Assembly (NCBI GenBank): GCA_046340795.1
Contig: JBKDSV010000009.1
Location: 13,505-77,504 of the forward strand
DNA length: 64,000 nucleotides
From: Cyanobacteriota bacterium
GTDB lineage: Bacteria; Cyanobacteriota; Cyanobacteriia; PCC-6307; Cyanobiaceae
Reading direction: 5' to 3'
In this document: positions 1-64,000 of the stretch, one piece after another
Layout of the letters: the number at the start of each line of letters is the position of its first letter
Position numbering within the stretch: the first letter of the stretch is position 1
The notes under the pieces: model-generated
Told to the model about the DNA's origin: nothing
Databases searched by the model: none
Seen by the model: only the letters and a program-made list of their open reading frames with translations
Position numbers and translations under genes: made by a program

Positions 1-2
1 TT

Positions 3-440
3 ATGGTTGAGTATTACGGAGCGGCAACTCCACTGAAGGCATTGGCGACTCTTTCCACTCCAGATTCACAAACCATTCAGATCCAACCTTTTGATGCTGG
101 ATCGGTGGGGACAATCGAGAAGGCCATCTCAATGAGTGATCTGGGATTAACACCAAATAATGATGGCAGGATGATCCGAATTAACATCCCACCGCTGACG
201 GAAGATCGACGCAAAGATCTCTGCAAGTTGGCGGCAAAGTATGCCGAGGAAGGGAAAGTGTGTCTGCGCAATCTGCGACGAGACGCGATCGATCGGATTA
301 AAAAACAAGAAAAAGAAGGTGAATTATCTGAAGATCAGCTGCGGGATGAGCAGGATAAAATCCAAAAAATCACGGATCGATTCATTGTCGAATTAGAGAA
401 GCTTCTTGTGGACAAGGAAGCGGAAATTCTCAAGGTTTGA
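3..440 (+). CDS. frr: Ribosome recycling factor (5' truncated by window edge)
   Basis: [45 protein letters not shown] are typical RRF motifs. Confidence 0.96.
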
Positions 441-467
441 TTTCCGCTGCTCACGCCCTCTCCGCCC

Positions 468-1610
468 ATGCGCACCCCACAGCCCAGCCCCGTTGACACC
501 ATCATCCTCGGGGCTGGCCCCGCCGGTGCCGCAGCGGCCTTTCATCTCGCGCAACGGGGCAGGACGGTGGTGCTCTGTGAACGGAACCAGCCGGGCCAAG
601 GTAAAGCCTGCGGCGGTGGCATGGCGGCCTCTGTGCAGCGCTGGTTTCCCTTCGACCTGTCGCCGGTTGTGGATCAGGTCATCCGGGAGGTGCGCTTCAC
701 CTGGGCCCTGGACGATCCTGTGCGAGCTGCCCTCCCCGGGGAAGCGCCCTTTTGGATCGTGCGCCGATCGGTCTTGGATGCCTTTCTCGCCGACCGTGCC
801 GCCGAGGCTGGAGCCAGCCTGCGCTATGGCGCGGCGGTGGTTTCCGTGGAGCGTCAGGGAGAGCTCTGGCGCGTGATGGATCAGCATGGTGATGCTCTGC
901 AGGGGCGCAGTCTGCTGATTGCGGATGGATCCAGCTCTCCCCTGGCGGCCCGCCTCGGGCTGGGACCGCCCCGCCCCCGCTTTGCCACCACGCTTTCGCT
1001 GGAGGTGGAGTGTCCGATCCAGGAGCCCGGGGTGGCCGGCTTTGATTTTGGCCTCGTGCCGCAGGGATTTTGCTGGGTCTTTCCTCGTCAGCAGGGGTAC
1101 AGCATTGGCGTGGGCACCTTCCTCGGCGGAGAGGATCTTGATGGTGACGCCGTTCTGCGACGCCTCCTTCCTTTCTTGGGGCTCCCGCTCGACGCGGGTC
1201 AGCGCCGCCCTGCCCGTTTGCGGATCTGGGAGGGCCACCATCCCCTTGATGCCCCTGGTGTGCTAGTCGCGGGTGACGCCGCTTCCCTCTGTGATCCCTT
1301 CTTGGCGGAAGGCCTGCGGCCAGCCCTGATGAGTGGTTGTCAGGCGGCGGCGGCGCTGGAGGGTTGGTTGGGCGGCGATCCGCAGGCGTTGAAGCGCTAT
1401 TCGGCCATCATCCGCCGTGATTGGGGGGAGTCGATGGCCTGGGGTAAACGCATTGCCCAGGTGTTTTATCGTTTCCCCAGGGTGGGCTATCAACTGGGGA
1501 TCAAACGGCCCACGGCTCCCAAGCGGATCGCTCAAATCCTCTCGGGAGAAATGGGGTATGGAGACATTGCCCAACGGGTGATCAAGCGTCTCCTGTTTCA
1601 GAGGGGATGA
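468..1610 (+). CDS. Geranylgeranyl reductase family FAD-dependent oxidoreductase
   Basis: N-terminal GAGPAG, KACGGG, ADGSSS, and VAGDAA..CDPFLAEG motifs. Confidence 0.85.
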   Translation: MRTPQPSPVDTIILGAGPAGAAAAFHLAQRGRTVVLCERNQPGQGKACGGGMAASVQRWFPFDLSPVVDQVIREVRFTWALDDPVRAALPGEAPFWIVRRSVLDAFLADRAAEAGASLRYGAAVVSVERQGELWRVMDQHGDALQGRSLLIADGSSSPLAARLGLGPPRPRFATTLSLEVECPIQEPGVAGFDFGLVPQGFCWVFPRQQGYSIGVGTFLGGEDLDGDAVLRRLLPFLGLPLDAGQRRPARLRIWEGHHPLDAPGVLVAGDAASLCDPFLAEGLRPALMSGCQAAAALEGWLGGDPQALKRYSAIIRRDWGESMAWGKRIAQVFYRFPRVGYQLGIKRPTAPKRIAQILSGEMGYGDIAQRVIKRLLFQRG

Positions 1611-1984
1611 GCGCGATCACAACCCTTTAGATCCCGCAAGCGTTGGTCAATGGATCCGAGGAGCTCAATGGCAAACATTGGAAATTCTTGAACCGCAAAG
1701 AGAAATTTTTCTCTGTTCATCACCAGCAGCTGACAGTCCGTCAGGGCCATGGCATTGCCGAAGCGCCGATGCTCCTGGGTCACCAGGGCACCAGCGCCGA
1801 AGACATCGCCCGCCTGGATGCGTTCGTGGCCGCCATCGCCATTCCAGGTGAGATCGATCGTGCCCTCCAACAGGCCATACATGCAGTCACCGGGTTCTCC
1901 CGAGCGAAACACCAGGCTGCCGGCAGGAACATGAATCACCTCACCGGAGGTGGCGAGGGCCCGTATCGTATCCAATGCGTTCAC
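1598..1984 (-). CDS. Stand-alone cyclic nucleotide-binding (Crp/Fnr-type) domain protein
   Basis: VFRSGEPGDCMYGLLEG...AGDVFGAGAL...RFGNAMALTDC fits a cNMP-binding fold; no HTH tail. Confidence 0.85.
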   Translation of the reverse strand: MNALDTIRALATSGEVIHVPAGSLVFRSGEPGDCMYGLLEGTIDLTWNGDGGHERIQAGDVFGAGALVTQEHRRFGNAMALTDCQLLVMNREKFLFAVQEFPMFAIELLGSIDQRLRDLKGCDRAHPL

Positions 1985-2092
1985 AGATGTTTTGGACTGT
2001 CGAATCAGTCCAATCTAAGGCGGCTTGGTCGATCAAAGGTTAACAACAGTCTAGGAATGCTCTCCAGCCGCAAAGGAGTGCGGCGGAGACGT

Positions 2093-3262
2093 TCAGCGAC
2101 GCACGGAAAGCGCCGCACCCAAGCCACCGCGCACATCATCAGGTGCCAGCCGTCCATCTTGGTCAGTGTCAAGGGCATCAAACACCGCATCACTTCCCAG
2201 CCATTCCTCACGGGTGATGCAGCCGTCACCATCAAGATCATTCAAGAGGAAGATCTCATGCACGGCATGGGTAAAGGCAGCCTTCCCCTCAAGGGCAGCG
2301 AGACGGTGAGCGAGTTGCACCTCCAACGTTTCAATGGCTTTGGAAAAGCCTCGGATGCCTTCGTCGAGCTTTTCACTGGCCATGCGATCCTCCGTCATCA
2401 TGCTGAGGAACAAGGGCTTGTCAACATGAATCTTTTCCTGTGTTTCCCTAGGATTTTTCGCATCAAGCTTGCGTGTCAAAGGACCTTCCTGGTTGCGCAG
2501 TTGTTCCATCAACGCAGGTGCAATCGTTAGCAGATCACAACCGGCCAGTTCAATGATCTCGTCAATGTTACGAAAACTGGCACCCATGACTTCAGTCTTG
2601 TAACCATAGGTTTTAAAGTAATTGTAAATTTTGCTCACAGAGATCACGCCTGGATCCTCAGGGCCAGGAAAACTCTCCCGACCGGTGTTGGCTTTGTACC
2701 AATCCAGGATGCGACCCACAAAGGGGGAAATCAGGGTGACACCGGCTTCTGCACAAGCCACCGCCTGGGCGAATCCGAAGAGCAGGGTGAGGTTGCAGTG
2801 AATGCCTTCCTGTTCCAGCCGTTCGGCAGCGCGGATGCCCTCCCAGGTGGAGGCGACTTTGATCAACACCCGCTTGCGTGACACGCCAGCCTGCTCATAC
2901 AGGCCAATCAGCTTGCGGGCCTTTTGAATCGTGGCTTCCGTGTCGTAGCTGAGTCGCGCATCCACCTCCGTCGAAACGCGGCCGGGAACAATGCGCAGAA
3001 TCTCCTTGCCGAAAGTGACACTGATCTCATCTAGGGCCTCGGCCACCACCTCCTCCACAGGGGCACTCTCCCCCAGCACCTCCCGGGATTCTCTGAGGGT
3101 GCGATCGATCAGCTCCTGATACGTGGGGATCTGGGCGGCGGCGAGGATCAGGGAAGGGTTGGTGGTGGCGTCCCGAGGGGTGAATTGGCGGATGGCCTCA
3201 ATGTCGCCCGTGTCGGCAACGACAACGGTCATCGTTGCCAGTTGTTCAAGCAGGTTGGTCAT
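2093..3262 (-). CDS. tal: Transaldolase with C-terminal EF-hand pair
   Basis: [36 protein letters not shown]; tail contains [12 protein letters not shown] and [12 protein letters not shown]. Confidence 0.96.
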
Positions 3263-3368
3263 GCTGATCGTCCGTCCCTGACAGGTCCACGCCTCACGCT
3301 AACCAGCGGATCCCGTTCGACCAACAGTCCCGGGGCGGCTTGTGGGAATCCATACAAGCGCAGAACCC

Positions 3369-5240
3369 TCAACCTTGGGACCGGGCCCGCTGTGGCTTGG
3401 GCTGGAGGCGGTCGGGCTGGGAGGGGGGAACCTTTTCCAGCACGAGCAGCGCTTCCACGATCTGTCGGGCTACGGGCAGGGCCACGGTGGATCCATAGGC
3501 GTTGCCGCCCTGGGGTTCATCCATCACCACCAAGACGACATAGCGCGGCTGCTCAACCGGCAGGATGGCGACAAAACTGGTGATTCTCGCTCCAGGAATG
3601 TAGACGCCATTGCGGGCTTTCTGGGCCGTGCCTGTTTTGCCGCCGATGCGGTAGCCAGGAATCTTGGTGCCTTTGCCGGTGCCTCTGTCCACCACGCTTT
3701 CCATCCAATGGACCACCTGCCGCGTGACTTTTGGATCCAACAACTGAACGCCCGTCTGCATCGGCGTTGTCGCCAGTCCGTCTCCTGAGCGCAGACCGCG
3801 GGTGATGTGGGGACTCACCAAGCGGCCACCGTTGGCAAGCATGGCGTGCAGCTGAACCAGTTTTAACGGGGTGAGGGAAAAGCCTTGGCCAAAGGCGGCA
3901 GTGGCGGGTTCGATCGGGCTGGAGGTGAATTCCTGCTTGGATTTCAGCTGGCCGGCGACGGCGCCAGGGAGATCGGTGTCGGGAACATCATTGATGCCAA
4001 GGGTGTTGAGCCATCGCCAAAAGGTTTCAGGCTTCAGACGGCTCATGGCGCCCACCATGCCCACATTGCTGGACACCTGCAGCACCGTGGGGAAATCGAT
4101 CACGCCGTTGGCCCGACGATCCGCATTGAAGATCGGCCAGCCACCAATCGTCAGCTGGCCCACGTCATTGACGGTGCCATTGGGCTGAATCGCCCTCTCT
4201 TGCAAAGCGATTGCCAGATTGATTGGTTTGAAGGTTGAACCGGGCTCGTAGAGATCCTGGACAGACCACTCGCGAAAGGAACCTGGATTGAATTCCCAAT
4301 AGCGATTGGGATCGTAGGTGGGGGCGGAGGCCAGAGCGAGCAACTCGCCGCTCTGGGCATCCATCACCAAGGCGACGCCACGTTTCGCTTTCCATTGCTT
4401 CATCTGTTTCGCCACAGCCTGCTGGGCAACCAGCTGCAGACGGGAATCCAGCGTCAGCTGCAGGCGCAGGTCGTCGCCGTAGAGCGATCCCGCCTGCAAG
4501 CCGTCTGGAAGCGGGGTGCCATCGCCGCCGCGCCGCATGCGGAAGATGGTTTCCTGCCGTTTCAAATCCCCATCGCGGCTCTGTTCCAATCCGGCTTGGG
4601 GGACCCGATCCAGATTGAGAAAACCCACCACATTGGCGAAGAGGGAACCCTGGGGATAGATCCGCTGGGGATAGGCCTCCAGATCCAACCCACTGATTTC
4701 CAGTCGCTTCACCTTGGCGGCCGTATCTGGATCGAGGTTGGTCGCCAGCTTCACGCCGCTTTGCCTGCCTTCCAGGGCATTCAGCAGCTCCCCGCGGGGG
4801 CGGCCCAAAGCGGTCGCCACCTTGGTCATCACCTCCTGGGGAGTCCGTCGAAGCGTGCTGGCGTCGCCAGGAAAACTGAAATAGCGGGGATGGGCCCAGA
4901 GGGTGTAGCGCTCCTCATCAATCGCCACCAAACGACCGACGCGGTCCACAATCGTGCGGCGTGTGCCGAGCGGCTTGACGGACTGCGTCTGAATCTGACG
5001 CGCCTTGCTTTGCAACGCGTCGCCCTGCAACACCTGCAGCCAAACCAAACGCCCGACCAGACCGCTCAAGGCAAGGCACAACAACCCATACACCCAGAAC
5101 AGCCGGGCGGAGGGCACCGGCTGGGAGGGATGGGAGCGGTTCCCATGGGTCCTGGGGCGACCCTCGCCACCTGCCACCCTCCGTTCCGATCGTCCTGGAC
5201 GACCGGGTGGATGTCTGCGGGTGGTGAGGTCTGCCATCAA
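3369..5240 (-). CDS. ftsI: Penicillin-binding protein FtsI/PBP3-like transpeptidase
   Basis: N-terminal TM helix, YEPGSTFK (SxxK), SSN, GGKTGTAQK. Confidence 0.92.
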   Translation of the reverse strand: MMADLTTRRHPPGRPGRSERRVAGGEGRPRTHGNRSHPSQPVPSARLFWVYGLLCLALSGLVGRLVWLQVLQGDALQSKARQIQTQSVKPLGTRRTIVDRVGRLVAIDEERYTLWAHPRYFSFPGDASTLRRTPQEVMTKVATALGRPRGELLNALEGRQSGVKLATNLDPDTAAKVKRLEISGLDLEAYPQRIYPQGSLFANVVGFLNLDRVPQAGLEQSRDGDLKRQETIFRMRRGGDGTPLPDGLQAGSLYGDDLRLQLTLDSRLQLVAQQAVAKQMKQWKAKRGVALVMDAQSGELLALASAPTYDPNRYWEFNPGSFREWSVQDLYEPGSTFKPINLAIALQERAIQPNGTVNDVGQLTIGGWPIFNADRRANGVIDFPTVLQVSSNVGMVGAMSRLKPETFWRWLNTLGINDVPDTDLPGAVAGQLKSKQEFTSSPIEPATAAFGQGFSLTPLKLVQLHAMLANGGRLVSPHITRGLRSGDGLATTPMQTGVQLLDPKVTRQVVHWMESVVDRGTGKGTKIPGYRIGGKTGTAQKARNGVYIPGARITSFVAILPVEQPRYVVLVVMDEPQGGNAYGSTVALPVARQIVEALLVLEKVPPSQPDRLQPKPQRARSQG

Positions 5241-5764
5241 AAGCCGGCGCGAAGAGGAGGGATGGCCCGTCCATGGAGTTGACGACCCATCACCAGGCCG
5301 GTCAAGAGGGGATGCAGCGGTTTGGATGTGGCCCGAGCGGGCTCGGGAAGGTGGATCAAAGTCTCACTGCTGGTGGGCAACAGCTGACCGGGACGGCGCA
5401 TGGAACCGATGTGATGCTGCTCCAGAACCGAGGCCGATTCATTCAGTCGGTGCTCAAGCACCTTGGCCGCCTCAAGCTGGGAGTAGTTCTTTGCCCATTG
5501 GTTTTGCCAATGCAACGCCAGAGCGCTCAACCCCAGCAAAGAGGCGCCAAGACCAATCAGGGCCCCTGTGGAAATCCTGTGAAGACTGGCCAACAGGGGA
5601 GATTGGCGCTCCACCCGGCGACCGCTCAGGGAACCCTGAATCAACTGCAAGGAGCGTTCCCCCAACGGGGATAGCTGCGCCTTCGACGTTCGCCTGCCCC
5701 GGGAGCGCTGGGAGTGCGAAGGCACGGGGAGAAGGGAAGAAGGGGTGGAAGGCGAGGCGACCAA
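5237..5764 (-). CDS. Conserved membrane protein upstream of ftsI (possible FtsL-like); start uncertain
   Basis: Single TM helix followed by coiled-coil-like segment; stop overlaps ftsI start by 4 nt. Confidence 0.6.
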   Translation of the reverse strand: MVASPSTPSSLLPVPSHSQRSRGRRTSKAQLSPLGERSLQLIQGSLSGRRVERQSPLLASLHRISTGALIGLGASLLGLSALALHWQNQWAKNYSQLEAAKVLEHRLNESASVLEQHHIGSMRRPGQLLPTSSETLIHLPEPARATSKPLHPLLTGLVMGRQLHGRAIPPLRAGF

Positions 5765-5838
5765 GGGAAGGGGCCCGAAAGCTGTGCAAGTGAACCATCC
5801 CACGGGCCTCTCAGCAAGGACCTGCCTTCAACTCGCCA

Positions 5839-7281
5839 TCAGCGCGAGAGCAGAAGCAAGTTGAAAAACGTCAGGCCATTCCACAACGCGTGCAGACAAA
5901 CGGAGGCCGCCAAGCGTCCCGTCTGCCAGCGCAGTAGGCCCAAACCCACGCCCAAAACTGACAGGGGCACCAACTCAGCGAGGCTGAGATGGGCGATCGC
6001 AAAGATCAAAGCGCTGATCAGCACTGCCCAGCCGGCCCCCAGCTGGCGTGCCACTACGGGCAGCAGCACACCGCGAAACAGGATTTCCTCAAAGAAGGGG
6101 GCAAGCACTATCGCCGTCAGGGCGAAGGCCAGCAGGGCCCAACCATCGGAGGTCCCCAGCACCATCTCCAACAGGGGATTGGTGCCGCCGGGATCGCTCC
6201 ACAGCAGTTGCGACAACCAACTGACCAGGGCCACCAAGGGAAGCACCATCAACACCATCTTCAAGGCCGGCTGGACAACGGCGCCAGCCGGGCGCCAGCC
6301 CCACTGCAGCCAGCCGCCCGAGGGAGGCCGGGGCTCCCGGGGCAACAACAGGGCCAGAAGCCCCAGGGGGGCCACCATCAGCGTCAGATAGCTCGCCAAC
6401 ACCTCCAGTCCCTGGCGGGCGGTCGCAGAGAGTGGCCAGGCAGCCAACACGCCCTTCAGGCCCGCCTGCGTGAAGGACGGCAGCACCACCTCGCCAGCCA
6501 AGACAAAACCGCCGGCGATCACCAAGGTGACGTCCACCAAGGAGAGGGGAGGCCCGACCAGGGCAGGGGGCGCAGGCAGGCGCCCCCTCCACAGAAGCCA
6601 GAGCTGGCGACTGAGCAGCCCCGCTCCCACCAGCAACAGCAGGGCTGGCAGGAGCGTGAGCGCGAGCAGGCGAAGCGCCAGCCAGGGGGCCAGGCGATGG
6701 GCGGGGCAGGCGGTCGTGGGGCCGCCCAGTTGTTCGCAGCTCAATTGGGCCACCAGGCTGTGCTCCCCCCACGGCGCCAGGAGGGCCTCGCGCTCGCCAG
6801 GGCTCACCGTCGCTCCCCGTTCCAGGGCCCGCAGGAGCGGGCGACGCTCGCTGTTCACCAGGGGGATGAGCTCAGCCAGGGAGGAATCCGTGGCGTGTTG
6901 GGCCTGGTCGTCGCGACCGTGTTGCAGCAGGAGCCGTTCCAGCCGTTGGGCCGCAAGGGGGGGGGAGGAGCGATCCTGCAGTCGTTCCCCGAGCGCGTCC
7001 ATCAGAGCTCCCCGGGGGTCCTCCCCCACCAGGAGCGGGCGCAGGGAGGGGGGCAGGGCCTCGTCCGCCAACACGGCGAGCTCCAGCTGCCGGAGATCCA
7101 AGGCGTCAACCACCGAGGGACGCGAGAGGCTCTCCCGCAACCCGCTGATCCAGATCAGGACGCTGAGGGCGAGGGCCATCAGCGCCAGGAGACCCTTCCA
7201 GCTCCCCAGCCCTGCGCGGGGAGCGGGCCCTCCTGGCGGGGGAGCGTGACGGGGGGGCAGAGCGGGGGCCGGAGCAGCCAA
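5839..7281 (-). CDS. CPBP/CAAX (Abi) family intramembrane metalloprotease; start approximate
   Basis: APFFEEILFRG, FAIAH, HALWN motifs; multiple TM helices. Confidence 0.9.
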   Translation of the reverse strand: MAAPAPALPPRHAPPPGGPAPRAGLGSWKGLLALMALALSVLIWISGLRESLSRPSVVDALDLRQLELAVLADEALPPSLRPLLVGEDPRGALMDALGERLQDRSSPPLAAQRLERLLLQHGRDDQAQHATDSSLAELIPLVNSERRPLLRALERGATVSPGEREALLAPWGEHSLVAQLSCEQLGGPTTACPAHRLAPWLALRLLALTLLPALLLLVGAGLLSRQLWLLWRGRLPAPPALVGPPLSLVDVTLVIAGGFVLAGEVVLPSFTQAGLKGVLAAWPLSATARQGLEVLASYLTLMVAPLGLLALLLPREPRPPSGGWLQWGWRPAGAVVQPALKMVLMVLPLVALVSWLSQLLWSDPGGTNPLLEMVLGTSDGWALLAFALTAIVLAPFFEEILFRGVLLPVVARQLGAGWAVLISALIFAIAHLSLAELVPLSVLGVGLGLLRWQTGRLAASVCLHALWNGLTFFNLLLLSR

Positions 7282-7356
7282 GCGGGGATCAGCAAGGAAA
7301 GCGGTGCCCTGGATTCTCGTCCCATACAGTTGCCGCCGTTGGACCCCCTCTTGGCC

Positions 7357-8697
7357 GTGCCCCTTCGCCTCGTGCTCGTGCGTCATGGCTTGAGCACCTT
7401 CAACATGGAGCAGCGAATTCAGGGGCGTGATGACCTCTCCGCCCTCGCGCCGGAGGGCCGCCACCAGGCCCAACTGACGGGGGTCGCCCTGCGAGATGTG
7501 CCCATCTCCGCGCTCTACAGCTCACCGCTGACCCGGGCCCGGGACACGGCGGAGCTGCTGGCGCAGGCGGCCGGCCTGACGCTCGCGCCCCGGCTGGAGG
7601 TGGATCTGCTGGAGGTGGATCTCTCGCCCTGGAGCGGCTTGCGACGCCAGGAGGTGAAGGATCGCCATCCCGAGCAGGCGCGGATCTGGCAGGTGGCTCC
7701 CGAAACCCTGGAGCTGGAGCGTGCCGATGGCAGCCGTTATCGCCCCCTGCCGGAGCTGATGGAACAGGCAGGGCGGTTCGTGGAACGCCTGTTGGCGATC
7801 CACCGCGAAGCCCTGGCCGCCGGGTCGAGCGAGGGTGTGCTGGTGGTGGCCCACAACGCCATCCTGCGGGCCCTGGTGCTGCAGTTGCTGGGCCTGGACG
7901 CCAAGGGCTTCCGACGGCTGCGGATGGACAACGCGGCCATCTCGGTGCTCAACCTCAGCCAGGAGGAGGGAGCAGCCCCTGTGGTGCAGCTGGAATCCCT
8001 GAACAATTCCTCCCACCTGGGCGCAGCGTTGCCGCCAGCCCGGGGCAGGCGGCTGGTGTTGGTGCGGCACGGCGAAACGGAGTGGAATCGGGAAGGACGT
8101 TTTCAAGGGCAGATCGACATCCCCCTCAATGCCCGGGGCGTCCGCCAGGCCGAGGCGGCCCGGGAGTTTCTGGCTCCAGTGGCGATTCACAGGGCCTACA
8201 CCAGCAGGATGGCCCGCCCTCGCCAGACGGCGGAGGTGATTTTGGCGGAGCATCCCGGTGTGCCCCTCACCAGCACCAGCGGCCTGGTGGAGATCGGTCA
8301 CGGCCGCTGGGAAGGCCGGCTGGAAGCGGAGATCGCCGCCACCTGGCCCGAGCTGTTGACCGCCTGGAAACAGGAGCCCCACACCGTGACCATGCCCGAC
8401 GGCGAGACGCTGCAACAGGTCTGGGATCGTTCCCTGGCGACCTGGCAGGCCATCGTACGCGGCCTGGCGGCGGAGGAAACAGCCTTGGTGGTGGCCCATG
8501 ACGCGGTCAACAAGACCATCCTCTGCGCTCTGTTGGGGCTCTCTGCCGCGGACATCTGGATGGTCAAGCAGGGCAACGGAGGGGTGAGCGTGGTCGACTA
8601 TCCCCATGGCCCCGTCGGCCCACCGGTGGTGTGTTGCCTCAATCTCACGGGGCACCTGGGGGGGGTGCTGGATCGCACCGCCGCGGGCGCCCTCTGA
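7357..8697 (+). CDS. Histidine phosphatase (phosphoglycerate mutase-like), two tandem domains
   Basis: Two LVLVRHG motifs (VRHGLS and VRHGETEWN), VVAH; GTG start at 7357 inside the longer called ORF. Confidence 0.92.
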   Translation: MPLRLVLVRHGLSTFNMEQRIQGRDDLSALAPEGRHQAQLTGVALRDVPISALYSSPLTRARDTAELLAQAAGLTLAPRLEVDLLEVDLSPWSGLRRQEVKDRHPEQARIWQVAPETLELERADGSRYRPLPELMEQAGRFVERLLAIHREALAAGSSEGVLVVAHNAILRALVLQLLGLDAKGFRRLRMDNAAISVLNLSQEEGAAPVVQLESLNNSSHLGAALPPARGRRLVLVRHGETEWNREGRFQGQIDIPLNARGVRQAEAAREFLAPVAIHRAYTSRMARPRQTAEVILAEHPGVPLTSTSGLVEIGHGRWEGRLEAEIAATWPELLTAWKQEPHTVTMPDGETLQQVWDRSLATWQAIVRGLAAEETALVVAHDAVNKTILCALLGLSAADIWMVKQGNGGVSVVDYPHGPVGPPVVCCLNLTGHLGGVLDRTAAGAL

Positions 8698-8710
8698 TCC
8701 GGAACTGTTC

Positions 8711-10000
8711 ATGGCTTCCGCCCTGCTCCTGCGCCAGGTTCATGTGCTTGAGGGGCCGGCGCTGCCGCCGTCGCGGCGGGATGTGTGGCTGGAGGGTCGG
8801 CGACTGATGGGCTGGACCCTGCCGACTCCCGCAGGTCCAACCAGCCCGCTGGACCTGCGGGAAATGGATGGAAGCGGCTGGTGGCTGGCCCCTCCCCTGG
8901 TCGATCCGCACAGCGTTCTGGAAGACCCCTGGCTGGGTCGCAGCGAAACGCTGGAGAGCCTGGCGATCGCCGCGGCCACAGGGGGCTATGGCACGGTCGC
9001 CCTGCTCCCTTGGGCTCGGCCCTGGCGGGATCGTCCGGAACGGCTGTCGCTCACCTGGCCCGAGCCGCTGCGGCTGGCTCTCTGGGGCAGCTTCAGCGCT
9101 GCGGGCGCCGATGTCGATCTGGCGCTCCATGCTGAACAGATCGCCGCTGGCGCCCTCGGCCTCGCCGGATCCGACCAGCTGCCGCCCCTGGCGCTTCTGG
9201 AGCGGGGTCTGCGGCTTGGGGAAATGGGAAATCGCCCCGTGCTGCTGGCCCCTCGGGACCCTTCCCTGAGCCAGGAGGGGTTTGTGCGGGAGCGGGTGGA
9301 GGCCCTGCGGGCGGGATGGCCCACGGATCCAGCCCTCAGTGAAACCCTGCCCCTGCAAACCCTGCTCAATTTGCGCGCGGCCCATCCAAAGGTCAGCCTG
9401 CGGCTGATGAATCTCTCGACGGCGGAAGCCGTCACGCTGTTGCGTCACCATCCCGATCCGCCTCCCGCCAGCGTCAGCTGGTGGCACCTGCTGGCGGACA
9501 GTGGCGGTTTGCACCCGGCGGATGAAGGCTGGCGGGTGCTGCCCTCCCTCGGGGGGGCCGGGGATCGGCAGGCCCTGATCCAGGGGCTCCGTGATGGTGT
9601 GTTGAGCGCTGTGGCGGTGCACCATCAGCCACTGGACGCGGAGGAGCAGCGGCTGCCGTTGGATCAGCGAAAAGCGGGGGTGGCAGGCCATGGGATCGCC
9701 CTCCCCCTGCTCTGGAGGGAATGGGTGGAGCGGCGGAGCTGGCCCGTGGAGGCGCTGTGGCAGGCGATGAGCTGGGGACCCAGCCGCTTCCTTGACCTGC
9801 CCCCGGAGCGCCTGACGGCTGGCACGCAGCGTTGGCTGCTCTGGGATCCAGAGCACAGCTGGTGTCCAACCCCGGGGGAGACGGGATCCCTGGCCGCAAA
9901 CGGGCCCACCCTCCCCGCAGAGGGAGTGAAGGGTCGCGTTATCGCTTCGGGGCTGTTGCCGCAGGCTCGCTGGCCTCTTGCAGAGAGCCTGCGCTGTTGA
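8711..10000 (+). CDS. pyrC: Dihydroorotase-like amidohydrolase
   Basis: PPLVDPHSVL, GGYGTV, picocyanobacterial pyrC-like sequence beside lepB; metal-binding motifs look degenerate. Confidence 0.75.
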   Translation: MASALLLRQVHVLEGPALPPSRRDVWLEGRRLMGWTLPTPAGPTSPLDLREMDGSGWWLAPPLVDPHSVLEDPWLGRSETLESLAIAAATGGYGTVALLPWARPWRDRPERLSLTWPEPLRLALWGSFSAAGADVDLALHAEQIAAGALGLAGSDQLPPLALLERGLRLGEMGNRPVLLAPRDPSLSQEGFVRERVEALRAGWPTDPALSETLPLQTLLNLRAAHPKVSLRLMNLSTAEAVTLLRHHPDPPPASVSWWHLLADSGGLHPADEGWRVLPSLGGAGDRQALIQGLRDGVLSAVAVHHQPLDAEEQRLPLDQRKAGVAGHGIALPLLWREWVERRSWPVEALWQAMSWGPSRFLDLPPERLTAGTQRWLLWDPEHSWCPTPGETGSLAANGPTLPAEGVKGRVIASGLLPQARWPLAESLRC

Positions 10001-10733
10001 GGGGGAAAAAGCGCCAGAAGGCCCGGCCGATGATCTCCCTGTGAGGCAGGAACGGTCCTCCGGGCCAGAAGCGGGCGTCCCAGCTGTTGCCGCGGTTGTC
10101 CCCCAACACGAGCACCTGGTTCGGGGGGACAAGCACATCCAGGGTGGGACAGGGTCCCATGCCCTTGGAATCCACAGGACAGGTGTTTTTCACATAGGGC
10201 TCGCGCAGACGCCGTCCGTTGATCGTCACCAGTCCCCGCGGATCCACCACAACCCGGTCAGAGGGGATGCCGATCACGCGCTTGATGTAGGCGTCACAGG
10301 CTGGCTCCTGCAACCCCAGCAGGGGGCCCAGCAGGGGGATGTTCACCAGCAGGCAGCCGAGGGGGCCTGGACGATGTTGAGCCGCCAGGACGGGATCAAA
10401 GTGGTGAGGCGCATGAAACACCACAATCTCGCCGCGCCGCGGCGGACGTCCGCGGTAGCTGAGTTTTTCCACCAGGAGCCGATCCTGCAGCTGCAAACCC
10501 GGCAACATCGAACCGGAGGGGATGTAGCGGGCTTCGACCACAAATTGCCGGATGCCCAGGGCGACGGCGAGGGTGAGCAGGATGCTGCGCCAGAACGCCC
10601 ACGGATCCTCCCGCTCCTGGGGTGCCTGGTCATGGGGGGAAGAATGGCGCGGGCTGGGTGAGACCTGCTGGTCCGATGGACGGGGAGACACGTCCGGGGA
10701 TGGAGGTGGGTGCTTCGGATCCTGGCTGGTCAA
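9939..10733 (-). CDS. lepB: Signal peptidase I; start approximate
   Basis: YIPSGSM (Ser), YIKRVIG (Lys), VLGDNRGNSWD, IIGRA. Confidence 0.95.
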   Translation of the reverse strand: MTSQDPKHPPPSPDVSPRPSDQQVSPSPRHSSPHDQAPQEREDPWAFWRSILLTLAVALGIRQFVVEARYIPSGSMLPGLQLQDRLLVEKLSYRGRPPRRGEIVVFHAPHHFDPVLAAQHRPGPLGCLLVNIPLLGPLLGLQEPACDAYIKRVIGIPSDRVVVDPRGLVTINGRRLREPYVKNTCPVDSKGMGPCPTLDVLVPPNQVLVLGDNRGNSWDARFWPGGPFLPHREIIGRAFWRFFPLNSAGSLQEASEPAATAPKR

Positions 10734-10796
10734 AGTGAAGGGTCTGCGAAATCCCTGAACGGGAGGCAGATTAGTCTCACATCCCCGCGCGCAGCC

Positions 10797-12344
10797 ATGG
10801 CTCGCCCCCGCTGGCACGAGTCCCTGTCGCAGCCACGGAGCAGGATCTGGAAAGGCTGGGATCGTTTTGTAGCCGTCTGGGCCGCGCTCAATCTCCTGGC
10901 CGTGGCTGTGGAGCTCAGCTATGTGCCCCTGCGTCCCTTCTGGTTGCAGCGCAGCGTTCAGCCGTTCCCCGCCATGCCCTTGGCGGTGCCCGTGCCCCTG
11001 CTGCCCGACATCACTCCCTGGATGGACCCCATCAAGGGCATCGAGCCCCATCGGGAGACCCAGGCCTTCCTCAACGCCTTCCAGACGCTTGACGGGGCCA
11101 TGGCCGGGCATCGACCCGGCGCCCCCCTGACACCTCGCCAACGGGAGCTCCTGGGGCGACAGGTGAGGCTCAGCCAGCAGATGGTGGAAAGCGATCCCTT
11201 CCAGGCGACGGCAGGCTCAGGCACCCTGGAGACGATCAAAAATCTCCTGCGCCAGCGGGCCCAGCGCGACTCCTCCAAGGAGGCTGTCTCCCTGCTGCTC
11301 AGTCAGGAGTGGCTCAACCGCCATGCCTGGGAGCGGGAGCGATGGTTTTGGCAACAGCAGGTGCTCCCCCTGGTAGCCCGCAACTACTGGCGCTCCATCG
11401 ATGAGACCGGTCGCCCCACCGATCACTTCTGGCGTTGGGACCTGCTGCTGTTTCAGAGCGTTTTCCTTCTGGACATCCTGCTGCGGGCCCTGCGGCTGCG
11501 CCACAAACTCCCTGGCCTGAGCTGGCGCGATGCCCTGCTCAGACGGTGGATTGACCTGCCCCTGTTTCTGCCCTTCTGGCGTTGGCTGCGGCTGGTGCCG
11601 GTGTTGGAACGGCTCCAGAGCGCTGGCCTGATCAACCTTGAGCCCCTGCGGGCCGTGATCAGTCGCGGTGTGGTGGCCTTGCTGGCGTTGGAGCTCTTTG
11701 AGGTGCTTGCCCTGCAGTTTTTGGACGGGGTGCAACAGCAGGTGCGCTCCAAGCGCTGGCCGATGCGCCTGCGGGCTCTGCGGAGCCATCAGACGGTGAC
11801 ACGCCAGGAGGAGCGGGAGGTGGTGGAACTCACCCGTCTCTGGGCGCCCCTGTTGCTGGGGCGGGTGGTGCCCCGCCTGGCGCCGGAGTTGCGGGGCGTG
11901 TTGGGCCATGCCCTGCACCAGAGCTTGCAACGCACCCTGGTTCCGACCCCCCTGCGGCAACTGCAACCTCTCCAGGACGTGGAGCAAGGATTCAGTCGAC
12001 AGCTGGCCCAAGGCATGGTGGAGAGCCTGCTCGACCTCTCCCGCGGGGCGGGCGCCCGCCTGGGACGACGGGACGACGAACAACTCAGGCTGCTGCAGCA
12101 CTGCATCGATCGCTTCTGGGAGGAGCTCGCCCTCGTCTTGGAGGACGGTCCCGCTTTGGATCGCTCCCAGGAGCTGGCGTGTGCGGCCATTGAACGACTC
12201 AAGCGCAACTACCTGAGTCAGGTGAGCCGAGCCGGTATCCAGGGCTTGATTGACGAGTTAGACCAACTGATGAACAGCGACAGCCTGGAGACCGCCGTCC
12301 TGCTGGAGTCCCAGGACCAGGCCCTCCCGGGAAAGGAGGCGTGA
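10797..12344 (+). CDS. Conserved cyanobacterial hypothetical membrane protein
   Basis: Long ORF with host-like codon use and TM segments (WAALNLLAV, DLLLFQSVFLLD). Confidence 0.65.
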   Translation: MARPRWHESLSQPRSRIWKGWDRFVAVWAALNLLAVAVELSYVPLRPFWLQRSVQPFPAMPLAVPVPLLPDITPWMDPIKGIEPHRETQAFLNAFQTLDGAMAGHRPGAPLTPRQRELLGRQVRLSQQMVESDPFQATAGSGTLETIKNLLRQRAQRDSSKEAVSLLLSQEWLNRHAWERERWFWQQQVLPLVARNYWRSIDETGRPTDHFWRWDLLLFQSVFLLDILLRALRLRHKLPGLSWRDALLRRWIDLPLFLPFWRWLRLVPVLERLQSAGLINLEPLRAVISRGVVALLALELFEVLALQFLDGVQQQVRSKRWPMRLRALRSHQTVTRQEEREVVELTRLWAPLLLGRVVPRLAPELRGVLGHALHQSLQRTLVPTPLRQLQPLQDVEQGFSRQLAQGMVESLLDLSRGAGARLGRRDDEQLRLLQHCIDRFWEELALVLEDGPALDRSQELACAAIERLKRNYLSQVSRAGIQGLIDELDQLMNSDSLETAVLLESQDQALPGKEA

Positions 12345-12403
12345 GGGCAGGGGATGGCGCGTCGCAGCCGCGCGTCGCGGGGTGCGACGCGCGGCTGCGC
12401 GGG

Positions 12404-12766
12404 TCAGCGGCGCTTGATCAGGGCCTTGATGGCGCCAACCAAGCTGTTGGAGCCTTGACCCACGCCCCCATCAGGGCGGGTGCGAACGGTGACATCACCA
12501 TTGACGGTGGTGCGGCAGCTGAGTCGGTAGGTGGCGGGGCGATCGGCCAGGTAAACCTCCTCCACATCGGAGCGCGGGGAGAGGTTGCGGGCACCCTCGA
12601 GGACTTCCATCACGCAGGTGCCGCACTGGCCCAGGCCCCCACAGTTGTTGAGGTTGTTGAGGCCGTTGTAGGGGTTGATGCCCGCATCCAGGGCGGCTTT
12701 GCGCAAATTGGCGCCCTCGATGCACCCCACCTGCTGGCCTTCGCGTTCGAAACGGATGGTGGGCAC
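12404..12766 (-). CDS. 2Fe-2S ferredoxin-like protein
   Basis: NCGGLGQCGTC ... RLSC cysteine pattern; GTG start at 12766. Confidence 0.9.
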   Translation of the reverse strand: MPTIRFEREGQQVGCIEGANLRKAALDAGINPYNGLNNLNNCGGLGQCGTCVMEVLEGARNLSPRSDVEEVYLADRPATYRLSCRTTVNGDVTVRTRPDGGVGQGSNSLVGAIKALIKRR

Positions 12767-12845
12767 GATGAATCGGGGGGGGTAGGCGCCGCCCAACTTA
12801 GGGCACTTTGGTCCCCCAGCCCGGGGAAGCGGGGGGAGCAGGCCA

Positions 12846-13580
12846 ATGTCCTGGCGGCTTCTCCCCTTGCCATCGGCCTGCCGCTGGCGCCATCTTGAGC
12901 AGATGGGTCTCACCGCGTACGACCGTCTTGTGGAAAGCTGGATTCCCGGCTACACCAGCCTGGCGAAACTTGCCGTCTCTCTGCTGGCGGCTTCTCCCCG
13001 GGCCCGTGAGCCTGGCGCCACGGTGCTGGTGGCGGGCTGTGGCTCGGGAGCGGAGCTGCTGGAGGCGCGGCAGCTGAGGCCCGACTGGAACTTGACCGCG
13101 GTGGATCCCTCCTCGGCCATGCTGGCCATCGCGCGGACGAAGCTGGTGGCCGCCGAAGACAGCCTTGCGCCCACGATCCACTGGATTGAGGGCACGGTGG
13201 AAGATCTGGCGATGGAGCCTCGCTTCGATGGCGCCCTGGCGGTGTTGGTGCTGCAGGGACTTGCGGATGACGGTGGCAAGCTGCGCTTCCTGTCCTCCCT
13301 GGCCCGCGGCCTGAGGCCGGGAGCTCAGGTGGTGCTTGTGGATCAGATGTTGCCCGAGCGAACGGGACTGGAACAGCAACTGATCGCCGCTCGACGCCTG
13401 TTTCAAGGCCTTCACTCTGAGGCGGGAGAGGACGATCGTGAGGATCAGCCTGTTGGACCGGTTCACCCGGTCAGCCTGGCCCGGCTAGCCGGCCTGTTGG
13501 AAGCAGCCGGATTCAGTGATCCGGTTCCTGTGTTTCGGGCTTTGGACTATGAGGGCTTTGTGCTGCAGCGGTTGCCGTAG
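12846..13580 (+). CDS. Class I SAM-dependent methyltransferase (alternative start 12903)
   Basis: VLVAGCGSGAE motif I, AVDPSSAML, FDGAL. Confidence 0.85.
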   Translation: MSWRLLPLPSACRWRHLEQMGLTAYDRLVESWIPGYTSLAKLAVSLLAASPRAREPGATVLVAGCGSGAELLEARQLRPDWNLTAVDPSSAMLAIARTKLVAAEDSLAPTIHWIEGTVEDLAMEPRFDGALAVLVLQGLADDGGKLRFLSSLARGLRPGAQVVLVDQMLPERTGLEQQLIAARRLFQGLHSEAGEDDREDQPVGPVHPVSLARLAGLLEAAGFSDPVPVFRALDYEGFVLQRLP

Positions 13581-13599
13581 ACGGGCCGGGTTCCTCCAG

Positions 13600-14088
13600 T
13601 CAAGCGGCGGGTCTGGCTTTGCTCTGCTCCCTGCGGGGCTGGAGCTCGTCGGTGCGTAGATCTATGGCGTCCAGGCGCTGGCGGATGGCGATCAATTCCG
13701 CGAGAATGCGGCTGAGAAGCTCCTGGGTCACCGTGGAGGGGGTATTGAGCACTTCAACTGTGACTTCCTTGATGCGCAAGACATCGCGGGCAAAGCGGGC
13801 CACCTCGTTGGCATGAAACAACAGGGGTTGCTTGATATCGCTACGAAACTCCGGGTTGAGTCTGCGGGGGTTGAAGGGAGGATTGACGTTGCGTGGATCG
13901 GTATTGGTGTAACGGTACACGGAAGCTCTGGAACGATTCAGGGCCTTTTGAACGTCTTCAATCCCAATCAAACAGCCGCTGCCATTGCCTGATTCATAAG
14001 CTGGAGGGGGGACATCGGTTACGTCTGCTGGATGCTCGCCAGGAAGGTTGACAGGTTCGTGGGAAGCCTGGCTCGGTTGAGCAAACAT
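13600..14088 (-). CDS. Conserved cyanobacterial HTH-like protein (often labelled resolvase)
   Basis: IEDVQKALNRSRASVYRY HTH-like segment and C-terminal coiled coil; no serine recombinase catalytic domain visible. Confidence 0.65.
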   Translation of the reverse strand: MFAQPSQASHEPVNLPGEHPADVTDVPPPAYESGNGSGCLIGIEDVQKALNRSRASVYRYTNTDPRNVNPPFNPRRLNPEFRSDIKQPLLFHANEVARFARDVLRIKEVTVEVLNTPSTVTQELLSRILAELIAIRQRLDAIDLRTDELQPRREQSKARPAA

Positions 14089-14231
14089 AAAGGTCAGCCT
14101 CGTTGGGTCCTGGCAGGAAAGGTCTTGCGAACTTAGCAGAGGTTTTCGGTCTCACGAGCCCCATTGGACACACGCGCAGATGCCCACCTCATGGCCAACT
14201 GATAGGTTCCGTGCGGACGCTCAACCTCCTC

Positions 14232-16037
14232 ATGCGCAGCTCTCGCCTGCTGCTAGTGACGCTTCGCGATGAGCCCGCAGAGGCAGAGATCATCTCCCAC
14301 AAACTTCTGCTGCGGGCCGGTTTCATCCGCCGCGTTTCCGCTGGCGTCTACGCCTACCTGCCGCTGATGTGGCGGGTGCTCCGCAAGGTGTCGGCGATTG
14401 TTCGTGAGGAAATGGACACCATTGGCGCCCTGGAGACCCTTCTGCCCCAACTCCAGCCCGCCGAGCTCTGGCAGCGCAGCGGCCGCTGGGCGGGGTACAC
14501 CGCTGGCGAAGGCATCCTGTTTCACCTGCACGACCGGCAGGGACGGGAGTTGGGATTGGGGCCGACCCACGAGGAGGTGGTGACCGCCCTGGCGGCGGAA
14601 TTGTTGCGCTCCTATCGCCAGCTGCCGGTTTGTCTTTATCAGATCCAGAGCAAATTCCGCGATGAGATCCGCCCCCGTTTCGGTTTGATGCGGGCCAGGG
14701 AATTCATCATGAAGGACGCCTATTCCTTCCATGCGGACGAGGACAGCCTGCGCCAGGCCTATGGCCAGATGGATGGAGCTTACAGGCGCATTTTCAAGCG
14801 CTGTGGGCTGCACACCGTCGCCGTCGAAGCGGACAGCGGCGCCATTGGCGGTTCGGCCAGCCAGGAATTCATGGTGACGGCGGAGGCGGGGGAGGATCTG
14901 ATTCTGGCCAGCCCGGACGGCTGTTATGCCGCCAACCTCGAGCGGGCCGTCTCTCTGCCCCCGGACGCCCTTCCCCTGGCGAGCCAACCCTGCCGCGAAC
15001 TGCCCACCCCCGGGCAGCGGACGATCGCCGATCTTTGTGGCGCCCACGGGTTCCATCCTTCTCAAATCGTCAAGGTGCTCCTGCTGCTGGCCCGGTTTGC
15101 GGAGGGTGCCCCCCAGCCAGTGCTGGTCAGTCTGCGGGGGGATCAGCAGTTGAACCTGGTGAAGCTCTCCAATGCCCTCCAGGCGCGGGTGACAGGCCAG
15201 GGAGCCCTGCTTCAGGTGAGTCCGATCGAAGCGGATCATCTGCTGGCGGAAGGTCTGGCACCCCTACCGTTCGGATCCTTGGGGCCCCACCTCGCCGATG
15301 CGGCCTTCGCGGCAGCCAAACACTGGCGTCCCCGGCTGCTGCGCCTGGCGGATGCCACAGCTGCGGAGCTGACCTGTTTCGTCTGCGGCGCCAATCGCCA
15401 GGATGTGCACCTGGTGGGGGCCAGCTGGGACAGCCTGGCGGTCGCGCCGGAGAGCCTCGATCTGCGGGAGGCCCAAAGCGGCGATCGCTGCCTGCGGAAT
15501 CCGAGCCAGCGCCTGGAGGCGGCCCGGGGCATTGAGGTGGGTCACATTTTTCAGCTGGGTTGCAAGTACTCCGAAGCTCTGGGAGCCTCCTTCACCACCG
15601 AGCAGGGCGAGGAGCAAGCCCTGTGGATGGGCTGTTATGGCATCGGCGTCTCCCGGCTCGCCCAGGCGGCGGTGGAGCAACTGCATGACGACCAGGGCAT
15701 CTGTTGGCCCGTGTCGATCGCTCCGTTCGAGGTGATCGTGGTGATCGCCAATACCCAGGACACAACCCAGGTGGCCGTAGCGGAGACGCTCTATGACCAC
15801 TTGCGCCAGCAGGGGCTGGAGACCCTGCTGGATGACCGTCAGGAACGGGCGGGCGTGAAATTCAAGGATGCGGATCTGGTGGGCATTCCCTACCGGGTTG
15901 TCGTGGGCCGTGGGGCCGCCTCGGGCCAGGTGGAAGTGGTCTGCCGCCGCGGGGGCGATCCCCTGGCGCTGGAGGCCACCGCAGCTGTTGACTGGTTGCG
16001 GGAGCGGGTGCGTCAGGAGCGCTCGGGACTGGCTTGA
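14232..16037 (+). CDS. proS: Proline--tRNA ligase
   Basis: EIISHKLLLRAGFIR, LGPTHEE, FRDEIRPRFGLMRAREFIMKDAYSF, GIEVGHIFQLG, GCYGIGVSR. Confidence 0.97.
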   Translation: MRSSRLLLVTLRDEPAEAEIISHKLLLRAGFIRRVSAGVYAYLPLMWRVLRKVSAIVREEMDTIGALETLLPQLQPAELWQRSGRWAGYTAGEGILFHLHDRQGRELGLGPTHEEVVTALAAELLRSYRQLPVCLYQIQSKFRDEIRPRFGLMRAREFIMKDAYSFHADEDSLRQAYGQMDGAYRRIFKRCGLHTVAVEADSGAIGGSASQEFMVTAEAGEDLILASPDGCYAANLERAVSLPPDALPLASQPCRELPTPGQRTIADLCGAHGFHPSQIVKVLLLLARFAEGAPQPVLVSLRGDQQLNLVKLSNALQARVTGQGALLQVSPIEADHLLAEGLAPLPFGSLGPHLADAAFAAAKHWRPRLLRLADATAAELTCFVCGANRQDVHLVGASWDSLAVAPESLDLREAQSGDRCLRNPSQRLEAARGIEVGHIFQLGCKYSEALGASFTTEQGEEQALWMGCYGIGVSRLAQAAVEQLHDDQGICWPVSIAPFEVIVVIANTQDTTQVAVAETLYDHLRQQGLETLLDDRQERAGVKFKDADLVGIPYRVVVGRGAASGQVEVVCRRGGDPLALEATAAVDWLRERVRQERSGLA

Positions 16038-16087
16038 CGAACGGACCACAGGGGGACCCGTAGGATTCGAACGTCGCCTCCCTCGTC

Positions 16088-16549
16088 ATGGCTGCACTGT
16101 TGCGCCCCGTCCTCCGCTTCGCCCAGCAGGCGGGCCAAGCTCTCCGTGGCGCTCTGCCGCGCTTGCGCCATGGCATGGTGGCGGTGGTTTTGAGCCTTTG
16201 CCTCGGCCTTGCCGCCTGTGGCAGTGATGGGCTCCTCAGTGGCAACTACGTCGAAGACACGGCCACGGTGTCGCAAGCCTTGTTGACAACCATCGCCCTG
16301 AACCCGGAGGAGCCCGAAACGGCGGCATCGGTGAGCCAGGCCCGGGCCCTGATCAGCGCCTACATGGCCCGTTATCGGCCGCGCCCGTCGGTGAATGGCC
16401 TCGGCTCCTTCACCACGATGCAGACCGCCCTGAACTCCCTGGCCAGCCACTACGCCACCACCACCAAGCGCCCCCTTCCAGAGGCGCTGCGCAGCCGCGT
16501 GCGCAAGGAACTGGAGCAGGCCGCCAGCAACGCGAGCCGGGGGGCCTGA
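16088..16549 (+). CDS. psb27: Photosystem II assembly lipoprotein Psb27
   Basis: Lipobox LAAC, LSGNYVEDT, SFTTMQTALNSLASHY, RPLPEAL. Confidence 0.93.
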   Translation: MAALLRPVLRFAQQAGQALRGALPRLRHGMVAVVLSLCLGLAACGSDGLLSGNYVEDTATVSQALLTTIALNPEEPETAASVSQARALISAYMARYRPRPSVNGLGSFTTMQTALNSLASHYATTTKRPLPEALRSRVRKELEQAASNASRGA

Positions 16550-16652
16550 GCCCCGCTTGCGCCAGCCTGTGAAGAAGCGCTGGATGTTTTGACGAAATCA
16601 CCTTTCGTCTGAGAAGCTGTTTGTTTGTGCTCGAAAGCGGCTTCTGGCCGCG

Positions 16653-17972
16653 ATGTCCTTGGCCAACGTTGTCGTTATCGGTGCACAGTGGGGAGATGAG
16701 GGGAAGGGAAAGATCACCGATCTGTTAAGCCGATCGGCAGACGTTGTAGTGCGCTACCAAGGCGGCGTGAACGCCGGCCACACGATCGTGGTCGAGGACA
16801 GGGTGCTGAAATTGCACCTGATCCCTTCCGGCATCCTGTATCCCAATACCACCTGTCTGATCGGCTCAGGCACGGTGGTCGATCCCTCCGTGATGCTCGG
16901 CGAGCTCGACATGCTGATGGCCTGTGGCATCAGTCCTTCGGGCCTGAAATTGGCCTCCACGGCGCACGTCACCATGCCCTACCACCGCCTGCTGGATCTG
17001 GCGATGGAACAGCGTCGGGGCGACAGGCGGATCGGCACCACCGGTCGTGGCATCGGGCCCACCTATGCCGACAAATCGGAACGCAACGGCATCCGCGTGA
17101 TCGATCTTTTGGATGCCGATCGCCTGCGGGATCGGTTGCTGGGTCCCCTCGCCGAGAAGAATGATCTGCTCCAGCGGGTCTATGGCCTGGAGCCCCTGGA
17201 TCCAGAGGCTGTGATCGCGGAGTACGCCACCTATGGCGAACGGCTTGCTCCCTATGTGGTCGACTGCACGCGCGTGATTCACCAGGCGGCGAGAGCGCGA
17301 AAAAACATCCTGTTTGAGGGCGCCCAGGGCACCTTGCTCGACCTGGATCACGGCACCTATCCCTATGTCACCTCCTCCAATCCCGTTTCCGGGGGAGCGT
17401 GCATCGGCGCCGGGGTCGGTCCCACCCTGATCGACCGGGTGATTGGCGTGGCCAAGGCGTACACCACCCGGGTCGGGGAGGGACCCTTCCCCACCGAGCT
17501 GGAGGGGAGCCTGAATGACCACCTGTGTGACCGGGGCGGTGAATTCGGCACCACCACCGGCCGTCGCCGCCGCTGTGGTTGGTTTGACGGCGTCATCGGC
17601 CGCTATGCCGTGCAGGTCAACGGTCTGGATTGTCTGGCGATCACCAAGTTGGATGTGCTCGATGAACTGGATGAGATTCAAGTTTGCGTGGCCTATCTCC
17701 TGGATGGGGAACGCATCGAGCATTTCCCCAGCAGTGCCGAAGACTTCGCTCGCTGCAAACCACTCTTTGTCTCCCTGCCAGGGTGGCAATGCTCCACGGC
17801 CGCCTGTCGGCGTCTGGAGGATCTGCCGGAAGCGGCCATGGCCTACCTGCGTTTTCTCGCCGAACTGATGGAGGTTCCCATCGCCATCGTGTCCCTCGGC
17901 GCCCAGCGGGATCAAACCATCGTGATCGAAGATCCGATCCACGGTCCCAAGCGCGCCCTGCTCAGCGTGTAG
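16653..17972 (+). CDS. purA: Adenylosuccinate synthetase
   Basis: [37 protein letters not shown]. Confidence 0.98.
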
Positions 17973-18014
17973 CCTGCGACCCCCCTTCCTTTCCCCCGTC
18001 ATTTCTCCATCCCC

Positions 18015-19016
18015 ATGAGTTCCGCAGACACACAATCCTTTGACGTGGTGGGAATCGGCAATGCCATTGTGGATGTGCTCGTGTCCTCCGATGACGCCTT
18101 TCTCGAGAATCACGGCCTGACCAAGGGCACCATGGCCCTGGTGGATCAGGCTCAGGCGGAGCGGCTCTACGCCAGCGTCGGGCCAGGCCTGGAAACCTCC
18201 GGAGGATCGGCGGCCAACACTCTGGCGGGCCTGGCCCAGCTGGGGGCCAAGGCGGCTTTCATCGGCAGGGTGCGCGACGATCAGCTGGGCGCCATCTTTG
18301 CCCATGACATTCGTTCCGTCGGCGCCCACTTTGAGACGGCTGCCGCCACCAGCGGCCCTTCCACCGCGCGCTGCTTGATTCTGGTGACGCCCGATGCGCA
18401 ACGCACGATGTGCACGTACCTCGGCGCTTCGGTGAACCTCCACCCCGCGGATCTGGATCTCGATCTGGTGCGGCGGGCCAAGGTGCTCTACCTGGAGGGT
18501 TACCTCTGGGACAGTGATGAGGCCAAGCAAGCCTTCCTCGCGGCGGCGGCGGTGATCCGCTCCAGCGGCGGGCAGGTGGCCCTCTCCCTCTCCGATGCCT
18601 TTTGTGTGGATCGCCACCGCCAGAGCTTCCAGGAGCTGGTGGATGGCCATGTGGACATCTTGTTTGCCAACGAGATGGAGATCACGGCGCTCTATGAGGC
18701 CAACAGCTTTGCGGAGGCGGTCGATCAGGTGCGTGGCTGCTGTGAGGTGGCGGCGCTCACCCGCAGCGCGGAGGGTTCCCTCGTTCTGCGTGGCGAGCAG
18801 ACCGTGCCGATCGCGCCCTACAGGCTGGGCGATCTTGTGGACACCACCGGGGCGGGCGACCTCTACGCGGCAGGCTTTCTCTACGGCTACACCCGCGGCC
18901 AGAGCCTGGAGCGCTGCGGCCGTCTGGGCTCCCTCTGCGCCGGCAAGGTGGTCACTCAGTTGGGTCCCCGTCCCCAAGGCTCCCTGGCGGAGCTGGTGGC
19001 CCACCATCTGCCCTGA
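18015..19016 (+). CDS. PfkB family carbohydrate/adenosine kinase
   Basis: GGSAANT, FIGRVRDDQLG, VDTTGAGDLYAAGF signature. Confidence 0.92.
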   Translation: MSSADTQSFDVVGIGNAIVDVLVSSDDAFLENHGLTKGTMALVDQAQAERLYASVGPGLETSGGSAANTLAGLAQLGAKAAFIGRVRDDQLGAIFAHDIRSVGAHFETAAATSGPSTARCLILVTPDAQRTMCTYLGASVNLHPADLDLDLVRRAKVLYLEGYLWDSDEAKQAFLAAAAVIRSSGGQVALSLSDAFCVDRHRQSFQELVDGHVDILFANEMEITALYEANSFAEAVDQVRGCCEVAALTRSAEGSLVLRGEQTVPIAPYRLGDLVDTTGAGDLYAAGFLYGYTRGQSLERCGRLGSLCAGKVVTQLGPRPQGSLAELVAHHLP

Positions 19017-19371
19017 GGCCGGGGGCGAGCAGTTGCTCGGCACACCACAGGCCGTAGCTTCCGCAGCTGTGGGCCGTCAGCGTGATCCACTCGGGGGTCT
19101 CATAACTGTGCAGGGTCAGGACGCTCTCGTGAAGGGCCCGCAAGCTCGTCTCCCGGGTCTTGAGCAGCAGCTGCACCTCCTCGCCGCGGGTGAGTTGGCC
19201 CTGCCAGCGGTAGTGGGAGACGATCGGCACCAGCGAGACGCAGGCCACCAGGCGGCGTTCAAGAAGGGCCCTGGCCAGTCGCTCGGCCGTCTCCAGGCTG
19301 GCCTCGGTGGTGAGGACCAACACCAGGTCGCTCCGATCCTCCTTGCCCGGGTCCGGCTGATGCGCCTCCAT
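18952..19371 (-). CDS. cutA: Divalent-cation tolerance protein CutA
   Basis: LERRLVACVS, SHYRWQG, EEVQLLLKT, LHSYETPE. Confidence 0.92.
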   Translation of the reverse strand: MEAHQPDPGKEDRSDLVLVLTTEASLETAERLARALLERRLVACVSLVPIVSHYRWQGQLTRGEEVQLLLKTRETSLRALHESVLTLHSYETPEWITLTAHSCGSYGLWCAEQLLAPGLRADGGPPAPPGSLGDGDPTE

Positions 19372-19420
19372 CGTCTGATGCGCCTGCAACGGTTGATGCG
19401 CCACCCTCAGCTCCCGCGTC

Positions 19421-20266
19421 TCAACCATTGTCCGCCTGGCGCGGCCAACCCACACGGGCGATCAGCTCCGCCAGGGGCAGCCGCACCAGACCCGCCGGCT
19501 CGGGGGGCCTTCGCAGCAGCAGCAGGCGCAGGCCCAGCTCCTCGCTGATCCGCAGCCAGAGGGCCTCGCTGCGGCTGCCGGATTGACGGCAAAGGATGGT
19601 CTCAATCCGCCAGAGGCGACAAAGGGCTCGCTCCACCGCGCCGTCGTTGCTGGGGTGAAAGCAGGCCAGGCGGTGGGACGGAAGGCCCGCCCGCAGGGCC
19701 TGGCGGATGGCCCGGGGATGGGGAAGCACCCGGCTGTGGTGGCTGGCGTGCGGCGTGTGACCGATGGCCGCGCCAAGCTGGCGAGCACCGATGGCCAGGA
19801 GCAGCCGTTCGTCTGGGGCGAGCTGGTCTGCCAGCTCGCGGAGATGCTCCAATGGCCTGGCCCCGGGGGCGGAGAGAAGGGGGCGGTGCAGGCGCAGGAG
19901 ACCCTCGGAACGGCCTTCGCAGGCCTGCGCGACCGCCGCCGTCACATGCAGAGCGAAGGGATGGCTGGCGTCAATCAGCCAGGTGAACGGATCCCCCTGT
20001 CGTCTCGCCTCCTCCAGAGCCGCCCGCCAGGCTGCCGCCCCCGCCAGCGCCCCCACCACCACCTCCAGGCGGGGATCCCCGGGGTAGCTCCGGCGAGCCG
20101 TCGCGGTGACGACGCTCACCCGCAGGCGCCAGCCCCGATCGAGAAGGCGCTGGGCCAGGGGGGGACCTTCGCCGGTGCCGGCGATCAACCAGAGGCGATC
20201 TCTGGACTGGCCCGCTGGAGGCGCAGCAGGGTTCGGGAGAGGCCCATCGGCAGGAGGCGCGTGCAT
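19421..20266 (-). CDS. cobK: Precorrin-6A/cobalt-precorrin-6A reductase
   Basis: WLIAGTGEG, IDASHPFA, LLAIG, CRQSG, RRPP. Confidence 0.88.
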   Translation of the reverse strand: MHAPPADGPLPNPAAPPAGQSRDRLWLIAGTGEGPPLAQRLLDRGWRLRVSVVTATARRSYPGDPRLEVVVGALAGAAAWRAALEEARRQGDPFTWLIDASHPFALHVTAAVAQACEGRSEGLLRLHRPLLSAPGARPLEHLRELADQLAPDERLLLAIGARQLGAAIGHTPHASHHSRVLPHPRAIRQALRAGLPSHRLACFHPSNDGAVERALCRLWRIETILCRQSGSRSEALWLRISEELGLRLLLLRRPPEPAGLVRLPLAELIARVGWPRQADNG

Positions 20267-20298
20267 CAGGATGGGCGGTGGTCCCAGCGAAAGAGGGT

Positions 20299-20829
20299 GT
20301 GAATCACTGTTTGCTTGAAGTGGAGGTGCTGGAAGCGCCCCAGGTGCGCTACACACAAGACAACCAGACGCCGGTGGCGGAGCTGGTGGGCCGTTTTGAG
20401 GCTCTCAGGGCGGAGGACCCACCTGGACACATCAAGGTGGTCGGCTGGGGCAACCTGGCCACGGATCTGCAAAACAGAGTCCAGGTGGGGCAGCGCTGGG
20501 TGCTGGAAGGTCGCCTGCGCATGAACACCGTCACCCGCCAGGACGGCGTGAAGGAAAAACGGGCGGAGCTCACCTTGGCCCGCATCCATCCTCTGAACGC
20601 CGCCTCGACGGCTTCCGCCGCCAGCGGCCCGGGGCCCGCGGCTCCTCCGTCAGCGGGCAGAGGTCCAGGCGGTGGGCCGCCCGTCCGCAAGGCTGGCGGC
20701 GCCAGGGGGGCGGGTCAGGCCGAACCCGTCGGGCAGGCCCCTGGCAAGAGCGCAGCGCCCCCGGTGTGGAACACCTCGCCATTGGTGCCGGACGAGCTCA
20801 ACGAGGGGGAGGACGACATCCCCTTTTGA
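20299..20829 (+). CDS. ssb: Single-stranded DNA-binding protein family (cyanobacterial paralogue)
   Basis: OB-fold (RYTQDNQTPVAE, LEGRLRMN) and acidic tail EDDIPF. Confidence 0.85.
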   Translation: MNHCLLEVEVLEAPQVRYTQDNQTPVAELVGRFEALRAEDPPGHIKVVGWGNLATDLQNRVQVGQRWVLEGRLRMNTVTRQDGVKEKRAELTLARIHPLNAASTASAASGPGPAAPPSAGRGPGGGPPVRKAGGARGAGQAEPVGQAPGKSAAPPVWNTSPLVPDELNEGEDDIPF

Positions 20830-20874
20830 TCCCCGCGGTGGCTCTGCCCGCCCAGCTCCGGCTCGGGCAGACCC

Positions 20875-21117
20875 TCAATCGATCCGTTCGCTGGCTTGAT
20901 CCAGCAGCTGGCCCAGCTCCCGCTCCAGAGCGGCCAGATCCAGCCGCCACTCCGGCCAGCGACCGCTGTCCAGCTGGCGCAGCAACCAGAGGCGATCCTC
21001 CTGCAGGCTCTCCAACAGTTGGCGCAGCGCCTCTCCCTTTCCCTCCCCGGGGGACGGGGCGGCCGCAGAGGTCGGAGAGGGAGATCGGGTCATGATCGCG
21101 GGGAAGAATCTCCCCAT
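20875..21117 (-). CDS. Small conserved hypothetical protein
   Basis: LQEDRLWLLRQLDSGRWPEWRLDLAALERELGQLL resembles a small picocyanobacterial family; fills the intergenic gap. Confidence 0.65.
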   Translation of the reverse strand: MGRFFPAIMTRSPSPTSAAAPSPGEGKGEALRQLLESLQEDRLWLLRQLDSGRWPEWRLDLAALERELGQLLDQASERID

Positions 21118-21146
21118 CCTGACGTCTCCTGCGGGAGGATGGCCCG

Positions 21147-21722
21147 ATGCAACGTCTCCGCTCTCCCGGCACCCTGGTGACCCTCACCGGTGCGCTGCTC
21201 ACCGTGATCGGCTCGCTGGCCTACGTGAGCGACCATCCCAATCTCAGCCTGCCGACAATTTTTTACGGCATCCCCCTCCTCCTGGGGGGATTGGCTCTGA
21301 AGTCGTCCGAACTGCCCCCACCAGCGCGCCTCACCCCACCGGCCCAATGGCGCGACCTGCGCAATGCCCCCGCCAGCGAACCCCTGCGCAAGCTCCTGGC
21401 GGATGTCAGCCGCTGGCGTTATGGCCAGAAGGTTCATCTGGAGAGTTCGCTGGAGGCCCTCAAGCTCTGGGATGAGCAGGAGCCGCCCGAACTGCTCTCT
21501 GTTGAGGAGCTGTCATTGCCGGAGGGCTATGGGCTGCGGCTCTGCTTCGCCACTGGCGCGGTTCCCTTTCCCCGCTGGCAGGCTTGCCAGGAGCGGCTGG
21601 GTCGCTTCTTTGGCCCTGGCTTGCGGGCGACGTTGGCGCCGCTGGCGGAGGATCGCCTCTCCCTCACCCTGAGCCCCCTGCCGACGCCCTCCGATTCCCC
21701 CTCTCCCCTTGCCTCCACGTGA
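21147..21722 (+). CDS. DUF2854-like membrane protein
   Basis: Two N-terminal TM helices, [37 protein letters not shown]. Confidence 0.75.
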
Positions 21723-22612
21723 GCTCTGATCCCCTCATCCTCCCGGAAGATTCGTCGCGGGTGTCTGTGCTGAGTGAGGCGCTGCCTTACATCCAGCGCT
21801 TTACTGGCCGCCAGGTGGTGGTGAAATACGGCGGGGCGGCCATGGTGGACGAGGGACTGCGGGAGGCGGTGTTTCGCGATCTGGCCCTGCTGGCCTGCGT
21901 TGGTGTGCGGCCGGTGGTGGTGCATGGAGGCGGGCCAGAGATCAACCATTGGCTCAACCGGCTGCAGATCGAACCGCAGTTTCGCGATGGCCTGCGCGTC
22001 ACCGATGCCGACACCATGGACGTGGTGGAGATGGTGTTGGTGGGGCGGGTCAACAAGCAGATCGTCAATGGTTTGAACGGGGTTGGCGGGCGGGCCGTGG
22101 GGCTGAGCGGCTGTGACGGCTCCCTCGTCGCCGCCCGGTCTCTCGGGGAGGGCTTTGGCCTGGTGGGGGACGTGGCCTCTGTCAACCCCTCCGTGCTCAC
22201 TCCCCTGTTGGAGGCGGGCTACATTCCCGTCATCTCGAGCGTGGCCCCCGATCACCACGGGCAGATGCACAACATCAACGCCGATACGGTGGCTGGCGAG
22301 CTGGCGGCGGCCTTGCAGGCCGAGAAGTTAATTCTGCTGACCGATACGGCGGGAATCCTGCGGGATCGGACGGATCCAGGCAGTCTCATTCGCCATGTCA
22401 GCTTGAACGAGGCCCGCGCCTTGATTGCCGAAGGAGTGGTGCGCGGGGGGATGACTCCAAAGACGGAGTGCTGCATTCGCGCCCTGGCCCAGGGGGTGGC
22501 GGCCGCCCACATTGTGGATGGCCGCGTTCCCCACGCACTTCTGCTGGAAGTGTTCACCAATGCGGGGATCGGCACCATGGTCGTGGGCAGTCCACGGCAG
22601 GTGCAGGCCTGA
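21719..22612 (+). CDS. argB: Acetylglutamate kinase
   Basis: [36 protein letters not shown]. Confidence 0.97.
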
Positions 22613-22619
22613 CGCGGCC

Positions 22620-23750
22620 ATGGCCAGCAGCGCATCCGATCCTCTGTCTTCCGTCCTCTCTGATGCCAAGGAGGCCATTGCCCGGGGCCATTACGTCCGG
22701 GCTGTTCAGCTGCTGGAGCCGCTCTGTGAGCGGCATCCCGCTTCCCACCCCCCTGGCGACGGGATCCGCCTGCTGCTGGTGACGGCGTTGATGGGTCTGG
22801 GGCAGGCGGAACGGGCGGCGGCCTGTTGCCGCACCCTTCTGGGAAGCGCCGATCCACAGCGGCGCACCGAGGTTCGCGACCTGCTGCAGGTGTTGGAAGC
22901 GCCAGCGCTGCGGCGGCCCCGCAACTGGTCGCTCACCCTACCCCGGCTTGATCAAGCCGCTCCGCTGGAGGGGCTCGGCGCGGGCAGGCGTCGGGCGCCG
23001 GCCCCACCGGTGGAGGACAGGCCGATGCCCCCGCCGGTGGGGCCCACCCGGAGTCCACGGGGGTTTGTGGTCATCGTTGTGGGGCTGTTGGTGGTGTGGT
23101 TGCTGAGCAACCTGCTCTCCGGCTGCATGCGTGTGGAGACGGAGCTGGCCTTTGCCGGCCCCGGCCGGGTGCGCCTCCGCCATCGTCTGGAGGCCATCGC
23201 GGGCGCACCGCTGCCCTTCCAGGAGCGTTGGGCCGCCGCCCTCAGCGCAGCGGAGCCTCCCTACCTGGAGCGCAGGCGCGGTGCCTCCATCCTGCTCACC
23301 AGCCCGCTGCTCACCTTGTCGGAGGCCGAGGGAGCTCTGGTGGGCACGCTGCGGCAGGCGGCGGCCCAGGCGAGCCTCCCCCTGCCGGATCCCACCCTGG
23401 AGTTGCGGGAAACCAACTGGCTGCTCGGCGTGCGCCAACACCTCCGCATTCGCCTGGATCTTCGCTCCCTCTCCTCCCTGCCGGGGCTGCGTCTCAGCCT
23501 GCGCCTCACTCCCCTGGGCCCGGGCGCGGTTCTCAGCGCCGAGCCGCTGCCGGTGCAGTCGGTCGAAGCCGACACGGCTCTGGTTTGGCCGCTGCGGCCG
23601 GGGGCGATCAATGCCCTGGAGATCCGCGGTTGGCGCTGGAGTCCCCTGGGCCTGGGCGCCCTGGCCATCTTGGGCGCTCTGACGCTGGTGGTGCAACTGC
23701 AGCGGATGCGCGTGCGACTCGGGATGGGCCTGCCCGAATTGCCCAGCTAG
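22620..23750 (+). CDS. DUF3153-like membrane protein with N-terminal TPR-like segment
   Basis: Helical N-terminus, central TM/LSGC segment, C-terminal TM; position after argB. Confidence 0.65.
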   Translation: MASSASDPLSSVLSDAKEAIARGHYVRAVQLLEPLCERHPASHPPGDGIRLLLVTALMGLGQAERAAACCRTLLGSADPQRRTEVRDLLQVLEAPALRRPRNWSLTLPRLDQAAPLEGLGAGRRRAPAPPVEDRPMPPPVGPTRSPRGFVVIVVGLLVVWLLSNLLSGCMRVETELAFAGPGRVRLRHRLEAIAGAPLPFQERWAAALSAAEPPYLERRRGASILLTSPLLTLSEAEGALVGTLRQAAAQASLPLPDPTLELRETNWLLGVRQHLRIRLDLRSLSSLPGLRLSLRLTPLGPGAVLSAEPLPVQSVEADTALVWPLRPGAINALEIRGWRWSPLGLGALAILGALTLVVQLQRMRVRLGMGLPELPS

Positions 23751-23893
23751 TGTGCAGTCCCGCAAATGCACCGTCGATCCTTTGATGGGTGTCTCGCCCG
23801 GAGCCCTTGCTGAGTAGGGCATCTGGAGGCACGGACCAAGCCGAAGGTGACGCATGAACTTGTGGGACTGCATACTAGGCCAGAGCGAGCCCC

Positions 23894-26230
23894 TCACAAG
23901 TTCAGGGGGTCGGGATCAATCGCCAGGGAGACCTCCCGATGGAGGGTTGGCCGCAACTCCTCCTCTGCTGGCAGGGGCAAGGGGGTGTCGGCGGGACCGT
24001 GGAGCAGCAGGTGCCAGCGACTGCGGCCCGCCACGCGGGCCACCGGCGCCGGAGCGGGGCCGATCAAGTGCCAGCGCTGGGCTTCCACCTCAGGGCGCAG
24101 GCGTTCCGCCAGGGCGGTGGCGGAGGTGGCGGTGGCACTGGCGGACGGGCCCGAGAGCCGGAGCAGGCACGCCCGGCTGAAGGGCACCAAACCGGCGCTT
24201 TGCCGCAGAGCGGCCTCCTCCAGCAAAAACTGACCGTAGCGGCCGTCGACGAGATGGCGAATCACGGGATGCTCAGGGGTGTAGGTCTGCACAAGCACTT
24301 CGCCCGGCCGCTCACCGCGGCCGGCCCGGCCAGCCAGCTGAAAGAGCAGTTGCAGGCAGTGGTCCCCGGCGCGCAGATCAGGCCGCTGCAGAAGCCCGTC
24401 GGCCGCCAAGACGGCGGCCAGGGTGACACTGGGCAAATCCATTCCTTTGGCGAGCATTTGGGTGCCCACCAACACATCCGCCTGCCCCTGCCGGAAGGCG
24501 TCCAACCCCCGCCGATGGCCATCGCGACCGCGGGTGGTGTCGGCATCGAAGCGGAGCACGCGCAGCCCGTCCAGTTCCTGTTCCAGACGCTCCAGCACCC
24601 GCTGGGTGCCCGCGCCGAAGGGCTTAAAGGCTGAGGACCCGCAGCGAGGACACCGCGCCGTCAGCCCCTGGCGATGGTCGCACCAGTGGCAGCGCAGCCA
24701 CTCCTCTCCCGAGCTGCGGCGGTGCACGGTGAGCGCCACGTCACAGTGGGGGCACTGCACGACGGTGCCGCAACTGCGACAGCTGAGGAAACTGCGATAC
24801 CCCCGCCGGGGCACCAGAACAACAGCCTGCTCCCCCCGCTGAGGCAGGCCGGCCAGGCGATCCAGCAGGGGGCGACTGAGCAGGCGCCTGTGCCCTTCCG
24901 CCAGTTCATGGCGCATGTCGACCACCCGCACCGCGGGCAAGGGCCGCTCGCCGATGCGCTCGGGCAAGGTCAACAAGGTGGTTGACCCCTCGGGCGAGCG
25001 CGCCCTCAGCCAGGTTTCCAGGGAGGGCGTCGCGCTTCCCAGCAGGAGCTGGCTGGCCTCCAGCCGGCAGCGCAGCCGCGCCACATCCCGGGCGTGATAG
25101 CAGGGCATCGGGCTCTCCTGCTTCCAGGAGGAATCGTGCTCTTCATCGAGCACGATCAGCCCCAGCGGGGCGAGGGGAAGAAAGATTGCCGAGCGGGTGC
25201 CCACCACCAGCCGGGGAGGCCCGCCCCGGGCTGCAGCCAGACAGGCCCGCCAGCAGGCGATGCGGTCCCGCTCCGTCATGCCGCTGTGGTATTCCAGGAT
25301 GGCGGGGCCGAAGCGCCGCCGGGCCCGATCCAGCAGTTGGGGCACCAGGCCGATTTCCGGGGTGAGCAGCAAAACGCTCCGGCCCTGTGCCAAGTGATGG
25401 GCCGCCGTGCGGAGATACACCTCCGTTTTGCCGGCGCCGGTCACCCCCCAGAGCAGGAATTCGCCACCGGCCGGCGCTGCCAGAAGCCGGTTGACGGCCT
25501 CGGCCTGGGTCGGGCTCAGTGTCTGCTGCGGTGGCTGGAGCTGGGGCGCGGGCCAGGGGATGGCGGGGGCGAGCGGGGGAGGAACGGAAACGCGACGCAG
25601 CAGACCCCGCCGCTCCAGGCTCTGCACCACCCCCCGCCCGAAGCCATCCTTCTCCGTCAGATCCCGCAACAGGCGCTGGCCTCCCTGGGCGACCAGGTGC
25701 TCCAGGAGCCGCCGTTGCCGCGGGGGCAGCGACGGGGAGTCGGTAATCGGCAGATCGGTGCGTTGGACCTGAAGCCGCTGCCGTCCCGCAGCCGAGCCTG
25801 GCTGGTCGCGGGCGCCAAGCCAGCCTGGGGGAAGCACGGCGCGGAGGGTGCGGAACAGACTGGTGTGGCACTGGTGAGCCACCGCCACGATGAGCTGTTG
25901 CCAATCCGGATGGACCGCCGCCGGCTCCAGCGGGGCCAGCACCGGTTGCAGGGTCTTGTGCGCCAGGTGGGCTGGGCAGTCGCTCAGGGTCGCCACCACC
26001 AAGCCGGCGTGGAGTCGACCCTGGAGGCGCACCCGCACCAGATCGCCCGCAGCCAGGCTCAGCGCCTCGGGGTTGGCGTAGGTGAACACCCGCCCCTCTG
26101 GGCCCGCTTGCAACCACACCTCCAGGTAGGCCGGCGCTGGGCTGGCGGAGCGGGCGGCTGCAGACGATCCCCCGGGTGAGGCGTCGGCGGAGGCCAGGCC
26201 TGCTGGCAAGGATTCTTGCAAACGTCTCAC
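23894..26230 (-). CDS. priA: Primosomal protein N'
   Basis: WGVTGAGKTE, LIVLDEEHD, Zn finger CRSC/CPHC/CHWC/CPRC, VGTQMLAKG, QLAGRAGR. Confidence 0.97.
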   Translation of the reverse strand: MRRLQESLPAGLASADASPGGSSAAARSASPAPAYLEVWLQAGPEGRVFTYANPEALSLAAGDLVRVRLQGRLHAGLVVATLSDCPAHLAHKTLQPVLAPLEPAAVHPDWQQLIVAVAHQCHTSLFRTLRAVLPPGWLGARDQPGSAAGRQRLQVQRTDLPITDSPSLPPRQRRLLEHLVAQGGQRLLRDLTEKDGFGRGVVQSLERRGLLRRVSVPPPLAPAIPWPAPQLQPPQQTLSPTQAEAVNRLLAAPAGGEFLLWGVTGAGKTEVYLRTAAHHLAQGRSVLLLTPEIGLVPQLLDRARRRFGPAILEYHSGMTERDRIACWRACLAAARGGPPRLVVGTRSAIFLPLAPLGLIVLDEEHDSSWKQESPMPCYHARDVARLRCRLEASQLLLGSATPSLETWLRARSPEGSTTLLTLPERIGERPLPAVRVVDMRHELAEGHRRLLSRPLLDRLAGLPQRGEQAVVLVPRRGYRSFLSCRSCGTVVQCPHCDVALTVHRRSSGEEWLRCHWCDHRQGLTARCPRCGSSAFKPFGAGTQRVLERLEQELDGLRVLRFDADTTRGRDGHRRGLDAFRQGQADVLVGTQMLAKGMDLPSVTLAAVLAADGLLQRPDLRAGDHCLQLLFQLAGRAGRGERPGEVLVQTYTPEHPVIRHLVDGRYGQFLLEEAALRQSAGLVPFSRACLLRLSGPSASATATSATALAERLRPEVEAQRWHLIGPAPAPVARVAGRSRWHLLLHGPADTPLPLPAEEELRPTLHREVSLAIDPDPLNL

Positions 26231-26585
26231 ACCATTCCTAAGATGAAGAGAGCCAGTCCGAGAGGTTGACGATCAACCAGGCAGTGTTCGGCGCAAGGAA
26301 GGGACTCTGTGTCCCCCCATCATCGAATCCGATGAACACCCCAGTCCTTGTCTCCTGTCCTGGCCGCACCCCCGTCGCGCTGTTCGCTGTTCACCGCCTC
26401 TGGTTCCGCAGCCCTCATCACCAACCTTTCGGCGTTCACCTTGTCTTCCCCTTGAGGCCGTCGCAGACGGCTGATCCTCAGCGAAGCCAGCTCCAGGGCC
26501 CGCCTTGGCAGCTGATCACGGCTGTTGTCCTGCGTTTTTCCCCTTTCTTCCTGTTCTCCTTCCGCACCCTCCCGCCCGTCCGCAT

Positions 26586-28007
26586 ATGAGCCCAACCTCC
26601 ACGCCATCCACCACCACGGTTGATCTGGTCTCCACCGCCGCGGTGGAGATGGCCGGCCGCGATTCCCTGACGGTCGCCCCGACGCTGACCGCGGAAGTCA
26701 CCCCGGATCTGATCCTGGAAAGTGCTCCAGATCTGGCCCCGGCAATCGTTACCGCCGCCAGCAAGCCCTTGGAGATTCCTGCCCGCAAAACACCTGCCCG
26801 GGCCAAGGAGCCACCAGCCAACGGCACGGGCAAAGCCAAGGCCAAAGCCAAGGCCAAGCCCAAGGCAAAAACCAGCAAACCTCCCCAAGTCGATGGCGAT
26901 GCGCTGGCGGATGATCCGTTGGTTGAAGCCGCCGATGCGCTTCTGGATGGCGCCGATTTGCCCGAAGCGGATGTGCTGTTGCCCCTGGATGACAAGGCGG
27001 AGGGCAAAGAGGGCCGTTCAGCCAAGGCTCTGGCCAGCATCAAAATTGGCCCCAAAGGTGTCTACACCGAGGATTCGATCCGCGTTTACCTGCAGGAAAT
27101 TGGTCGTATCCGCCTGCTGAGACCGGATGAAGAGATTGAACTGGCCAGGAAGATTGCCGACCTACTGCAGCTGGAGGAGCTGGCGGCCCAATTTGAATCT
27201 GATCATGGCCGCCAGCCCGATACGAAAGAATGGGCGGCACTTGTGGACATGCCGACGATCAAATTCCGCAGGCGCCTGATGCTCGGCAGAAGAGCGAAGG
27301 AGAAAATGGTGCAATCCAACCTGCGCCTTGTGGTATCAATTGCGAAGAAATATATGAACCGTGGGCTGTCTTTCCAGGATCTCATCCAGGAAGGAAGTTT
27401 GGGATTGATTCGCGCGGCAGAAAAATTTGACCATGAGAAAGGATATAAATTTTCCACCTATGCCACCTGGTGGATTCGCCAGGCGATCACACGGGCGATT
27501 GCGGATCAGAGCCGCACAATTCGTCTGCCAGTGCACCTTTACGAGACCATCTCCCGGATCAAAAAGACCACCAAAACCCTCTCCCAGGAGTTTGGCCGTA
27601 AGCCAACGGAGGAAGAGATCGCTGAAAGCATGGAAATGACCATTGAAAAATTAAGATTCATCGCAAAATCTGCTCAATTGCCGATTTCGCTGGAAACACC
27701 CATTGGCAAAGAGGAGGATTCAAGACTAGGTGATTTCATCGAAGCAGACATTGAAAATCCTGAACAAGATGTGGCCAAAAATCTTCTGCGGGAAGATTTG
27801 GAGGGCGTGCTTGCCACCCTCAGTCCACGGGAGAGGGATGTGCTGCGCCTGCGCTATGGGCTGGATGATGGCCGGATGAAAACCTTGGAAGAAATTGGCC
27901 AGATCTTTGATGTCACCCGTGAACGCATTCGCCAGATTGAAGCCAAGGCCCTGCGCAAGCTCAGACATCCCAATCGTAATAGCGTCTTGAAGGAGTACAT
28001 TAAGTAG
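26586..28007 (+). CDS. rpoD: Principal RNA polymerase sigma factor
   Basis: [51 protein letters not shown]. Confidence 0.97.
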
Positions 28008-28021
28008 TCGCAGGGTTTCTC

Positions 28022-29143
28022 TTGAGCGGAGTGCGAGCGCCCTTGAGTGGCGTGCCTAAGTTGTCAGTGATTCTGCCAACTTATAATGAGCGTGAGAACG
28101 TCAAACCGATTGCACGGCAACTGCTGCGCCTGGAGAATCGTTACCAACTTGAGCTGATCTTTGTTGACGACGATTCCCAGGACGGAACGGCCGATGTGGT
28201 GCGAGAGCTCGCCCATATCCACCCGGAAGTTCGCTTGATTCGCCGCGTTGGCCGCGCAGGTTTATCCAGCGCGATCAAGGAGGGCATCCTGGACGCCACG
28301 GGCGATCTGGTTGTCGTGATGGATTGTGATGGTCAACACGAACCTGCCACGGTGTTAGATGCTTTGGACAGGTTGCAGCAGACGGGAGTCGATCTGTTGA
28401 TCGGCAGTCGTTTTCACCCGGAGGCCAAGATTCGGGGACTCAGTGCTAAACGGGAGAGAAATTCGACCTGGGCCAATACGCTGGCCCGCTTCAGCTTGCC
28501 TCGCTATCGCCAGTTGACCGATTATATGAGCGGTTTTTTTGTCTGTCGCCCGCAAGCTGTGCTTGCTTACGTCAGACAAATCGATGTCAACGGCTTTAAA
28601 TTTCTCTATGAACTGTTGGCCATCAGTGGCGGACAGCTGAAGGTCGGCGAAGTGCCGCTCCAATTTCAACCGCGCATCAGCGGTGAATCGAAGCTCAATC
28701 TGGCTGTTGTTTGGGATCTAGGCATCTCGATCCTCCACACACTTCTTCGGCGTAGCATTCCCCGCCGAGCCATCAGTTTTGCCCTGGTGGGTGCCACGGG
28801 AATCGCAACACATCTGTTGATTTATTATCTCTCAAGCCAGCTTCTGGGATCCAGCTTTGAATTGGCTCAGGTTTTTGCTGTCGTCAGCGCTGCAAGCACT
28901 AATTTTCTTATTAATAACATTCTCACATTTCGTACTCAGCAATTGAAGGGCTTCCGACTGCTGCTGGGCTTGTTGCGCTTTCTGCTCGTCACTTCCATGG
29001 GAATGGTGGCCAATGTTGGTGTTTCTTCTGCCCTCTATCATCGCACAACCGGTCAACCGCTCCTGGCCATGTTTGCTGGTATTGCGGTGGATTTTGTTTG
29101 GAAATATGCAGCTTCCTCCAGATTTGTTTGGAACACTCCTTGA
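28022..29143 (+). CDS. GT2 polyprenol-phosphate glycosyltransferase fused to GtrA-like flippase domain
   Basis: ILPTYNE, VDDDSQDGT, MDCDGQH, SGFF; C-terminal four TM helices ending in FVW. Confidence 0.9.
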   Translation: MSGVRAPLSGVPKLSVILPTYNERENVKPIARQLLRLENRYQLELIFVDDDSQDGTADVVRELAHIHPEVRLIRRVGRAGLSSAIKEGILDATGDLVVVMDCDGQHEPATVLDALDRLQQTGVDLLIGSRFHPEAKIRGLSAKRERNSTWANTLARFSLPRYRQLTDYMSGFFVCRPQAVLAYVRQIDVNGFKFLYELLAISGGQLKVGEVPLQFQPRISGESKLNLAVVWDLGISILHTLLRRSIPRRAISFALVGATGIATHLLIYYLSSQLLGSSFELAQVFAVVSAASTNFLINNILTFRTQQLKGFRLLLGLLRFLLVTSMGMVANVGVSSALYHRTTGQPLLAMFAGIAVDFVWKYAASSRFVWNTP

Positions 29144-29370
29144 GTTTGACCCTCCCCCTTGGCAACCGCTGTATTTGGCATGGTAGGCGGGCTAGGCTAA
29201 GTTTTTGATCATTTGCCGATCCTCCCCTGAGCCAAGCATCTGAAGAGCGTTCCTCAGCTCATCCTGCTGGTGCAACACTTGCTGGACCATATTCTGTCAA
29301 AACACAGCCTGCTAAAACGCCGCTCGCCCTGATCCAGTCTCCGCCGTGGGCGATCCTTTCTTTTCTGGGG

Positions 29371-31104
29371 ATGGGGTTGTTGTGTTGGCTGGCCTTCTTC
29401 AACGGCTTGGGAGCCCTCGGGCTGATGGACAAGACCGAGGCCCTGTTCGTGGAGGTGGGCCATCAGATGCTGACGCGCAACGATTGGGTGACCCCCTGGT
29501 GGAACGGAGAGCGCTTTTTTGACTATCCGGTTTGGGGCTACTGGATGGTGGCCCTGTCGTTTCGCTGGTTTGGCGTCTCACCCTGGGCAGCGCGGCTGCC
29601 GGTGGCCCTGGCCGCGAGCGCCGTTGTGGTGGCCTCCTTCCTCCTGATCCACCACTGGGGGGGCAGCAAGGAACGGCCCTCACGACGCGTGGGCAGGGCC
29701 GCAATGGCGGCTGGGGTGTTGGCCACGTCGCCGGGATGGATCGGCTGGGGTCGCACGTCCACCACGGACATGTTCCTCTCCAGCGCGATCAGTCTGGCCC
29801 TGCTCGCCTTTCTCCTGGCCCATCACGCCCCGCCGCGCTCCCCTCTGGCCGCCCTGGGACGGGCGGGGATGGCACTCTTCTGTGGCATCGCCGTGTTGGC
29901 CAAGGGCCCCGTGGGTGTGTTGCTTCCCCTGCTGGTGGCGGGGGTCTTCTTGCTCCTCAGCGGCCAGGGGCGGCGTTGGCTCCATCCCCCCCGGCTGGCG
30001 GCCATGCTGGCCCTCTTCCTCGGGGTCTGCCTCCCCTGGTATGGCGCCGCCGCGATGGTCAACGGCGCGGCCTTCCTGGGGGGATTTTTGGGCTTCAGCA
30101 ATCTGCAGCGCTTCACCCAGGTGCTCTATGACCATCCTGGCCCACCCTGGTTTTATCTGCCCTGGCTGGTGATATTGCTGTTGCCCTGGTCGCTGTTTCT
30201 CCCCGGCGCCATCGCCCGGCTGCGATTCTGGCGCTGGCAGCGCTGGCGGCAGGGGGCGGACCAGCTTTCCCCCCAGGGCAGCGTGGGATTGTTTCTGCTG
30301 CTCTGGCTGGCCATTCCTCTGGCCTTTTTCTCCCTCGCCGCCACCAAACTGCCCGGCTATATCCTGCCGATCGTGCCGGCTGGTGCGCTGTTGGTGAGTC
30401 TGTCGTTTTGGCCCTTGCCCGCGCAGACCGCCGCCGTGCCCCTCACACCCGCTCGCCTGGAGCCCTGGCAGCGGGTGAGCGCAGGGGTGGAAGGGGTGTT
30501 GCTGGGCCTGATGGCGGTGGCGGCGGCCTTGGCCCCGCGCTGGGTCGCCAGCGATCCCGCCCACCCCACCTTTGCCGCCGCCCTGGCCCGCTCCGGATTG
30601 CCCATGCTCCTGGCCGGCCTGTTGGCCCTGACGGCCCTGGCGCTGGGTCTGGCCCTGGCTCGGGCGAGAGATGGGCGCTGGTTTTGGCTGACAAATGTGA
30701 CGGGGTTTTTGACCATCCTCGCCCTGGTGATCGCGCCCCTCGGACCCCTGCTGGATCGCGAGCGGCTCTGGCCCATTCGCCAGCTGGCCCGTCAGGCCAG
30801 GGATTTTGCCCGTGCGGACGAACCGCTTTGGGTGGTGGGCACAAAGCGCTACAGCGTCTTGTTTTACGGCGGAGAGCGGGCGGCCTTCGTCTCCGGCCGC
30901 GACAGCTTGAAGGATCGTCTCCAGGAGGATCCCGCCAGCCTTCAGCTCTCCCCCACCAGCCAAACGGCACGCCTGTTCGGTGATCGGCGTCAGCTGGAGG
31001 CTCTGGACTGGCCCGCGAGCGGGATGCGGCGATTGGCGCGCCTTGGCGAACAGGAGCTCTGGCGCGTGCGCCTTCCCGACGCCAGCCGCCAGGGGCCGCT
31101 GTGA
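29371..31104 (+). CDS. ArnT/PMT-like (GT-C fold) membrane glycosyltransferase
   Basis: EALFVEVGHQM, WVTPWWNG, AARLP, LAKGPVG, KLPGYILP. Confidence 0.88.
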   Translation: MGLLCWLAFFNGLGALGLMDKTEALFVEVGHQMLTRNDWVTPWWNGERFFDYPVWGYWMVALSFRWFGVSPWAARLPVALAASAVVVASFLLIHHWGGSKERPSRRVGRAAMAAGVLATSPGWIGWGRTSTTDMFLSSAISLALLAFLLAHHAPPRSPLAALGRAGMALFCGIAVLAKGPVGVLLPLLVAGVFLLLSGQGRRWLHPPRLAAMLALFLGVCLPWYGAAAMVNGAAFLGGFLGFSNLQRFTQVLYDHPGPPWFYLPWLVILLLPWSLFLPGAIARLRFWRWQRWRQGADQLSPQGSVGLFLLLWLAIPLAFFSLAATKLPGYILPIVPAGALLVSLSFWPLPAQTAAVPLTPARLEPWQRVSAGVEGVLLGLMAVAAALAPRWVASDPAHPTFAAALARSGLPMLLAGLLALTALALGLALARARDGRWFWLTNVTGFLTILALVIAPLGPLLDRERLWPIRQLARQARDFARADEPLWVVGTKRYSVLFYGGERAAFVSGRDSLKDRLQEDPASLQLSPTSQTARLFGDRRQLEALDWPASGMRRLARLGEQELWRVRLPDASRQGPL

Positions 31105-31724
31105 AACCTCAGTTTCTCCCCCGTGACGGAGTGATCGTGGCGGCCTGCCTGGTGGTGCTGTTCACCTTGGGCAAGCTGGTGACGGCCAGTGAGGACGCTC
31201 CTCCGTTCGATCACGCCGCCCTCGACGGGCTGGGCCGTTTGTTGGCGGGGCCGCTGGCCGTCCTGTTGCTGCAGGTGTATCGCCTCAGTGGTGTGGGCTT
31301 CACGGCGGTGTTGGTGGCGGTGGCGTTGGTGTTTCTGCTGCTGAAGCGCTGGTGGAATGATCTGAGGCTGCTCGTGATGGCCGCCGCCGGCATCTTGGCG
31401 ATTGTGGATCTCTGGCTCAAACCCTTGTTTGATCGGGCGCGGCCCCATGCGAAATTGCTGGTGGTGGATGGACGCAGCTTCCCCAGCGGCCATGCGGCCG
31501 GTTCGATCGCCTTTTACTTCGCCATGGTCTCCATCCTCTCGCTCCACTACCCCCATCTCCGACGTCCGCTCGCATTGGGGGCCAGCGTTTGGGTGGCGTT
31601 GGTGTGGCTCAGCACCTTGATCGCCCGAGCCCACTGGCCGTCCGATCTGGTGGCCGGTGGTGCGGCGGGCCTGGCCTGGCTCACGATCTGCCTGGCGTTT
31701 TGGCGACCGGGGGTGCGGCCATGA
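31101..31724 (+). CDS. PAP2 family phosphatase
   Basis: KPLFDRARP, SFPSGHA, AHWPSD motifs. Confidence 0.92.
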   Translation: MKPQFLPRDGVIVAACLVVLFTLGKLVTASEDAPPFDHAALDGLGRLLAGPLAVLLLQVYRLSGVGFTAVLVAVALVFLLLKRWWNDLRLLVMAAAGILAIVDLWLKPLFDRARPHAKLLVVDGRSFPSGHAAGSIAFYFAMVSILSLHYPHLRRPLALGASVWVALVWLSTLIARAHWPSDLVAGGAAGLAWLTICLAFWRPGVRP

Positions 31725-32161
31725 CGACGCAGCCGATTGCCCGCCTGGAGGATCTGCGGGGCTTCCGCGGCGCTCCCCCGTTGACCCCCGCCCAGCGCCA
31801 CCAGCTGCAAGCGGAGCTGCGCCAGCGGCTGGCCGCCTGCGACTGGTGCACCATCGGCGTGATGGCGGCCAGCAGCGCGGAAGCCTGGACCGCCTTGCGC
31901 CGCTACGAGCAGGCCATGGGCTGGCCGCCCCTTGCTGCCACGGCGGCAGCCGAGGCCACCGTTGGACCGGTGTTCTTGAAGGGCCATCAGCGCAACGCAA
32001 CAGTGCGGGTGCGCGAGGAAACAGGGCTCGCAGAAGGGGTGTTGATCACAGGCCACAGTGACACCGATCCCACCGCGGAAGACACCTGGGGTCCGCTGCC
32101 ACTCGACTTGTTTGCCGGCGATTCCGTCGAGGACGGGGAGGACGGGACGGCCGGTCTTTAG
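31721..32161 (+). CDS. DUF1824-like conserved protein
   Basis: DWCTIGVMA, GPVFLKGHQ, WGPLPLDLF; usual position before hemC. Confidence 0.75.
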   Translation: MTTQPIARLEDLRGFRGAPPLTPAQRHQLQAELRQRLAACDWCTIGVMAASSAEAWTALRRYEQAMGWPPLAATAAAEATVGPVFLKGHQRNATVRVREETGLAEGVLITGHSDTDPTAEDTWGPLPLDLFAGDSVEDGEDGTAGL

Positions 32162-32176
32162 GCTGGTCCCTTGTAA

Positions 32177-33163
32177 ATGGGCAGGGCAGCCTGCCGGACC
32201 ACCCCGCCGATGAACGGTTCCCCCCTGCGCATCGCCTCCCGCCGCAGCCAACTGGCGATGGTGCAGACCCACTGGGTGCGTGACTCCCTCCTCAGCGCCC
32301 ACCCCGGCTTGGAGATCCGGATCGAGGCCATGGCCACCCAGGGCGACAAGATCCTGGATGTGGCCCTCGCCAAGATTGGCGACAAGGGGCTGTTCACCAA
32401 GGAATTGGAGGCCCAGATGCTTGTCGATCGGGCGGACATCGCCGTGCACAGCCTGAAGGATCTGCCCACCCAGCTGCCGGAGGGACTGATGCTTGGCTGT
32501 GTCACCGAGCGGGAGGATCCCGCCGACGCCCTGGTGGTGCACGAGAAGCACCGCGACAAGACCCTGGAGACCCTCCCTGAGGGCAGCGTGGTGGGCACCA
32601 GCTCCCTGCGGCGGCTTGCCCAGTTGCGCCACCACTTCCCCCAGCTCACGTTCAAAGATGTGCGCGGCAATGTGATCACTCGCCTGGAGAAACTGGACGC
32701 CGGGGAGTTTGATTGCTTGATCCTTGCCGCCGCGGGTCTTGGCCGGCTTGGTCTGGCCGCGCGCATCCATCAGCTCATTGATCCAGCCATTTCCCTCCAT
32801 GCCGTGGGGCAAGGAGCCCTGGGCATTGAATGTCGCCAGGGGGATCAGGCGGTGTTGGCCACACTCCAGGTGCTGGAGCACCGTCCCACGACCCGGCGCT
32901 GTCTGGCGGAGCGGGCTTTCCTGCGCGCCCTGGAGGGAGGCTGCCAGGTGCCGATCGGCGTGAACAGCCGCTTCGAGGGGGAGAGCCTGGTGCTCACCGG
33001 CATGGTGGCCAGCTTGGATGGCCAGCGTTTGATTCGCGATGAGGTGCGGGGCGATCAGACGAATCCGGAGCCGATCGGCATCGCCCTGGCCGAGGCTCTG
33101 CGCCGGCAAGGGGCCACAGCCATTCTGGAGGAAATCTTTGCCAGCGTCCGCCCCGGCAGCTGA
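32177..33163 (+). CDS. hemC: Hydroxymethylbilane synthase (alternative start 32210)
   Basis: [44 protein letters not shown]. Confidence 0.98.
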
Positions 33164-33182
33164 AGCGGCGTCAGCCTCTGCG

Positions 33183-35198
33183 GTGAGCGGGCCGACGGCA
33201 GCCGCCGCCCGCCCCTTTCAGTGGGGGCTGGTGGGCTGGGCGGCGGTGCTGGGCACCCTGACGGGGCTGGCCATCGTGGGTTTCCACGAGCTGTTCGGCT
33301 TCATCAACAACTTCCTCTACGGCCCCTTTGTGGAGGGTTTGTTGGTGATCGGCCGCTCCCCCGTGGCCGCCGGGTTGGCAGAGGCCGGTGGACTGGACCT
33401 GCCTCCCCTGGCGCCGGAGGCGGGCACACCGTTGAAATCCATGCTGCAGCTCGGGCTGGACGGCCTGGGATGGCTGGCTTCCGTCGGCCCGCCCGCCGTG
33501 CCGGAGCCGCAACGTGCCCCGTCAGACACCTTGGCGGATTGGCTGGCGCTCTGGCCTGTGGTCGTGGTGCCCACCCTGGGGGGGCTCGCGGTGGGTGTGC
33601 TGCGCTGGCTGGCGGGGTCCATTGGTCCGGGGATTCCGAGTTTGCTGGTCATGGCCGACGGGGCCGCCGCCGCCGCCCCCCGCTTGCCCCTGTTGCGCTT
33701 GGTGGCGGCCTCCTTGAGCCTGGGGAGCGGCGCCTCCCTCGGACCTGAGGGGCCCAGTGTGGAGAGCGGTGGCAATCTGGGATTGTGGGTGGCTAGCCGG
33801 GCGGGGCTGACACCCCAATCGCAAAAGGCACTGGTGGCGGCGGGAATCGCGGCGGGGCTGGCGGCGGGCTTCAAGGCGCCGATCGCCGGTGTGTTTTTTG
33901 CCTTTGAGGGCAGTTTCAACGCCATCCAGAGCCGCTCCAGCTTGCGAGCGGTGTTGGTGGCAGCCGTGGCGTCCACCCTGGTCACCCAGCTGGTGTTGGG
34001 GGATTCCCCGATCTTGCGGCTGCCGGCCTACCAGGTGCGCTCGCCGTTGGAGTTGCCGCTCTACCTGGGGCTTGGCCTGGTGGCGAGTCTGCTCTCCCTC
34101 GCCCTGGTGCGTCTGATGGCCCTCGGACGGCACCCGCGGCTGACGGGCCTGGTCTGTCAGCTTCCCCCCGGGTTGGCCACCGCCTTGGGCGGCGCCGCCG
34201 TTGGCGGGATGGCCCTGCTCTTTCCCGAGGTGTTGGGCGTGGGGTACGACACGATTGAGAGCTTGTTGGGCCAGGATGACGCCATTCCCCTGCTCACCTT
34301 GCTGGGGGTGATGGCTGTGAAGTTGCTCGCCACAACGGTCAGCAATGCCTGTGGCTTTGTCGGCGGTGGCTTCGCTCCGGCTCTGTTCCTTGGCGCGGTG
34401 CTCGGCAATGTGTACGGACAGCTGTTGGGGGAGGGGGGCTTGCACCTGCCGGTGGCGGAGCCGCCGGCCTACGCCATGGTGGGCATGGCGGCGGTGCTGG
34501 CTGGCAGTGCCCGGGCGCCGATCACCTCACTGTTGTTGTTGTTTGAACTCACCCGCGACATCCGGATCGTGCTGCCCTTGATGGCGGCGGCAGGATTGAG
34601 CGCGGCCCTGGTGGAGCGGTGGCAGGGCTTTCAGGCGGCGGATCTGTTGGGTCGTGATGGGGTGGAAGAGCGGCGCCGCGCACTGATGGCCTCCGTGTCC
34701 GTGCTCGAAGCCCTCGAACCGGAGGCCCCCTTGGTGCTCCCGGCCTCCACCGCCAGCTCGCGAGCGCTCGATCTGCTGATCGAGGTGCATGGCCACTGCC
34801 TGCTGGTGACGGATCAAGGGAAAACGATCGGGCTGATCAATCTGGCAGACCTGCAGCGGGGACTCCAGCGAGAGAACGGGCTGGATGGAGCTGCGAGACG
34901 AACCTCCACTCTGCGAGACTGCCTGCGGTCTGAGCTGGTGTGGTTGCCAGGAGGGGCCAATCTCAGTCACTTGGAAGATCAGCTGCTCCCCGGGGGGTTG
35001 CGGCAGGTGCCGGTGTTTGCCGTTTCAGGAGAGGGGGAAGCCCTGTTGCCCCAGGGGTTGCCTGTCACAGGCTTGCCGGAGGCCAGCTTGTTGGGCCTGG
35101 CCAGCCGAGATGGAATGGCCAGGGCGCTGGCTCGCCGGCTTCAGTTGACAGCTTCCGAGACCCGGGCCACGAGCGCCTCAGCGACGGGATCCGCCTGA
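33183..35198 (+). CDS. ClC chloride channel/antiporter with CBS-like tail; start approximate
   Basis: GPGIP, GASLGPEGP, GFKAPIAG, GGGFAP, ARAPITS. Confidence 0.9.
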   Translation: MSGPTAAAARPFQWGLVGWAAVLGTLTGLAIVGFHELFGFINNFLYGPFVEGLLVIGRSPVAAGLAEAGGLDLPPLAPEAGTPLKSMLQLGLDGLGWLASVGPPAVPEPQRAPSDTLADWLALWPVVVVPTLGGLAVGVLRWLAGSIGPGIPSLLVMADGAAAAAPRLPLLRLVAASLSLGSGASLGPEGPSVESGGNLGLWVASRAGLTPQSQKALVAAGIAAGLAAGFKAPIAGVFFAFEGSFNAIQSRSSLRAVLVAAVASTLVTQLVLGDSPILRLPAYQVRSPLELPLYLGLGLVASLLSLALVRLMALGRHPRLTGLVCQLPPGLATALGGAAVGGMALLFPEVLGVGYDTIESLLGQDDAIPLLTLLGVMAVKLLATTVSNACGFVGGGFAPALFLGAVLGNVYGQLLGEGGLHLPVAEPPAYAMVGMAAVLAGSARAPITSLLLLFELTRDIRIVLPLMAAAGLSAALVERWQGFQAADLLGRDGVEERRRALMASVSVLEALEPEAPLVLPASTASSRALDLLIEVHGHCLLVTDQGKTIGLINLADLQRGLQRENGLDGAARRTSTLRDCLRSELVWLPGGANLSHLEDQLLPGGLRQVPVFAVSGEGEALLPQGLPVTGLPEASLLGLASRDGMARALARRLQLTASETRATSASATGSA

Positions 35199-35344
35199 GA
35201 AAGCAGCTTGAGAATCCGCTGCAGATCAAGCTCGGAGAGTTCACCGTCGTCACCCCACTTCAGGGCCGTGCTGTTCAGCTGGTCAGCGATCAGCTGGGGT
35301 TTGGCAGTCGGAGGATGTTTCAAAGAAGTGCGGGATTCAGGCAT
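35141..35344 (-). CDS. Small conserved hypothetical protein
   Basis: ALKWGDDGELSELDLQRIL resembles a small picocyanobacterial family. Confidence 0.55.
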   Translation of the reverse strand: MPESRTSLKHPPTAKPQLIADQLNSTALKWGDDGELSELDLQRILKLLSQADPVAEALVARVSEAVN

Positions 35345-35606
35345 GGAAGGCACGGGAAGGTATGGCCCGGCAAACAAATGTTCGAAAGACCATAAAGGGC
35401 GTGGCCACGCGCACGGAAGGGCTTGGGGGCGATCTGCAGAATGTTTTCCACTCATGGGTTTCAGTCACGGGCCGGGCAATGGGCATCGAGGCCAGGAGAC
35501 GCTTGCAGAGGTGGCCTGTCCCGAGGAGAAAACGGGCAGTGCACATGCCTGCTGCTGAATCTGCTCGAGGATGACGTTTTCCCCGAGGGCAACGGGGGGC
35601 TTCCAA

Positions 35607-35749
35607 CAGGGCTGCCTCAAGGTCAAGTTGAGGTCCCGCAAATGGAGCTGAAGAACGCGGACCGTCCTGGCTGGGCACAAATGACGACGGATCTGCCGAT
35701 GAACAGGCGCCCTGATCCCCAGCTTCCACAGGACTTTTGCTCAGCCCTG
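35607..35749. mobile_element. ISAs1-type MITE, copy 1 (143 bp)
   Basis: Ends CAGGGCTGCC / TCAGCCCTG; perfect 10-bp flanking duplication GGGCTTCCAA (35597-35606, 35750-35759); near-identical to 44899-45043. Confidence 0.85.
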
Positions 35750-35759
35750 GGGCTTCCAA

Positions 35760-36007
35760 GCAGCGTCCCCTGGAGTGATGTAACTCAGGAGGAGCAGCCC
35801 CGGCATAGCCAGGGCTGACGGCTCACCTCCCTCAGACATCAGCTGTGGCAAAGGGTGGGCCCGTCTGTGACCCTGTTCGGAGAACCACCACCAAACCGAA
35901 CACAGACCATGACCCTCACCCATAGTGATGTCTCCGAGCTGAGCCAGCTCATGGAGGGCACAATCGCTGGCGCCTTGATCCCTGAGCTCGTGCGCCGCGG
36001 CTTTCAG
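35760..36007 (+). pseudogene. IS256-family left end and truncated transposase N-terminus (ATG 35909)
   Basis: GTCCCCTGGAGTGATGTAAC end, then MTLTHSDVSELSQLMEGTIAGALIPELVRRGFQ, recalled as the start of picocyanobacterial IS256 transposases; similarity stops after about 33 codons. Confidence 0.75.
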
Positions 36008-36162
36008 GGGGGTCAGCGAACCATGGAGGGGACAAGAGGATGTTGCCTGTCTTCTCTGAGTGGCAGCTTCGTCATCCCAGGAGAAAAAGAGGAAGAATAA
36101 CTCTAATCAGAATAAGTCGATTTGTTCGTATTAACTTAAAACTCAAATCGTTCGTCCTTGCG

Positions 36163-36202
36163 TGATGATAAGATGACATGGTTGATGATAAGATGACACG
36201 GT
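36163..36202. repeat. 20-bp tandem duplication
   Basis: TGATGATAAGATGACATGGT followed by TGATGATAAGATGACACGGT (19/20 identical). Confidence 0.9.
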
Positions 36203-36205
36203 TAA

Positions 36206-36305
36206 GAAAGCTCTGGACAACCGGTCGCCAGTGGAAGCTGTCCCTTGCACCAACTGGGAGCTCGGCGCTCTCACAGGTGCCGCTGAGGGGTTGTCTAGAG
36301 CCTCC
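36206..36305. mobile_element. IS5-like MITE family B, copy 1 (100 bp)
   Basis: TIR GAAAGCTCTGGACAACC / GGTTGTCTAGAGCCTCC; TTAA on both flanks; homologous to 45450-45549. Confidence 0.8.
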
Positions 36306-36395
36306 TTAAAACACTCCAATCCTGAAGAAGGAGACTTCAATCCATTTTGACGTTTATATCACGTTTATATCAGAATCGCAATCTGCTCATCCGCC

Positions 36396-38930
36396 ATGAC
36401 TCATGCCAACCACGCTGGGCGCTTTCTTCCGATCCTTCGCGACTTGCATGCCAGGGGCTTAAACACGGAGCTTGTCAGCTTGATTCAGCAGCTCAAGCAG
36501 GCTGGCTATCCCAAATCTATCCTCCGGGCTTTTGAACTTTTATCCCAACAGGATTCTGTCCCGCATCCTTATCATTATGAAGGGTCAGAATCTCCAAGAA
36601 ACCTCGGAATAATTGTCTCATCTCCGCTTGTAAGTGTCATCGTTGTCGCCTTTAACTCCGCCAAAGATCTGGAGCGCTTACTTTGCAGCCTTCAATCACA
36701 AAGTTATACAAATTTGGAGTTGATTATTGTCAATAATAGTGAAGAAGATTTGCGCAGCTGTCTTGCGGATTGGAAAAGAAGCCTGAAGTATCTAAACGCG
36801 CCTAATCCAGGATTTGCGGAGGCCAACAATCTTGGCTTGGAGGAAGCCTCGGGCGATCTTCTACTTCTTTTGAATCCAGACACAGAGCTCCAAAAGGAAA
36901 GCATCAAAGAGCTTGTGCATGCGCTCGAGATTGATGCCACAGCGGCCGCCGCCATTCCACTGATTTATTTTAGCAGGCCATTTTACAAGGTTTCGTTAAC
37001 AAGTCAAGGACAAGCTTTTTTTGCAATTGATCTTGAGTCGTTAGTCACACATTTGCACTACAAAAAAATTTTTGTGCGTGATGGAGAAAGGAGAGAGGAT
37101 GGACTGATTCACTGTAATATAGATGGGCATGTCTCCTTTGATGTTGCCTTAAATCCAGACAGCAACTGGCTCGAACTTGCTGTTGTGCCAATTGTGGAGT
37201 TTGATCAAGAACTATGCTTGCAAATTAAGTTTGAAGGCAGTGGTGAGAAGCCAACATTGTTGTATGTCGGCCGGCATAGGCAAACGGTAAAAAGTTTTGT
37301 TAGTGCACGAGTGCATTCGAGCTCTCGATATTTGATCAACAATGCGGGATCTGGCATCCGTCCTGGAAGTGACGAGCCGTACGACATTGGCTTTGGCGAG
37401 GTTGATATTGGCAAGTTTGCGAATCGAGCGTATAGACAAGCACTCTGCGGCTGCTGCGCCTTATTGCGACGAGACTTATTTATCAAGAGAAAGATTTTTA
37501 TCAGTGAATTTTTTGCTTACTATGAAGATTCTGAGCTAAGCTACTGGCTACGATCTAATCAGATGAATATCCTGTATGTTCCTTCCGCCATTGTCTATCA
37601 TCGTCATTCGGAAAGTACGGGAGAATTCAGTCCACTATGGAAAAGACTTGTCTCTAGAAGTGCTGAAATTTACCACTCCATTGGGCGGACTGAGAGCAGC
37701 AGAGCTCTCGACATACGGATTGAATCCTTTGATGACTATAAGACCATTAAACATCAAGGGCTGATCAGTACGTTAAAACGCTATGACGCTGGGCTGGCAG
37801 TCAAAACCCTGAATGAATTAATCACTCGTACAAAACGAATCACTGTTGGAATTTATAATTCTTTTTGGGACAGCTTTGGCGGTGGAGAAAGACATGCCTT
37901 GGATATGGCAGAAATCGCGTTGCAATGCGATTGCGAAGTCTATCTCATTTCAGAAAACCATTTTTCGCTTGATAGGTTGCGACAGTTCTTTCAGACAAGC
38001 CTGACTGGAGTGAAGACACTCACACCTGGTGAGGTCAGTGAATCATTAACACAAAGATTCGATATATTTATAAATTCGACTTTTTACTCAAGGCTGGTTT
38101 CACGCTCAAAAATATCCTATTACATCGTTTCATTTCCACACAAGCATGTGAATCTAGAGTTCCTTTCCTCCTATGTATTCTTGCATAATTCTGAGTATAC
38201 ATATAGATGGGCACTTCGTTATTGGGGAGATCATCGAGCCAAGCTTTTGCTGCCGGTCCTTTCCTTTCAAGCACAGAGCAGGACAGAGAGCATGCAAGAG
38301 CGCACGAGCTGTTTGGCGGATGCCAAAAGTTTGATGATCTTATCGGTCGGAAGATTTAACTATGAGGGACATTGCAAGAATCAACACATGATTGCCAATG
38401 TCTTTGCCCGTCTGTCGCGTTCAAGCCTGATCAGTGAGCAGTGGCAGCTTGTCATGGCTGGTTCCGTCGATTCAAGAATGGATGCTTCCATCTCTCATTT
38501 CAAAGACACTGAAAAAATTCTCGCTGGTTGCCAAGCAAGGTTGGTCGCCAATGCTGAAAGGGAAGAAATTGAAAAACTTTATTGTTCCGCTTCAATTTAT
38601 ATCCATGCGGCTGGACTCGGTGTAGATCCAATCAGTGCACCAGAAAAGAATGAGCATTTTGGCATCGCACCATTTGAATCCTTGCTCCATGGCTGTTTGC
38701 TCATTGCCTTCCATCACGGAGGTCCCGCAGCAATGCTCAACAAGAGTCAACAAGGTTTATCCTATCGTGATGAGGATGAATTGGAGCAAAGACTCTTGCA
38801 GGCCGTCTCTAACTGTGAACAGGAGTCCCTGGAGGATCGGCAGAACAGGATTCGGATGTGTCTCCAATATTCCCTTGACGTGGTTGAGCAGTCAATGATC
38901 TCTGCTCTTTCCCTTTTTCACTCCGTTTGA
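36396..38930 (+). CDS. Bifunctional GT2 + GT4(GT-B) glycosyltransferase, AT-rich
   Basis: VSVIVVAFNS, NPGFAEANN, LLLNPD, FFAYYEDSELS (GT2); FGGGERHA, LSVGRF, EHFGIAPFESL (GT4). Confidence 0.88.
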   Translation: MTHANHAGRFLPILRDLHARGLNTELVSLIQQLKQAGYPKSILRAFELLSQQDSVPHPYHYEGSESPRNLGIIVSSPLVSVIVVAFNSAKDLERLLCSLQSQSYTNLELIIVNNSEEDLRSCLADWKRSLKYLNAPNPGFAEANNLGLEEASGDLLLLLNPDTELQKESIKELVHALEIDATAAAAIPLIYFSRPFYKVSLTSQGQAFFAIDLESLVTHLHYKKIFVRDGERREDGLIHCNIDGHVSFDVALNPDSNWLELAVVPIVEFDQELCLQIKFEGSGEKPTLLYVGRHRQTVKSFVSARVHSSSRYLINNAGSGIRPGSDEPYDIGFGEVDIGKFANRAYRQALCGCCALLRRDLFIKRKIFISEFFAYYEDSELSYWLRSNQMNILYVPSAIVYHRHSESTGEFSPLWKRLVSRSAEIYHSIGRTESSRALDIRIESFDDYKTIKHQGLISTLKRYDAGLAVKTLNELITRTKRITVGIYNSFWDSFGGGERHALDMAEIALQCDCEVYLISENHFSLDRLRQFFQTSLTGVKTLTPGEVSESLTQRFDIFINSTFYSRLVSRSKISYYIVSFPHKHVNLEFLSSYVFLHNSEYTYRWALRYWGDHRAKLLLPVLSFQAQSRTESMQERTSCLADAKSLMILSVGRFNYEGHCKNQHMIANVFARLSRSSLISEQWQLVMAGSVDSRMDASISHFKDTEKILAGCQARLVANAEREEIEKLYCSASIYIHAAGLGVDPISAPEKNEHFGIAPFESLLHGCLLIAFHHGGPAAMLNKSQQGLSYRDEDELEQRLLQAVSNCEQESLEDRQNRIRMCLQYSLDVVEQSMISALSLFHSV

Positions 38931-39262
38931 TTTCTGAAAACCCCGCAAGCTCCTCTTGCTGGCCAGCTCAAATATTGACAGGACAGGACAGGACGGCTCG
39001 CTCAGCACTCCAGGCTTGCTTGCTCTTCCTCTTGCTGCAGATTTTGTGAAGCGAATTCGGCCCCCGTTCAGCCACGGCAACATGATGCCTGCTTGCATCG
39101 TGGCACAGGACCGCATCGGATGACCTTTTCACCGCACAGCTCCGCGTCATGGCCACAGCGCTGGCACGCCTGCGGGAGCGGATCGGCCGCGCATCGTGCC
39201 ATTCCTCCCCCGCCCATGGCTCGCATCTTGCGACAAGCGGAGCTCACGGCCACAGGCCCCGA

Positions 39263-40360
39263 TCACCCTGCCAGTGCCAGCTCAAACGCCCGCCGGTCGG
39301 CCTCGCCGCTGGGCAGGGGTCGCTCAAACACCTGGCAGAACACCTTCACCACCCGCTCGCCGGAATCGATGGCTTCCAGGGGGTCTTTGCGTAGGCGGTG
39401 GCGCAGGCAGCAGGCCACCACCCGCGCCACATCGTCATCCGTGACAGCGTCACGCCCCTCGAAGGCCGCCAGGGCCCGGGCAGCGCGGTTGGTGACGATG
39501 TCACCCCGCAGACCATCCACATCCAGTGCGCCGCACACCGCCGAGATGCGCAGACGCAGGTCATTGTCGATCGTCACTGCGGGCAGCCTCTCCTGGGCCG
39601 CCACCACCCGAGCCTGGAGCGCCTCCTGGGCGCTGGCGCTGGCATCGAGAAAGGCCACGGGATCGGCGTCAAACGCCGTGCGCTGATCCACCACCAGCAC
39701 CCGCAACTCCGGATCCCGCACCGTGCGCACCTCCACGCTCATGCCGAAGCGATCAAGCAACTGGGGCCGCAGTTCGCCCTCCTCCGGATTGCCGGAACCA
39801 ATCAACACGAACCGCGCCGGGTGGCGCACGGAGATGCCCTCCCGTTCCACGGTGTTCCAGCCTGAGGCGGCCGCGTCGAGCAACACATCCACCAGGTGGT
39901 CGTCCAGCAGGTTGACCTCATCCACATAGAGCAGGCCGCGGTTGGCCTTGGCCAGCAGGCCCGGCTCAAAGGCACGCACGCCCTCACTGAGCGCCTTCTC
40001 AATGTCGATCGTGCCGCAGAGCCGGTCCTCGGTGGCTCCCAGGGGCAGATCCACCATCGGCACCTGACGGGGCTCGGTGGGCAGCGTCTCCCCCCCGCTG
40101 GCCCGCCGGCGCACCTCCTCACTCTGCAGATCAGGATCCAGCGGCGAACTGTTGTAAGGATCGCCAGTCACCACCATGATTTCCGGCAGGAGATCGGCCA
40201 GGGCCCGGATCGTGGTGCTCTTGCCTGTGCCCCGATCGCCCATGATCATCACGCCGCCGATGCGTGGATCGATCACGTTGAGCAGCAGGGCGAGCTTCAT
40301 CTCCTCCTGGCCCACCACTTGGGTGAAGGGAAACACCCTGCGCTTGCTGCTCACACTCAC
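39263..40360 (-). CDS. chlI: Magnesium chelatase ATPase subunit I
   Basis: FPFTQVVGQEEMK, GDRGTGKST, LGATEDR, YVDEVNLL, LLDRFG. Confidence 0.98.
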   Translation of the reverse strand: MSVSSKRRVFPFTQVVGQEEMKLALLLNVIDPRIGGVMIMGDRGTGKSTTIRALADLLPEIMVVTGDPYNSSPLDPDLQSEEVRRRASGGETLPTEPRQVPMVDLPLGATEDRLCGTIDIEKALSEGVRAFEPGLLAKANRGLLYVDEVNLLDDHLVDVLLDAAASGWNTVEREGISVRHPARFVLIGSGNPEEGELRPQLLDRFGMSVEVRTVRDPELRVLVVDQRTAFDADPVAFLDASASAQEALQARVVAAQERLPAVTIDNDLRLRISAVCGALDVDGLRGDIVTNRAARALAAFEGRDAVTDDDVARVVACCLRHRLRKDPLEAIDSGERVVKVFCQVFERPLPSGEADRRAFELALAG

Positions 40361-41937
40361 CGGTCGGAAGAAGAGGGGAGAACGGGCGATTGTTTCACAG
40401 CCTCTGGCCCAGGTGCCACGCCCCCCCCTGTCGATGGCAGCGGCGCGGGCAACAGGCTGAGCACCTGGGGCGGGGTGGCATCCGCCGGGTAGATCAGACG
40501 CACCTGCAGCTGTCGCCTCGCCCCCGGCCCCAAGGTCACCGTGCCCAAGGGCGGTCCCTCCTGCCCCGCCCGCTGGACCAGATGGAAGCTCTGTCGGCCC
40601 GTTGGCCGGCCAGCCGGACCATCCAGTCCGCTCACTTCCACCGTGCCGCGAAACACCACCGGGCCACTGGCGGCTTCAACCGCTGGCAAGCCCTTCGCCG
40701 CGCCGGCCCCGTTGCCTGCGTCCAGGTGGGATCCGCCGGAGACCGGTGCGCCGCGGAAGCGCAAGCCGCCCTGGGGAGCCTCGGTTTTGAGGGGGGATTC
40801 AAGCGCCAGCGCCAACCGCAGCGGCAGGCGGCTGTCATTGCGCAGCGGCAGGGTGAGGGCATAGGTGACGCCGTAGTTGCCGTGGGCGGCCCAAGCCGTG
40901 CCGGGATAAAAGGGGCTGAGCTCGGCGGTCTGCACCTGGCCGGTGCCGAGCGTGCCCCGCTCCAGTGAACTGATCGGCCAGGAGATCGGTGCCCGCGAGG
41001 CCGACAACGTGGTCTGGTCTGGATCGGTGAGGCGTCCCGTCCAGGTGGCGCCGCGCTGCACACCGCTCACGCGGGAATACACCAGCCGCCCCGGCGCCCC
41101 CCGGGGCGTGGGGGCATGCTCCTTGGGACTCAACCCACCCGCCAGGATCTGGGCCCACACTGCCGCTGAGGGCGGCGCCCCTTCTGGACCGAAGGCCGCC
41201 AGGGTGGCCAGATCCACGGGCCCGTCGCTGTGCAGGCGCAGCTGCAGATTGCGGCCGTTGAGCAAGGGATCCAGGCCGCGCACCGGCAGGGGCAAGACCA
41301 ACAGCGGCGTGAGCGTGCCCGGCTGCAACGTCCAGCGCTCGGGCCACTCCCGCTGGGGATTGGGCAGGCGCAGCAGCAACTCGGTGGCCACCCGGCTGCC
41401 CGGTCCTGACCAGACGGGCGTCAGCCCCTGGGGCATCAAGGGTGGCAGGGGAAGGAAGGGCGCCTGCGACTCCTTGCCATCCACCGCCTGGGAGAGGGCC
41501 GTGGCGCCGGCCAGGAGCCGCAACCGCACCGGCTGTTCCCCCCGGGGGGCGGCCACCACCGCCAGCCAAAGGGTGGAGGCCAGGCTGTCCCGCTTGCCCG
41601 CATACACATGGTGGCTGAAGAGATCAAAGGTGCCCGTGAGCGGCGCGTCCAGGTGGGCCTCGGGCCCGGCCAGGCTGACCCCCCCGAGAGGACTGCCGCC
41701 CTTGAAGGTGGACAACAGGATGCCCGGAGCGACAATCAGCTCGGGGTTGTTGTCGTTGAGCACGGGGAGGGCATCCAGACCGCCGGGGAGGGCTTCCACC
41801 GCCTGGGGGCGCAGACGGGACGGGGCGGGGGCTTGGGCAAGCGTCGGGGCGAGCCAGGTGCTCGCGCTCCAGCCCGCCAGCAGCAGGAGCCAGCGGCCGC
41901 GGGCCAGCAACCAGCAGAAGGCGTTGGGCCCGCTCAT
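40357..41937 (-). CDS. DUF3370-like secreted protein
   Basis: Signal-like N-terminus, PVLNDNNPE, AAHGNYGV, YPADATPPQVL. Confidence 0.8.
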   Translation of the reverse strand: MSGPNAFCWLLARGRWLLLLAGWSASTWLAPTLAQAPAPSRLRPQAVEALPGGLDALPVLNDNNPELIVAPGILLSTFKGGSPLGGVSLAGPEAHLDAPLTGTFDLFSHHVYAGKRDSLASTLWLAVVAAPRGEQPVRLRLLAGATALSQAVDGKESQAPFLPLPPLMPQGLTPVWSGPGSRVATELLLRLPNPQREWPERWTLQPGTLTPLLVLPLPVRGLDPLLNGRNLQLRLHSDGPVDLATLAAFGPEGAPPSAAVWAQILAGGLSPKEHAPTPRGAPGRLVYSRVSGVQRGATWTGRLTDPDQTTLSASRAPISWPISSLERGTLGTGQVQTAELSPFYPGTAWAAHGNYGVTYALTLPLRNDSRLPLRLALALESPLKTEAPQGGLRFRGAPVSGGSHLDAGNGAGAAKGLPAVEAASGPVVFRGTVEVSGLDGPAGRPTGRQSFHLVQRAGQEGPPLGTVTLGPGARRQLQVRLIYPADATPPQVLSLLPAPLPSTGGGVAPGPEAVKQSPVLPSSSDR

Positions 41938-42998
41938 GGGCGTGCTCCCACCAGAGCCCGGGCCACTTCGGCCGCCATGGCGCGGATCAGCTCCCCCGAG
42001 CGGGGATCATTGAAGGGACCCTTCACCATGAAGGCGGCCACGGCGCGCTGGCCATTGGGCAGTTGGATCAGGCCGGCGTCAGCGTAGGCGATGCCGATGT
42101 CACCTGTCTTGTTGTACACCTTGATGCCATAGGAGAGAAGTTCGCTGTCAGGGTCCGCGGCCTCCCTGTTGAAGCCCTTGAGCAGACCCGCTGGCAGCAG
42201 GGTGTTGGTGGCGGAGGTGCCGAGGATCTCGCGGAAAAGGTCACGGGCCCGGGGACCGAGCTTCTCGCCGGTGTCCACCAGGGCGATCGAGCGGGCCAAA
42301 TCGCGGGCGCTGCTTGTGTTGGTGCCATTGAGATCGGGCAACCAGTTGCGCAGAACGGTGGCACCGAGGCCCAGATCCTGGAACGTGGCGTTGAGCGTCT
42401 TTTTGCCGCCGAGGCGTTGGATCAACAGGTTGGTGGCGCTGTTGTCACTCACCCGGATCATTTCGGTGGCGGCTTCGTGGAAGGGGAAGCGGGTGCCGAG
42501 GGGTTTGTTGGCCATCCAGCCGGCCCCGCCGCCCCGGGTCTCCTTGGTCAGGGGGAGGGGTTCGTCCCAGCGCAACCGGCCCTGGTCATAGCGATCGAGG
42601 GCGACCAGGAGGATGGGCGTCTTGATGGAGCTCGCGGCCGGCAAGGGCTGATCGGGATGGAGTTCGGCGTAGCGACCGTCATCCAACACCAGCAGATAGG
42701 CGGCGGCAGTCAGGCCCTTCTGGGCGGCGGCGAGCTTGGCCCAGCGCTGACTCACGGCGGACAGTTCACGCCGAGGCTCAAATCGCCCCAGGCCCCGGTG
42801 GCCATCGGCAAGCACCTTCGGGGCGGGATCCAGACGGGGCACACCCAACGTGCCCCGGGCCAAGCGCGGCGCCAGGAGCTTGAGGGCGGTGCCGGCGATC
42901 ACCCCCAGCCCGGCGCCGATCACCACCAGGCGCAGGATCAGCAGGAAGGGCCCGCTCCAGGGCGACCTGGCGGAGCGGGGCGGGCGACCGTTCGTCAC
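41934..42998 (-). CDS. Class A beta-lactamase-like serine hydrolase (cyanobacterial PBP-A type)
   Basis: AASSIK (SxxK), SDNSATN, NKTGDIG; N-terminal TM helix. Confidence 0.9.
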   Translation of the reverse strand: MTNGRPPRSARSPWSGPFLLILRLVVIGAGLGVIAGTALKLLAPRLARGTLGVPRLDPAPKVLADGHRGLGRFEPRRELSAVSQRWAKLAAAQKGLTAAAYLLVLDDGRYAELHPDQPLPAASSIKTPILLVALDRYDQGRLRWDEPLPLTKETRGGGAGWMANKPLGTRFPFHEAATEMIRVSDNSATNLLIQRLGGKKTLNATFQDLGLGATVLRNWLPDLNGTNTSSARDLARSIALVDTGEKLGPRARDLFREILGTSATNTLLPAGLLKGFNREAADPDSELLSYGIKVYNKTGDIGIAYADAGLIQLPNGQRAVAAFMVKGPFNDPRSGELIRAMAAEVARALVGARP

Positions 42999-43030
42999 AG
43001 GGAGGCGATGGTGAACAGGGCGACTCGACG

Positions 43031-43858
43031 CTAGTGGTCCCCCCCGACGGGCATACCCCGGCGGCTGGCCCAGCGCAACTGGCACACCATGCCGCGCAGG
43101 AGGGCCACATCGTTCTCGGTCAGCTGGGCCCGCTGGAGAAGGGCACGCAGCTTGGCCATGCGGGCGCGGGCGGTGTGGGGATGGAGAAAACCGACCTCCA
43201 GCAGGAGGGCTTCGGCATCCGTGAGGGCGGCTTCGATGAGGCCACGCGGCGCCAGGGGCGCGCAGGCTCCCGGTACCGCAGCGGTTATGGCCTGAGCCCG
43301 CTCTGGCGCCGGAGCCTGGCGGAGGCTCCAGAGCTGGTGGAGCGCCACAGCCACCGCGTGGGACAGGTTGAGAGAGGAATAAGTGGCGGCAGGGATGTGC
43401 AGCAGACAGCCCGCCCTGAGCAACTCCGTGTTGGAGAGGCCGCGATCCTCCCGCCCGAACACCAGCGCCGCCCCCTCCCCTTGCCCCTCACCCGCCGTGA
43501 CCTCCGGAGCGTCCAGGATGCCGTGACGCTCCGTTCCGGAGCTGGCCGTCGGCGCGGCCAGCAGCCAGGCCAATGCCTCGCCAGGCGAGCGCAACGGCAG
43601 GGGCGCTCCCTCCAGCCGACCGGTGGCCGCCACCACGCGGCGGCAATCGGCCAGGGCGGCGGCGAGATCGGGAAAGATCAGGGCTCGCTCCAAATGGCCA
43701 ACACCATGGACAGCCATTTGGCGCGCTTCTGCGCTGAGTGGATCGCAGCGGGGGGCCACCAGGCGCAGCTGGCTGACGGCGAAATTGGCACACAGTCGCG
43801 CCACGCTGCCCACGTTGCGGGCCCCAAGCGGTTCGACCAGCACCAGATGAAGGTTCAA
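43031..43858 (-). CDS. SpoU/TrmJ family RNA methyltransferase
   Basis: LVEPLGARNVGSVAR, LVFGREDRGL, YSSLNLSHAV. Confidence 0.92.
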   Translation of the reverse strand: MNLHLVLVEPLGARNVGSVARLCANFAVSQLRLVAPRCDPLSAEARQMAVHGVGHLERALIFPDLAAALADCRRVVAATGRLEGAPLPLRSPGEALAWLLAAPTASSGTERHGILDAPEVTAGEGQGEGAALVFGREDRGLSNTELLRAGCLLHIPAATYSSLNLSHAVAVALHQLWSLRQAPAPERAQAITAAVPGACAPLAPRGLIEAALTDAEALLLEVGFLHPHTARARMAKLRALLQRAQLTENDVALLRGMVCQLRWASRRGMPVGGDH

Positions 43859-44304
43859 GGCAAGCTGTGCAGGAAGGCCAGCAGATCCGCCATGGTCTGC
43901 GGATCAGGCTGGAAGCGGGGCATCGGCGGCGTGCGACCGCTCACCACCTGTTGGATGAGCTGACGATCGTTTTTGCGTTGGCTCACGCCGTGCAGGTTGG
44001 GCCCCACCAGCCCCTGGGCGGCCAGGCCGTGGCAACCGGCGCAGTTGAGGCGAAACAGGCGCCCCCCGTTGCCGACATCCCCCCGGATCTGGAGGGTGGC
44101 GCGGGTATAGGGATCGGCGCGCAGGGCGGGAAGGAGCATCACCAGGCTGAACAGCAGCACAGCCAGGCCCGCTACCAGGGCGAGAAGGGTCAGCAGCCGC
44201 CGGCCTCGGGGAGGGCCGTCCGGTGGCGGGAGGGCGTGCACGGCGTTCGCGGCCGGGGTCACCGGGGTGGAGCCGGAGGCGGCGAGGGGAGCGGGGGCTG
44301 TCAC
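43855..44304 (-). CDS. cytM: Cytochrome cM; start approximate
   Basis: CAGCHG heme motif, GRTPPMP, divergent from petG. Confidence 0.85.
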   Translation of the reverse strand: MTAPAPLAASGSTPVTPAANAVHALPPPDGPPRGRRLLTLLALVAGLAVLLFSLVMLLPALRADPYTRATLQIRGDVGNGGRLFRLNCAGCHGLAAQGLVGPNLHGVSQRKNDRQLIQQVVSGRTPPMPRFQPDPQTMADLLAFLHSLP

Positions 44305-44376
44305 AGATCGAGAAACGGTCGCCAGGAGGGAGTGGGCCGTGAAAGAATGCGTGCACGCGCCTCGCTGTGATTCTCC

Positions 44377-44487
44377 GTGATTGAACCCCTCCTCTGCGGC
44401 ATCGTGCTCGGATTGATTCCGGTCACCCTGGTGGGACTGTTCGTCGCGGCCTGGAACCAATATCGCCGGGGCAACGCCTTGGGTTGA
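44377..44487 (+). CDS. petG: Cytochrome b6f subunit 5 (absent from the ORF track)
   Basis: Manual translation [36 protein letters not shown]. Confidence 0.96.
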
Positions 44488-44610
44488 GGAGAGCCTCTGT
44501 CGCGGGAAGCGGACGCAGGCAGGTTGGCGGCCAAGCCAGGCGACGCCGAGCAGCCCGGTTTCCTTACTTCGCCTTGACGCGTCAAACGTGCCATCACGAG
44601 CAAGCCTGCA

Positions 44611-44845
44611 CTTGATTCGGCAAAAAGCTCCGCTGGTGCTCTGGGCCAACTCAAGGGCATCTCGAGCAATCCCGCCCCCCCTTGCCTGCCGGAGTGAAAT
44701 CCCTTCCCTTCACGGACCTCGCTGACCGGTCATGGCAGGCCAAACGTGATTTTTCGAGGCGCCCTCAAAGTGAAGACTGGGCTTCTCTTCTGCTCTTGCC
44801 CGAGTGGCTCGTTTTGGGATTGGCGGAGCTTGCTGCCGAATCAAG
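44611..44845. mobile_element. Outer MITE (about 121 bp plus nested insert), possibly IS4-like
   Basis: 23-bp TIR CTTGATTCGGCAAAAAGCTCCGC / GCGGAGCTTGCTGCCGAATCAAG (21/23); perfect 8-bp duplication AGCCTGCA (44603-44610, 44846-44853). Confidence 0.8.
44655..44764. mobile_element. IS5-like MITE family C, copy 1 (110 bp), nested in the outer MITE
   Basis: Degenerate TIR GGGCATCTCGAGCAATC / GATTTTTCGAGGCGCCC; TCAA on both flanks; homologous to 45277-45387. Confidence 0.85.
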
Positions 44846-44898
44846 AGCCTGCAGCGACGTCCTGGAATTTTCACAGGTTTCCAACTGGTTTGCCCAGC

Positions 44899-45043
44899 CA
44901 GGGCTGCCTCAAGGTCAAGGTGAGGTCCCGCAAATGGAGCTGAAGAACGCGGACTGTCCTGGCTGGGCACAAATGACGAGACGGGTCTGTCGATGGACAG
45001 GCGCCCTGATCCCCGGCTTCCACAGGACTTTTGGTCAGCCCTG
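44899..45043. mobile_element. ISAs1-type MITE, copy 2 (145 bp)
   Basis: CAGGGCTG...CAGCCCTG ends; perfect 10-bp duplication TTTGCCCAGC (44889-44898, 45044-45053). Confidence 0.85.
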
Positions 45044-45276
45044 TTTGCCCAGCTCTTGAAGCTTGCGCAGCTCTTGAAAAGGGACCGCAACCTGCTCAAT
45101 CTTCTCAGCCCGGTTGAGAGTTCTGGTCTCCTGGGCTGGCCAAGCTCCCAAACGGGAACTTTGGTCTGCCCCGATCTGTGGGGCTTGCGAAAAGGGAGCT
45201 CGCTCCGCTCGACTGGTGCAGCCCTCGAACACGGGCTTTGCTCGCTCTGAGCTGACCATACCGACCGGCTCCATAA

Positions 45277-45387
45277 GGGCACCTCGAAAAATCCCGCCTC
45301 CCCCTTGCCTGCCGGAGTGAAATCCCTTGCCTTCACGGACCTCGCTGACCGGTCGCGGCAGGCCAAATGTGATTTTTCGAGGTGCCC
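45277..45387. mobile_element. IS5-like MITE family C, copy 2 (111 bp)
   Basis: Perfect 17-bp TIR GGGCACCTCGAAAAATC / GATTTTTCGAGGTGCCC; ATAA on both flanks. Confidence 0.88.
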
Positions 45388-45449
45388 ATAACAACCAATT
45401 GTTTCTTTGCACTCATTCGGGATCGATTTGCGATTCTGAGCGGCGCCAA

Positions 45450-45549
45450 GGAAGCTCTGGAGAACCGGTCGCCAGTGGAAGCCGTCCCTTGCGCCAACTG
45501 GGAGCTCCGCGCTCTCATCGGTGCCGCTGAGGGGTTTTCCAGAGCCTCC
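45450..45549. mobile_element. IS5-like MITE family B, copy 2 (100 bp)
   Basis: TIR GGAAGCTCTGGAGAACC / GGTTTTCCAGAGCCTCC; flanks CCAA / CTAA. Confidence 0.8.
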
Positions 45550-46158
45550 CTAAGCAGCCCGACCAATAGACATAACATGGCCTGCGCGGCAGGCCAGCGA
45601 CTGCTTGGGTTGTTGTCGTTGGTGTGTTGAAGTTTTTTCTCTGGCTACTCAAGCGGGCTCTGTAGGGCTTGATCGGAACGGTGCCTGGGCAGCGTTCGGC
45701 AGGTGGAGGGACCAGTCATGGGGGCTGTGCACCGGCCTGGTGCCTTGATGCGGAGAGGCGAAACATCTGATCCTGCCATCTCCAAAGAGGCTTGGCTTCG
45801 CTGGGAGGCACGCAGAAGCCCCCCCCAAGAGAATCATTCAGGAAGATAACGGTGACAAGCGACGAACAGGTGGCACAGAACGCCAACGAAGCCTGGCAAT
45901 GCAAATATCGCATAGGACAAGCGCACCACAAATCCAGAGCGACCTGTTGCGACGTTGCGCAATTGAAAGTGTTTTGCCCAATCCAGGGGCACGCAGAAGC
46001 AGATTTTCTCCTATCCTTGCTCACGATGAGAAGAAACTTTAAGCTTTTGCATTCCGACCTGCCTGTTTCGCGGCATTCGAAATTCTTTTTATTCTTCCCC
46101 GCTCAAGACGACTTTCATTCCCTGAATCCTGATGTCTCCATCCTTTGCCACTTGAAGC

Positions 46159-47217
46159 ATGGAGCTACCAATACATCCAGCCAGTGGGCTCAAGCATCCG
46201 CTTCAACACCAGCTCAAGATCTCCAAGGATCCCGACGTTTGCGCAAGCAACCTGGCCAAAGTGCTGCCGCTGCACCATCTCGATCCTCTCACTCCTGCTA
46301 ACGAGTGGTGGCATCACAATGGGGAGCTCCCCTTGCCCCAACTGCCCATTGCCGCCTGTATCGGCTCTCCTTTCCTGTTGGAATGCAGCAATCACCCACT
46401 CCACAGGCTGGTGCTGGTACACGACGGACATGCCACCGTCCAGCAACACGACCAGAGCCACACCCTTGACGCTGGCGATGGGGTGATCCTTCCCGGCAAG
46501 CCGCCCTGGAACCTCCTTGGACAACACAGCAGCATCACCACCATCGGCTTCGATCCGCTGCTTCTGTTGACCGCTGCCCGGAACATGTCCCCCACCCATT
46601 GGGCGCCCCCCTCCCCTGTTGACTCGCCGCTGCGGCGCCTGCTCCCCCTCCCTACCCGAACCGATGGACACTGTGCCGCCCTGGTCGGTGTCATCAGCCT
46701 GGAGTTGCCGGCCATCCATCAGATGGCCCAGCTGGGCGACAACGTTCTCGAAGGCTTCCTGCTGCTTGAGCAGCTCTACCGGATCATCGCCGCCCTCGTT
46801 TTCCCCGAACTGCGCCATGGCCCTTCCGTCGGCGACAAAGAAGTCGCTAACGGTGACCGACGCCTGGATCGCCTGCTCGACTACATCACGCTCCATCTCT
46901 CTGACCCCCTCCCCCTGAGCGTGCTCGAAGCTCAGAGCCACTACTCCCGCCGCTCCCTCCACTACGCCTTCCAGGAACGCTTTGGCTGCAGTCCGATGCA
47001 GTGGATTCGCCGGCAGCGCATGCGGGTGGCGCTTCAACGCCTGCAGGACGCCCACTCCGGCGAAACCGTGGCCGCCGTGGTCGCCGCCTGCGGCTACCGC
47101 TCCCAGAGCCGCTTCCGCATTGACTTCGAGCGTGCCTATGGCTGGAAGCCTTCCGCCGTGCTGCGGGGAGCGGTCGTCGTCCATGGCTCCAGCAACACCA
47201 GCTCACTGGCGCCGTAG
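46159..47217 (+). CDS. AraC family transcriptional regulator
   Basis: LDYITLHL, SRRSLHYAFQERFGCSPMQWIRRQRM, ACGYRSQSRFRIDFERAYGWKPS double HTH. Confidence 0.92.
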   Translation: MELPIHPASGLKHPLQHQLKISKDPDVCASNLAKVLPLHHLDPLTPANEWWHHNGELPLPQLPIAACIGSPFLLECSNHPLHRLVLVHDGHATVQQHDQSHTLDAGDGVILPGKPPWNLLGQHSSITTIGFDPLLLLTAARNMSPTHWAPPSPVDSPLRRLLPLPTRTDGHCAALVGVISLELPAIHQMAQLGDNVLEGFLLLEQLYRIIAALVFPELRHGPSVGDKEVANGDRRLDRLLDYITLHLSDPLPLSVLEAQSHYSRRSLHYAFQERFGCSPMQWIRRQRMRVALQRLQDAHSGETVAAVVAACGYRSQSRFRIDFERAYGWKPSAVLRGAVVVHGSSNTSSLAP

Positions 47218-47750
47218 GCCCGACGCAGCCGCTCCCGCCATCCCGGTGGGATGGTCAGCGCCGTTCCGAGGCCGCTCTCCCACAGCAAGGTGCCCCCCGT
47301 CGCCAGCCAGCCGCCTGCGGCCACGGCCTCCGCCAAGGCCCCATGCAACCCCGCCGCCCAGGGAGGGTCGGCGTAAATCAGATCAAAGGGCGCCAGACCG
47401 CTGGCCAGTGCGCCCCGGCCGAGAAAGCGCAACACCTCCCGCTCCACCACCGCCACCGTCGGGGCCCGCCCGCCTTCTGGGGCGATGGCTTCGGCCACTG
47501 CGGCCAGATTGGCCCGCGCCACAGCCGCCACCCGCCGATCCATCTCCACCAGCACCACCGCCGCGGCTCCCCGCTGCAGCGCTTCACAGGCCATCACCCC
47601 ACTGCCGCCACAGAGCTCCAACCAGCGGCAGCCCCGCAGCTCACCAGCGAGCATGTTCATCACCGCCTGACGCACCCGAGCTGTGGTCGGACGGGCCAGC
47701 TCCCCCTTGGGGCTGCGCAACCGCCGGCCCCCGCTCAGCCGCAACACCAC
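47136..47750 (-). CDS. rsmD: 16S rRNA m2G966 methyltransferase; start approximate
   Basis: RLSGGRRL, RPTTARVRQAVMNML, LELCGGSG, FDLIYADPPW. Confidence 0.92.
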   Translation of the reverse strand: MVLRLSGGRRLRSPKGELARPTTARVRQAVMNMLAGELRGCRWLELCGGSGVMACEALQRGAAAVVLVEMDRRVAAVARANLAAVAEAIAPEGGRAPTVAVVEREVLRFLGRGALASGLAPFDLIYADPPWAAGLHGALAEAVAAGGWLATGGTLLWESGLGTALTIPPGWRERLRRAYGASELVLLEPWTTTAPRSTAEGFQP

Positions 47751-47752
47751 CG

Positions 47753-48376
47753 TCAGCCCCGCTCCACCCAGGCCAGCCAGCGACGCAGCATCGCCGCGCC
47801 AGCCCCGCTGGATTTTTCTGGATGGAACTGGCAGGCGGAAATCACACCCTGCCACAACGCCGCTGGCACCGCCTCCTCCCCCCAAGCGACCCGGGCCGTG
47901 ACGCAGGCTGGATCCACCGGCACAGCCGCATAGGAATGGACGAAGTACACCCAGGTGGCGGGCGCCTCCTCCGGCAGGAGTGGCGAGGGATGGGCCGGCA
48001 GCAGCGGTGCCCAGCCCATGTGGGGAATGGGATGGCCCGGCCATCGCGGCAGGGCGGCCACATGACCCGCCACAAGACCCAACCCCTCGCCCTGCCCCTC
48101 CTCACTGCGCTCGAAGAGCAGCTGCAAGCCCAGGCAAATGCCCAGCAGCGGACGACCGGCGGCGCAGGAGCGCCGCAGCGGCTCCACCAGGGACGCCGCG
48201 GTCAACCGCTCCATGGCGGGGTCAAAAGCGCCCACTCCGGGCAACACCAGCGCCGCGCAGCCCTCCATCGCCGCCGCGCCCCGCACCGGCACCACCTCTG
48301 CCCCCAGCCGCTCAAAGGCTCGCTGCACCGAATGCAGATTGCCCATGCCGTAATCCACCAGGCCCAGCCGCGTCAT
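47753..48376 (-). CDS. hisH: Imidazole glycerol phosphate synthase glutaminase subunit
   Basis: DYGMGNLHSV, LPGVGAF, GICLGLQ, YFVHSY, QFHPEKS. Confidence 0.97.
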   Translation of the reverse strand: MTRLGLVDYGMGNLHSVQRAFERLGAEVVPVRGAAAMEGCAALVLPGVGAFDPAMERLTAASLVEPLRRSCAAGRPLLGICLGLQLLFERSEEGQGEGLGLVAGHVAALPRWPGHPIPHMGWAPLLPAHPSPLLPEEAPATWVYFVHSYAAVPVDPACVTARVAWGEEAVPAALWQGVISACQFHPEKSSGAGAAMLRRWLAWVERG

Positions 48377-48383
48377 GGGAGCG

Positions 48384-49415
48384 TCATGCCGGAGAACAGA
48401 GACGCTCAGCCGGATGGTTCAACGCGGGAGCGGTGGGCAGCTCCCGGCCGTTGAGATGTTCCAGAAACTGATACAGGCGGCCCACGCGGCGCTTGTCAAA
48501 GCGCAGGCGCAGACAGGGGCGCAGGATGCCGTTGTCATCCACACTCTCCCCGGCGCCAATGGCGCCATCCTCCAGCAGATCACCAAAACGCTGGTTGAGC
48601 TCGGGCAGCTGCTCCGGGGGGATGGGGGCATTGAGCAGAAGTTCCATCCGGTCTTGCTGCAACCGCGCACTGTGATAGACGCGGTAGAAGTGACAGATGC
48701 GCGCCACCGCCTCCGCAGCGCAGCGTGCCTCCACCACCAGGGCCCGATCTTCCGGCAGGATCAGGTTGCGGTTGGCCAGCACCTCGGTGACATTGGCCTG
48801 CCACATCGCCCAGAAATCATCACCTTCTGGCGCTAGCACCACCAACGGAATGGGCGATGTGCGACCTGTCTGGATCAGGGTGAGGGATTCAAACAGCTCG
48901 TCGAGGGTGCCGAAGCCTCCGGGCAAGACCACGAGCGCATCGCTTTCCCGTAGGAAAAACAACTTGCGGGTGAAGAAATAACGGAAGTAGAGCAGGCGAC
49001 CGGAACGGGCGCTCACATAGGGATTGGGGTGTTGTTCATAAGGGAGATCCACGTTCAGGCCAATGCTGTGGAGGGTACCGGCGCCGCTGTTGGCGGCCTC
49101 CATCACCCCACCCCCTGCTCCGGTCATCACATCAAAGCCGGCTTCCACCGCCAGCCGGGCCAGCTCCTCCGCCAATGCGTAGGAGGGGTCAGGGGCTTCG
49201 ATGCGGGCGGATCCGAAGACGCTGATCTTGCGGGCCCCGCGACTGGGGCGAAACACCTGCAGCGCTTCACTGATGTCGGCCAGACACCCGCTGATCAGGC
49301 GCCACACTTCTTCCTCGTCTTTCTCCGTGCGGGAGACCTCCAGCAGGGAGAGGACCGCCCGCTCAATCAGGCGCCTGTGGGGATGACCAACCAACTGCTC
49401 GGCCAGCGCCTCCAA
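48384..49415 (-). CDS. LOG family (TIGR00730-type) protein
   Basis: SVFGSAR, TGAGGGVMEA, YFFTRK, LPGGFGTLDE. Confidence 0.9.
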   Translation of the reverse strand: MEALAEQLVGHPHRRLIERAVLSLLEVSRTEKDEEEVWRLISGCLADISEALQVFRPSRGARKISVFGSARIEAPDPSYALAEELARLAVEAGFDVMTGAGGGVMEAANSGAGTLHSIGLNVDLPYEQHPNPYVSARSGRLLYFRYFFTRKLFFLRESDALVVLPGGFGTLDELFESLTLIQTGRTSPIPLVVLAPEGDDFWAMWQANVTEVLANRNLILPEDRALVVEARCAAEAVARICHFYRVYHSARLQQDRMELLLNAPIPPEQLPELNQRFGDLLEDGAIGAGESVDDNGILRPCLRLRFDKRRVGRLYQFLEHLNGRELPTAPALNHPAERLCSPA

Positions 49416-49510
49416 CGGGCCACGGCCGCGTGCCGGAAAGGAGAGGGAGCAGGCCGTGGTGGACAGGGGATGGAAGGCGACGTGGAGGATCCGGGATCAG
49501 GCGCTTCGCC

Positions 49511-49843
49511 TCAGGAGGCGGGCACGTGTTTGGCGATCGTGCCACTGAGGGTGGTTTTGGGCACAGCGCCGACGACGGTGTCGACCTTCTCCCCACCCTT
49601 GAAAATCATCAGGGTGGGGATGCTACGGATGCCGTATTGGCTGGCCACGGTGGGATTTTCATCCGTGTTCAGCTTGTAGACCTTGATCTGCCCCTCGAAT
49701 TCCTTGGCGATCTCATCCACGATCGGAGCGACCATCCGGCATGGCCCGCACCAGGGGGCCCAAAAATCCACCAGCACGGGTTTGTCACTTTTGAGCACGT
49801 CCTGCTCGAAAGAAGCGTCAGTGACAGCCGGAGCGCTGGACAT
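49511..49843 (-). CDS. trxA: Thioredoxin
   Basis: [24 protein letters not shown]. Confidence 0.97.
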
Positions 49844-49947
49844 CTGGATGGGCGGCAAGAGATTTGGTCAGTTTAGCGCTGTTGATCCGTGCATCCCGCT
49901 GCCTGGAAACAAGCGTTGCAGGCCGTTGCACTGGCGCAGCGTCAAGA

Positions 49948-49970
49948 CAAAAAGCCCGGACGCGCCGGGC
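49948..49970 (-). terminator. Rho-independent terminator of Yfr1
   Basis: Minus strand GCCCGGCGCGTCCGGGC followed by TTTTT. Confidence 0.85.
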
Positions 49971-50007
49971 CAAACGGTGTGAGGAGTGTGCGAGCCGTAG
50001 CCCCCAC
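49948..50007 (-). ncRNA. yfr1: Yfr1 small RNA; ends approximate
   Basis: Minus-strand ACTCCTCACAC at 49987-49977, between a 5' stem-loop and a GC hairpin plus U-tract; located between guaB and trxA as known for Yfr1. Confidence 0.9.
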
Positions 50008-50062
50008 GCCATCAGGGTAGCGCCCATGGGGCGTGCCGATCCCACAGCCGCCACAAGGAGGC

Positions 50063-51235
50063 CTATTTGCCCATTCCCAGCTGCTGCGCCTTTTGGTAGA
50101 CCTTCCCCTCGGTGAGCAGGGAGGGGGCCACGACCACCTCCACCTGCTGCATCTCCCGCAATGTGCGCGCTCCCAGGGTGCCCATGGACGTGCGGATGCA
50201 ACCCAGGAGATTTTGCGTGCCGTCATCCAGGCTGGCGGGACCCCGCAGGATCTTTTCCAAACTGCCGCTGGTGCCCACCTGAATGCGCGTGCCCCGTGGC
50301 AACACCGGACTCGGTGTCGCCATGCCCCAGTGGAAGCCGCGGCCAGGAGCTTCCGCCGCCCGGGCGATCGGCGAGCCGATCATCACCGCATCGGCCCCGC
50401 AGGCCAGGCACTTGCAGATGTCGCCCCCCGTGACAATGCCGCCATCGGCGATCACCGGCACAGCGCGACCACTCTCCTGCAAGTAATGCTCCCGGGCAGC
50501 GGCGCAGTCGGCCACGGCCGTGGCCTGGGGAATGCCAATGCCCAACACGCCCCGAGAGGTGCACGCCGCTCCCGGTCCGATGCCCACCATCACCCCGGCG
50601 GCGCCGGCGCGCATCAGTTGGAGGGCCACCTCATAGGTGACGCAGTTGCCGATCACCACCGGCACCCCCAGATCGCGACAGAACGCTTCCAGATCCAGGC
50701 TTTGGCGACCCACCGGGCCCAGATGCTCGGTGGAGACCACCGTGGCCTGGACAAACAACAGATCCGCCCCAGCCTCCGCCACCGCTGTGCCCAGGCGCAG
50801 GGCGGCCGCTGGCGTGGCGCTCACGGCGGCGATGCCCCCCCGCTCGCGAATCTCCGCGATGCGCTGACGCACGAGGGATTCCTGAACAGGCTGGCTGTAG
50901 AGCTCCTGCATCAGCGTTACAAACCCGTCCTTGCCCACCGCCGCAATCCGATCCAAGACGGGATTGGGATCCTCGTAGCGGCACTGCACGCCCTCCAGAT
51001 TGAGCACGCCCAGAGCACCCAGGCGAGAGAGCTCCACGGCCATGCCCACATCCACCACGCCATCCATGGCGCTGGCGATGATCGGAATCTCCCGCCGCAG
51101 GCCAGCAAGGTTCCAGTGGCTGTCGGTCACCTCCGGATCCACCGTGCGACCACCAGGCACCAGGGCGATTTCATCAATGCCGTAGGCGCGACGGACGGTG
51201 CGGAAGCGGCCGAGCGGAAGGGTCAAGGGAACCAT
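50063..51235 (-). CDS. guaB: IMP dehydrogenase-related oxidoreductase (GuaB3 type)
   Basis: AYGIDEIALVP, PIIASAMD, VGIGPGAACTSR, IADGGI, WGMATP. Confidence 0.93.
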   Translation of the reverse strand: MVPLTLPLGRFRTVRRAYGIDEIALVPGGRTVDPEVTDSHWNLAGLRREIPIIASAMDGVVDVGMAVELSRLGALGVLNLEGVQCRYEDPNPVLDRIAAVGKDGFVTLMQELYSQPVQESLVRQRIAEIRERGGIAAVSATPAAALRLGTAVAEAGADLLFVQATVVSTEHLGPVGRQSLDLEAFCRDLGVPVVIGNCVTYEVALQLMRAGAAGVMVGIGPGAACTSRGVLGIGIPQATAVADCAAAREHYLQESGRAVPVIADGGIVTGGDICKCLACGADAVMIGSPIARAAEAPGRGFHWGMATPSPVLPRGTRIQVGTSGSLEKILRGPASLDDGTQNLLGCIRTSMGTLGARTLREMQQVEVVVAPSLLTEGKVYQKAQQLGMGK

Positions 51236-51281
51236 GGGGGTTGGCGCCAAACTATCAAGCGGCGGGACGGCCTTCCAGCCT

Positions 51282-52004
51282 TCAGCGCTGGAGGGACTCG
51301 ATCTCGGGGGCTCCAGCCTCCTCAGGCGAGCCCTTAGACGGCGCGAAGGCGTCCCAGCGCCGCTTCCAGTCGTCCATGACCAGCTGCCTGTCACCGCTGC
51401 GGCTGAGACGGGTGACGCTGAACCGCAGCAGACTGATCAGGCCCACCAGCTGCAACAGCCGCGGCAGCAGGGGCAGATCGTCCAGGGTGTCCAGCAGGGC
51501 CACATACAGCTTGAGCACCAGCAGCAGCGCCACAAGCAGCCCCAGCCCCCGCAAGGGGCCCCCCAGCCGCCCCCACTTGCCCGGAAGATCAGCCTGCTCC
51601 AGCCAGTCCGTCACTTTCCCCAGCAGCAATTCCCATTCCCCCCCCTCGCCAGCAACGCCTGAGCGGGCCTGCGACGCAGGCAGAGGCGGCACCTCCAGGG
51701 TGGTGGCCACCCGGGGCTCTCCGGGATCCACGGCCTCCACGGCCTCCACCGTCGCCACGACGGCCGGACCATCGAGCGGCGGCGGCAGGGGGGTCTCCGG
51801 AGTGGGCGAGGGCTCTGCCGCCTCGCCGCCAGGCCCCTCGGAGCCGGCGGTCGCCTCCAGAACAGGCTCAGAGGGCCCTGGGGGGACAGGGTCAGATGGA
51901 AGCGCGGGCGTTGACAGGGCGGCGGCCTCGGCGGTGAGCGCGGGCGTGACGTCAGGCAGTCCTGTGGAGGGATCGGGCACAGGAGAGGCGGGGGTTTCGG
52001 CCAT
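51282..52004 (-). CDS. CAAD/CURT1-like thylakoid membrane protein with long Pro/Ala-rich N-terminus
   Basis: LLDTLDDLPLLPRLLQLVGL CAAD-like hydrophobic hairpin. Confidence 0.75.
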   Translation of the reverse strand: MAETPASPVPDPSTGLPDVTPALTAEAAALSTPALPSDPVPPGPSEPVLEATAGSEGPGGEAAEPSPTPETPLPPPLDGPAVVATVEAVEAVDPGEPRVATTLEVPPLPASQARSGVAGEGGEWELLLGKVTDWLEQADLPGKWGRLGGPLRGLGLLVALLLVLKLYVALLDTLDDLPLLPRLLQLVGLISLLRFSVTRLSRSGDRQLVMDDWKRRWDAFAPSKGSPEEAGAPEIESLQR

Positions 52005-52065
52005 CGCGCGCGGCTGCGTTTTGGCACGAGCTTAAGGGTCCCGTCCTGAAGGCCTCGAACCCGGA

Positions 52066-53199
52066 TCAGGGATCCAACGGGCGCAACCCCGGGCGCGGCC
52101 CAAGGGGAGCCGAGGGCAACCGCAGAGGAAAGCGGCCCTCCCGCAGCTGAAGGGCCAGTTCGGCGCCAATCTCCATCGCCAGTCGGGGGCTGTGGGCTGG
52201 CAGCGCCCGCAGCCGCTGCCCCTCCACCTCGATCCAGCCTGTCCGCAAAGCGCTGTAGCTCACCCCGCCAAAGCAGGGCTTGAGACGCCGCGGAATCGCC
52301 ACATCAAGCACCGGGGCCTCCAGGGCGCGGTTGCTGGTGGCGGCCCCCATGGCCGTGGCGCCATCCAGCAGTGGCACCGGCGCGGCGATGGCCACCAGCA
52401 GCACATCCCCCTGACCCTCCAGCGAGCCTGCCCGCAGCCAGCGGCCCTGGAGTCCATGCAGATCGACACAGACCGCCGCCACAGCCCCGGGGGTGCGGGC
52501 GTGGCCGCTGGCCAGGCGCCGGGGCTGGGGTTGGTGCCCCCCCCCGGCTCCCACCACCCAGCCGCAGGCGCCGGCCACCAACACCGGCGAGCCCGGCCCC
52601 AGGAGCGTCAGGCCGGGCATCGCCAGGCCAATGCTGTCGGCCCCGGAGCAGGTGTAAAGCGCCTGGGCCCAGGGACCGAGCAAGGCGCCGTAGGGGGTGT
52701 GCAGCAAGCCTTCCGCGCTGCTCACCGCCACCACCCCGTTCTCCGTGATTGCGCGCGACAACAGCAGTTGGCCACTACCGATGTCCTCCAGGCGAAGGGC
52801 GGTGCGCAGCTCCCGACGCGGGAAGAGGGGCGTGCCCTCGCCGCTGGCGGTCAACTCCACGGCCTTGCCCTCCAACCACTCCGCCAGCACCCGCCCGCCC
52901 GCCACGGGCAACACCAGATCCGTGCCGGCGCCCCCAGGCAGGGCCGCCACCCCTCGCAGCCGGGGATCCCGCAGACGAATCGGCGGATCGGTGGGGCCCA
53001 AGCTCAGGTGCAGGCTGGCGTGGCTGGTGAAGTCCGCCGAGGCGGCCACGACCACATCGGTCTGGCCATAGGCCGCCTCCAAACCCGCCTGCTGGGCCAG
53101 ACGACGGAACTCGGCGGCCTGGCGCACCCGCAGCGTGCCCTCCACCTGGCGGCGTTGCAGCTCCGCTTCCGTGCGACGGGGAAACGCAGAGGAGTTCAT
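52066..53199 (-). CDS. DUF39 / homocysteine biosynthesis protein-like
   Basis: DVVVAAS, CSGADSI, GPGSPVLVAG, GGGHQP, AIAAPVPLLD resemble the DUF39 family. Confidence 0.6.
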   Translation of the reverse strand: MNSSAFPRRTEAELQRRQVEGTLRVRQAAEFRRLAQQAGLEAAYGQTDVVVAASADFTSHASLHLSLGPTDPPIRLRDPRLRGVAALPGGAGTDLVLPVAGGRVLAEWLEGKAVELTASGEGTPLFPRRELRTALRLEDIGSGQLLLSRAITENGVVAVSSAEGLLHTPYGALLGPWAQALYTCSGADSIGLAMPGLTLLGPGSPVLVAGACGWVVGAGGGHQPQPRRLASGHARTPGAVAAVCVDLHGLQGRWLRAGSLEGQGDVLLVAIAAPVPLLDGATAMGAATSNRALEAPVLDVAIPRRLKPCFGGVSYSALRTGWIEVEGQRLRALPAHSPRLAMEIGAELALQLREGRFPLRLPSAPLGPRPGLRPLDP

Positions 53200-53269
53200 G
53201 GCCGGCAGGGGAGTCAAGCGGGTCTCGGAGGGCCTCAGATAAAGTGTGCGGCGACCCAGGTGCCTGTTC

Positions 53270-56011
53270 ATGGCGGATCCAACCGGACAGTCCCCGGGCG
53301 CAGGCGAGAACAACCCGGGAGACAAGGGTCCAGGGGAAGGCGATGGACGCATCATCCAGACGGATCTGCGCAATGAAATGTCGCGCTCCTACCTCGAGTA
53401 CGCGATGAGCGTGATCGTGGGGAGGGCTCTGCCTGACGCCCGCGATGGTCTCAAACCCGTGCATCGTCGCATCCTCTACGCGATGTATGAGCTCGGTCTC
53501 ACCAGCGATAGGCCCTACCGCAAATGCGCGAGGGTGGTGGGTGAAGTGTTGGGCAAATATCACCCCCATGGCGACACGGCTGTCTATGACGCCCTGGTGC
53601 GCATGGCGCAGGATTTCTCGATGCGCATGCCCCTCATCGACGGGCACGGCAACTTCGGTTCGGTGGACAATGACCCGCCAGCCGCCATGCGCTACACCGA
53701 ATCGCGTTTGCAGGCGCTCACTAGCGACAGCCTGCTGGAAGACATCGAAAGTGAAACCGTCGCATTCATTGACAATTTCGATGGCTCCCAACAGGAGCCC
53801 ACCGTGCTGCCGGCCCGCATCCCCCAGCTCCTGCTCAACGGCTCCACGGGCATCGCGGTGGGCATGGCCACCAACATTCCCCCCCACAACCTGGGGGAGC
53901 TGGTGGATGGCCTGCAGGCCCTGATTGCCAACCCGGAGCTCGATGACCGGGCCCTGATGGTCCTCATTCCCGGACCGGATTTCCCCACCGGCGGGCAAAT
54001 CCTTGGCCGCGCCGGCATCCGAGAGATGGCGCTCACCGGGCGCGGCTCGGTGACGATGCGCGGAGTGGCGAAGATTGAGACCATCGAGGTGCCTGGCCGT
54101 CCCGATCGCGACGCGGTGATCATCACCGAGCTGCCCTACCAAACCAACAAGGCGGCCCTGATCGAGCGGATCGCCGAGATGGTGAATGACAAGAAATTGG
54201 AAGGCATTGCTGACATTCGTGATGAGAGCGATCGCGATGGCATGCGCATCGTCATCGAGCTGCGTCGCGACGCCTATCCCCAGGTGGTGCTCAATAATCT
54301 CTTCAAGCTGACGCCACTACAGAATAACTTCAACGCCTACATGCTGGCGCTCGTTGGCAATGAACCGGTGCTTCTCACCCTGCGCCGGATGCTGCAGGTG
54401 TTCCTCGAATTTCGGGTCGAGACGATTGAACGCCGCACCCGCTACCTGCTGCGCAAAGCCGAAGAACGGGATCATATTCTGCTCGGCCTGCTGATTGCTC
54501 TTGAAAACCTCGACGCCATCATTGCCCTGATTCGTGCCGCCGCTGACACGGCCACAGCCCGGGAGCAATTGATGGGTCAATTTGGCCTTGGCGATGTGCA
54601 GGCAGATGCGATCCTGCAGATGCAATTGCGGCGGCTCACGGCTCTGGAAGCCGACAAGATCCGGCTGGAGCACGAAGACCTGCTGGCGAAAATCACTGAT
54701 TACAACGACATCCTCGCCCGCCGCGAACGGGTGTTTGACCTGATCAGCGACGAGCTGCAAGCCATTCGCGGCAAATACAGCTCTCCCCGCCGCACCGAAA
54801 TCCTCGATCTCGAAGGCGGACTGGAGGACATCGACCTGATCGCCAACGAACGGTCGGTGGTGCTGCTCACCGAAACCGGCTATCTCAAGCGCATGCCCGT
54901 CAGCGAGTTTGAGGCCACCAGCCGCGGCACCCGTGGCAAAGCTGGCACCCGCTCTCAGGGAGAGGAGGCAGTGAAGCTCTTCATCAGCTGCAACGACCAC
55001 GACGCCATGCTGCTGTTCAGCGATCGCGGCGTGGTGTATTCCCTGCCGGCCTACCGGGTGCCCCTCTGCAGTCGCACCGCCAAGGGAACGCCGATCGTGC
55101 AGCTGCTACCCATTCCCCGGGAGGAGGCCATCACGTCTGTGTTGGCGGTGAGCACCTTCGGGGAGGATGAGCAGCTGGTGATGCTCACCAGCAAGGGCTA
55201 CATCAAGCGCACCACTCTCTCCGCCTTTGCCAACATCCGTGCCAATGGCTTGATCGCGATCTCCTTGGAGGAGGGGGATGCCCTGCGCTGGGTGCGGTTG
55301 GCCCTCCCCGGTGACAGTGTGCTGATCGGCTCGCTGAAGGGGATGACCATCCACTTCCGGCTCAACGACGCGGAGCTGCGCCCCCTGGGCCGCACCGCCC
55401 GAGGCGTGCGGAGCATGAACCTGCGGGGCGGCGATCGGCTGGTGAGCATGGACGTGCTGCCGGCGGAGCTGGCGGATCGGGTGGCCGAGGGCGCCAACGC
55501 GGAGCAAGCAGAGGGAGACGATCTGCTCAGCGCCGAAGGTCCCTGGGTGTTGGTGGCCAGCGCCAGCGGGCTGGGCAAGCGGGTGCCCGTGCAGCAATTC
55601 CGGCTGCAAAAACGAGCGGGCATGGGGCTGCGGGCGATCCGCTTCCGCCGGGAGGGGGATGTGCTGATCGGGCTGAAAGTGCTCGGAAGTGGTGAAGAAC
55701 TCCTGCTAGTCAGTGAGAAGGGAGTGATCGTGCGCATGCAGGCCGATGCGGTGCCCCAGCAATCGCGAGCGGCCACAGGGGTGCGCTTGCAGCGGCTTGA
55801 CGCTGGCGACCGCCTGGCCGAGGTGGTGTTGGTGCCGCCAGCGGCGGTGACGCTGGAGTCCATGACTGCGATACCGGCGGCGGCGGCCCGGGCAGACAGG
55901 GTCGCGCAGGCTGCGGTTCTTCCAGAGGCGGCGGTGGAGCGGGGCTTGGAGACGGAGGCGAAGGCCGCTGCAGAGGCAGAGGCGCGTTCAAAGGCCGAGG
56001 CGGATGGATAG
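53270..56011 (+). CDS. gyrA: DNA gyrase subunit A
   Basis: [41 protein letters not shown], GyrA-box-like TRGTRGK. Confidence 0.97.
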
Positions 56012-56095
56012 GCCGAGGCTGAGCCAAAAGAATTGTGGCCGTCCCAGTCATCGCGATGAACGCTGCATAGCTTGATCGCAGTCTTTCTTGGTCCC

Positions 56096-56929
56096 ATGGC
56101 GAAGTACGCCCTGTGCATCGGCATCAACGACTATCCAGGCACGCAGAATGATTTGCGCGGATGTGTCAACGATGCCAACGATTGGGCGGCCACCCTGGCG
56201 AGCCGTGGTTTCCGTGTGAGCCAGCTGCTCAACAGCCAGGCCACCAAGGCCGCGCTGGTGGCGGGCTTCCAGCAGCTGATCAGCGGCGCCAACAGTGGCG
56301 ACACCATCGCCATCACCTTCTCCGGCCACGGCACCCTGGCCCCCGACAACAGCGGTGATGAGATTGACGGCTACGACGAAGCCCTCTGCCCCTACGACAT
56401 CCATCAAGGCCAGGTGCTTCTGGATGATGAGATCCACCAGCTGTTCGCGCAGCGGGCCGCTGGCGTGCGGCTGATTTTGATCTCCGACAGCTGCCACTCC
56501 GGCACGGTGACCCGCAACGCCCCTGCCGATCCCGACGCCACCGACGCTCCCCGCATTCGCTTTCTCCCCCTGGCCAGCTGGTTGCCAGACGCGGAACTGC
56601 CCAGAGGCGCTGGCGGCAAACCCCTCGCCAACCTGCCCATCACTCAGGTGTTCTCCCCCTGGGCCGGCGTGGTGCGTTCAGCGGGGGATCTGCTACTGGC
56701 CGGCTGTGAGGAGGGGCCCGATCACTTCAGCTACGACGCCAACTTCAACCAACGCGCCAACGGAGCCTTCACCTATTACGCCCTGCGGACCTTGAAAACC
56801 CTTCCCCCCACGGCCAGCTACCGCGACTGGCACGCCGCCATCCGCCGTTGTCTGCCCTCCACCAACTATCCGCAGAAGCCGCAACTGATGGGCACCAAAG
56901 CCACCTTGTCCTCCCCCGTCCTGGCCTGA
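56096..56929 (+). CDS. Stand-alone metacaspase (peptidase C14)
   Basis: ALCIGINDY, LRGCVND, FSGHG (His codon 56327), GDEIDGYDEAL, ISDSCHSG (Cys codon 56492), GAFT, QKPQL. Confidence 0.93.
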   Translation: MAKYALCIGINDYPGTQNDLRGCVNDANDWAATLASRGFRVSQLLNSQATKAALVAGFQQLISGANSGDTIAITFSGHGTLAPDNSGDEIDGYDEALCPYDIHQGQVLLDDEIHQLFAQRAAGVRLILISDSCHSGTVTRNAPADPDATDAPRIRFLPLASWLPDAELPRGAGGKPLANLPITQVFSPWAGVVRSAGDLLLAGCEEGPDHFSYDANFNQRANGAFTYYALRTLKTLPPTASYRDWHAAIRRCLPSTNYPQKPQLMGTKATLSSPVLA

Positions 56930-56939
56930 GGGGAGTGTC

Positions 56940-59900
56940 ATGCCGCCTCCGCCCGCTCTTGAGCCCGCCCTACCCCCCCCTTCCGTTCTGAGGGGGGTGG
57001 CACTGGAGAACCCGCCGCCGCCGGCCCTGTTGCGGCCCCAGGCCAGACCGGCGGGCAGGGATGTGGGCGCCAGTCCCTTGGCAACGGCGCAGATGCCGGA
57101 CGAGGACCTCCTCTCGCCAGCCTTTGTGCGGGTGGATCGCGCCTTCGACCTGACGGCCAGCGCCCGGGAGGCCACCGCCATCGTCTCGCCCCTGACGGAC
57201 TTGCCCGACGAGCAAGTGGTGGTGCTGGAACTCGTGGAGGACGGCGGCACGGCCATCACCACGGCGGGGGACTTGCGGCGGCGACAGGAGCATTGGCTCT
57301 CCACCGCCGCAGCGACCAGCCAGAGCCAGCGGGGTGTGGTGCCCACAGGACTCTTCAGCCGGCTCTACACCCTCACCTTTGGCGACGATGGCCTGCAGCG
57401 GGTGGTGGAGCAGCGGCTCAAGGCACTGGCGCGGGAGCAGCTGGGCGAAGCCGTGGGAGAGGCGATCCAGATCAATGCCTCCTGGCTGGCCACCAAGCTG
57501 CTGCTGAAACTGACCGAAGACCGCCTTCCCTGCCCGCCGGGTCTCTACCGCTGGCGGGGTGGCGCCAGCGGAGGGGGCCCCCCCCTGGCGGCTGATGACC
57601 CCACCTTGCGGGCGGATGCCGCCTGTGGACTGCTGGTGTTTGTGCACGGAACGGGTTCAAACAGCCAAGCTGGCTTCGGCGAGCTGGCCACAGCGGGTGC
57701 GGGGATCTGGCCCTTGCTGGAGAGCGCCTACGGCGAGCGGATCTACGGCTTCGAACAGCAGACTTTTTCCGCCAGTCCGATTGACAATGCCCTCGCCCTG
57801 GCCCAGAGCCTGCCCTGCGGCGCCCGGTTGAATCTGGTGAGCCACGGCAGCGGTGGATTGGTGGCGGATCTGCTCTGCGCCGAGGGCATTGAGGATGCTT
57901 TGATCGAGGCCTATCGCTACCCGTCAGCCGAGAAGACGAAGCAGACCAGCCAGCGGGATGCGGCAGCCGCGGAGCAGAGGGAACGGCTGCGGCAGCTGCG
58001 CGGCGTGTTGGCGGAGAAGGCGTTGCGGATCGAGCGCTACGTCAGGGTCGCCAGCCCCGCCCGCGGCAGCCGCCTGCTGGGCGACAACCTCGACCTCTTT
58101 CTGTCGGTCCTCCTCTCCTTGATCAGTGGCCTGCCTGCGTTGGCGGGCCAACCGGCGGTGGCCGTGCTCAAGCGGTTGGTGCTGGATGTGGTGCGCCGAC
58201 GCCTGGATCCCTGCCTGATCCCGGGTCTGGCCGCCCTGGCACCCGATGCGCCGCTGGCGGCCCTGCTGGACCGACTTCCGCCCCGATCCGGCCTGGCCAT
58301 GGCCACCCTGTCCGGCCAGCGGAGCGGGGGCCATCCCCTGCAGAGGCTCGCGCTGCTGTTCAGCGACACCCTCTTCTTCCAACGCTGCCCCAACGATCTG
58401 ATCGTCGATACCGACGCCATGCAGGCCGGCCTTGCCCGCCGCGCCGGGGCCCACGGTTGGCTGGAGAAGGGTCCGAGCGTGAACCACTTCCACTATTTCG
58501 CGCGTCCGTCCTGCGCCCGGGCCCTGGCGCGCTGGCTCACGGAGCGCCAGCCACTGGAGCTGGGCGAGTTTCTCCCCCTCGCGAGCAACCCGGGGGAGCG
58601 GGAGCGCCTTCGCACCCGGGAGAGCGATGCCCGGGAGGAAGCCAGCGCCGCCCGAGGGCGTGGGGCGTCTGTCGAAGCCAGCCAGCCGGTGGTGGTGGTG
58701 GTGCCCGGATTCATGGGCTCCCATCTCTGGCGCCAGACCCGCCAAGAGCGGATCTGGTTTGATCCTCGCCATGGAATCGGTGAACGCCTGCGTCAGCTGA
58801 GCGACCTTCAGGACGCGGCGCTTGAGCCGGAAAAGCTGTTGGATCTCATCTATGGCGACCTCTGCCGAACGCTGCTCGAGAGCCACCGGGTCGTGCGTTT
58901 TCCCTACGACTGGCGCCAGCCCCTCGAGCTCCTGGCCGAACGCCTTGGGGCGGTGCTGCGTCCGTTGGTGGCGGAGGCGGAGGAACGGCGCCCTGTGCGC
59001 CTCCTGGCCCATGGCATGGGGGGACTGGTGGTGCGGGCCTGCATGGCCCGGGACCCCGATCTCTGGCAGCGGTTGATCCAGCTGAAGGGCGCCCGCTTCC
59101 TGATGTTGGGCACCCCCAACCACGGCTCCCACGCGCTCGTGGAAACCCTCCTGGGCCAGTCGCCCATGATCCGCAACCTCGCCAGGGTGAGCCGGGACCT
59201 GGAGTTGCGGGAGCTGGTGGCGCTGGTGGCTGGTTTTCCGGGAGCCTTGCAACTGCTGCCCCGACCGGGTGCCGAGTCGCTGGATGGCGCCGCCGAGGAC
59301 GACCTGTTGAGCGCCCATGGCCCCTTCAACGGCCTGAGCTGGTATGCGGAGGAGCTCTGGACACAGTTGAAAAGCCACAATCGCGACCGTTGGTTCGGCG
59401 ACCAGCTCGGCGCCACCCCCGATGCCGCCACCCTGACCCGAGGACGCTGGCTGTGGGAACAACCCGCCAGCCTCGCTGAGCTCTCCGGCGATCCGGATCG
59501 GGTGATCTACGTGCACGGTCAGGCTCGCCGCACCCCCTGCGGCGTCACCCTGCGGCAAGGACAGCTGCGGATGCTCAGCACCACGGCGGGCGATGGAGTC
59601 GTCACCTGGAACGCGGGCCGCTGGGAGGGCATCGGCCACTACTACCGGATGGAGGCCGATCACGGCAGCCTCCCCTGCCGCCGCGACCACTTTCCCGCCT
59701 TGGTGGAACTGCTGCGGGAGGGGGGAACCAACGCCCTTGCCCCCATGCCCCGCACCCGGGGGAGCGGGGACGCGCCGCCTCCCGTCCTGCCTTGGCAGCC
59801 CGGCCCCACCCCCTTTCCCAGCGAAGAGGAGCTATTCCGCAGCCTGGTGGGGGGGCAGCCCCTGCCCCCGGAGGAATCGGCCGCCACGGCGGCCCTGCAG

Positions 59901-62840
59901 GTGTCCTGCCACGCCATGGACGTGCGCTACGTCAACCAACCCGTGATGGTGGGGCACTACGAGGCGGATGCCATCGCCGCGGCTGAAGCCCTGATCGACC
60001 GCGACCTCGTGGCTGGCGAGCTGAGCAGTCGCAATCGTCTCGGTCTCTACGCCGGTCCGCGCGGAACGGCCACGGTGGTGCTGATGACGACAAGTGCCAG
60101 GGAGCTGCGGGAGGGCGGTTGTCGTGGCGCAGTGGTGATCGGCCTCGGCACCATGGGCGAACTGTCGACCGTGGCCCTCACCGAGGCGGTGCGGGTGGGC
60201 ACGCTGCGCTACCTGCTGCAACTCCTGGATCGGGCGACTGGCGCCACCAAACCCGCACTGGTGGTGGGCCTGGCCAGCCTTCTGATCGGCCAGAACTCGG
60301 GCAATGACATTCACATCGACGATTCCGTCACCGCTCTGGTGGAGGGGGTGCTGGCCGCCAACGAGCAGTTCGCCACCACCTTCCCCGCCATGGCCCTGCG
60401 GGTGGGACAGCTGCAGTTGGTGGAGCTCTATCTCGACACGGCGATCACCGCCACCCGGGCGTTGGCAGGCCTCGAAAGCCGTCTGAACCGCGATGGCGTA
60501 CGGGTGTTGAACGTCGAGCGCGAGCTGCAGTTCGGCAAGGGATGGCGGCACCGGCTGGCGGCGGCGTGGGAGAGTGGCTATTGGCCCCGCATGCTGATCA
60601 GCAATGGGGAGCCCGCCAAGGGCGATGGGCCCACGGCGGACAGCGAGGGGCAACGTCCGGGAGTGCAGCTGGCCAACACCCTGAGCTTCTCCTTCCTGGG
60701 ACAGCGGGCCCGGGCGGAGACTCTGCAGCAGAAACGGCAGAGCGGCTTGGTGGAGGCACTGGTGGCGGCCTGCATCCAAACCCCCACCACCCATCCGGAT
60801 CTGTCCCGCACCCTGTTTCAACTGCTGGTGCCCTCATCGTTCAAGCAGCTGGCCCGCCAGTTGGAACAGCTGGTGCTGGTGTTGGATGACACCACCGCCA
60901 ATGTGCCATGGGAACTGCTCATGGCGGATGACAAACCCCTGGCCCTGCAGCTCGCGGTGGTGCGCCAGCTGCAGGCTTCCCGCTTTCGCGAGCGGTTGCA
61001 CAAGACCACCAGCCGCAATGCCTATGTGATCGGCAACCCAAGCAGTGAAGGCTTTTTCAAGGTGTTCGTCGGCGAGGGGAGCATGGGCTCCACGGGACTG
61101 GCCAGTCTGGAGGGAGCCCGCCAGGAGGCGGAGAGCGTGCTCAGCTTGCTGAGAGAGCGGGCATACGACTGCGAAGAGTCGATTCAAGAGGAGAACGCCG
61201 TGGATGTGATCAACAAGCTTTATCGCCGTCCCTATCGCCTGCTCCACATCGCCGGCCACGGGGTGTACGACCATCCCAGCCGATCGGGCGAACGGCGCAG
61301 CGGCGTGGTGCTTGCCGGCGGCCTGTTGATCACCGTCTCTGAGATCGAGGCGAGGGAGGTGGTGCCGGATCTGGTGTTCCTCAACTGCTGCCACCTGGGC
61401 ACGGTGAAGCGCGAACCCGTGGCCTTCAACCGGCTGGCGGCGAGCGTGGCGGCACAACTGATCGAGATGGGGGTGCGCGCGGTGGTGGCCTGTGGCTGGG
61501 CGGTGGATGACACGGCGGCCCTGGCGTTCGCGCAAACCTTCTACACCGCGATGCTGCAAGGCGTCCCCTTCGGCAATGCGGTCTTCCTAGCCCGCAAGGA
61601 GGCGCACGCCGTCAATCCCAACAGCACCACCTGGGGCGCTTACCAGGCCTATGGCGATCCGGACTACCAACTGGAGGAGTCCCGAGGCGGCTCCAGCCCT
61701 GGCCTGGAACCCGCCACGGCCGAGGCGGCGGAGCCAAGGCCCTGGTCATGGGTGACGCCGATGGAGTTGATCGATCAGCTCCAGCAGCTGGTGGTGCGTC
61801 TTCGCCAGGGTGACAGCCAGGCTCCGGTGCGCCAGTCCCTCCCGGCCGAGCTGGAGTCCCTGCTGAAGACCGCCCCACCCGCCTGGCTGAGCCAGGCGGA
61901 GGTCGCCGTGGCCGTGGCTGACGTCTACGCCGCCTGCGGGGGAGAGCATCAGGAGGAGGCCTGCCGTCATTACCTGGCCGCCATTCGGGCCCATCAAGGC
62001 ACCGATCGGTTGCCGATTCGCGCCATTGAGCAACTGGCCAACCTGGAGGCCCGGCTCGGCGAACGGAGCGATGACGCCCCCCGTGTGATGGCGGCCATCG
62101 AGCGCCTGCGGGCCTTGCTCCGCATCGCCAGCGCAGGAGCCACCCCCGCCACAGGCTCGGCGGCGGCGGGGCCTCCGGAGTGGCAGGCCCTGCTCGGGAG
62201 CGCCTGGAAGCGTCTGGCCGCCCTGCGCGCGCGGGCACTGGTCGCCTCCGGCCGCGCGGGCAAGGAAGCGCTCCAGACCGTGATGGAGCCCCTGGAAGCC
62301 GCCATCGCGGCCTACGGCCTGGCGGGCGGCGATCTCTGCAACCAGTTGAATCTCCTCGCCCTGCAGGCGGTGCGGGATCTCCACCGTGCCGCCGATGCCC
62401 AGGCGATCCGGCACGCCCAGGCCCTGGCCGAGGAACACCAGGGCCTCGCCCGAAGCCAGGCCATTCCCACCTTCTGGAGCGCTGTGGCCGGGGCCGATGC
62501 CCTGCTGGTGGGGCGCCTTGTGGACCACCAGCTGGCGGCGGAGGGCGCCCCGGGGGAGGCGACAGCCCGCCAGGTGCTGGAGAGCTACCAGGAGGTCTTC
62601 CTCAACGTTCGCGCCACCCTCTTGGAACGGGAATCGGTACTGGAGCAGCTCTCCCTGCTGGCGGACGTGGCGCGTGCCCGGGGCAGGAGCCGCACGGATC
62701 TCTGCCCCGCGGCAGCCCTCCTCGCCCAACGGCTGGAGACCATCGAACGCGCCCTGCGAGAGTCGGCGCTGGGCAGGGCCTCGCCGCTGGCGGCGGGCGG
62801 TGACAGGGAGGAGGAGGACGCGATGGAGACCCTGAGCTGA
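56940..62840 (+). CDS. 1966-aa multidomain protein: two alpha/beta-hydrolase-like domains, CHAT protease, helical TPR-like tail
   Basis: VFVHGTGS/VSHGSGG; VVPGFMGS/FPYDWR/AHGMGG/LGTPNHGS; CHAT VPWELL, LHIAGHG, VFLNCCH, GWAVDD, WGAYQAYGDP. Confidence 0.9.
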   Translation: MPPPPALEPALPPPSVLRGVALENPPPPALLRPQARPAGRDVGASPLATAQMPDEDLLSPAFVRVDRAFDLTASAREATAIVSPLTDLPDEQVVVLELVEDGGTAITTAGDLRRRQEHWLSTAAATSQSQRGVVPTGLFSRLYTLTFGDDGLQRVVEQRLKALAREQLGEAVGEAIQINASWLATKLLLKLTEDRLPCPPGLYRWRGGASGGGPPLAADDPTLRADAACGLLVFVHGTGSNSQAGFGELATAGAGIWPLLESAYGERIYGFEQQTFSASPIDNALALAQSLPCGARLNLVSHGSGGLVADLLCAEGIEDALIEAYRYPSAEKTKQTSQRDAAAAEQRERLRQLRGVLAEKALRIERYVRVASPARGSRLLGDNLDLFLSVLLSLISGLPALAGQPAVAVLKRLVLDVVRRRLDPCLIPGLAALAPDAPLAALLDRLPPRSGLAMATLSGQRSGGHPLQRLALLFSDTLFFQRCPNDLIVDTDAMQAGLARRAGAHGWLEKGPSVNHFHYFARPSCARALARWLTERQPLELGEFLPLASNPGERERLRTRESDAREEASAARGRGASVEASQPVVVVVPGFMGSHLWRQTRQERIWFDPRHGIGERLRQLSDLQDAALEPEKLLDLIYGDLCRTLLESHRVVRFPYDWRQPLELLAERLGAVLRPLVAEAEERRPVRLLAHGMGGLVVRACMARDPDLWQRLIQLKGARFLMLGTPNHGSHALVETLLGQSPMIRNLARVSRDLELRELVALVAGFPGALQLLPRPGAESLDGAAEDDLLSAHGPFNGLSWYAEELWTQLKSHNRDRWFGDQLGATPDAATLTRGRWLWEQPASLAELSGDPDRVIYVHGQARRTPCGVTLRQGQLRMLSTTAGDGVVTWNAGRWEGIGHYYRMEADHGSLPCRRDHFPALVELLREGGTNALAPMPRTRGSGDAPPPVLPWQPGPTPFPSEEELFRSLVGGQPLPPEESAATAALQVSCHAMDVRYVNQPVMVGHYEADAIAAAEALIDRDLVAGELSSRNRLGLYAGPRGTATVVLMTTSARELREGGCRGAVVIGLGTMGELSTVALTEAVRVGTLRYLLQLLDRATGATKPALVVGLASLLIGQNSGNDIHIDDSVTALVEGVLAANEQFATTFPAMALRVGQLQLVELYLDTAITATRALAGLESRLNRDGVRVLNVERELQFGKGWRHRLAAAWESGYWPRMLISNGEPAKGDGPTADSEGQRPGVQLANTLSFSFLGQRARAETLQQKRQSGLVEALVAACIQTPTTHPDLSRTLFQLLVPSSFKQLARQLEQLVLVLDDTTANVPWELLMADDKPLALQLAVVRQLQASRFRERLHKTTSRNAYVIGNPSSEGFFKVFVGEGSMGSTGLASLEGARQEAESVLSLLRERAYDCEESIQEENAVDVINKLYRRPYRLLHIAGHGVYDHPSRSGERRSGVVLAGGLLITVSEIEAREVVPDLVFLNCCHLGTVKREPVAFNRLAASVAAQLIEMGVRAVVACGWAVDDTAALAFAQTFYTAMLQGVPFGNAVFLARKEAHAVNPNSTTWGAYQAYGDPDYQLEESRGGSSPGLEPATAEAAEPRPWSWVTPMELIDQLQQLVVRLRQGDSQAPVRQSLPAELESLLKTAPPAWLSQAEVAVAVADVYAACGGEHQEEACRHYLAAIRAHQGTDRLPIRAIEQLANLEARLGERSDDAPRVMAAIERLRALLRIASAGATPATGSAAAGPPEWQALLGSAWKRLAALRARALVASGRAGKEALQTVMEPLEAAIAAYGLAGGDLCNQLNLLALQAVRDLHRAADAQAIRHAQALAEEHQGLARSQAIPTFWSAVAGADALLVGRLVDHQLAAEGAPGEATARQVLESYQEVFLNVRATLLERESVLEQLSLLADVARARGRSRTDLCPAAALLAQRLETIERALRESALGRASPLAAGGDREEEDAMETLS

Positions 62841-62907
62841 CCTGGACGGTCTGGCCGCCAGGCCATGCGGGAAAGTGGCTGGGTGATCGGCATGGAGGCG
62901 GGCGGCG

Positions 62908-64000
62908 GTGAGCGGAGGCAAGGCCAAGCAGGCAGGGAGTGTGGATGGGCTGGTGATCGGCGCTGGACCGGCGGCCCTGGCCATTGCCGCGGAGCTGGGG
63001 GAGCGGGGGCTGAGCGTGGCCGCCCTCGCTCCCGAGGATCCAACCGTCCCCTGGGCCAACACCTACGGCATCTGGGCGCAGGAGGTGGAGGCCCTGGGCC
63101 TGGGCCACCTGCTCTCCCACCGCTGGAGTGACACGGTGAGCCACTTTGGTTCGGGGGGCTCCGCTGGCTCCGGCGGCCCCCCCTCAGCGGAGCTCGACCC
63201 GGACGGGCTGATCCACCACGGCTGTGCCTATGGCCTCTTTGATAAGGCGGCGCTGCAGGGCCACTGGCTGGAACGCTGTGCCCGCTCTGGCGTCACCTGG
63301 GTGCGGGGACGGGCGGAGGCCATCCGCCACGATGCCGCACTGTCCACGGTCACCAGTGCGGAGGGGGAGGAGTGGCGGGCGCGCCTGGTGGTGGATGCCA
63401 GTGGCCATGCCCCGGTCTTTGTGCGCCGCGGCAACGATGGCCCCGTGGCGGGTCAGGCCGCCTACGGGATTGTGGGCCGCTTCAGCGTCCCCCCGATCCC
63501 GCCGGGGCAATTCGTGTTCATGGATTACCGCCCGGATCACCTGCCGGAGGCCGAGCGGCGGCAGCCACCCACGTTTCTCTACGCCATGGATCTGGGTGAG
63601 GGGATCTTTTTTGTGGAGGAGACGTCGCTGGCCCTGGCGCCGGCGGTGCCCTTCCCCACCCTGCAGGCCCGCCTGCGGCGGCGCCTGGCCCATCGCGGGG
63701 CCGAGGTGCGGCAGGTGCTGCATGAGGAGTTTTGCCTCTTCCCCATGAATCCTCCCCTGCCCGATCAACGGCAACGGGTGGTGGGTTTCGGCGGGGCGGG
63801 GGGAATGGTGCATCCGGCTTCGGGGTACATGGTGGGTGGCCTGCTGCGGCGAGCGCCCGATCTGGCGGACGCCATCGCCTCCGGTCTGACGGCGGGGCTG
63901 GTGGGCTCAGCGTTGGCGGAGGTGGCCTGGGGGGGGCTTTGGAGCCCGGAGCTGCGCTGGAAGCACGCCTTTTTTCGCTTCGGACTGGAGAAGTTGATGC
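62908..64000 (+). CDS. crtL: Lycopene cyclase (3' truncated by window edge; absent from the ORF track)
   Basis: Manual translation VIGAGPAALAIA, PWANTYGIW, VVDASGH, GQAAYGIVG, FVFMDYR, FVEETSLA, HPASGY. Confidence 0.92.
   Translation, partial: MSGGKAKQAGSVDGLVIGAGPAALAIAAELGERGLSVAALAPEDPTVPWANTYGIWAQEVEALGLGHLLSHRWSDTVSHFGSGGSAGSGGPPSAELDPDGLIHHGCAYGLFDKAALQGHWLERCARSGVTWVRGRAEAIRHDAALSTVTSAEGEEWRARLVVDASGHAPVFVRRGNDGPVAGQAAYGIVGRFSVPPIPPGQFVFMDYRPDHLPEAERRQPPTFLYAMDLGEGIFFVEETSLALAPAVPFPTLQARLRRRLAHRGAEVRQVLHEEFCLFPMNPPLPDQRQRVVGFGGAGGMVHPASGYMVGGLLRRAPDLADAIASGLTAGLVGSALAEVAWGGLWSPELRWKHAFFRFGLEKLM

Follow-up and report, generated by a model that had tools for sequence, protein, structure and literature searches.

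Do two adjacent protease genes in a picocyanobacterial genome, one for a metacaspase and the other for a giant protein with a CHAT protease domain, form a single system, and what might such a system do? We addressed this question in a 64,000-nucleotide stretch of DNA, hereafter the window, with the features collected in Table 1. As originally predicted, the two genes are co-oriented and lie 10 nt apart, with a ribosome-binding-site-like spacer. We looked for promoter- or terminator-like sites at the junction and found none, the spacer being too short to hold either, and comparably short gaps separate the two genes in most related loci. Third-position GC contents (GC3) of 0.82 for the metacaspase gene and 0.84 for the giant gene are typical of coding DNA and, with full-length homologues in many phyla, indicate that both ORFs are genuine rather than chance ORFs. 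The features originally reported are thus correct, with both genes and all four cited catalytic residues in place, and the interpretation put on them is partly supported.

Table 1. Features of the metacaspase/CHAT cassette and its flanking genes, in window coordinates.
Feature	Residues	Position	Strand	Basis or remark
gyrA (housekeeping, outside the system, upstream flank)		53246-56011	+	Pfam DNA_topoisoIV, 9e-159
Metacaspase/orthocaspase gene		56096-56929	+	ATG; 277 aa, 29.6 kDa; no signal peptide
Metacaspase catalytic His	78	56327-56329	+	SGHG begins at residue 76
Metacaspase catalytic Cys	133	56492-56494	+	DSCHSG begins at residue 131
Intergenic spacer, GGGGAGTGTC		56930-56939	+	10 nt; Shine-Dalgarno-like GGAG; sequence read
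Giant multidomain protein gene		56940-62840	+	ATG; 1966 aa, 212 kDa, pI 5.9
N-terminal domain	1-230	56940-57629	+	No Pfam family
Arg-Gly, candidate cleavage site	131-132	57330-57335		Conservation
alpha/beta-hydrolase domain 1 (DUF7379)	~231-560	57630-58619	+	Pfam, lipase fold matches
Hydrolase 1 elbow HGSGG	302-306	57843-57857		Family consensus HSRGG
alpha/beta-hydrolase domain 2 (LCAT/LPLA2-like)	~583-935	58686-59744	+	Pfam, Foldseek
Hydrolase 2 elbow HGMGG	691-695	59010-59024		Family consensus HSMGG
Arg, linker between hydrolase 2 and macro-like domain	940	59757-59759	+	Column statistics, alignment
Macro-like/leucyl-aminopeptidase-N-like domain	~985-1190	59892-60509 (approximate)	+	Foldseek
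CHAT protease domain	1288-1573	60801-61658	+	Pfam CHAT, 8.9e-31
CHAT catalytic His	1440	61257-61259	+	AGHG begins at residue 1438
CHAT Cys pair	1483/1484	61386-61391	+	LNCCH begins at residue 1481
C-terminal all-helical TPR-S/MAP3K-TRAF-bd-type domain	~1605-1950	61752-62789	+	Pfam, hhalign, AF2
Lycopene cyclase gene (housekeeping, outside the system, downstream)		62887-64000	+	Pfam Lycopene_cycl, 8.7e-67; continues past window end

Both protease dyads are intact. The metacaspase matched Pfam Peptidase_C14 (4.8e-26) and, among PDB entries, GSU0716 (3BIJ, 4e-32) as well as eukaryotic metacaspases. The predicted His78 and Cys133 agree with the motif positions, the His/Cys dyad is kept in 45 of 45 partner caspases of related loci, and the linker after the catalytic Cys contains a conserved PRxRF(L/M)P motif (R153, R155). 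In the giant protein, the AGHG and LNCCH motifs likewise sit where the predicted His1440 and Cys1484 require, and H1440 and the CC pair are invariant. Foldseek searches with the CHAT model returned Csx29 (8d9f_A, 1e-5), SAVED-CHAT (8tl0, 3e-5) and separase (9hm7, 8e-4).

We next consider which parts of the giant protein might sense a signal, a role that had been assigned to its N-terminal domains. These proved to be lipase-type effector folds, and the likely sensing parts lie elsewhere, in the C-terminal TPR-S/MAP3K-TRAF-bd domain and a macro-like domain. The C-terminal domain forms a helical repeat in the AF2 model and matched Pfam TPR-S at 1.4e-4 (residues 1673-1795) in the full protein, under the gathering score; the excised region (2e-5, 25.6 bits) narrowly missed that score of 27.6. 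By hhalign, it aligned with bona fide TPR-S proteins encoded beside homologues at 94% probability (E 1.4e-7), and it is presumably a sensor or oligomerization module. The macro-like domain, missing from the earlier domain list, was revealed by Foldseek, with matches to leucyl aminopeptidase (LAP; 6ome, 6e-4; 3kzw; 7y1s), TTHA0132 (2dx6) and the PARP14 macrodomain (3q6z); a Pfam search of this region gave zero matches.

The description of the N-terminal half as two hydrolases holds for fold but not for the nucleophiles. Hydrolase domain 1 matched DUF7379 (2.4e-20, residues 232-316) and contains a conserved hydrophobic lid segment by hydropathy (residues 383-405), and hydrolase domain 2 matched an LCAT-like family at 6.8e-4 (residues 650-738), or at 7e-5 when the region was excised. 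The model of this half matched LPLA2 (4x92, 1e-8), LCAT, Tle4 (4r1d, 5e-7) and lipases in Foldseek. In the window protein, however, Gly303 and Gly692 replace the nucleophile serines of the two elbows, so both hydrolase domains are probably catalytically dead here and in close relatives. The Asp and His of both triads are retained, with Asp885 and His908 of domain 2 invariant. The Ser-to-Gly change in domain 2 is found in all cyanobacterial members, and the window protein is the only one of 69 members in the genome set in which both serines are gone. All members of a sub-clade (P0001-P0006, 65-73% identical) lack both; their ORFs are intact at 1937-1974 aa, except that P0006, at 1521 aa, is shorter than the rest.

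Two conserved arginines in this half are candidate cleavage sites. The N-terminal domain, for which a Pfam search of residues 1-230 returned zero matches, has an Arg-Gly (R131-G132) in 65 of 68 family members, within a loop that appears disordered (AF2 pLDDT <50 at residues 126-133). Arg940, the second candidate, is 96% conserved and is followed by Gly, Ala, Ser or Asp. Both the R131-G132 loop and R940 are equally conserved in loci without a metacaspase, so the protease that cuts there, if the sites are real, need not be the metacaspase.

Whether the two genes form a unit, as had been claimed, can be judged from their distribution. Species-representative genomes contain at least 524 relatives of the giant protein, with full-length homologues (40-73% identity) in Cyanobacteriota, Beta- and Gammaproteobacteria, Nitrospirota, Desulfobacterota and others. 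Of the 73 loci with a usable upstream flank, 41 have a co-oriented metacaspase gene immediately before the giant gene and 44 have one within 2 kb; the loci with an upstream metacaspase are spread over Cyanobacteriota, Burkholderiales, Rhodocyclales, Thiotrichales, Chromatiales, Nitrospira and Desulfobacterales. In the reverse direction, three of three metacaspase orthologues on long contigs precede a giant gene. The two proteins co-diverge, with a Mantel r of 0.44 over all pairs and of 0.80 over class-1 pairs (0/2000 permutations matched the observed value), and the metacaspase is the more conserved, at a mean distance of 0.39 vs 0.54 for the giant protein. The giant-protein tree departs from the species tree, the cassette occurs in two separate cyanobacterial clades and at differing insertion sites in Cyanobium, and synteny is stable inside one picocyanobacterial clade; locus L001 shares the gyrA arrangement of the window. 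On these sequence comparisons, the pair is a real, horizontally moving module. Adjacency across phyla and co-divergence thus bear out the claimed unit, but the metacaspase is a frequent rather than obligatory member: 29/73 loci (~40%), for example that of Aromatoleum aromaticum EbN1, have none within the fetched flank, which implies that the function of the giant protein does not require it. Metatranscriptome fragments identical to the giant gene exist, and these contigs suggest that it is expressed in lakes.

The cassette in the window is flanked by ordinary genes (gyrA and those for a CAAD protein, an IMPDH-like protein, HcyBio and lycopene cyclase). The earlier statement that no CRISPR, TIR or STAND gene lies nearby agrees with our searches as far as they reached, since no repeat arrays were found in the window and tblastn of the TIR, SIR2 and TPR-S partners of related loci against it gave zero matches. 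In related loci, TIR (ThsB-like), TPR-S, SIR2 or extra caspase genes repeatedly adjoin the cassette. Among 131 immediate neighbors, TIR_2 was the commonest family (8), followed by TPR-S (6) and extra caspases (4), and a ThsB-like TIR gene adjoins the cassette or shares its operon in ∼15% of related loci, with one neighboring TIR protein matching PADLOC ThsB1 at 3e-52. In one locus, the TIR gene sits between the metacaspase and giant genes (L058), and in another it overlaps the giant gene's stop codon (L027). Where the metacaspase is missing, the upstream slot can hold a clostripain (L075), SIR2 (L045) or TIR-TPR protein (L036) gene. Such defense-type neighbors are found in a minority of loci only.

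The cassette had been put forward as an undescribed system. None of the PADLOC or NCBIfam models names it, the PADLOC search for known systems was empty, and our literature search found no paper describing the metacaspase plus giant CHAT architecture; the underlying logic, however, has been described. In the work of Steens et al. (bioRxiv 10.1101/2023.06.23.546230), PCaspase is activated through cleavage by SAVED-CHAT; its dyad, H79/C146, nearly coincides in position with H78/C133 here. The type III-B CRISPR-CBASS locus of Haliangium ochraceum likewise encodes a CHAT protease adjoining a small stand-alone caspase-like protease, and the giant CHAT model matches the SAVED-CHAT filament structure. 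By analogy, this initiator-to-executioner logic is a natural model for our pair, although the cassette lacks a SAVED domain, CRISPR/CBASS genes, PCi, PCc-sigma and PCk, and its CHAT domain is embedded in a long chain with two lipase folds and macro-like and C-terminal TPR-S domains. Kaur et al. 2020 (PMC7159879) had predicted a caspase/alpha-beta-hydrolase pairing, and Evans et al. 2025 (PMC12642450) described an alpha/beta-hydrolase zymogen, LcHydrolase, that LcCaspase activates by cutting at two R|G sites. There, too, a caspase-like protease gene adjoins a lipase-like alpha/beta-hydrolase, the catalytic Cys of the caspase is similarly placed (Cys129 vs Cys133), and the conserved Arg-Gly, in a flexible loop that precedes the hydrolase core, recalls the LcHydrolase activation sites; likened by description, our hydrolase differs in being duplicated, fused to CHAT and sensor-type domains and, in the window, devoid of both serines.

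More partial likenesses were found to other systems. Craspase TPR-CHAT (Csx29, type III-E CRISPR) is the best structural match of the C-terminal half and also has a helical-repeat regulatory domain besides its CHAT protease, but its repeat is N-terminal, whereas that of the giant protein is C-terminal and of the TPR-S/MAP3K-TRAF-bd family, and the cassette lacks Cas7-11/gRAMP, Csx30/31 and a CRISPR array. TPR-S and macro-like folds are signal-sensing domain types of Thoeris effectors: type VIII (ThsI; 10.64898/2025.12.03.692087) is presumed to sense cADPR through a TPR domain, and type IV has a caspase-like effector, ThsE. Unlike Thoeris, the window and most related loci have no TIR gene, and the cassette architecture is absent among those named in the portion of the 2025 Thoeris survey text available to us. 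The single-gene CHAT defense Borvo (BovA) matched weakly in PADLOC (8.9e-5), over only ∼160 residues of the CHAT core, and lacks the remaining architecture and the metacaspase partner. HetF and separase-type CHAT proteases resemble the giant protein in CHAT fold and dyad, and HetF is also cyanobacterial; however, the giant protein scored 21 bits against NCBIfam HetF (cut-off 1200), and its family is horizontally spread far outside cyanobacteria.

Taken together, these comparisons suggest that the cassette is best read as a sensor-gated CHAT-to-metacaspase proteolytic module, and we give a probability of about one half to its being one mobile regulated-proteolysis module of the conflict type, acting in abortive infection or regulated cell death. 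We infer the role, trigger, cleavage order and sites as follows. Sensing and initiation would both fall to the giant protein, its C-terminal domain, possibly with the macro-like domain, perceiving a trigger that turns on the CHAT protease; in loci with a ThsB-like TIR, this could plausibly be a TIR-made ADP-ribose-derived signal. CHAT and metacaspase would then act serially: CHAT may process the metacaspase in its post-Cys linker at the PRxRF motif, an Arg-specific metacaspase may cut the giant protein at the R131-G132 loop and R940 linker, or both. In most family members, cleavage would free or unlock the tandem LPLA2/LCAT/Tle4-like domains for membrane attack. With both serines lost, the picocyanobacterial lineage would be left with only the proteolytic output of metacaspase and CHAT, the lipase folds being kept as scaffold, lid or regulators. 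Several observations disfavor this module: the window neighbors are housekeeping genes, with no TIR, SIR2 or STAND partner; the missing lipase nucleophiles take away the most obvious effector activity; some 40% of loci do without the metacaspase, and the RG loop and R940 are just as conserved in them; and PADLOC finds no known system, the TPR-S score is just under threshold, and defense-type neighbors are confined to a minority of loci.

Housekeeping context, both in the window and in Aromatoleum EbN1 (MlaC, AsmA-family and phasin genes), also fits a non-immune stress or regulated-proteolysis module not directed at phages, with the giant protein as a membrane-lipid or envelope-remodeling enzyme gated by its own CHAT domain and the metacaspase as a dedicated maturation or turnover protease in starvation or stress, as in phytoplankton metacaspase-linked death. 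The lipase folds, the stable picocyanobacterial synteny and the apparent lake expression are in keeping with this. The patchy distribution with horizontal transfer, the recurrence of TIR/ThsB, SIR2, TPR-S and extra caspase genes beside homologues, and a distant relative adjoining a type I restriction-modification system on a plasmid speak against it, and repeated loss of the lipase Ser is hard to square with a metabolic lipase; we consider it unlikely, though the least so of the alternatives. Slightly less probable still is a self-sufficient, signal-activated effector whose CHAT domain autoprocesses at the RG loop and R940. The metacaspase would then be an optional accessory rather than an obligatory cascade step, for example one that amplifies the response, serves as decoy substrate or inhibitor, or acts as an independent effector of its own. 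Separase-type CHAT proteases cleave after Arg, and the metacaspase-less loci, the other genes in their upstream slot and the conservation of both arginines irrespective of the metacaspase favor such an effector. However, the stronger conservation of the metacaspase, its co-divergence and its unfailing dyad argue that, in the loci that have it, its catalytic role is under constraint.

The double serine loss, unique in the genome set, could instead mark the decay of a lipase-based system into a non-working remnant in the source genome. This we find improbable: the sub-clade shares the losses yet keeps intact ORFs (P0006 being shorter), both protease dyads and the Asp and His of both triads are kept, and the coding-type GC3 and identical metatranscriptome fragments point the same way. 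The match to Tle4, a T6SS lipase effector, would suit an exported anti-bacterial lipase toxin processed by the proteases for secretion, but the protein lacks a signal peptide and, apart from one lid-like hydrophobic stretch, any transmembrane segment, no immunity or secretion-system genes were seen adjoining the cassette, in the window or in sampled loci, and the lipase nucleophiles are dead in the window protein, making this a very remote prospect. On the sensor-gated module reading, and by analogy, the cassette looks like a variant of the recently described protease-cascade immune or cell-death systems.

The metacaspase gene and the giant gene that follows it are two co-oriented ORFs 10 nt apart, as ORF and sequence reading confirmed for the arrangement first predicted; the ten bases between them, GGGGAGTGTC, include GGAG. 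In Pfam, the metacaspase matched PF00656 (Peptidase_C14) at 92.3 bits (cut-off 21.4; 4.8e-26), and its PDB matches were 3BIJ (4e-32) and metacaspases at 1e-12 to 1e-23. Its dyad lies in SGHG (His78) and DSCHSG (Cys133), and both residues were retained in every partner metacaspase examined. For the giant protein, Pfam returned DUF7379, an LCAT-like alpha/beta-hydrolase, CHAT (PF12770; 107.8 bits against a cut-off of 24, 8.9e-31) and, below threshold, TPR-S. The CHAT dyad is found in AGHG (His1440) and LNCCH (Cys1483 and Cys1484), and H1440 and C1483/C1484 were invariant in alignments of 16 and of 68 sequences. All four motifs thus fall at the residues originally assigned to them. Third-position GC is 0.82 in the metacaspase gene and 0.84 in the giant gene, like that of neighbouring genes. 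An ARAGORN call of tRNA-Pro(CGG) inside the giant ORF (57735-57813, minus strand) was rejected as a false positive, as Rfam has no tRNA there. Four short contigs of one freshwater metatranscriptome and two of a second were 100% identical to the giant gene, with DNA carry-over possible, and none of the few short contigs in three RNA runs spanned the 56929/56940 junction. Co-transcription of the two genes is likely, because the 10-nt spacer with GGAG is accompanied by short spacers at other loci.

To assign the domains of the giant protein, we modelled residues 1-980 (mean pLDDT 82, pTM 0.83) and 961-1966 (pLDDT 81) with AlphaFold2 and searched the models against the PDB. Foldseek matched the N-terminal half to LPLA2 (4x92, 1e-8), LCAT, Tle4 (4r1d, 5e-7) and family I.5 lipases, and a sequence search of the PDB with the family profile gave LCAT/LPLA2 matches only, all marginal. 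The first hydrolase is known to Pfam only as DUF7379. The C-terminal helical domain scored 25.6 bits against Pfam TPR-S, just under the gathering score of 27.6, and its profile aligned by hhalign to TPR-S/MAP3K-TRAF-bd proteins encoded next to related loci over 209 columns (94% probability, E 1.4e-7). The TPR-S definition reportedly has its probable origin in Burroughs and Aravind 2020 (J Bacteriol). The original prediction had placed sensing in the N-terminal domains; that half matches lipase folds, and the C-terminal TPR-S-type domain is the more plausible sensor.

Table. Genes of the cassette and domains of the giant protein
Feature	Position	Strand	Evidence or remark
Metacaspase ORF	56096..56929	+	277 aa, ATG start
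Giant ORF	56940..62840	+	1966 aa, ATG start
N-terminal domain	residues ~1-230		no Pfam family
Alpha/beta-hydrolase 1 (DUF7379)	residues ~231-560		Pfam, fold; conserved hydrophobic lid-like segment 383-405
Alpha/beta-hydrolase 2 (LCAT/LPLA2-like)	residues ~583-935		Pfam, fold
Leucyl-aminopeptidase-N / macro-like fold	residues ~985-1190		6ome 6e-4, 2dx6, PARP14 macro 3q6z
CHAT	residues 1288-1573		Csx29 8d9f_A 1e-5, SAVED-CHAT filament 8tl0 3e-5, separase 9hm7
All-helical TPR-S-type domain	residues ~1605-1950		Pfam near threshold, AF2 model, hhalign

Where the family reads HSRGG and HSMGG at the two nucleophile elbows, the window protein reads HGSGG and HGMGG, with Gly303 and Gly692 in place of the serines, and it was the sole one of 69 genome-derived members to lack both. 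At the second elbow, Gly replaces Ser in every cyanobacterial member and in a few others. Both serines are absent throughout the sub-clade of the closest relatives (P0001-P0006, 65-73% identity), most of which have intact ORFs of 1937-1974 aa (P0006 is shorter, at 1521 aa). The Asp and His of both hydrolase triads are invariant, as is the CHAT dyad. Ser304 was considered as a shifted nucleophile and rejected, as the close relative P0003 reads HGAGG. The original prediction had named two hydrolase domains; with Gly at both nucleophile positions, these lipase domains are probably dead in the window lineage. Because both serines were lost while the ORFs and the remaining residues were kept, we infer that the domains are retained for a role other than that of a serine hydrolase. 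Judged by their residues, the two cysteine proteases are the only intact catalytic centres in the window cassette.

We scanned 185,579 species-representative genomes, one for each species, and obtained at least 524 relatives of the giant protein; the family is often met in freshwater Cyanobium and in Accumulibacter, Aromatoleum and Nitrospira. Full-length homologues have ~1800-2100 aa and 40-73% identity and are annotated at best as 'CHAT domain-containing protein'. No relatives were found in phage genomes or IMG/VR viral contigs, which argues that the cassette is not phage-borne. We fetched 80 loci around homologues (L-numbers below) from Cyanobacteriota, Burkholderiales, Rhodocyclales, Thiotrichales, Chromatiales, Nitrospirota, Desulfobacterota, Myxococcota, Mycobacterium, Gemmatimonadota and Chloroflexota. 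Upstream flank was available for 73 loci. In 41 of these a metacaspase homologue, encoded on the same strand, directly preceded the giant gene, and in 3 more one lay within 2 kb (44/73); the metacaspase was the only gene family common to more than one-fifth of loci. Conversely, where a metacaspase orthologue lay on a long contig, the giant gene followed it in all three cases (3/3). The divergence of one protein between loci correlates with that of the other (Mantel r=0.44 over 36 pairs), and more strongly among 26 'class-1' metacaspases (r=0.80), with 0 of 2000 permutations as high. Because the two genes do co-occur in other genomes, as the original prediction required, the metacaspase and the giant gene are a real unit. 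The metacaspase is nevertheless dispensable in many lineages: 29 of the 73 loci had none within the fetched flank, and metacaspase-bearing and metacaspase-free members are interleaved in a neighbour-joining tree of the giant protein. This tree is at odds with taxonomy, the cyanobacteria forming two separate clades, one of them nested in Betaproteobacteria.

Two clades of the same tree carry upstream caspases only 30-36% identical to the window metacaspase (L014, L015, L021, L023, L038, L048 and L052; L047, L051 and L053), against 50-86% elsewhere, which suggests in-situ replacement by another caspase lineage. At L083 (9901-16027), two ORFs stand in place of one giant gene, the hydrolase part with 1083 aa and the CHAT part with 838 aa, and the break falls near the R940 linker; this may be a frameshift or a natural two-chain version.

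In the window, the cassette sits between gyrA (53246-56011) and a lycopene cyclase gene that runs past the window end, with a gene for a CAAD-domain protein nearby. PriA, a sigma-70 factor, ChlI, a CLC channel and glycosyltransferases are encoded elsewhere in the window, as in ordinary chromosome. The gyrA gene shares 91% identity with its counterpart in a Cyanobacteriota MAG, the sequence is present in freshwater and lake metagenomes, and the host is a high-GC freshwater picocyanobacterium. The gyrA/cassette/cyclase order recurs in the related MAGs L001 and L009 and is altered in L034; in a second Cyanobium clade the cassette occupies a different genomic site. The absence of CRISPR, TIR and gasdermin genes nearby was borne out: the 64 kb held no repeat array and, by tblastn with partners from related loci, no TIR, SIR2 or TPR-S partner, and no gasdermin gene adjoins the cassette, whose neighbours are gyrA and lycopene cyclase. 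Several placements were observed apart from this. In Cyanobium sp. FGCU-6 (L081, 8538-16274), the cassette interrupts the hox/hyp hydrogenase cluster, where it separates hypA from hypB, and its giant gene, intact at 1912 aa, is missing from the source annotation. In Aromatoleum aromaticum EbN1 (L088, ebA5037), a cultured strain with a complete genome, the giant gene stands alone between MlaC- and AsmA-family (lipid-transport) genes. Within the window, an 844-aa GT2+GT1 fusion glycosyltransferase gene (36396-38930, plus strand; ~45% GC against ~67% for the genome) resembles a horizontally acquired island, probably one for cell-surface glycan variation.

Among the 131 immediate neighbours at the 80 loci, the commonest Pfam families were TIR_2 (8), TPR-S (6), extra Peptidase_C14 (4) and PG_binding_1 (4), and the gasdermin family was not among the 25 commonest. 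PADLOC identified ThsB-type TIR proteins (3e-52), SAVED-TIR, IetA and TRIP13 in this set. TIR genes occurred in 12 of the 80 loci, in unrelated lineages and often in operonic placement; they lie directly downstream of the giant gene at L051 and L042, and in one Cyanobium clade they are divergently oriented to the metacaspase gene. A TPR-S protein gene follows the giant gene at L017, L026, L041, L069 and L075; the N-terminal domain of these proteins had no PDB match and only a sub-threshold TIR_2 match. At loci without the metacaspase, its upstream slot can be taken by the gene for a clostripain-family (clan CD) protease (L075), for a SIR2 protein (L045) or for a TIR-TPR protein (L036). Such neighbours, although a minority pattern, are what a conflict system that exchanges its partners would be expected to show.

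Individual loci show further arrangements. A gene with a TIR-receiver domain sits between the metacaspase and giant genes at L058 (5155-13379), and a ThsB-like TIR gene overlaps the stop codon of the giant gene at L027 (13739-14238); the two are the best candidates for TIR-signal input. The second Cyanobium clade has a larger caspase after the giant gene (L002, 14142-16154; L011, 14186-16273; L056, 14240-16264; L041, 7485-9438), with 650-695 aa, Peptidase_C14 plus ~370 aa of no recognised family and an intact dyad, so that three clan-CD proteases stand in a row, and several TIR genes lie divergently upstream. In a Methylomirabilis MAG (L075, 3059-4456), a Peptidase_C11 gene stands where the metacaspase gene would be and overlaps the giant-gene start; a different clan-CD protease seems able to replace the metacaspase. 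A distant homologue (~31% identity, hydrolase 1 to CHAT only) on a mobilizable plasmid of Azotobacter chroococcum (L086, NZ_CP066312.1) has no metacaspase and adjoins a type I restriction-modification system, a Fic protein, a recombinase and IS elements.

We compared the cassette with described systems. PCaspase, the caspase partner that SAVED-CHAT activates by cleavage, degrades many proteins, leading to abortive infection (bioRxiv 10.1101/2023.06.23.546230). As there, a CHAT protease and a small caspase are co-encoded here, with a 10-nt gap, but the window cassette has no SAVED domain, repeat array or CRISPR/CBASS partner and lies among housekeeping genes. A caspase-like protease (Cys129) of Lysobacter capsici cleaves two R-G sites in an alpha/beta-hydrolase zymogen and so releases a death effector (PMC12642450), a pairing that had been computationally predicted (PMC7159879). 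The window caspase gene likewise adjoins a gene with DUF7379 and LCAT-like domains, whose Ser-Asp-His triads, unlike those of the zymogen module, lack Ser and keep Asp and His. The giant protein shares the LCAT/LPLA2/Tle4-like lipase fold, with the nucleophile serine missing from the window elbows. [quoted passage not shown] The near-threshold TPR-S-type (25.6 vs 27.6 bits) and macro-like folds of the giant protein are a possible likeness to these effectors, whereas the 64-kb window has no TIR (ThsB) gene of the kind found in 12/80 related loci. The CHAT fold match to Csx29 (8d9f_A, 1e-5) recalls type III-E Craspase; unlike Craspase, the window has no array, and neither it nor the sampled loci have Cas7-11/gRAMP or Csx30/31 beside the cassette. 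Gasdermin-protease systems differ in the gasdermin gene, Borvo (BovA) matched at 19.7 bits (E 8.9e-5) over profile positions 508-665 of 711 only, and the HetF NCBIfam equivalog scored 21.4 bits against a cut-off of 1200. PADLOC and NCBIfam run on both proteins returned a generic caspase and these weak BovA and HetF matches, with no named system, and a search of published literature (DUF7379, TPR-S, orthocaspase + CHAT) found no account of the metacaspase plus giant-protein architecture. The view that this is not a characterised system thus stands. Of the proposal of an undescribed system, the real unit, the intact proteases and the lack of characterisation held up, but the metacaspase proved optional and precedents for such a cascade now exist. 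The parts and logic of the cassette are all of known kinds; the combination itself is uncharacterised.

Caspases and metacaspases are usually processed in the region after the catalytic Cys, and in the window metacaspase a conserved motif, PRxRF(L/M)P, follows that Cys by ~20 residues. In the giant protein, R131-G132 lies in a very-low-confidence loop with variable flanks and is present in 65 of 68 aligned members, and Arg940, in the stretch that links hydrolase 2 to the macro-like domain, is 96% conserved with a small residue directly after it. From their sequence context, these three are candidate cleavage sites. R131-G132 and R940 are kept both with and without an adjacent metacaspase, so CHAT itself could be the cutter.

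Taken together, we favour, at a probability of about 0.5, a model in which a sensor domain would gate CHAT as the initiator and a PCaspase-like metacaspase would act alongside it as executioner; the lipase domains would contribute to the output in most family members, and in the serine-less window lineage the output would be purely proteolytic. Its logic draws on SAVED-CHAT/PCaspase, LcCaspase/hydrolase and Thoeris sensors, elements that the cassette combines. We regard as unlikely a fuller, self-contained three-tier death switch, in which a TPR-S and/or macro-like sensor would perceive a nucleotide-type or phage-derived signal and activate the CHAT initiator, CHAT would activate the PCaspase-like metacaspase as executioner, and the metacaspase would unlock the tandem lipases by cleavage between R and G. 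If true, two proteolytic logics so far described separately would be merged in two genes. The lipase-dead derivative in abundant freshwater picocyanobacteria would then run a purely proteolytic programme, and through it the metacaspase-linked death of phytoplankton cells would become open to molecular study.

Less probably, the giant protein might be a self-sufficient effector with the metacaspase as an accessory, as the metacaspase-free loci would allow; the divergences of the two proteins nonetheless correlate, and the metacaspase is the more conserved of the two. A non-immune stress or envelope function, also less probable, would fit the ordinary genes around the cassette in the window and in Aromatoleum EbN1, defence-type neighbours being a minority pattern; set against it are the TIR genes in unrelated lineages. 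That the window cassette is a decaying remnant is an unlikely reading invited by the lost serines, and it has to contend with intact protease dyads and with ORFs kept through most of the sub-clade. The lipase folds, Tle4-like among them, would also suit an exported lipase toxin, a very unlikely reading, as such a toxin would lack both nucleophiles in the window lineage.

If the model of a sensor-gated CHAT initiator with a metacaspase executioner holds, CHAT-to-caspase cascades would extend beyond CRISPR/CBASS loci: two genes would make up a stand-alone module that brings its own sensor and can have lipase effectors on one chain with it. How such cascades are wired could be studied by comparing family members with and without metacaspase, TIR partners or lipase serines. 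For aquatic microbiology, the cassette would provide a concrete pair of proteases through which picocyanobacteria might control cell death or resist phages.

Follow-up and report, generated by a model that had tools for sequence, protein, structure and literature searches.

Why would a bacterial protein carry two lipase-like domains, each with glycine in the place of the nucleophilic serine, in front of a protease domain? The question is raised by a single 1,966 amino acid protein of a freshwater picocyanobacterium, encoded by the open reading frame 56940..62840 (+) of the window, the 64,000-nucleotide stretch of DNA that was analysed here. The protein begins with an N-terminal region, followed by two lipase-like domains, the first of the DUF7379 and the second of the LCAT/LPLA2 type, and then by a macro-like domain, a CHAT domain and TPR-S repeats; an immune or cell-death role is predicted for it. 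The frame is unbroken across the domain junctions, an organization that was reproduced in four sequencing runs.

Organization of the locus

The features of the locus are as follows.

56072..56929, + strand: orthocaspase/metacaspase-like gene (Peptidase_C14), directly upstream (PF00656, 5.4e-26)
56940..57614, + strand: N-terminal region, residues 1-225, without known domain, containing R76 and R131-G132
57165-57167, + strand: R76, "island" arginine and candidate protease site (98% conserved, flanks poorly conserved)
57330-57335, + strand: R131-G132, "island" arginine and candidate protease site (R131 93% conserved, flanks poorly conserved)
57615..58619, + strand: alpha/beta-hydrolase domain 1 (DUF7379), residues 226-560 (PF24096, alignments, lipase fold matches)
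57846..57851, + strand: Gly303 (GGC) and Ser304 (AGC), replacing a family-invariant Ser followed by a family-invariant Arg
58653..58658, + strand: R572-G573, candidate protease site in the variable linker between the hydrolase domains (Arg 89% conserved)
58695..59744, + strand: alpha/beta-hydrolase domain 2 (LCAT/LPLA2-like), residues 586-935 (LPLA2 alignment, Foldseek, family alignment)
59013..59015, + strand: Gly692 (GGC), in place of the nucleophile Ser of AHSMGG (alignments, reads)
59757..59762, + strand: R940-G941, candidate protease site in the linker after domain 2 (Arg 88% conserved)
59892..60494, + strand: macro-like domain, about residues 985-1185 (AlphaFold2 model, Foldseek)
60801..61658, + strand: CHAT protease domain, residues 1288-1573 (PF12770, 8.9e-31)
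61956..62324, + strand: TPR-S-like repeats, residues 1673-1795 (PF20308, weak match)

The upstream orthocaspase, which probably starts with the ATG at 56096, contains both catalytic motifs; SGHG begins at 56321 and DSCHSG at 56486. These motifs align in its phmmer match to GSU0716 (3bij, 4e-32), and the catalytic dyad is intact. A caspase gene lies directly upstream in the loci L001-L004, L087 and L090-L093 and in about 27 of 80 genome loci. The alpha/beta-hydrolase domains are therefore linked to the caspase superfamily in two ways, by the C14 gene upstream and by the fused CHAT domain.

Four arginines stand out as conserved positions and are possible sites for an Arg-specific protease (R76, R131, R572 and R940). 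Flank conservation at the R572 column is 0.11, and the next residue is G, A or S in 72% of the homologues; at R940, this proportion is 82%.

Glycine at both nucleophile elbows

Domain 1 matches PF24096 (DUF7379) over residues 232-316 with 73.8 bits (cut-off 33), and this profile is carried by all close homologues; a PDB sequence search with the domain gave a marginal match only. The LCAT profile PF02450 remained below threshold in domain 2 (19.4 bits against a gathering cut-off of 21), and PF07819 (PGAP1) was likewise below threshold (12.6 bits, cut-off 24.3). The AlphaFold2 model of the hydrolase region (pLDDT 81) adopts the alpha/beta-hydrolase fold, with Foldseek matches to LPLA2, LCAT, Tle4 and Geobacillus lipases at E-values from 2e-8 to 1e-5, the best of which is to 4x92 (LPLA2, 2e-8).

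Codon 303 is GGC (57846-57848) within V-S-H-G-S-G-G-L, and codon 692 is GGC (59013-59015) within L-A-H-G-M-G-G-L; the corresponding family motifs are [ST]HSRGG and AHSMGG. When the protein is aligned by phmmer with 4x90 (lysosomal phospholipase A2) and 4x92 (the S165A mutant of this enzyme), Gly692 falls on the nucleophile of AHSMGN, the catalytic Ser165. Both glycines lie at a strand-to-helix turn of the model, that is, at the nucleophile elbow (strand 107-113 and helix 116-123, and strand 497-502 and helix 504-515, in model numbering). In a family alignment of 182 sequences, the nucleophile column holds Ser 171, Cys 1, Gly 4 and Ala 2 for domain 1, and Ser 152, Gly 23 and Asn 1 for domain 2. 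The re-read codons, phmmer, the model and the alignment thus agree with the original prediction that both elbows carry Gly instead of Ser.

That prediction had itself raised two doubts, namely that reads might show AGC and that the Ser at +1 in domain 1 might be catalytic. The probability that the glycines are a sequencing or assembly error, or that the domain 1 nucleophile has moved to Ser304, is close to nil: GGC is a single base from AGC at each elbow and Ser304 is adjacent to Gly303, but the Logan contigs of four independently assembled runs, from at least three studies, read the same over the two codons and through the domain junction, relatives at 52-76% identity also lack the Ser, and the +1 position, which in the family is an invariant Arg, varies among relatives (S, S, Q, G, L). 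No conserved alternative nucleophile was found when the relatives were compared. Read as history, the claim that each GGC is one base away from a Ser AGC applies to domain 2, in which relatives with a Ser encode it as AGC, but not to domain 1. Because the serine there is encoded by TCN family-wide and relatives carry an intermediate Ala GCC, the path in domain 1 was TCC to GCC to GGC.

The other landmarks listed in the original prediction proved to be real family-conserved columns. Domain 1 keeps the HGTGS oxyanion loop, Asp486 (58395-97) and His516 (58485-87), and domain 2 keeps the PGFMGS oxyanion loop, FPYDWR, GTPNHGS, Asp885 (59592-94) and His908 (59661-63). In the family alignment, Asp486, His516, Asp885 and His908 are conserved in 181/181, 180/180, 163/165 and 162/162 sequences, respectively; the region around Asp486 is modelled with low confidence. 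Lost together with the Ser in domain 1 are the family-invariant +1 Arg, H273, E431 and D460. Judging from the missing nucleophiles, both hydrolase domains are catalytically dead.

A widespread family that mostly retains both serines

The family search returned 15,858 matches at E<=1e-3 and 1,978 at E<=1e-30, so that the family comprises about 2,000 members at the stricter threshold, counted as clusters at 50% identity. Its members, lipase-lipase-macro-CHAT-TPR-S proteins of about 1,750-2,100 amino acids, come from Proteobacteria, Bacteroidota, Nitrospirota, Actinobacteria and Cyanobacteria, and the best 150 matches are mostly 1,750-2,190 amino acids long and contain [ST]HSRGG and AHSMGG. CHAT follows the hydrolase domains in essentially all family loci. 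The CHAT fusion was considered as a special feature of the window copy and rejected, fused proteins of 1,750-2,100 amino acids being the family norm; the few split versions (L004, L005, L088 and L003) may be frameshifted assemblies. Literature searches on DUF7379, on TPR-S with CHAT and on PGAP1 or LCAT with CHAT found no paper on the family. Because about 85-95% of the members keep both serines, the ancestral role of the lipase domains appears to be enzymatic, as effectors.

Repeated loss of the nucleophiles in picocyanobacteria

The gene lies in a syntenic block, gyrA-caspase-gene-crtL, with amino acid identities of 90, 81, 50 and 78%, respectively. A first metagenome scan with exact window peptides detected no relatives, and a second scan with the clade alignment as query recovered nine. 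The states of the syntenic orthologues (domain 1/domain 2) are S/G, G/S, A/G, G/G and G/deleted, which amounts to a mosaic inside a clade with 100% bootstrap support. A fixed order of events, in which the loss in domain 1 always follows that in domain 2 (Fisher p=3e-5 on tips), was rejected on account of the metagenome loci L089 and L090, which combine a Gly in domain 1 with a Ser in domain 2 in the same clade.

The loss of both serines is fixed in natural populations. In related freshwater picocyanobacteria, the serine of domain 1, that of domain 2 or both of them have disappeared in independent events, and since the syntenic orthologues show such a mosaic, catalysis seems to be dispensable in this clade. 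The original prediction regarded the loss of the same residue in both domains as a sign of selection. This argument is not supported, given that the orthologues show every combination; repeated piecemeal loss accounts better for the pattern, because a strained elbow tolerates Gly or Ala and because GGC is one transition from the AGC of domain 2.

Lesions in close relatives, which had been named as a sign of neutral evolution, do occur. In the closest relative (73% identical), a clean in-frame deletion has removed domain 2 and spared the remainder of the protein. By locus, the lesions are an in-frame deletion of domain 2 and a frameshift in L003 and an in-frame stop in L002. The domains themselves do not evolve neutrally, as shown below.

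Purifying selection and the possibility of decay

In the dead hydrolase domains, dN/dS is 0.29-0.45 (estimated pairwise by the Nei-Gojobori method from sequences that are GC-rich and in part saturated). The dead domains of the window protein keep 85 of 96 family-conserved positions, and Asp and His persist in 6/6 and 21/21 dead domains with a mean pairwise identity of 41%. The domains thus combine a lost catalytic residue with a fold under purifying selection, which is a mark of a pseudoenzyme, and they do not evolve neutrally.

Slow decay, in which the lineage would no longer need the lipase half, or even the whole cassette, and would shed it stepwise, with the window copy as an intermediate preceding disruptive lesions, nonetheless has to be weighed. 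Three of the four domain 1 losses found, along with repeated domain 2 losses, fall in one small clade, and the lesions of L003 and L002 are of the expected kind, although the L003 frameshift, which lies in a G7 run, may be an assembly error. The large protein, at 50% identity against 81-90% for its neighbours, evolves far faster than they do, and dN/dS in domain 1 is modestly higher in dead copies (0.29-0.37) than in the live copies of sister lineages (0.18-0.23). Against this, dN/dS is well below 1 in every domain, and the dead domains do not outpace the macro-like domain beside them (dN of domain 1 divided by dN of the macro-like domain is 0.73-1.23 where domain 1 is dead and 0.84-1.04 where it is live). 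Five lineages sharing only about 50% identity have intact open reading frames of 1,947-1,980 amino acids (full-length in L087, L090, L091 and L093), Asp and His are retained throughout, the C-terminal half of the window protein keeps 61 of 62 conserved residues, and traces of the gene are found in metatranscriptomes. The lesions in relatives are equally compatible with slow decay and with retention; taken together, the data make ongoing decay a fairly unlikely account.

The protease half and its putative sensors

The CHAT domain (PF12770) scores 107.8 bits against a cut-off of 24. Its dyad, His1440 (61257-59) and Cys1484 (61389-91), is intact, and both residues are invariant in 122 full-length homologues, so that the original description of nucleophile-less lipase-like domains fused to a protease with a predicted active site holds. 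Because a PDB sequence search with the macro/CHAT half gave no match, this part was examined by fold search, and the CHAT model matched Csx29, separase, gingipain and SAVED-CHAT. PADLOC gave a match to a generic caspase model and, in the CHAT part, a weak BovA-like one.

The macro-like domain was modelled with pLDDT 84.5. Foldseek relates it to leucine-aminopeptidase N-domains, to TTHA0132 (TMt 0.72) and to PARP9, macroH2A and viral macro domains (TMt 0.6-0.66), with E-values of about 2e-4 and no sequence-profile match; PF02789 is present in some homologues, and GHYxxD and GAxxxGLG are conserved motifs. The TPR-S profile PF20308 scores 22.8 bits in the window protein, below its cut-off of 27.6, and is a precomputed annotation in the homologue P0041 and in the L005 neighbour. 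The TPR-S region is the fastest-evolving part of the protein (dN/dS 0.43-0.77). As candidate sensors, the TPR-S repeats and the macro-like domain are more plausible than the dead lipase domains.

What the dead domains may do

We favour, by a small balance of probability, the interpretation that the window protein is a catalytically disarmed version, specific to its clade, of a multidomain protein that is widespread, with dead lipases kept as non-catalytic parts and a proteolytic output. In most family members, both lipase domains would serve a protease-gated conflict system as enzymatic effectors of cell death. CHAT would be switched on by a sensor (TPR-S and/or the macro-like domain), and CHAT and/or the orthocaspase would then cut the conserved Arg-Gly linker sites and set off a protease cascade, by analogy with the SAVED-CHAT to PCaspase and the LcCaspase to alpha/beta-hydrolase zymogen systems. 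In the picocyanobacterial lineage, lipase catalysis would have become dispensable, leaving proteolysis as the sole output, and the dead domains would persist as a scaffold, an autoinhibitory pro-domain or a cleavage substrate rather than as new lipid sensors. Retention as non-catalytic structural or regulatory parts is the most likely fate of these domains. A purely structural role, however, does not explain the invariance of Asp and His or the parallel change of the oxyanion loop from PG..G to PD..A (G590D/E, G593A), which recurs in several independent lineages with a dead domain 2.

The original prediction went further and proposed that the Ser-less domains have been converted to lipid- or ester-binding sensor modules that gate CHAT. 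Such a conversion would resemble that of GID1, a receptor derived from a hydrolase, and neuroligins are non-catalytic alpha/beta-hydrolase folds with Gly at the nucleophile; in both, binding functions have been demonstrated. The window domains resemble these proteins in that the hydrolase fold is kept under purifying selection after replacement of the catalytic residue. Asp, His and most pocket motifs are retained, and the recurrence of G590D/E and G593A in lineages that lost the domain 2 Ser independently hints at selection for a new configuration. Unlike neuroligins and GID1, however, the window orthologues switch freely between Ser and Gly: S/G, G/S, A/G and G/G copies reveal no consistent sensor configuration, and the closest relative dispenses with domain 2 altogether. 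The window copy itself lacks the PD..A remodelling and has the canonical PGFMGS, most of the family keeps both serines, and the protein already has dedicated sensor-type domains. We found no specific support for sensor modules gating the CHAT protease, all the more as the ancestral role was apparently enzymatic, and regard such a conversion as improbable.

A broader version, in which the Gly-elbow domains have been repurposed as pseudo-lipase modules, either ligand-binding or autoinhibitory, with control over an immune CHAT/caspase cascade, is suggested by the invariant His and Asp and by the convergent PG..G to PD..A change after each Ser loss; we rate it equally doubtful. If it were true, the protein would be a bacterial counterpart of receptor-type pseudo-hydrolases, for which the S/G, G/S and G/G orthologues would be a ready-made allelic set.

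Finally, the His-Asp pair might work without Ser, by activating water directly or in another reaction, such that the domains would still be enzymes. The invariance of both residues in all dead domains examined, at about 41% mean identity, and the intact oxyanion loop of window domain 2 would be in keeping with such chemistry, but domain 1 has lost the +1 Arg, H273, E431 and D460 along with its Ser, and the oxyanion loop is degenerate in most other lineages with a dead domain 2. We know of no Ser-less His-Asp activity in LCAT- or PGAP1-like folds and consider altered chemistry very improbable.

Relation to known systems and significance

The preferred reading, that of dead lipases retained in a proteolytic system, can be compared with several characterized proteins. 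LPLA2/LCAT (PF02450; 4x90-4x97, including 4x96) is the best structural match of the hydrolase region; the two share aligned PYDWR, AH-x-MG and LG-P-G segments as well as the conserved Asp and His. In contrast to these enzymes, the window domain has no nucleophile, scores below the Pfam cut-off, and is a cytoplasmic bacterial domain within a 1,966 amino acid protease fusion. The second-best structural match (E 1.1e-7) is Tle4 (4r1d), a type VI secretion phospholipase effector and thus a toxin-type lipase of bacteria, whose alpha/beta-hydrolase core is accompanied by a large helical insertion. Tle4 is secreted as an active antibacterial toxin and is paired with a cognate immunity protein, whereas the window protein lacks the Ser and any T6SS context and is fused to a protease.

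The pairing of alpha/beta-hydrolases with caspases in predicted conflict systems has been described (Kaur et al. 2020, PMC7159879), and LcHydrolase is a hydrolase zymogen cleaved by a caspase between Arg and Gly (Evans et al. 2025, PMC12642450). As in the LcCaspase-LcHydrolase pair, the hydrolase domains of the window are genetically coupled to a caspase-superfamily protease, and the candidate sites R131-G, R572-G and R940-G resemble the LcHydrolase cleavage sites. With about 33 kDa, LcHydrolase is a separate, single protein, unlike the two tandem domains fused to a protease in the window. Because both lack a nucleophile, the window domains could not serve as hydrolytic death effectors.

On the protease side, the closest parallels are the Craspase TPR-CHAT (Csx29, 8d9f/7y9x) and the SAVED-CHAT to PCaspase protease cascade (8tl0; bioRxiv 10.1101/2024.10.24.620036), with which the window protein shares the CHAT fold, the His/Cys dyad and a sensor-type domain fused to CHAT; like the latter system, the locus encodes a separate caspase-like protease next door. 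It differs from both by the absence of CRISPR or SAVED context, the sensor candidates being TPR-S and the macro-like domain, and neither system has a counterpart to the tandem lipase-like domains. Across the family, a caspase partner is present at only about one third of the loci, an observation that speaks against the favoured interpretation.

The locus is a candidate cell-death or anti-phage system of abundant freshwater picocyanobacteria. Its orthologues in these organisms constitute a natural series of catalytically dead alleles at one syntenic locus, which could show whether alpha/beta-hydrolase modules linked to caspase or CHAT need lipase chemistry at all or may instead act as scaffolds, pro-domains or regulators.

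Glycine replaces the nucleophile in both hydrolase domains

The two lipase-like domains encoded between positions 57628 and 59730 fall within a single open reading frame (ORF) of 1,966 amino acids. The features of the locus are as follows.

Features of the locus (window positions or residues of the ORF)
56072-56929: Peptidase_C14 caspase gene (Pfam), directly upstream of the ORF
56940..62840 (+): the 1,966-aa ORF
57165-57167: R76, conserved Arg
57330-57335: R131-G, conserved Arg
Residues 232-316: DUF7379 (PF24096; domain 1), Pfam match, 73.8 bits
57846-57848 (+): codon 303, GGC, context VSHGSGGL, domain-1 elbow
58653-58658: R572-G, between the two hydrolase domains
Residues 650-738: LCAT/PGAP1-type match (domain 2), Pfam, sub-threshold
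59013-59015 (+): codon 692, GGC, context LAHGMGGL, domain-2 elbow
59757-59762: R940-G, after domain 2
59892-60494 (+), residues ~985-1185: macro-like domain, from a second structural model; stretch otherwise unannotated
Residues 1288-1573: CHAT (PF12770), Pfam, 8.9e-31
Residues 1673-1795: TPR-S match, Pfam, sub-threshold

In a phmmer alignment, Gly692 occupies the exact position of the catalytic Ser in the AHSMGN motif of lysosomal phospholipase A2 (LPLA2), and an AlphaFold2 model of residues 190-960 (pLDDT 81) places both Gly303 and Gly692 at the strand-to-helix nucleophile elbow. The nearest structural neighbours of the hydrolase region are LPLA2, LCAT, the T6SS phospholipase Tle4 and Geobacillus-type lipases. 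Both GGC codons recur unchanged in Logan contigs of freshwater metagenomes, from four sequencing runs and at least three studies, which rules out assembly error as their source; the contigs also reproduce the unbroken frame over the hydrolase/CHAT boundary. Codons, alignment, model and reads together confirm the original prediction that Gly replaces the nucleophile Ser in both domains. Ser304, at the +1 position of the domain-1 elbow, is ruled out as a displaced nucleophile because it stands where the family has an invariant Arg and varies among S, S, Q, G or L in relatives. In one run, a 151-nt contig joins window 57950-57970 to 58685-58705 with 36 unrelated letters between; its depth is 2 versus 12.8 and its anchors span only 21 nt, so that chance matching, or a divergent strain in the same sample, is the probable source.

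A widespread family of tandem hydrolases fused to CHAT

A word-indexed search found 55 relatives of the protein, and a profile search of 1.84 billion representatives yielded 15,858 matches at E<=1e-3 and 1,978 at E<=1e-30. The best 150 profile matches are mostly 1,750-2,190 aa long; thus, the tandem-hydrolase-CHAT fusion is the normal architecture of the family and no peculiarity of the window. Across 80 genome loci (Beta- and Gammaproteobacteria, Bacteroidota, Nitrospirota, Acidobacteriota, Mycolicibacterium and Cyanobium), CHAT follows the hydrolases essentially always, and a caspase gene lies directly upstream in about one-third. At the locus of one Ser/Ser homologue, a gene with TIR_2 and Pterin_4a domains (L005:13955-14848) is found immediately 3' of the CHAT/TPR-S gene, which hints at a link to TIR signalling.

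In an alignment of 182 sequences, the domain-1 elbow reads [ST]HSRGG, with Ser as the nucleophile in 171 sequences, Cys in 1, Gly in 4 and Ala in 2, and with the +1 Arg in 172. The domain-2 elbow reads AHSMGG (Ser 152, Gly 23, Asn 1), and the catalytic Asp/His columns are essentially invariant (181/181, 180/180, 163/165 and 162/162). The prevalence of Ser and the near-invariance of Asp and His show a pair of serine hydrolases to be the ancestral state. On a neighbour-joining tree, the domain-2 nucleophile was lost recurrently, in at least 13 events, and loss in domain 1 is rare. A second, unrelated double-dead lineage consists of P0175 (L086:2211-12138; elbows TLGRGG and THGTGV) and P0197; two caspase genes lie upstream, one of them fused at L086 to Amidase_2, with a Fic/DUF4172 gene nearby.

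Following the Ser-to-Gly change, the domain-2 oxyanion loop (window residues 589-594) is remodelled from PGxMGS to PD/ExxA[ST] in many independent lineages (P0001, P0002, P0077, L091, L093, P0061, P0075, P0019, P0114 and others). None of the Ser-bearing sequences inspected individually carries the remodelled loop, and across all 149 Ser/Ser sequences Gly makes up 99% of the G590 and G593 columns. Domain 2 of the window retains PGFMGS, without the loop change. The case for a selected function, whether non-catalytic or altered, rests most strongly on this parallel remodelling together with the invariant Asp/His.

Four arginines, all present in the window (R76, R131, R572 and R940), stand out at 88-98% conservation from segments that are gap-rich and variable around them; the next residue is usually Gly, Ala or Ser. 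They look like candidate sites for an Arg-specific protease that would separate the domains.

The macro-like domain and the proteases

The second model (residues 936-1600, pLDDT 84.5) comprises the macro-like and CHAT parts. Foldseek matches of the macro-like domain, in which GHYxxD and GAxxxGLG motifs are conserved, include leucine-aminopeptidase N-domains, TTHA0132 (TMt 0.72), PARP9, macroH2A and viral macro domains; it may sense a nucleotide/ADP-ribose-type ligand beside CHAT. The CHAT domain resembles Csx29, separase, gingipain and SAVED-CHAT. Its His1440 and Cys1484 are invariant among 122 full-length homologues, the C-terminal half of the window protein keeps 61 of 62 conserved residues, and the upstream caspase, which aligns with GSU0716 (3bij) at 4e-32, retains SGHG and DSCHSG. 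At the level of sequence, these features support the view that the fused protease is active.

Repeated nucleophile loss among picocyanobacterial orthologues

The closest relatives of the window protein are labelled Cyanobacteriota or Cyanobium, and the window's reads come from freshwater metagenomes. The sRNA Yfr1 (cyanobacterial functional RNA 1), at 49951-50007 (-), scores 61 bits in Rfam versus a gathering score of 38 and confirms cyanobacterial origin. The orthologues share the gene order gyrA-caspase-this gene-crtL and form a clade with 100% bootstrap support; gyrA and caspase are likewise upstream at L090 and L093. Amino acid identity between the window and L087 is 90% for gyrA, 81% for the caspase, 50% for the 1,966-aa protein and 78% for crtL.

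Nucleophile states (domain 1/domain 2) in the clade
Window: G/G
P0003: G/domain 2 deleted in frame
P0001: A/G
P0002: A/G
P0077 (L087): S/G
L091/L092 (metagenome contigs): S/G; SHSRGG, AHGMGG
L093 (metagenome contig): S/G; SHSSGG, AHGMGG
L089/L090 (metagenome contigs): G/S; SHGLGG, AHSMGG

This clade accounts for three of the four domain-1 losses found in all, and the nucleophile appears to have been lost repeatedly and independently, in either domain, within one lineage. The alternative that loss in domain 1 always follows loss in domain 2 is refuted by the G/S state of L089/L090. The domain-2 Gly codon GGC is one transition away from AGC, the Ser codon of the nearest Ser-bearing relatives. 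In domain 1, the Ser codon is TCN family-wide (TCC in Cyanobium L007), with Ala GCC in relatives and Gly GGC in the window, as expected of a two-step path from Ser through Ala to Gly.

Selection on the dead domains

Pairwise Nei-Gojobori estimates between the window and its relatives gave dN/dS of 0.29-0.45 for dead domain 1, 0.32-0.45 for dead domain 2, 0.25-0.43 for the macro-like domain and 0.22-0.40 for CHAT, compared with 0.07 for gyrA and 0.16 for the caspase. The highest values in the protein (0.43-0.77) are those of the C-terminal TPR-S region (61559-62837), which is 34% identical between syntenic orthologues, in keeping with a diversifying sensor. Pairs within the clade give domain 1 a dN/dS of 0.18-0.23 if the domain is alive and 0.29-0.37 if it is dead; normalised to the macro-like domain of each pair, the two sets of rates overlap (alive 0.84-1.04, dead 0.73-1.23) and lie inside the range seen for Ser/Ser pairs in the rest of the family.

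Of the 96 positions with at least 93% conservation among Ser/Ser sequences, the window retains 85, and those lost cluster with the nucleophiles (H273Q, S303G, R304S, E431A and D460Q in domain 1; G615E and S692G in domain 2). Asp and His are kept in 6/6 and 21/21 dead domains, at a mean identity of about 41%, and the ORFs of L087, L090, L091 and L093 are intact at full length (1,947-1,980 aa); those on the L089/L090, L091/L092 and L093 metagenome contigs are all unbroken, at about 1,950-1,980 aa. Together, the dN/dS values, the retained positions, the Asp/His pair and the intact ORFs argue that the dead domains are not neutral relics. Short contigs identical to the gene (57035-57341, 60046-60238 and 61885-62645) occur in two metatranscriptomes (freshwater and sediment), weak evidence of transcription, with DNA carry-over as an alternative source.

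Some decay may nevertheless be going on within the clade. In the closest relative (L003:624-5314; 73% identical), window residues ~576-971, and domain 2 with them, have been cleanly removed in frame, and a frameshift within a G7 run, either genuine or an error of assembly, splits the gene into ORFs of 842 and 727 aa. The macro-like region of P0002 is interrupted by an in-frame stop (L002:4498-4500; SSR*RLGVYAGP), beyond which homology resumes, possibly reflecting a pseudogene or a sequencing error.

A proposed proteolytic conflict module

An alpha/beta-hydrolase regularly accompanies the caspase-superfamily domains of prokaryotic conflict systems, in which inactive enzyme domains also recur (Kaur et al. 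2020, PMC7159879). One caspase-associated alpha/beta-hydrolase is a zymogen that its caspase cuts at two conserved R|G sites, leading to cell death (Evans et al. 2025, PMC12642450), and in a type III-B CRISPR cascade a SAVED-CHAT protease processes its caspase-like neighbour, itself a protease (bioRxiv 10.1101/2024.10.24.620036). By analogy, the most likely scheme for the family is one in which the TPR-S and/or macro-like domain would act as a sensor that activates CHAT; CHAT and/or the orthocaspase would then cut at the linker arginines, releasing the lipase effectors and starting a caspase cascade. The window's lineage would have given up lipase chemistry, leaving proteolysis alone as the output, with the dead lipase domains persisting as scaffold, pro-domain or cleavage substrate. 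The two upstream caspase genes of the double-dead P0175/P0197 lineage fit this proteolysis-only reading.

The original prediction had the pseudo-lipases sense lipids or esters and thereby gate CHAT. That interpretation is partly supported. Its premise of two dead domains and an intact protease stands by sequence; the lipid-sensing gate, though possible, has no positive support and is hard to reconcile with a closest relative that has deleted domain 2 and with orthologues in which Ser and Gly replace one another freely.

The window protein is a catalytically disarmed variant within a widespread, hitherto uncharacterised lipase-CHAT family, one of the known class of caspase/alpha/beta-hydrolase conflict modules. 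The orthologues at the syntenic locus form a natural allelic series in which the part played by lipase chemistry in such modules can be tested directly.
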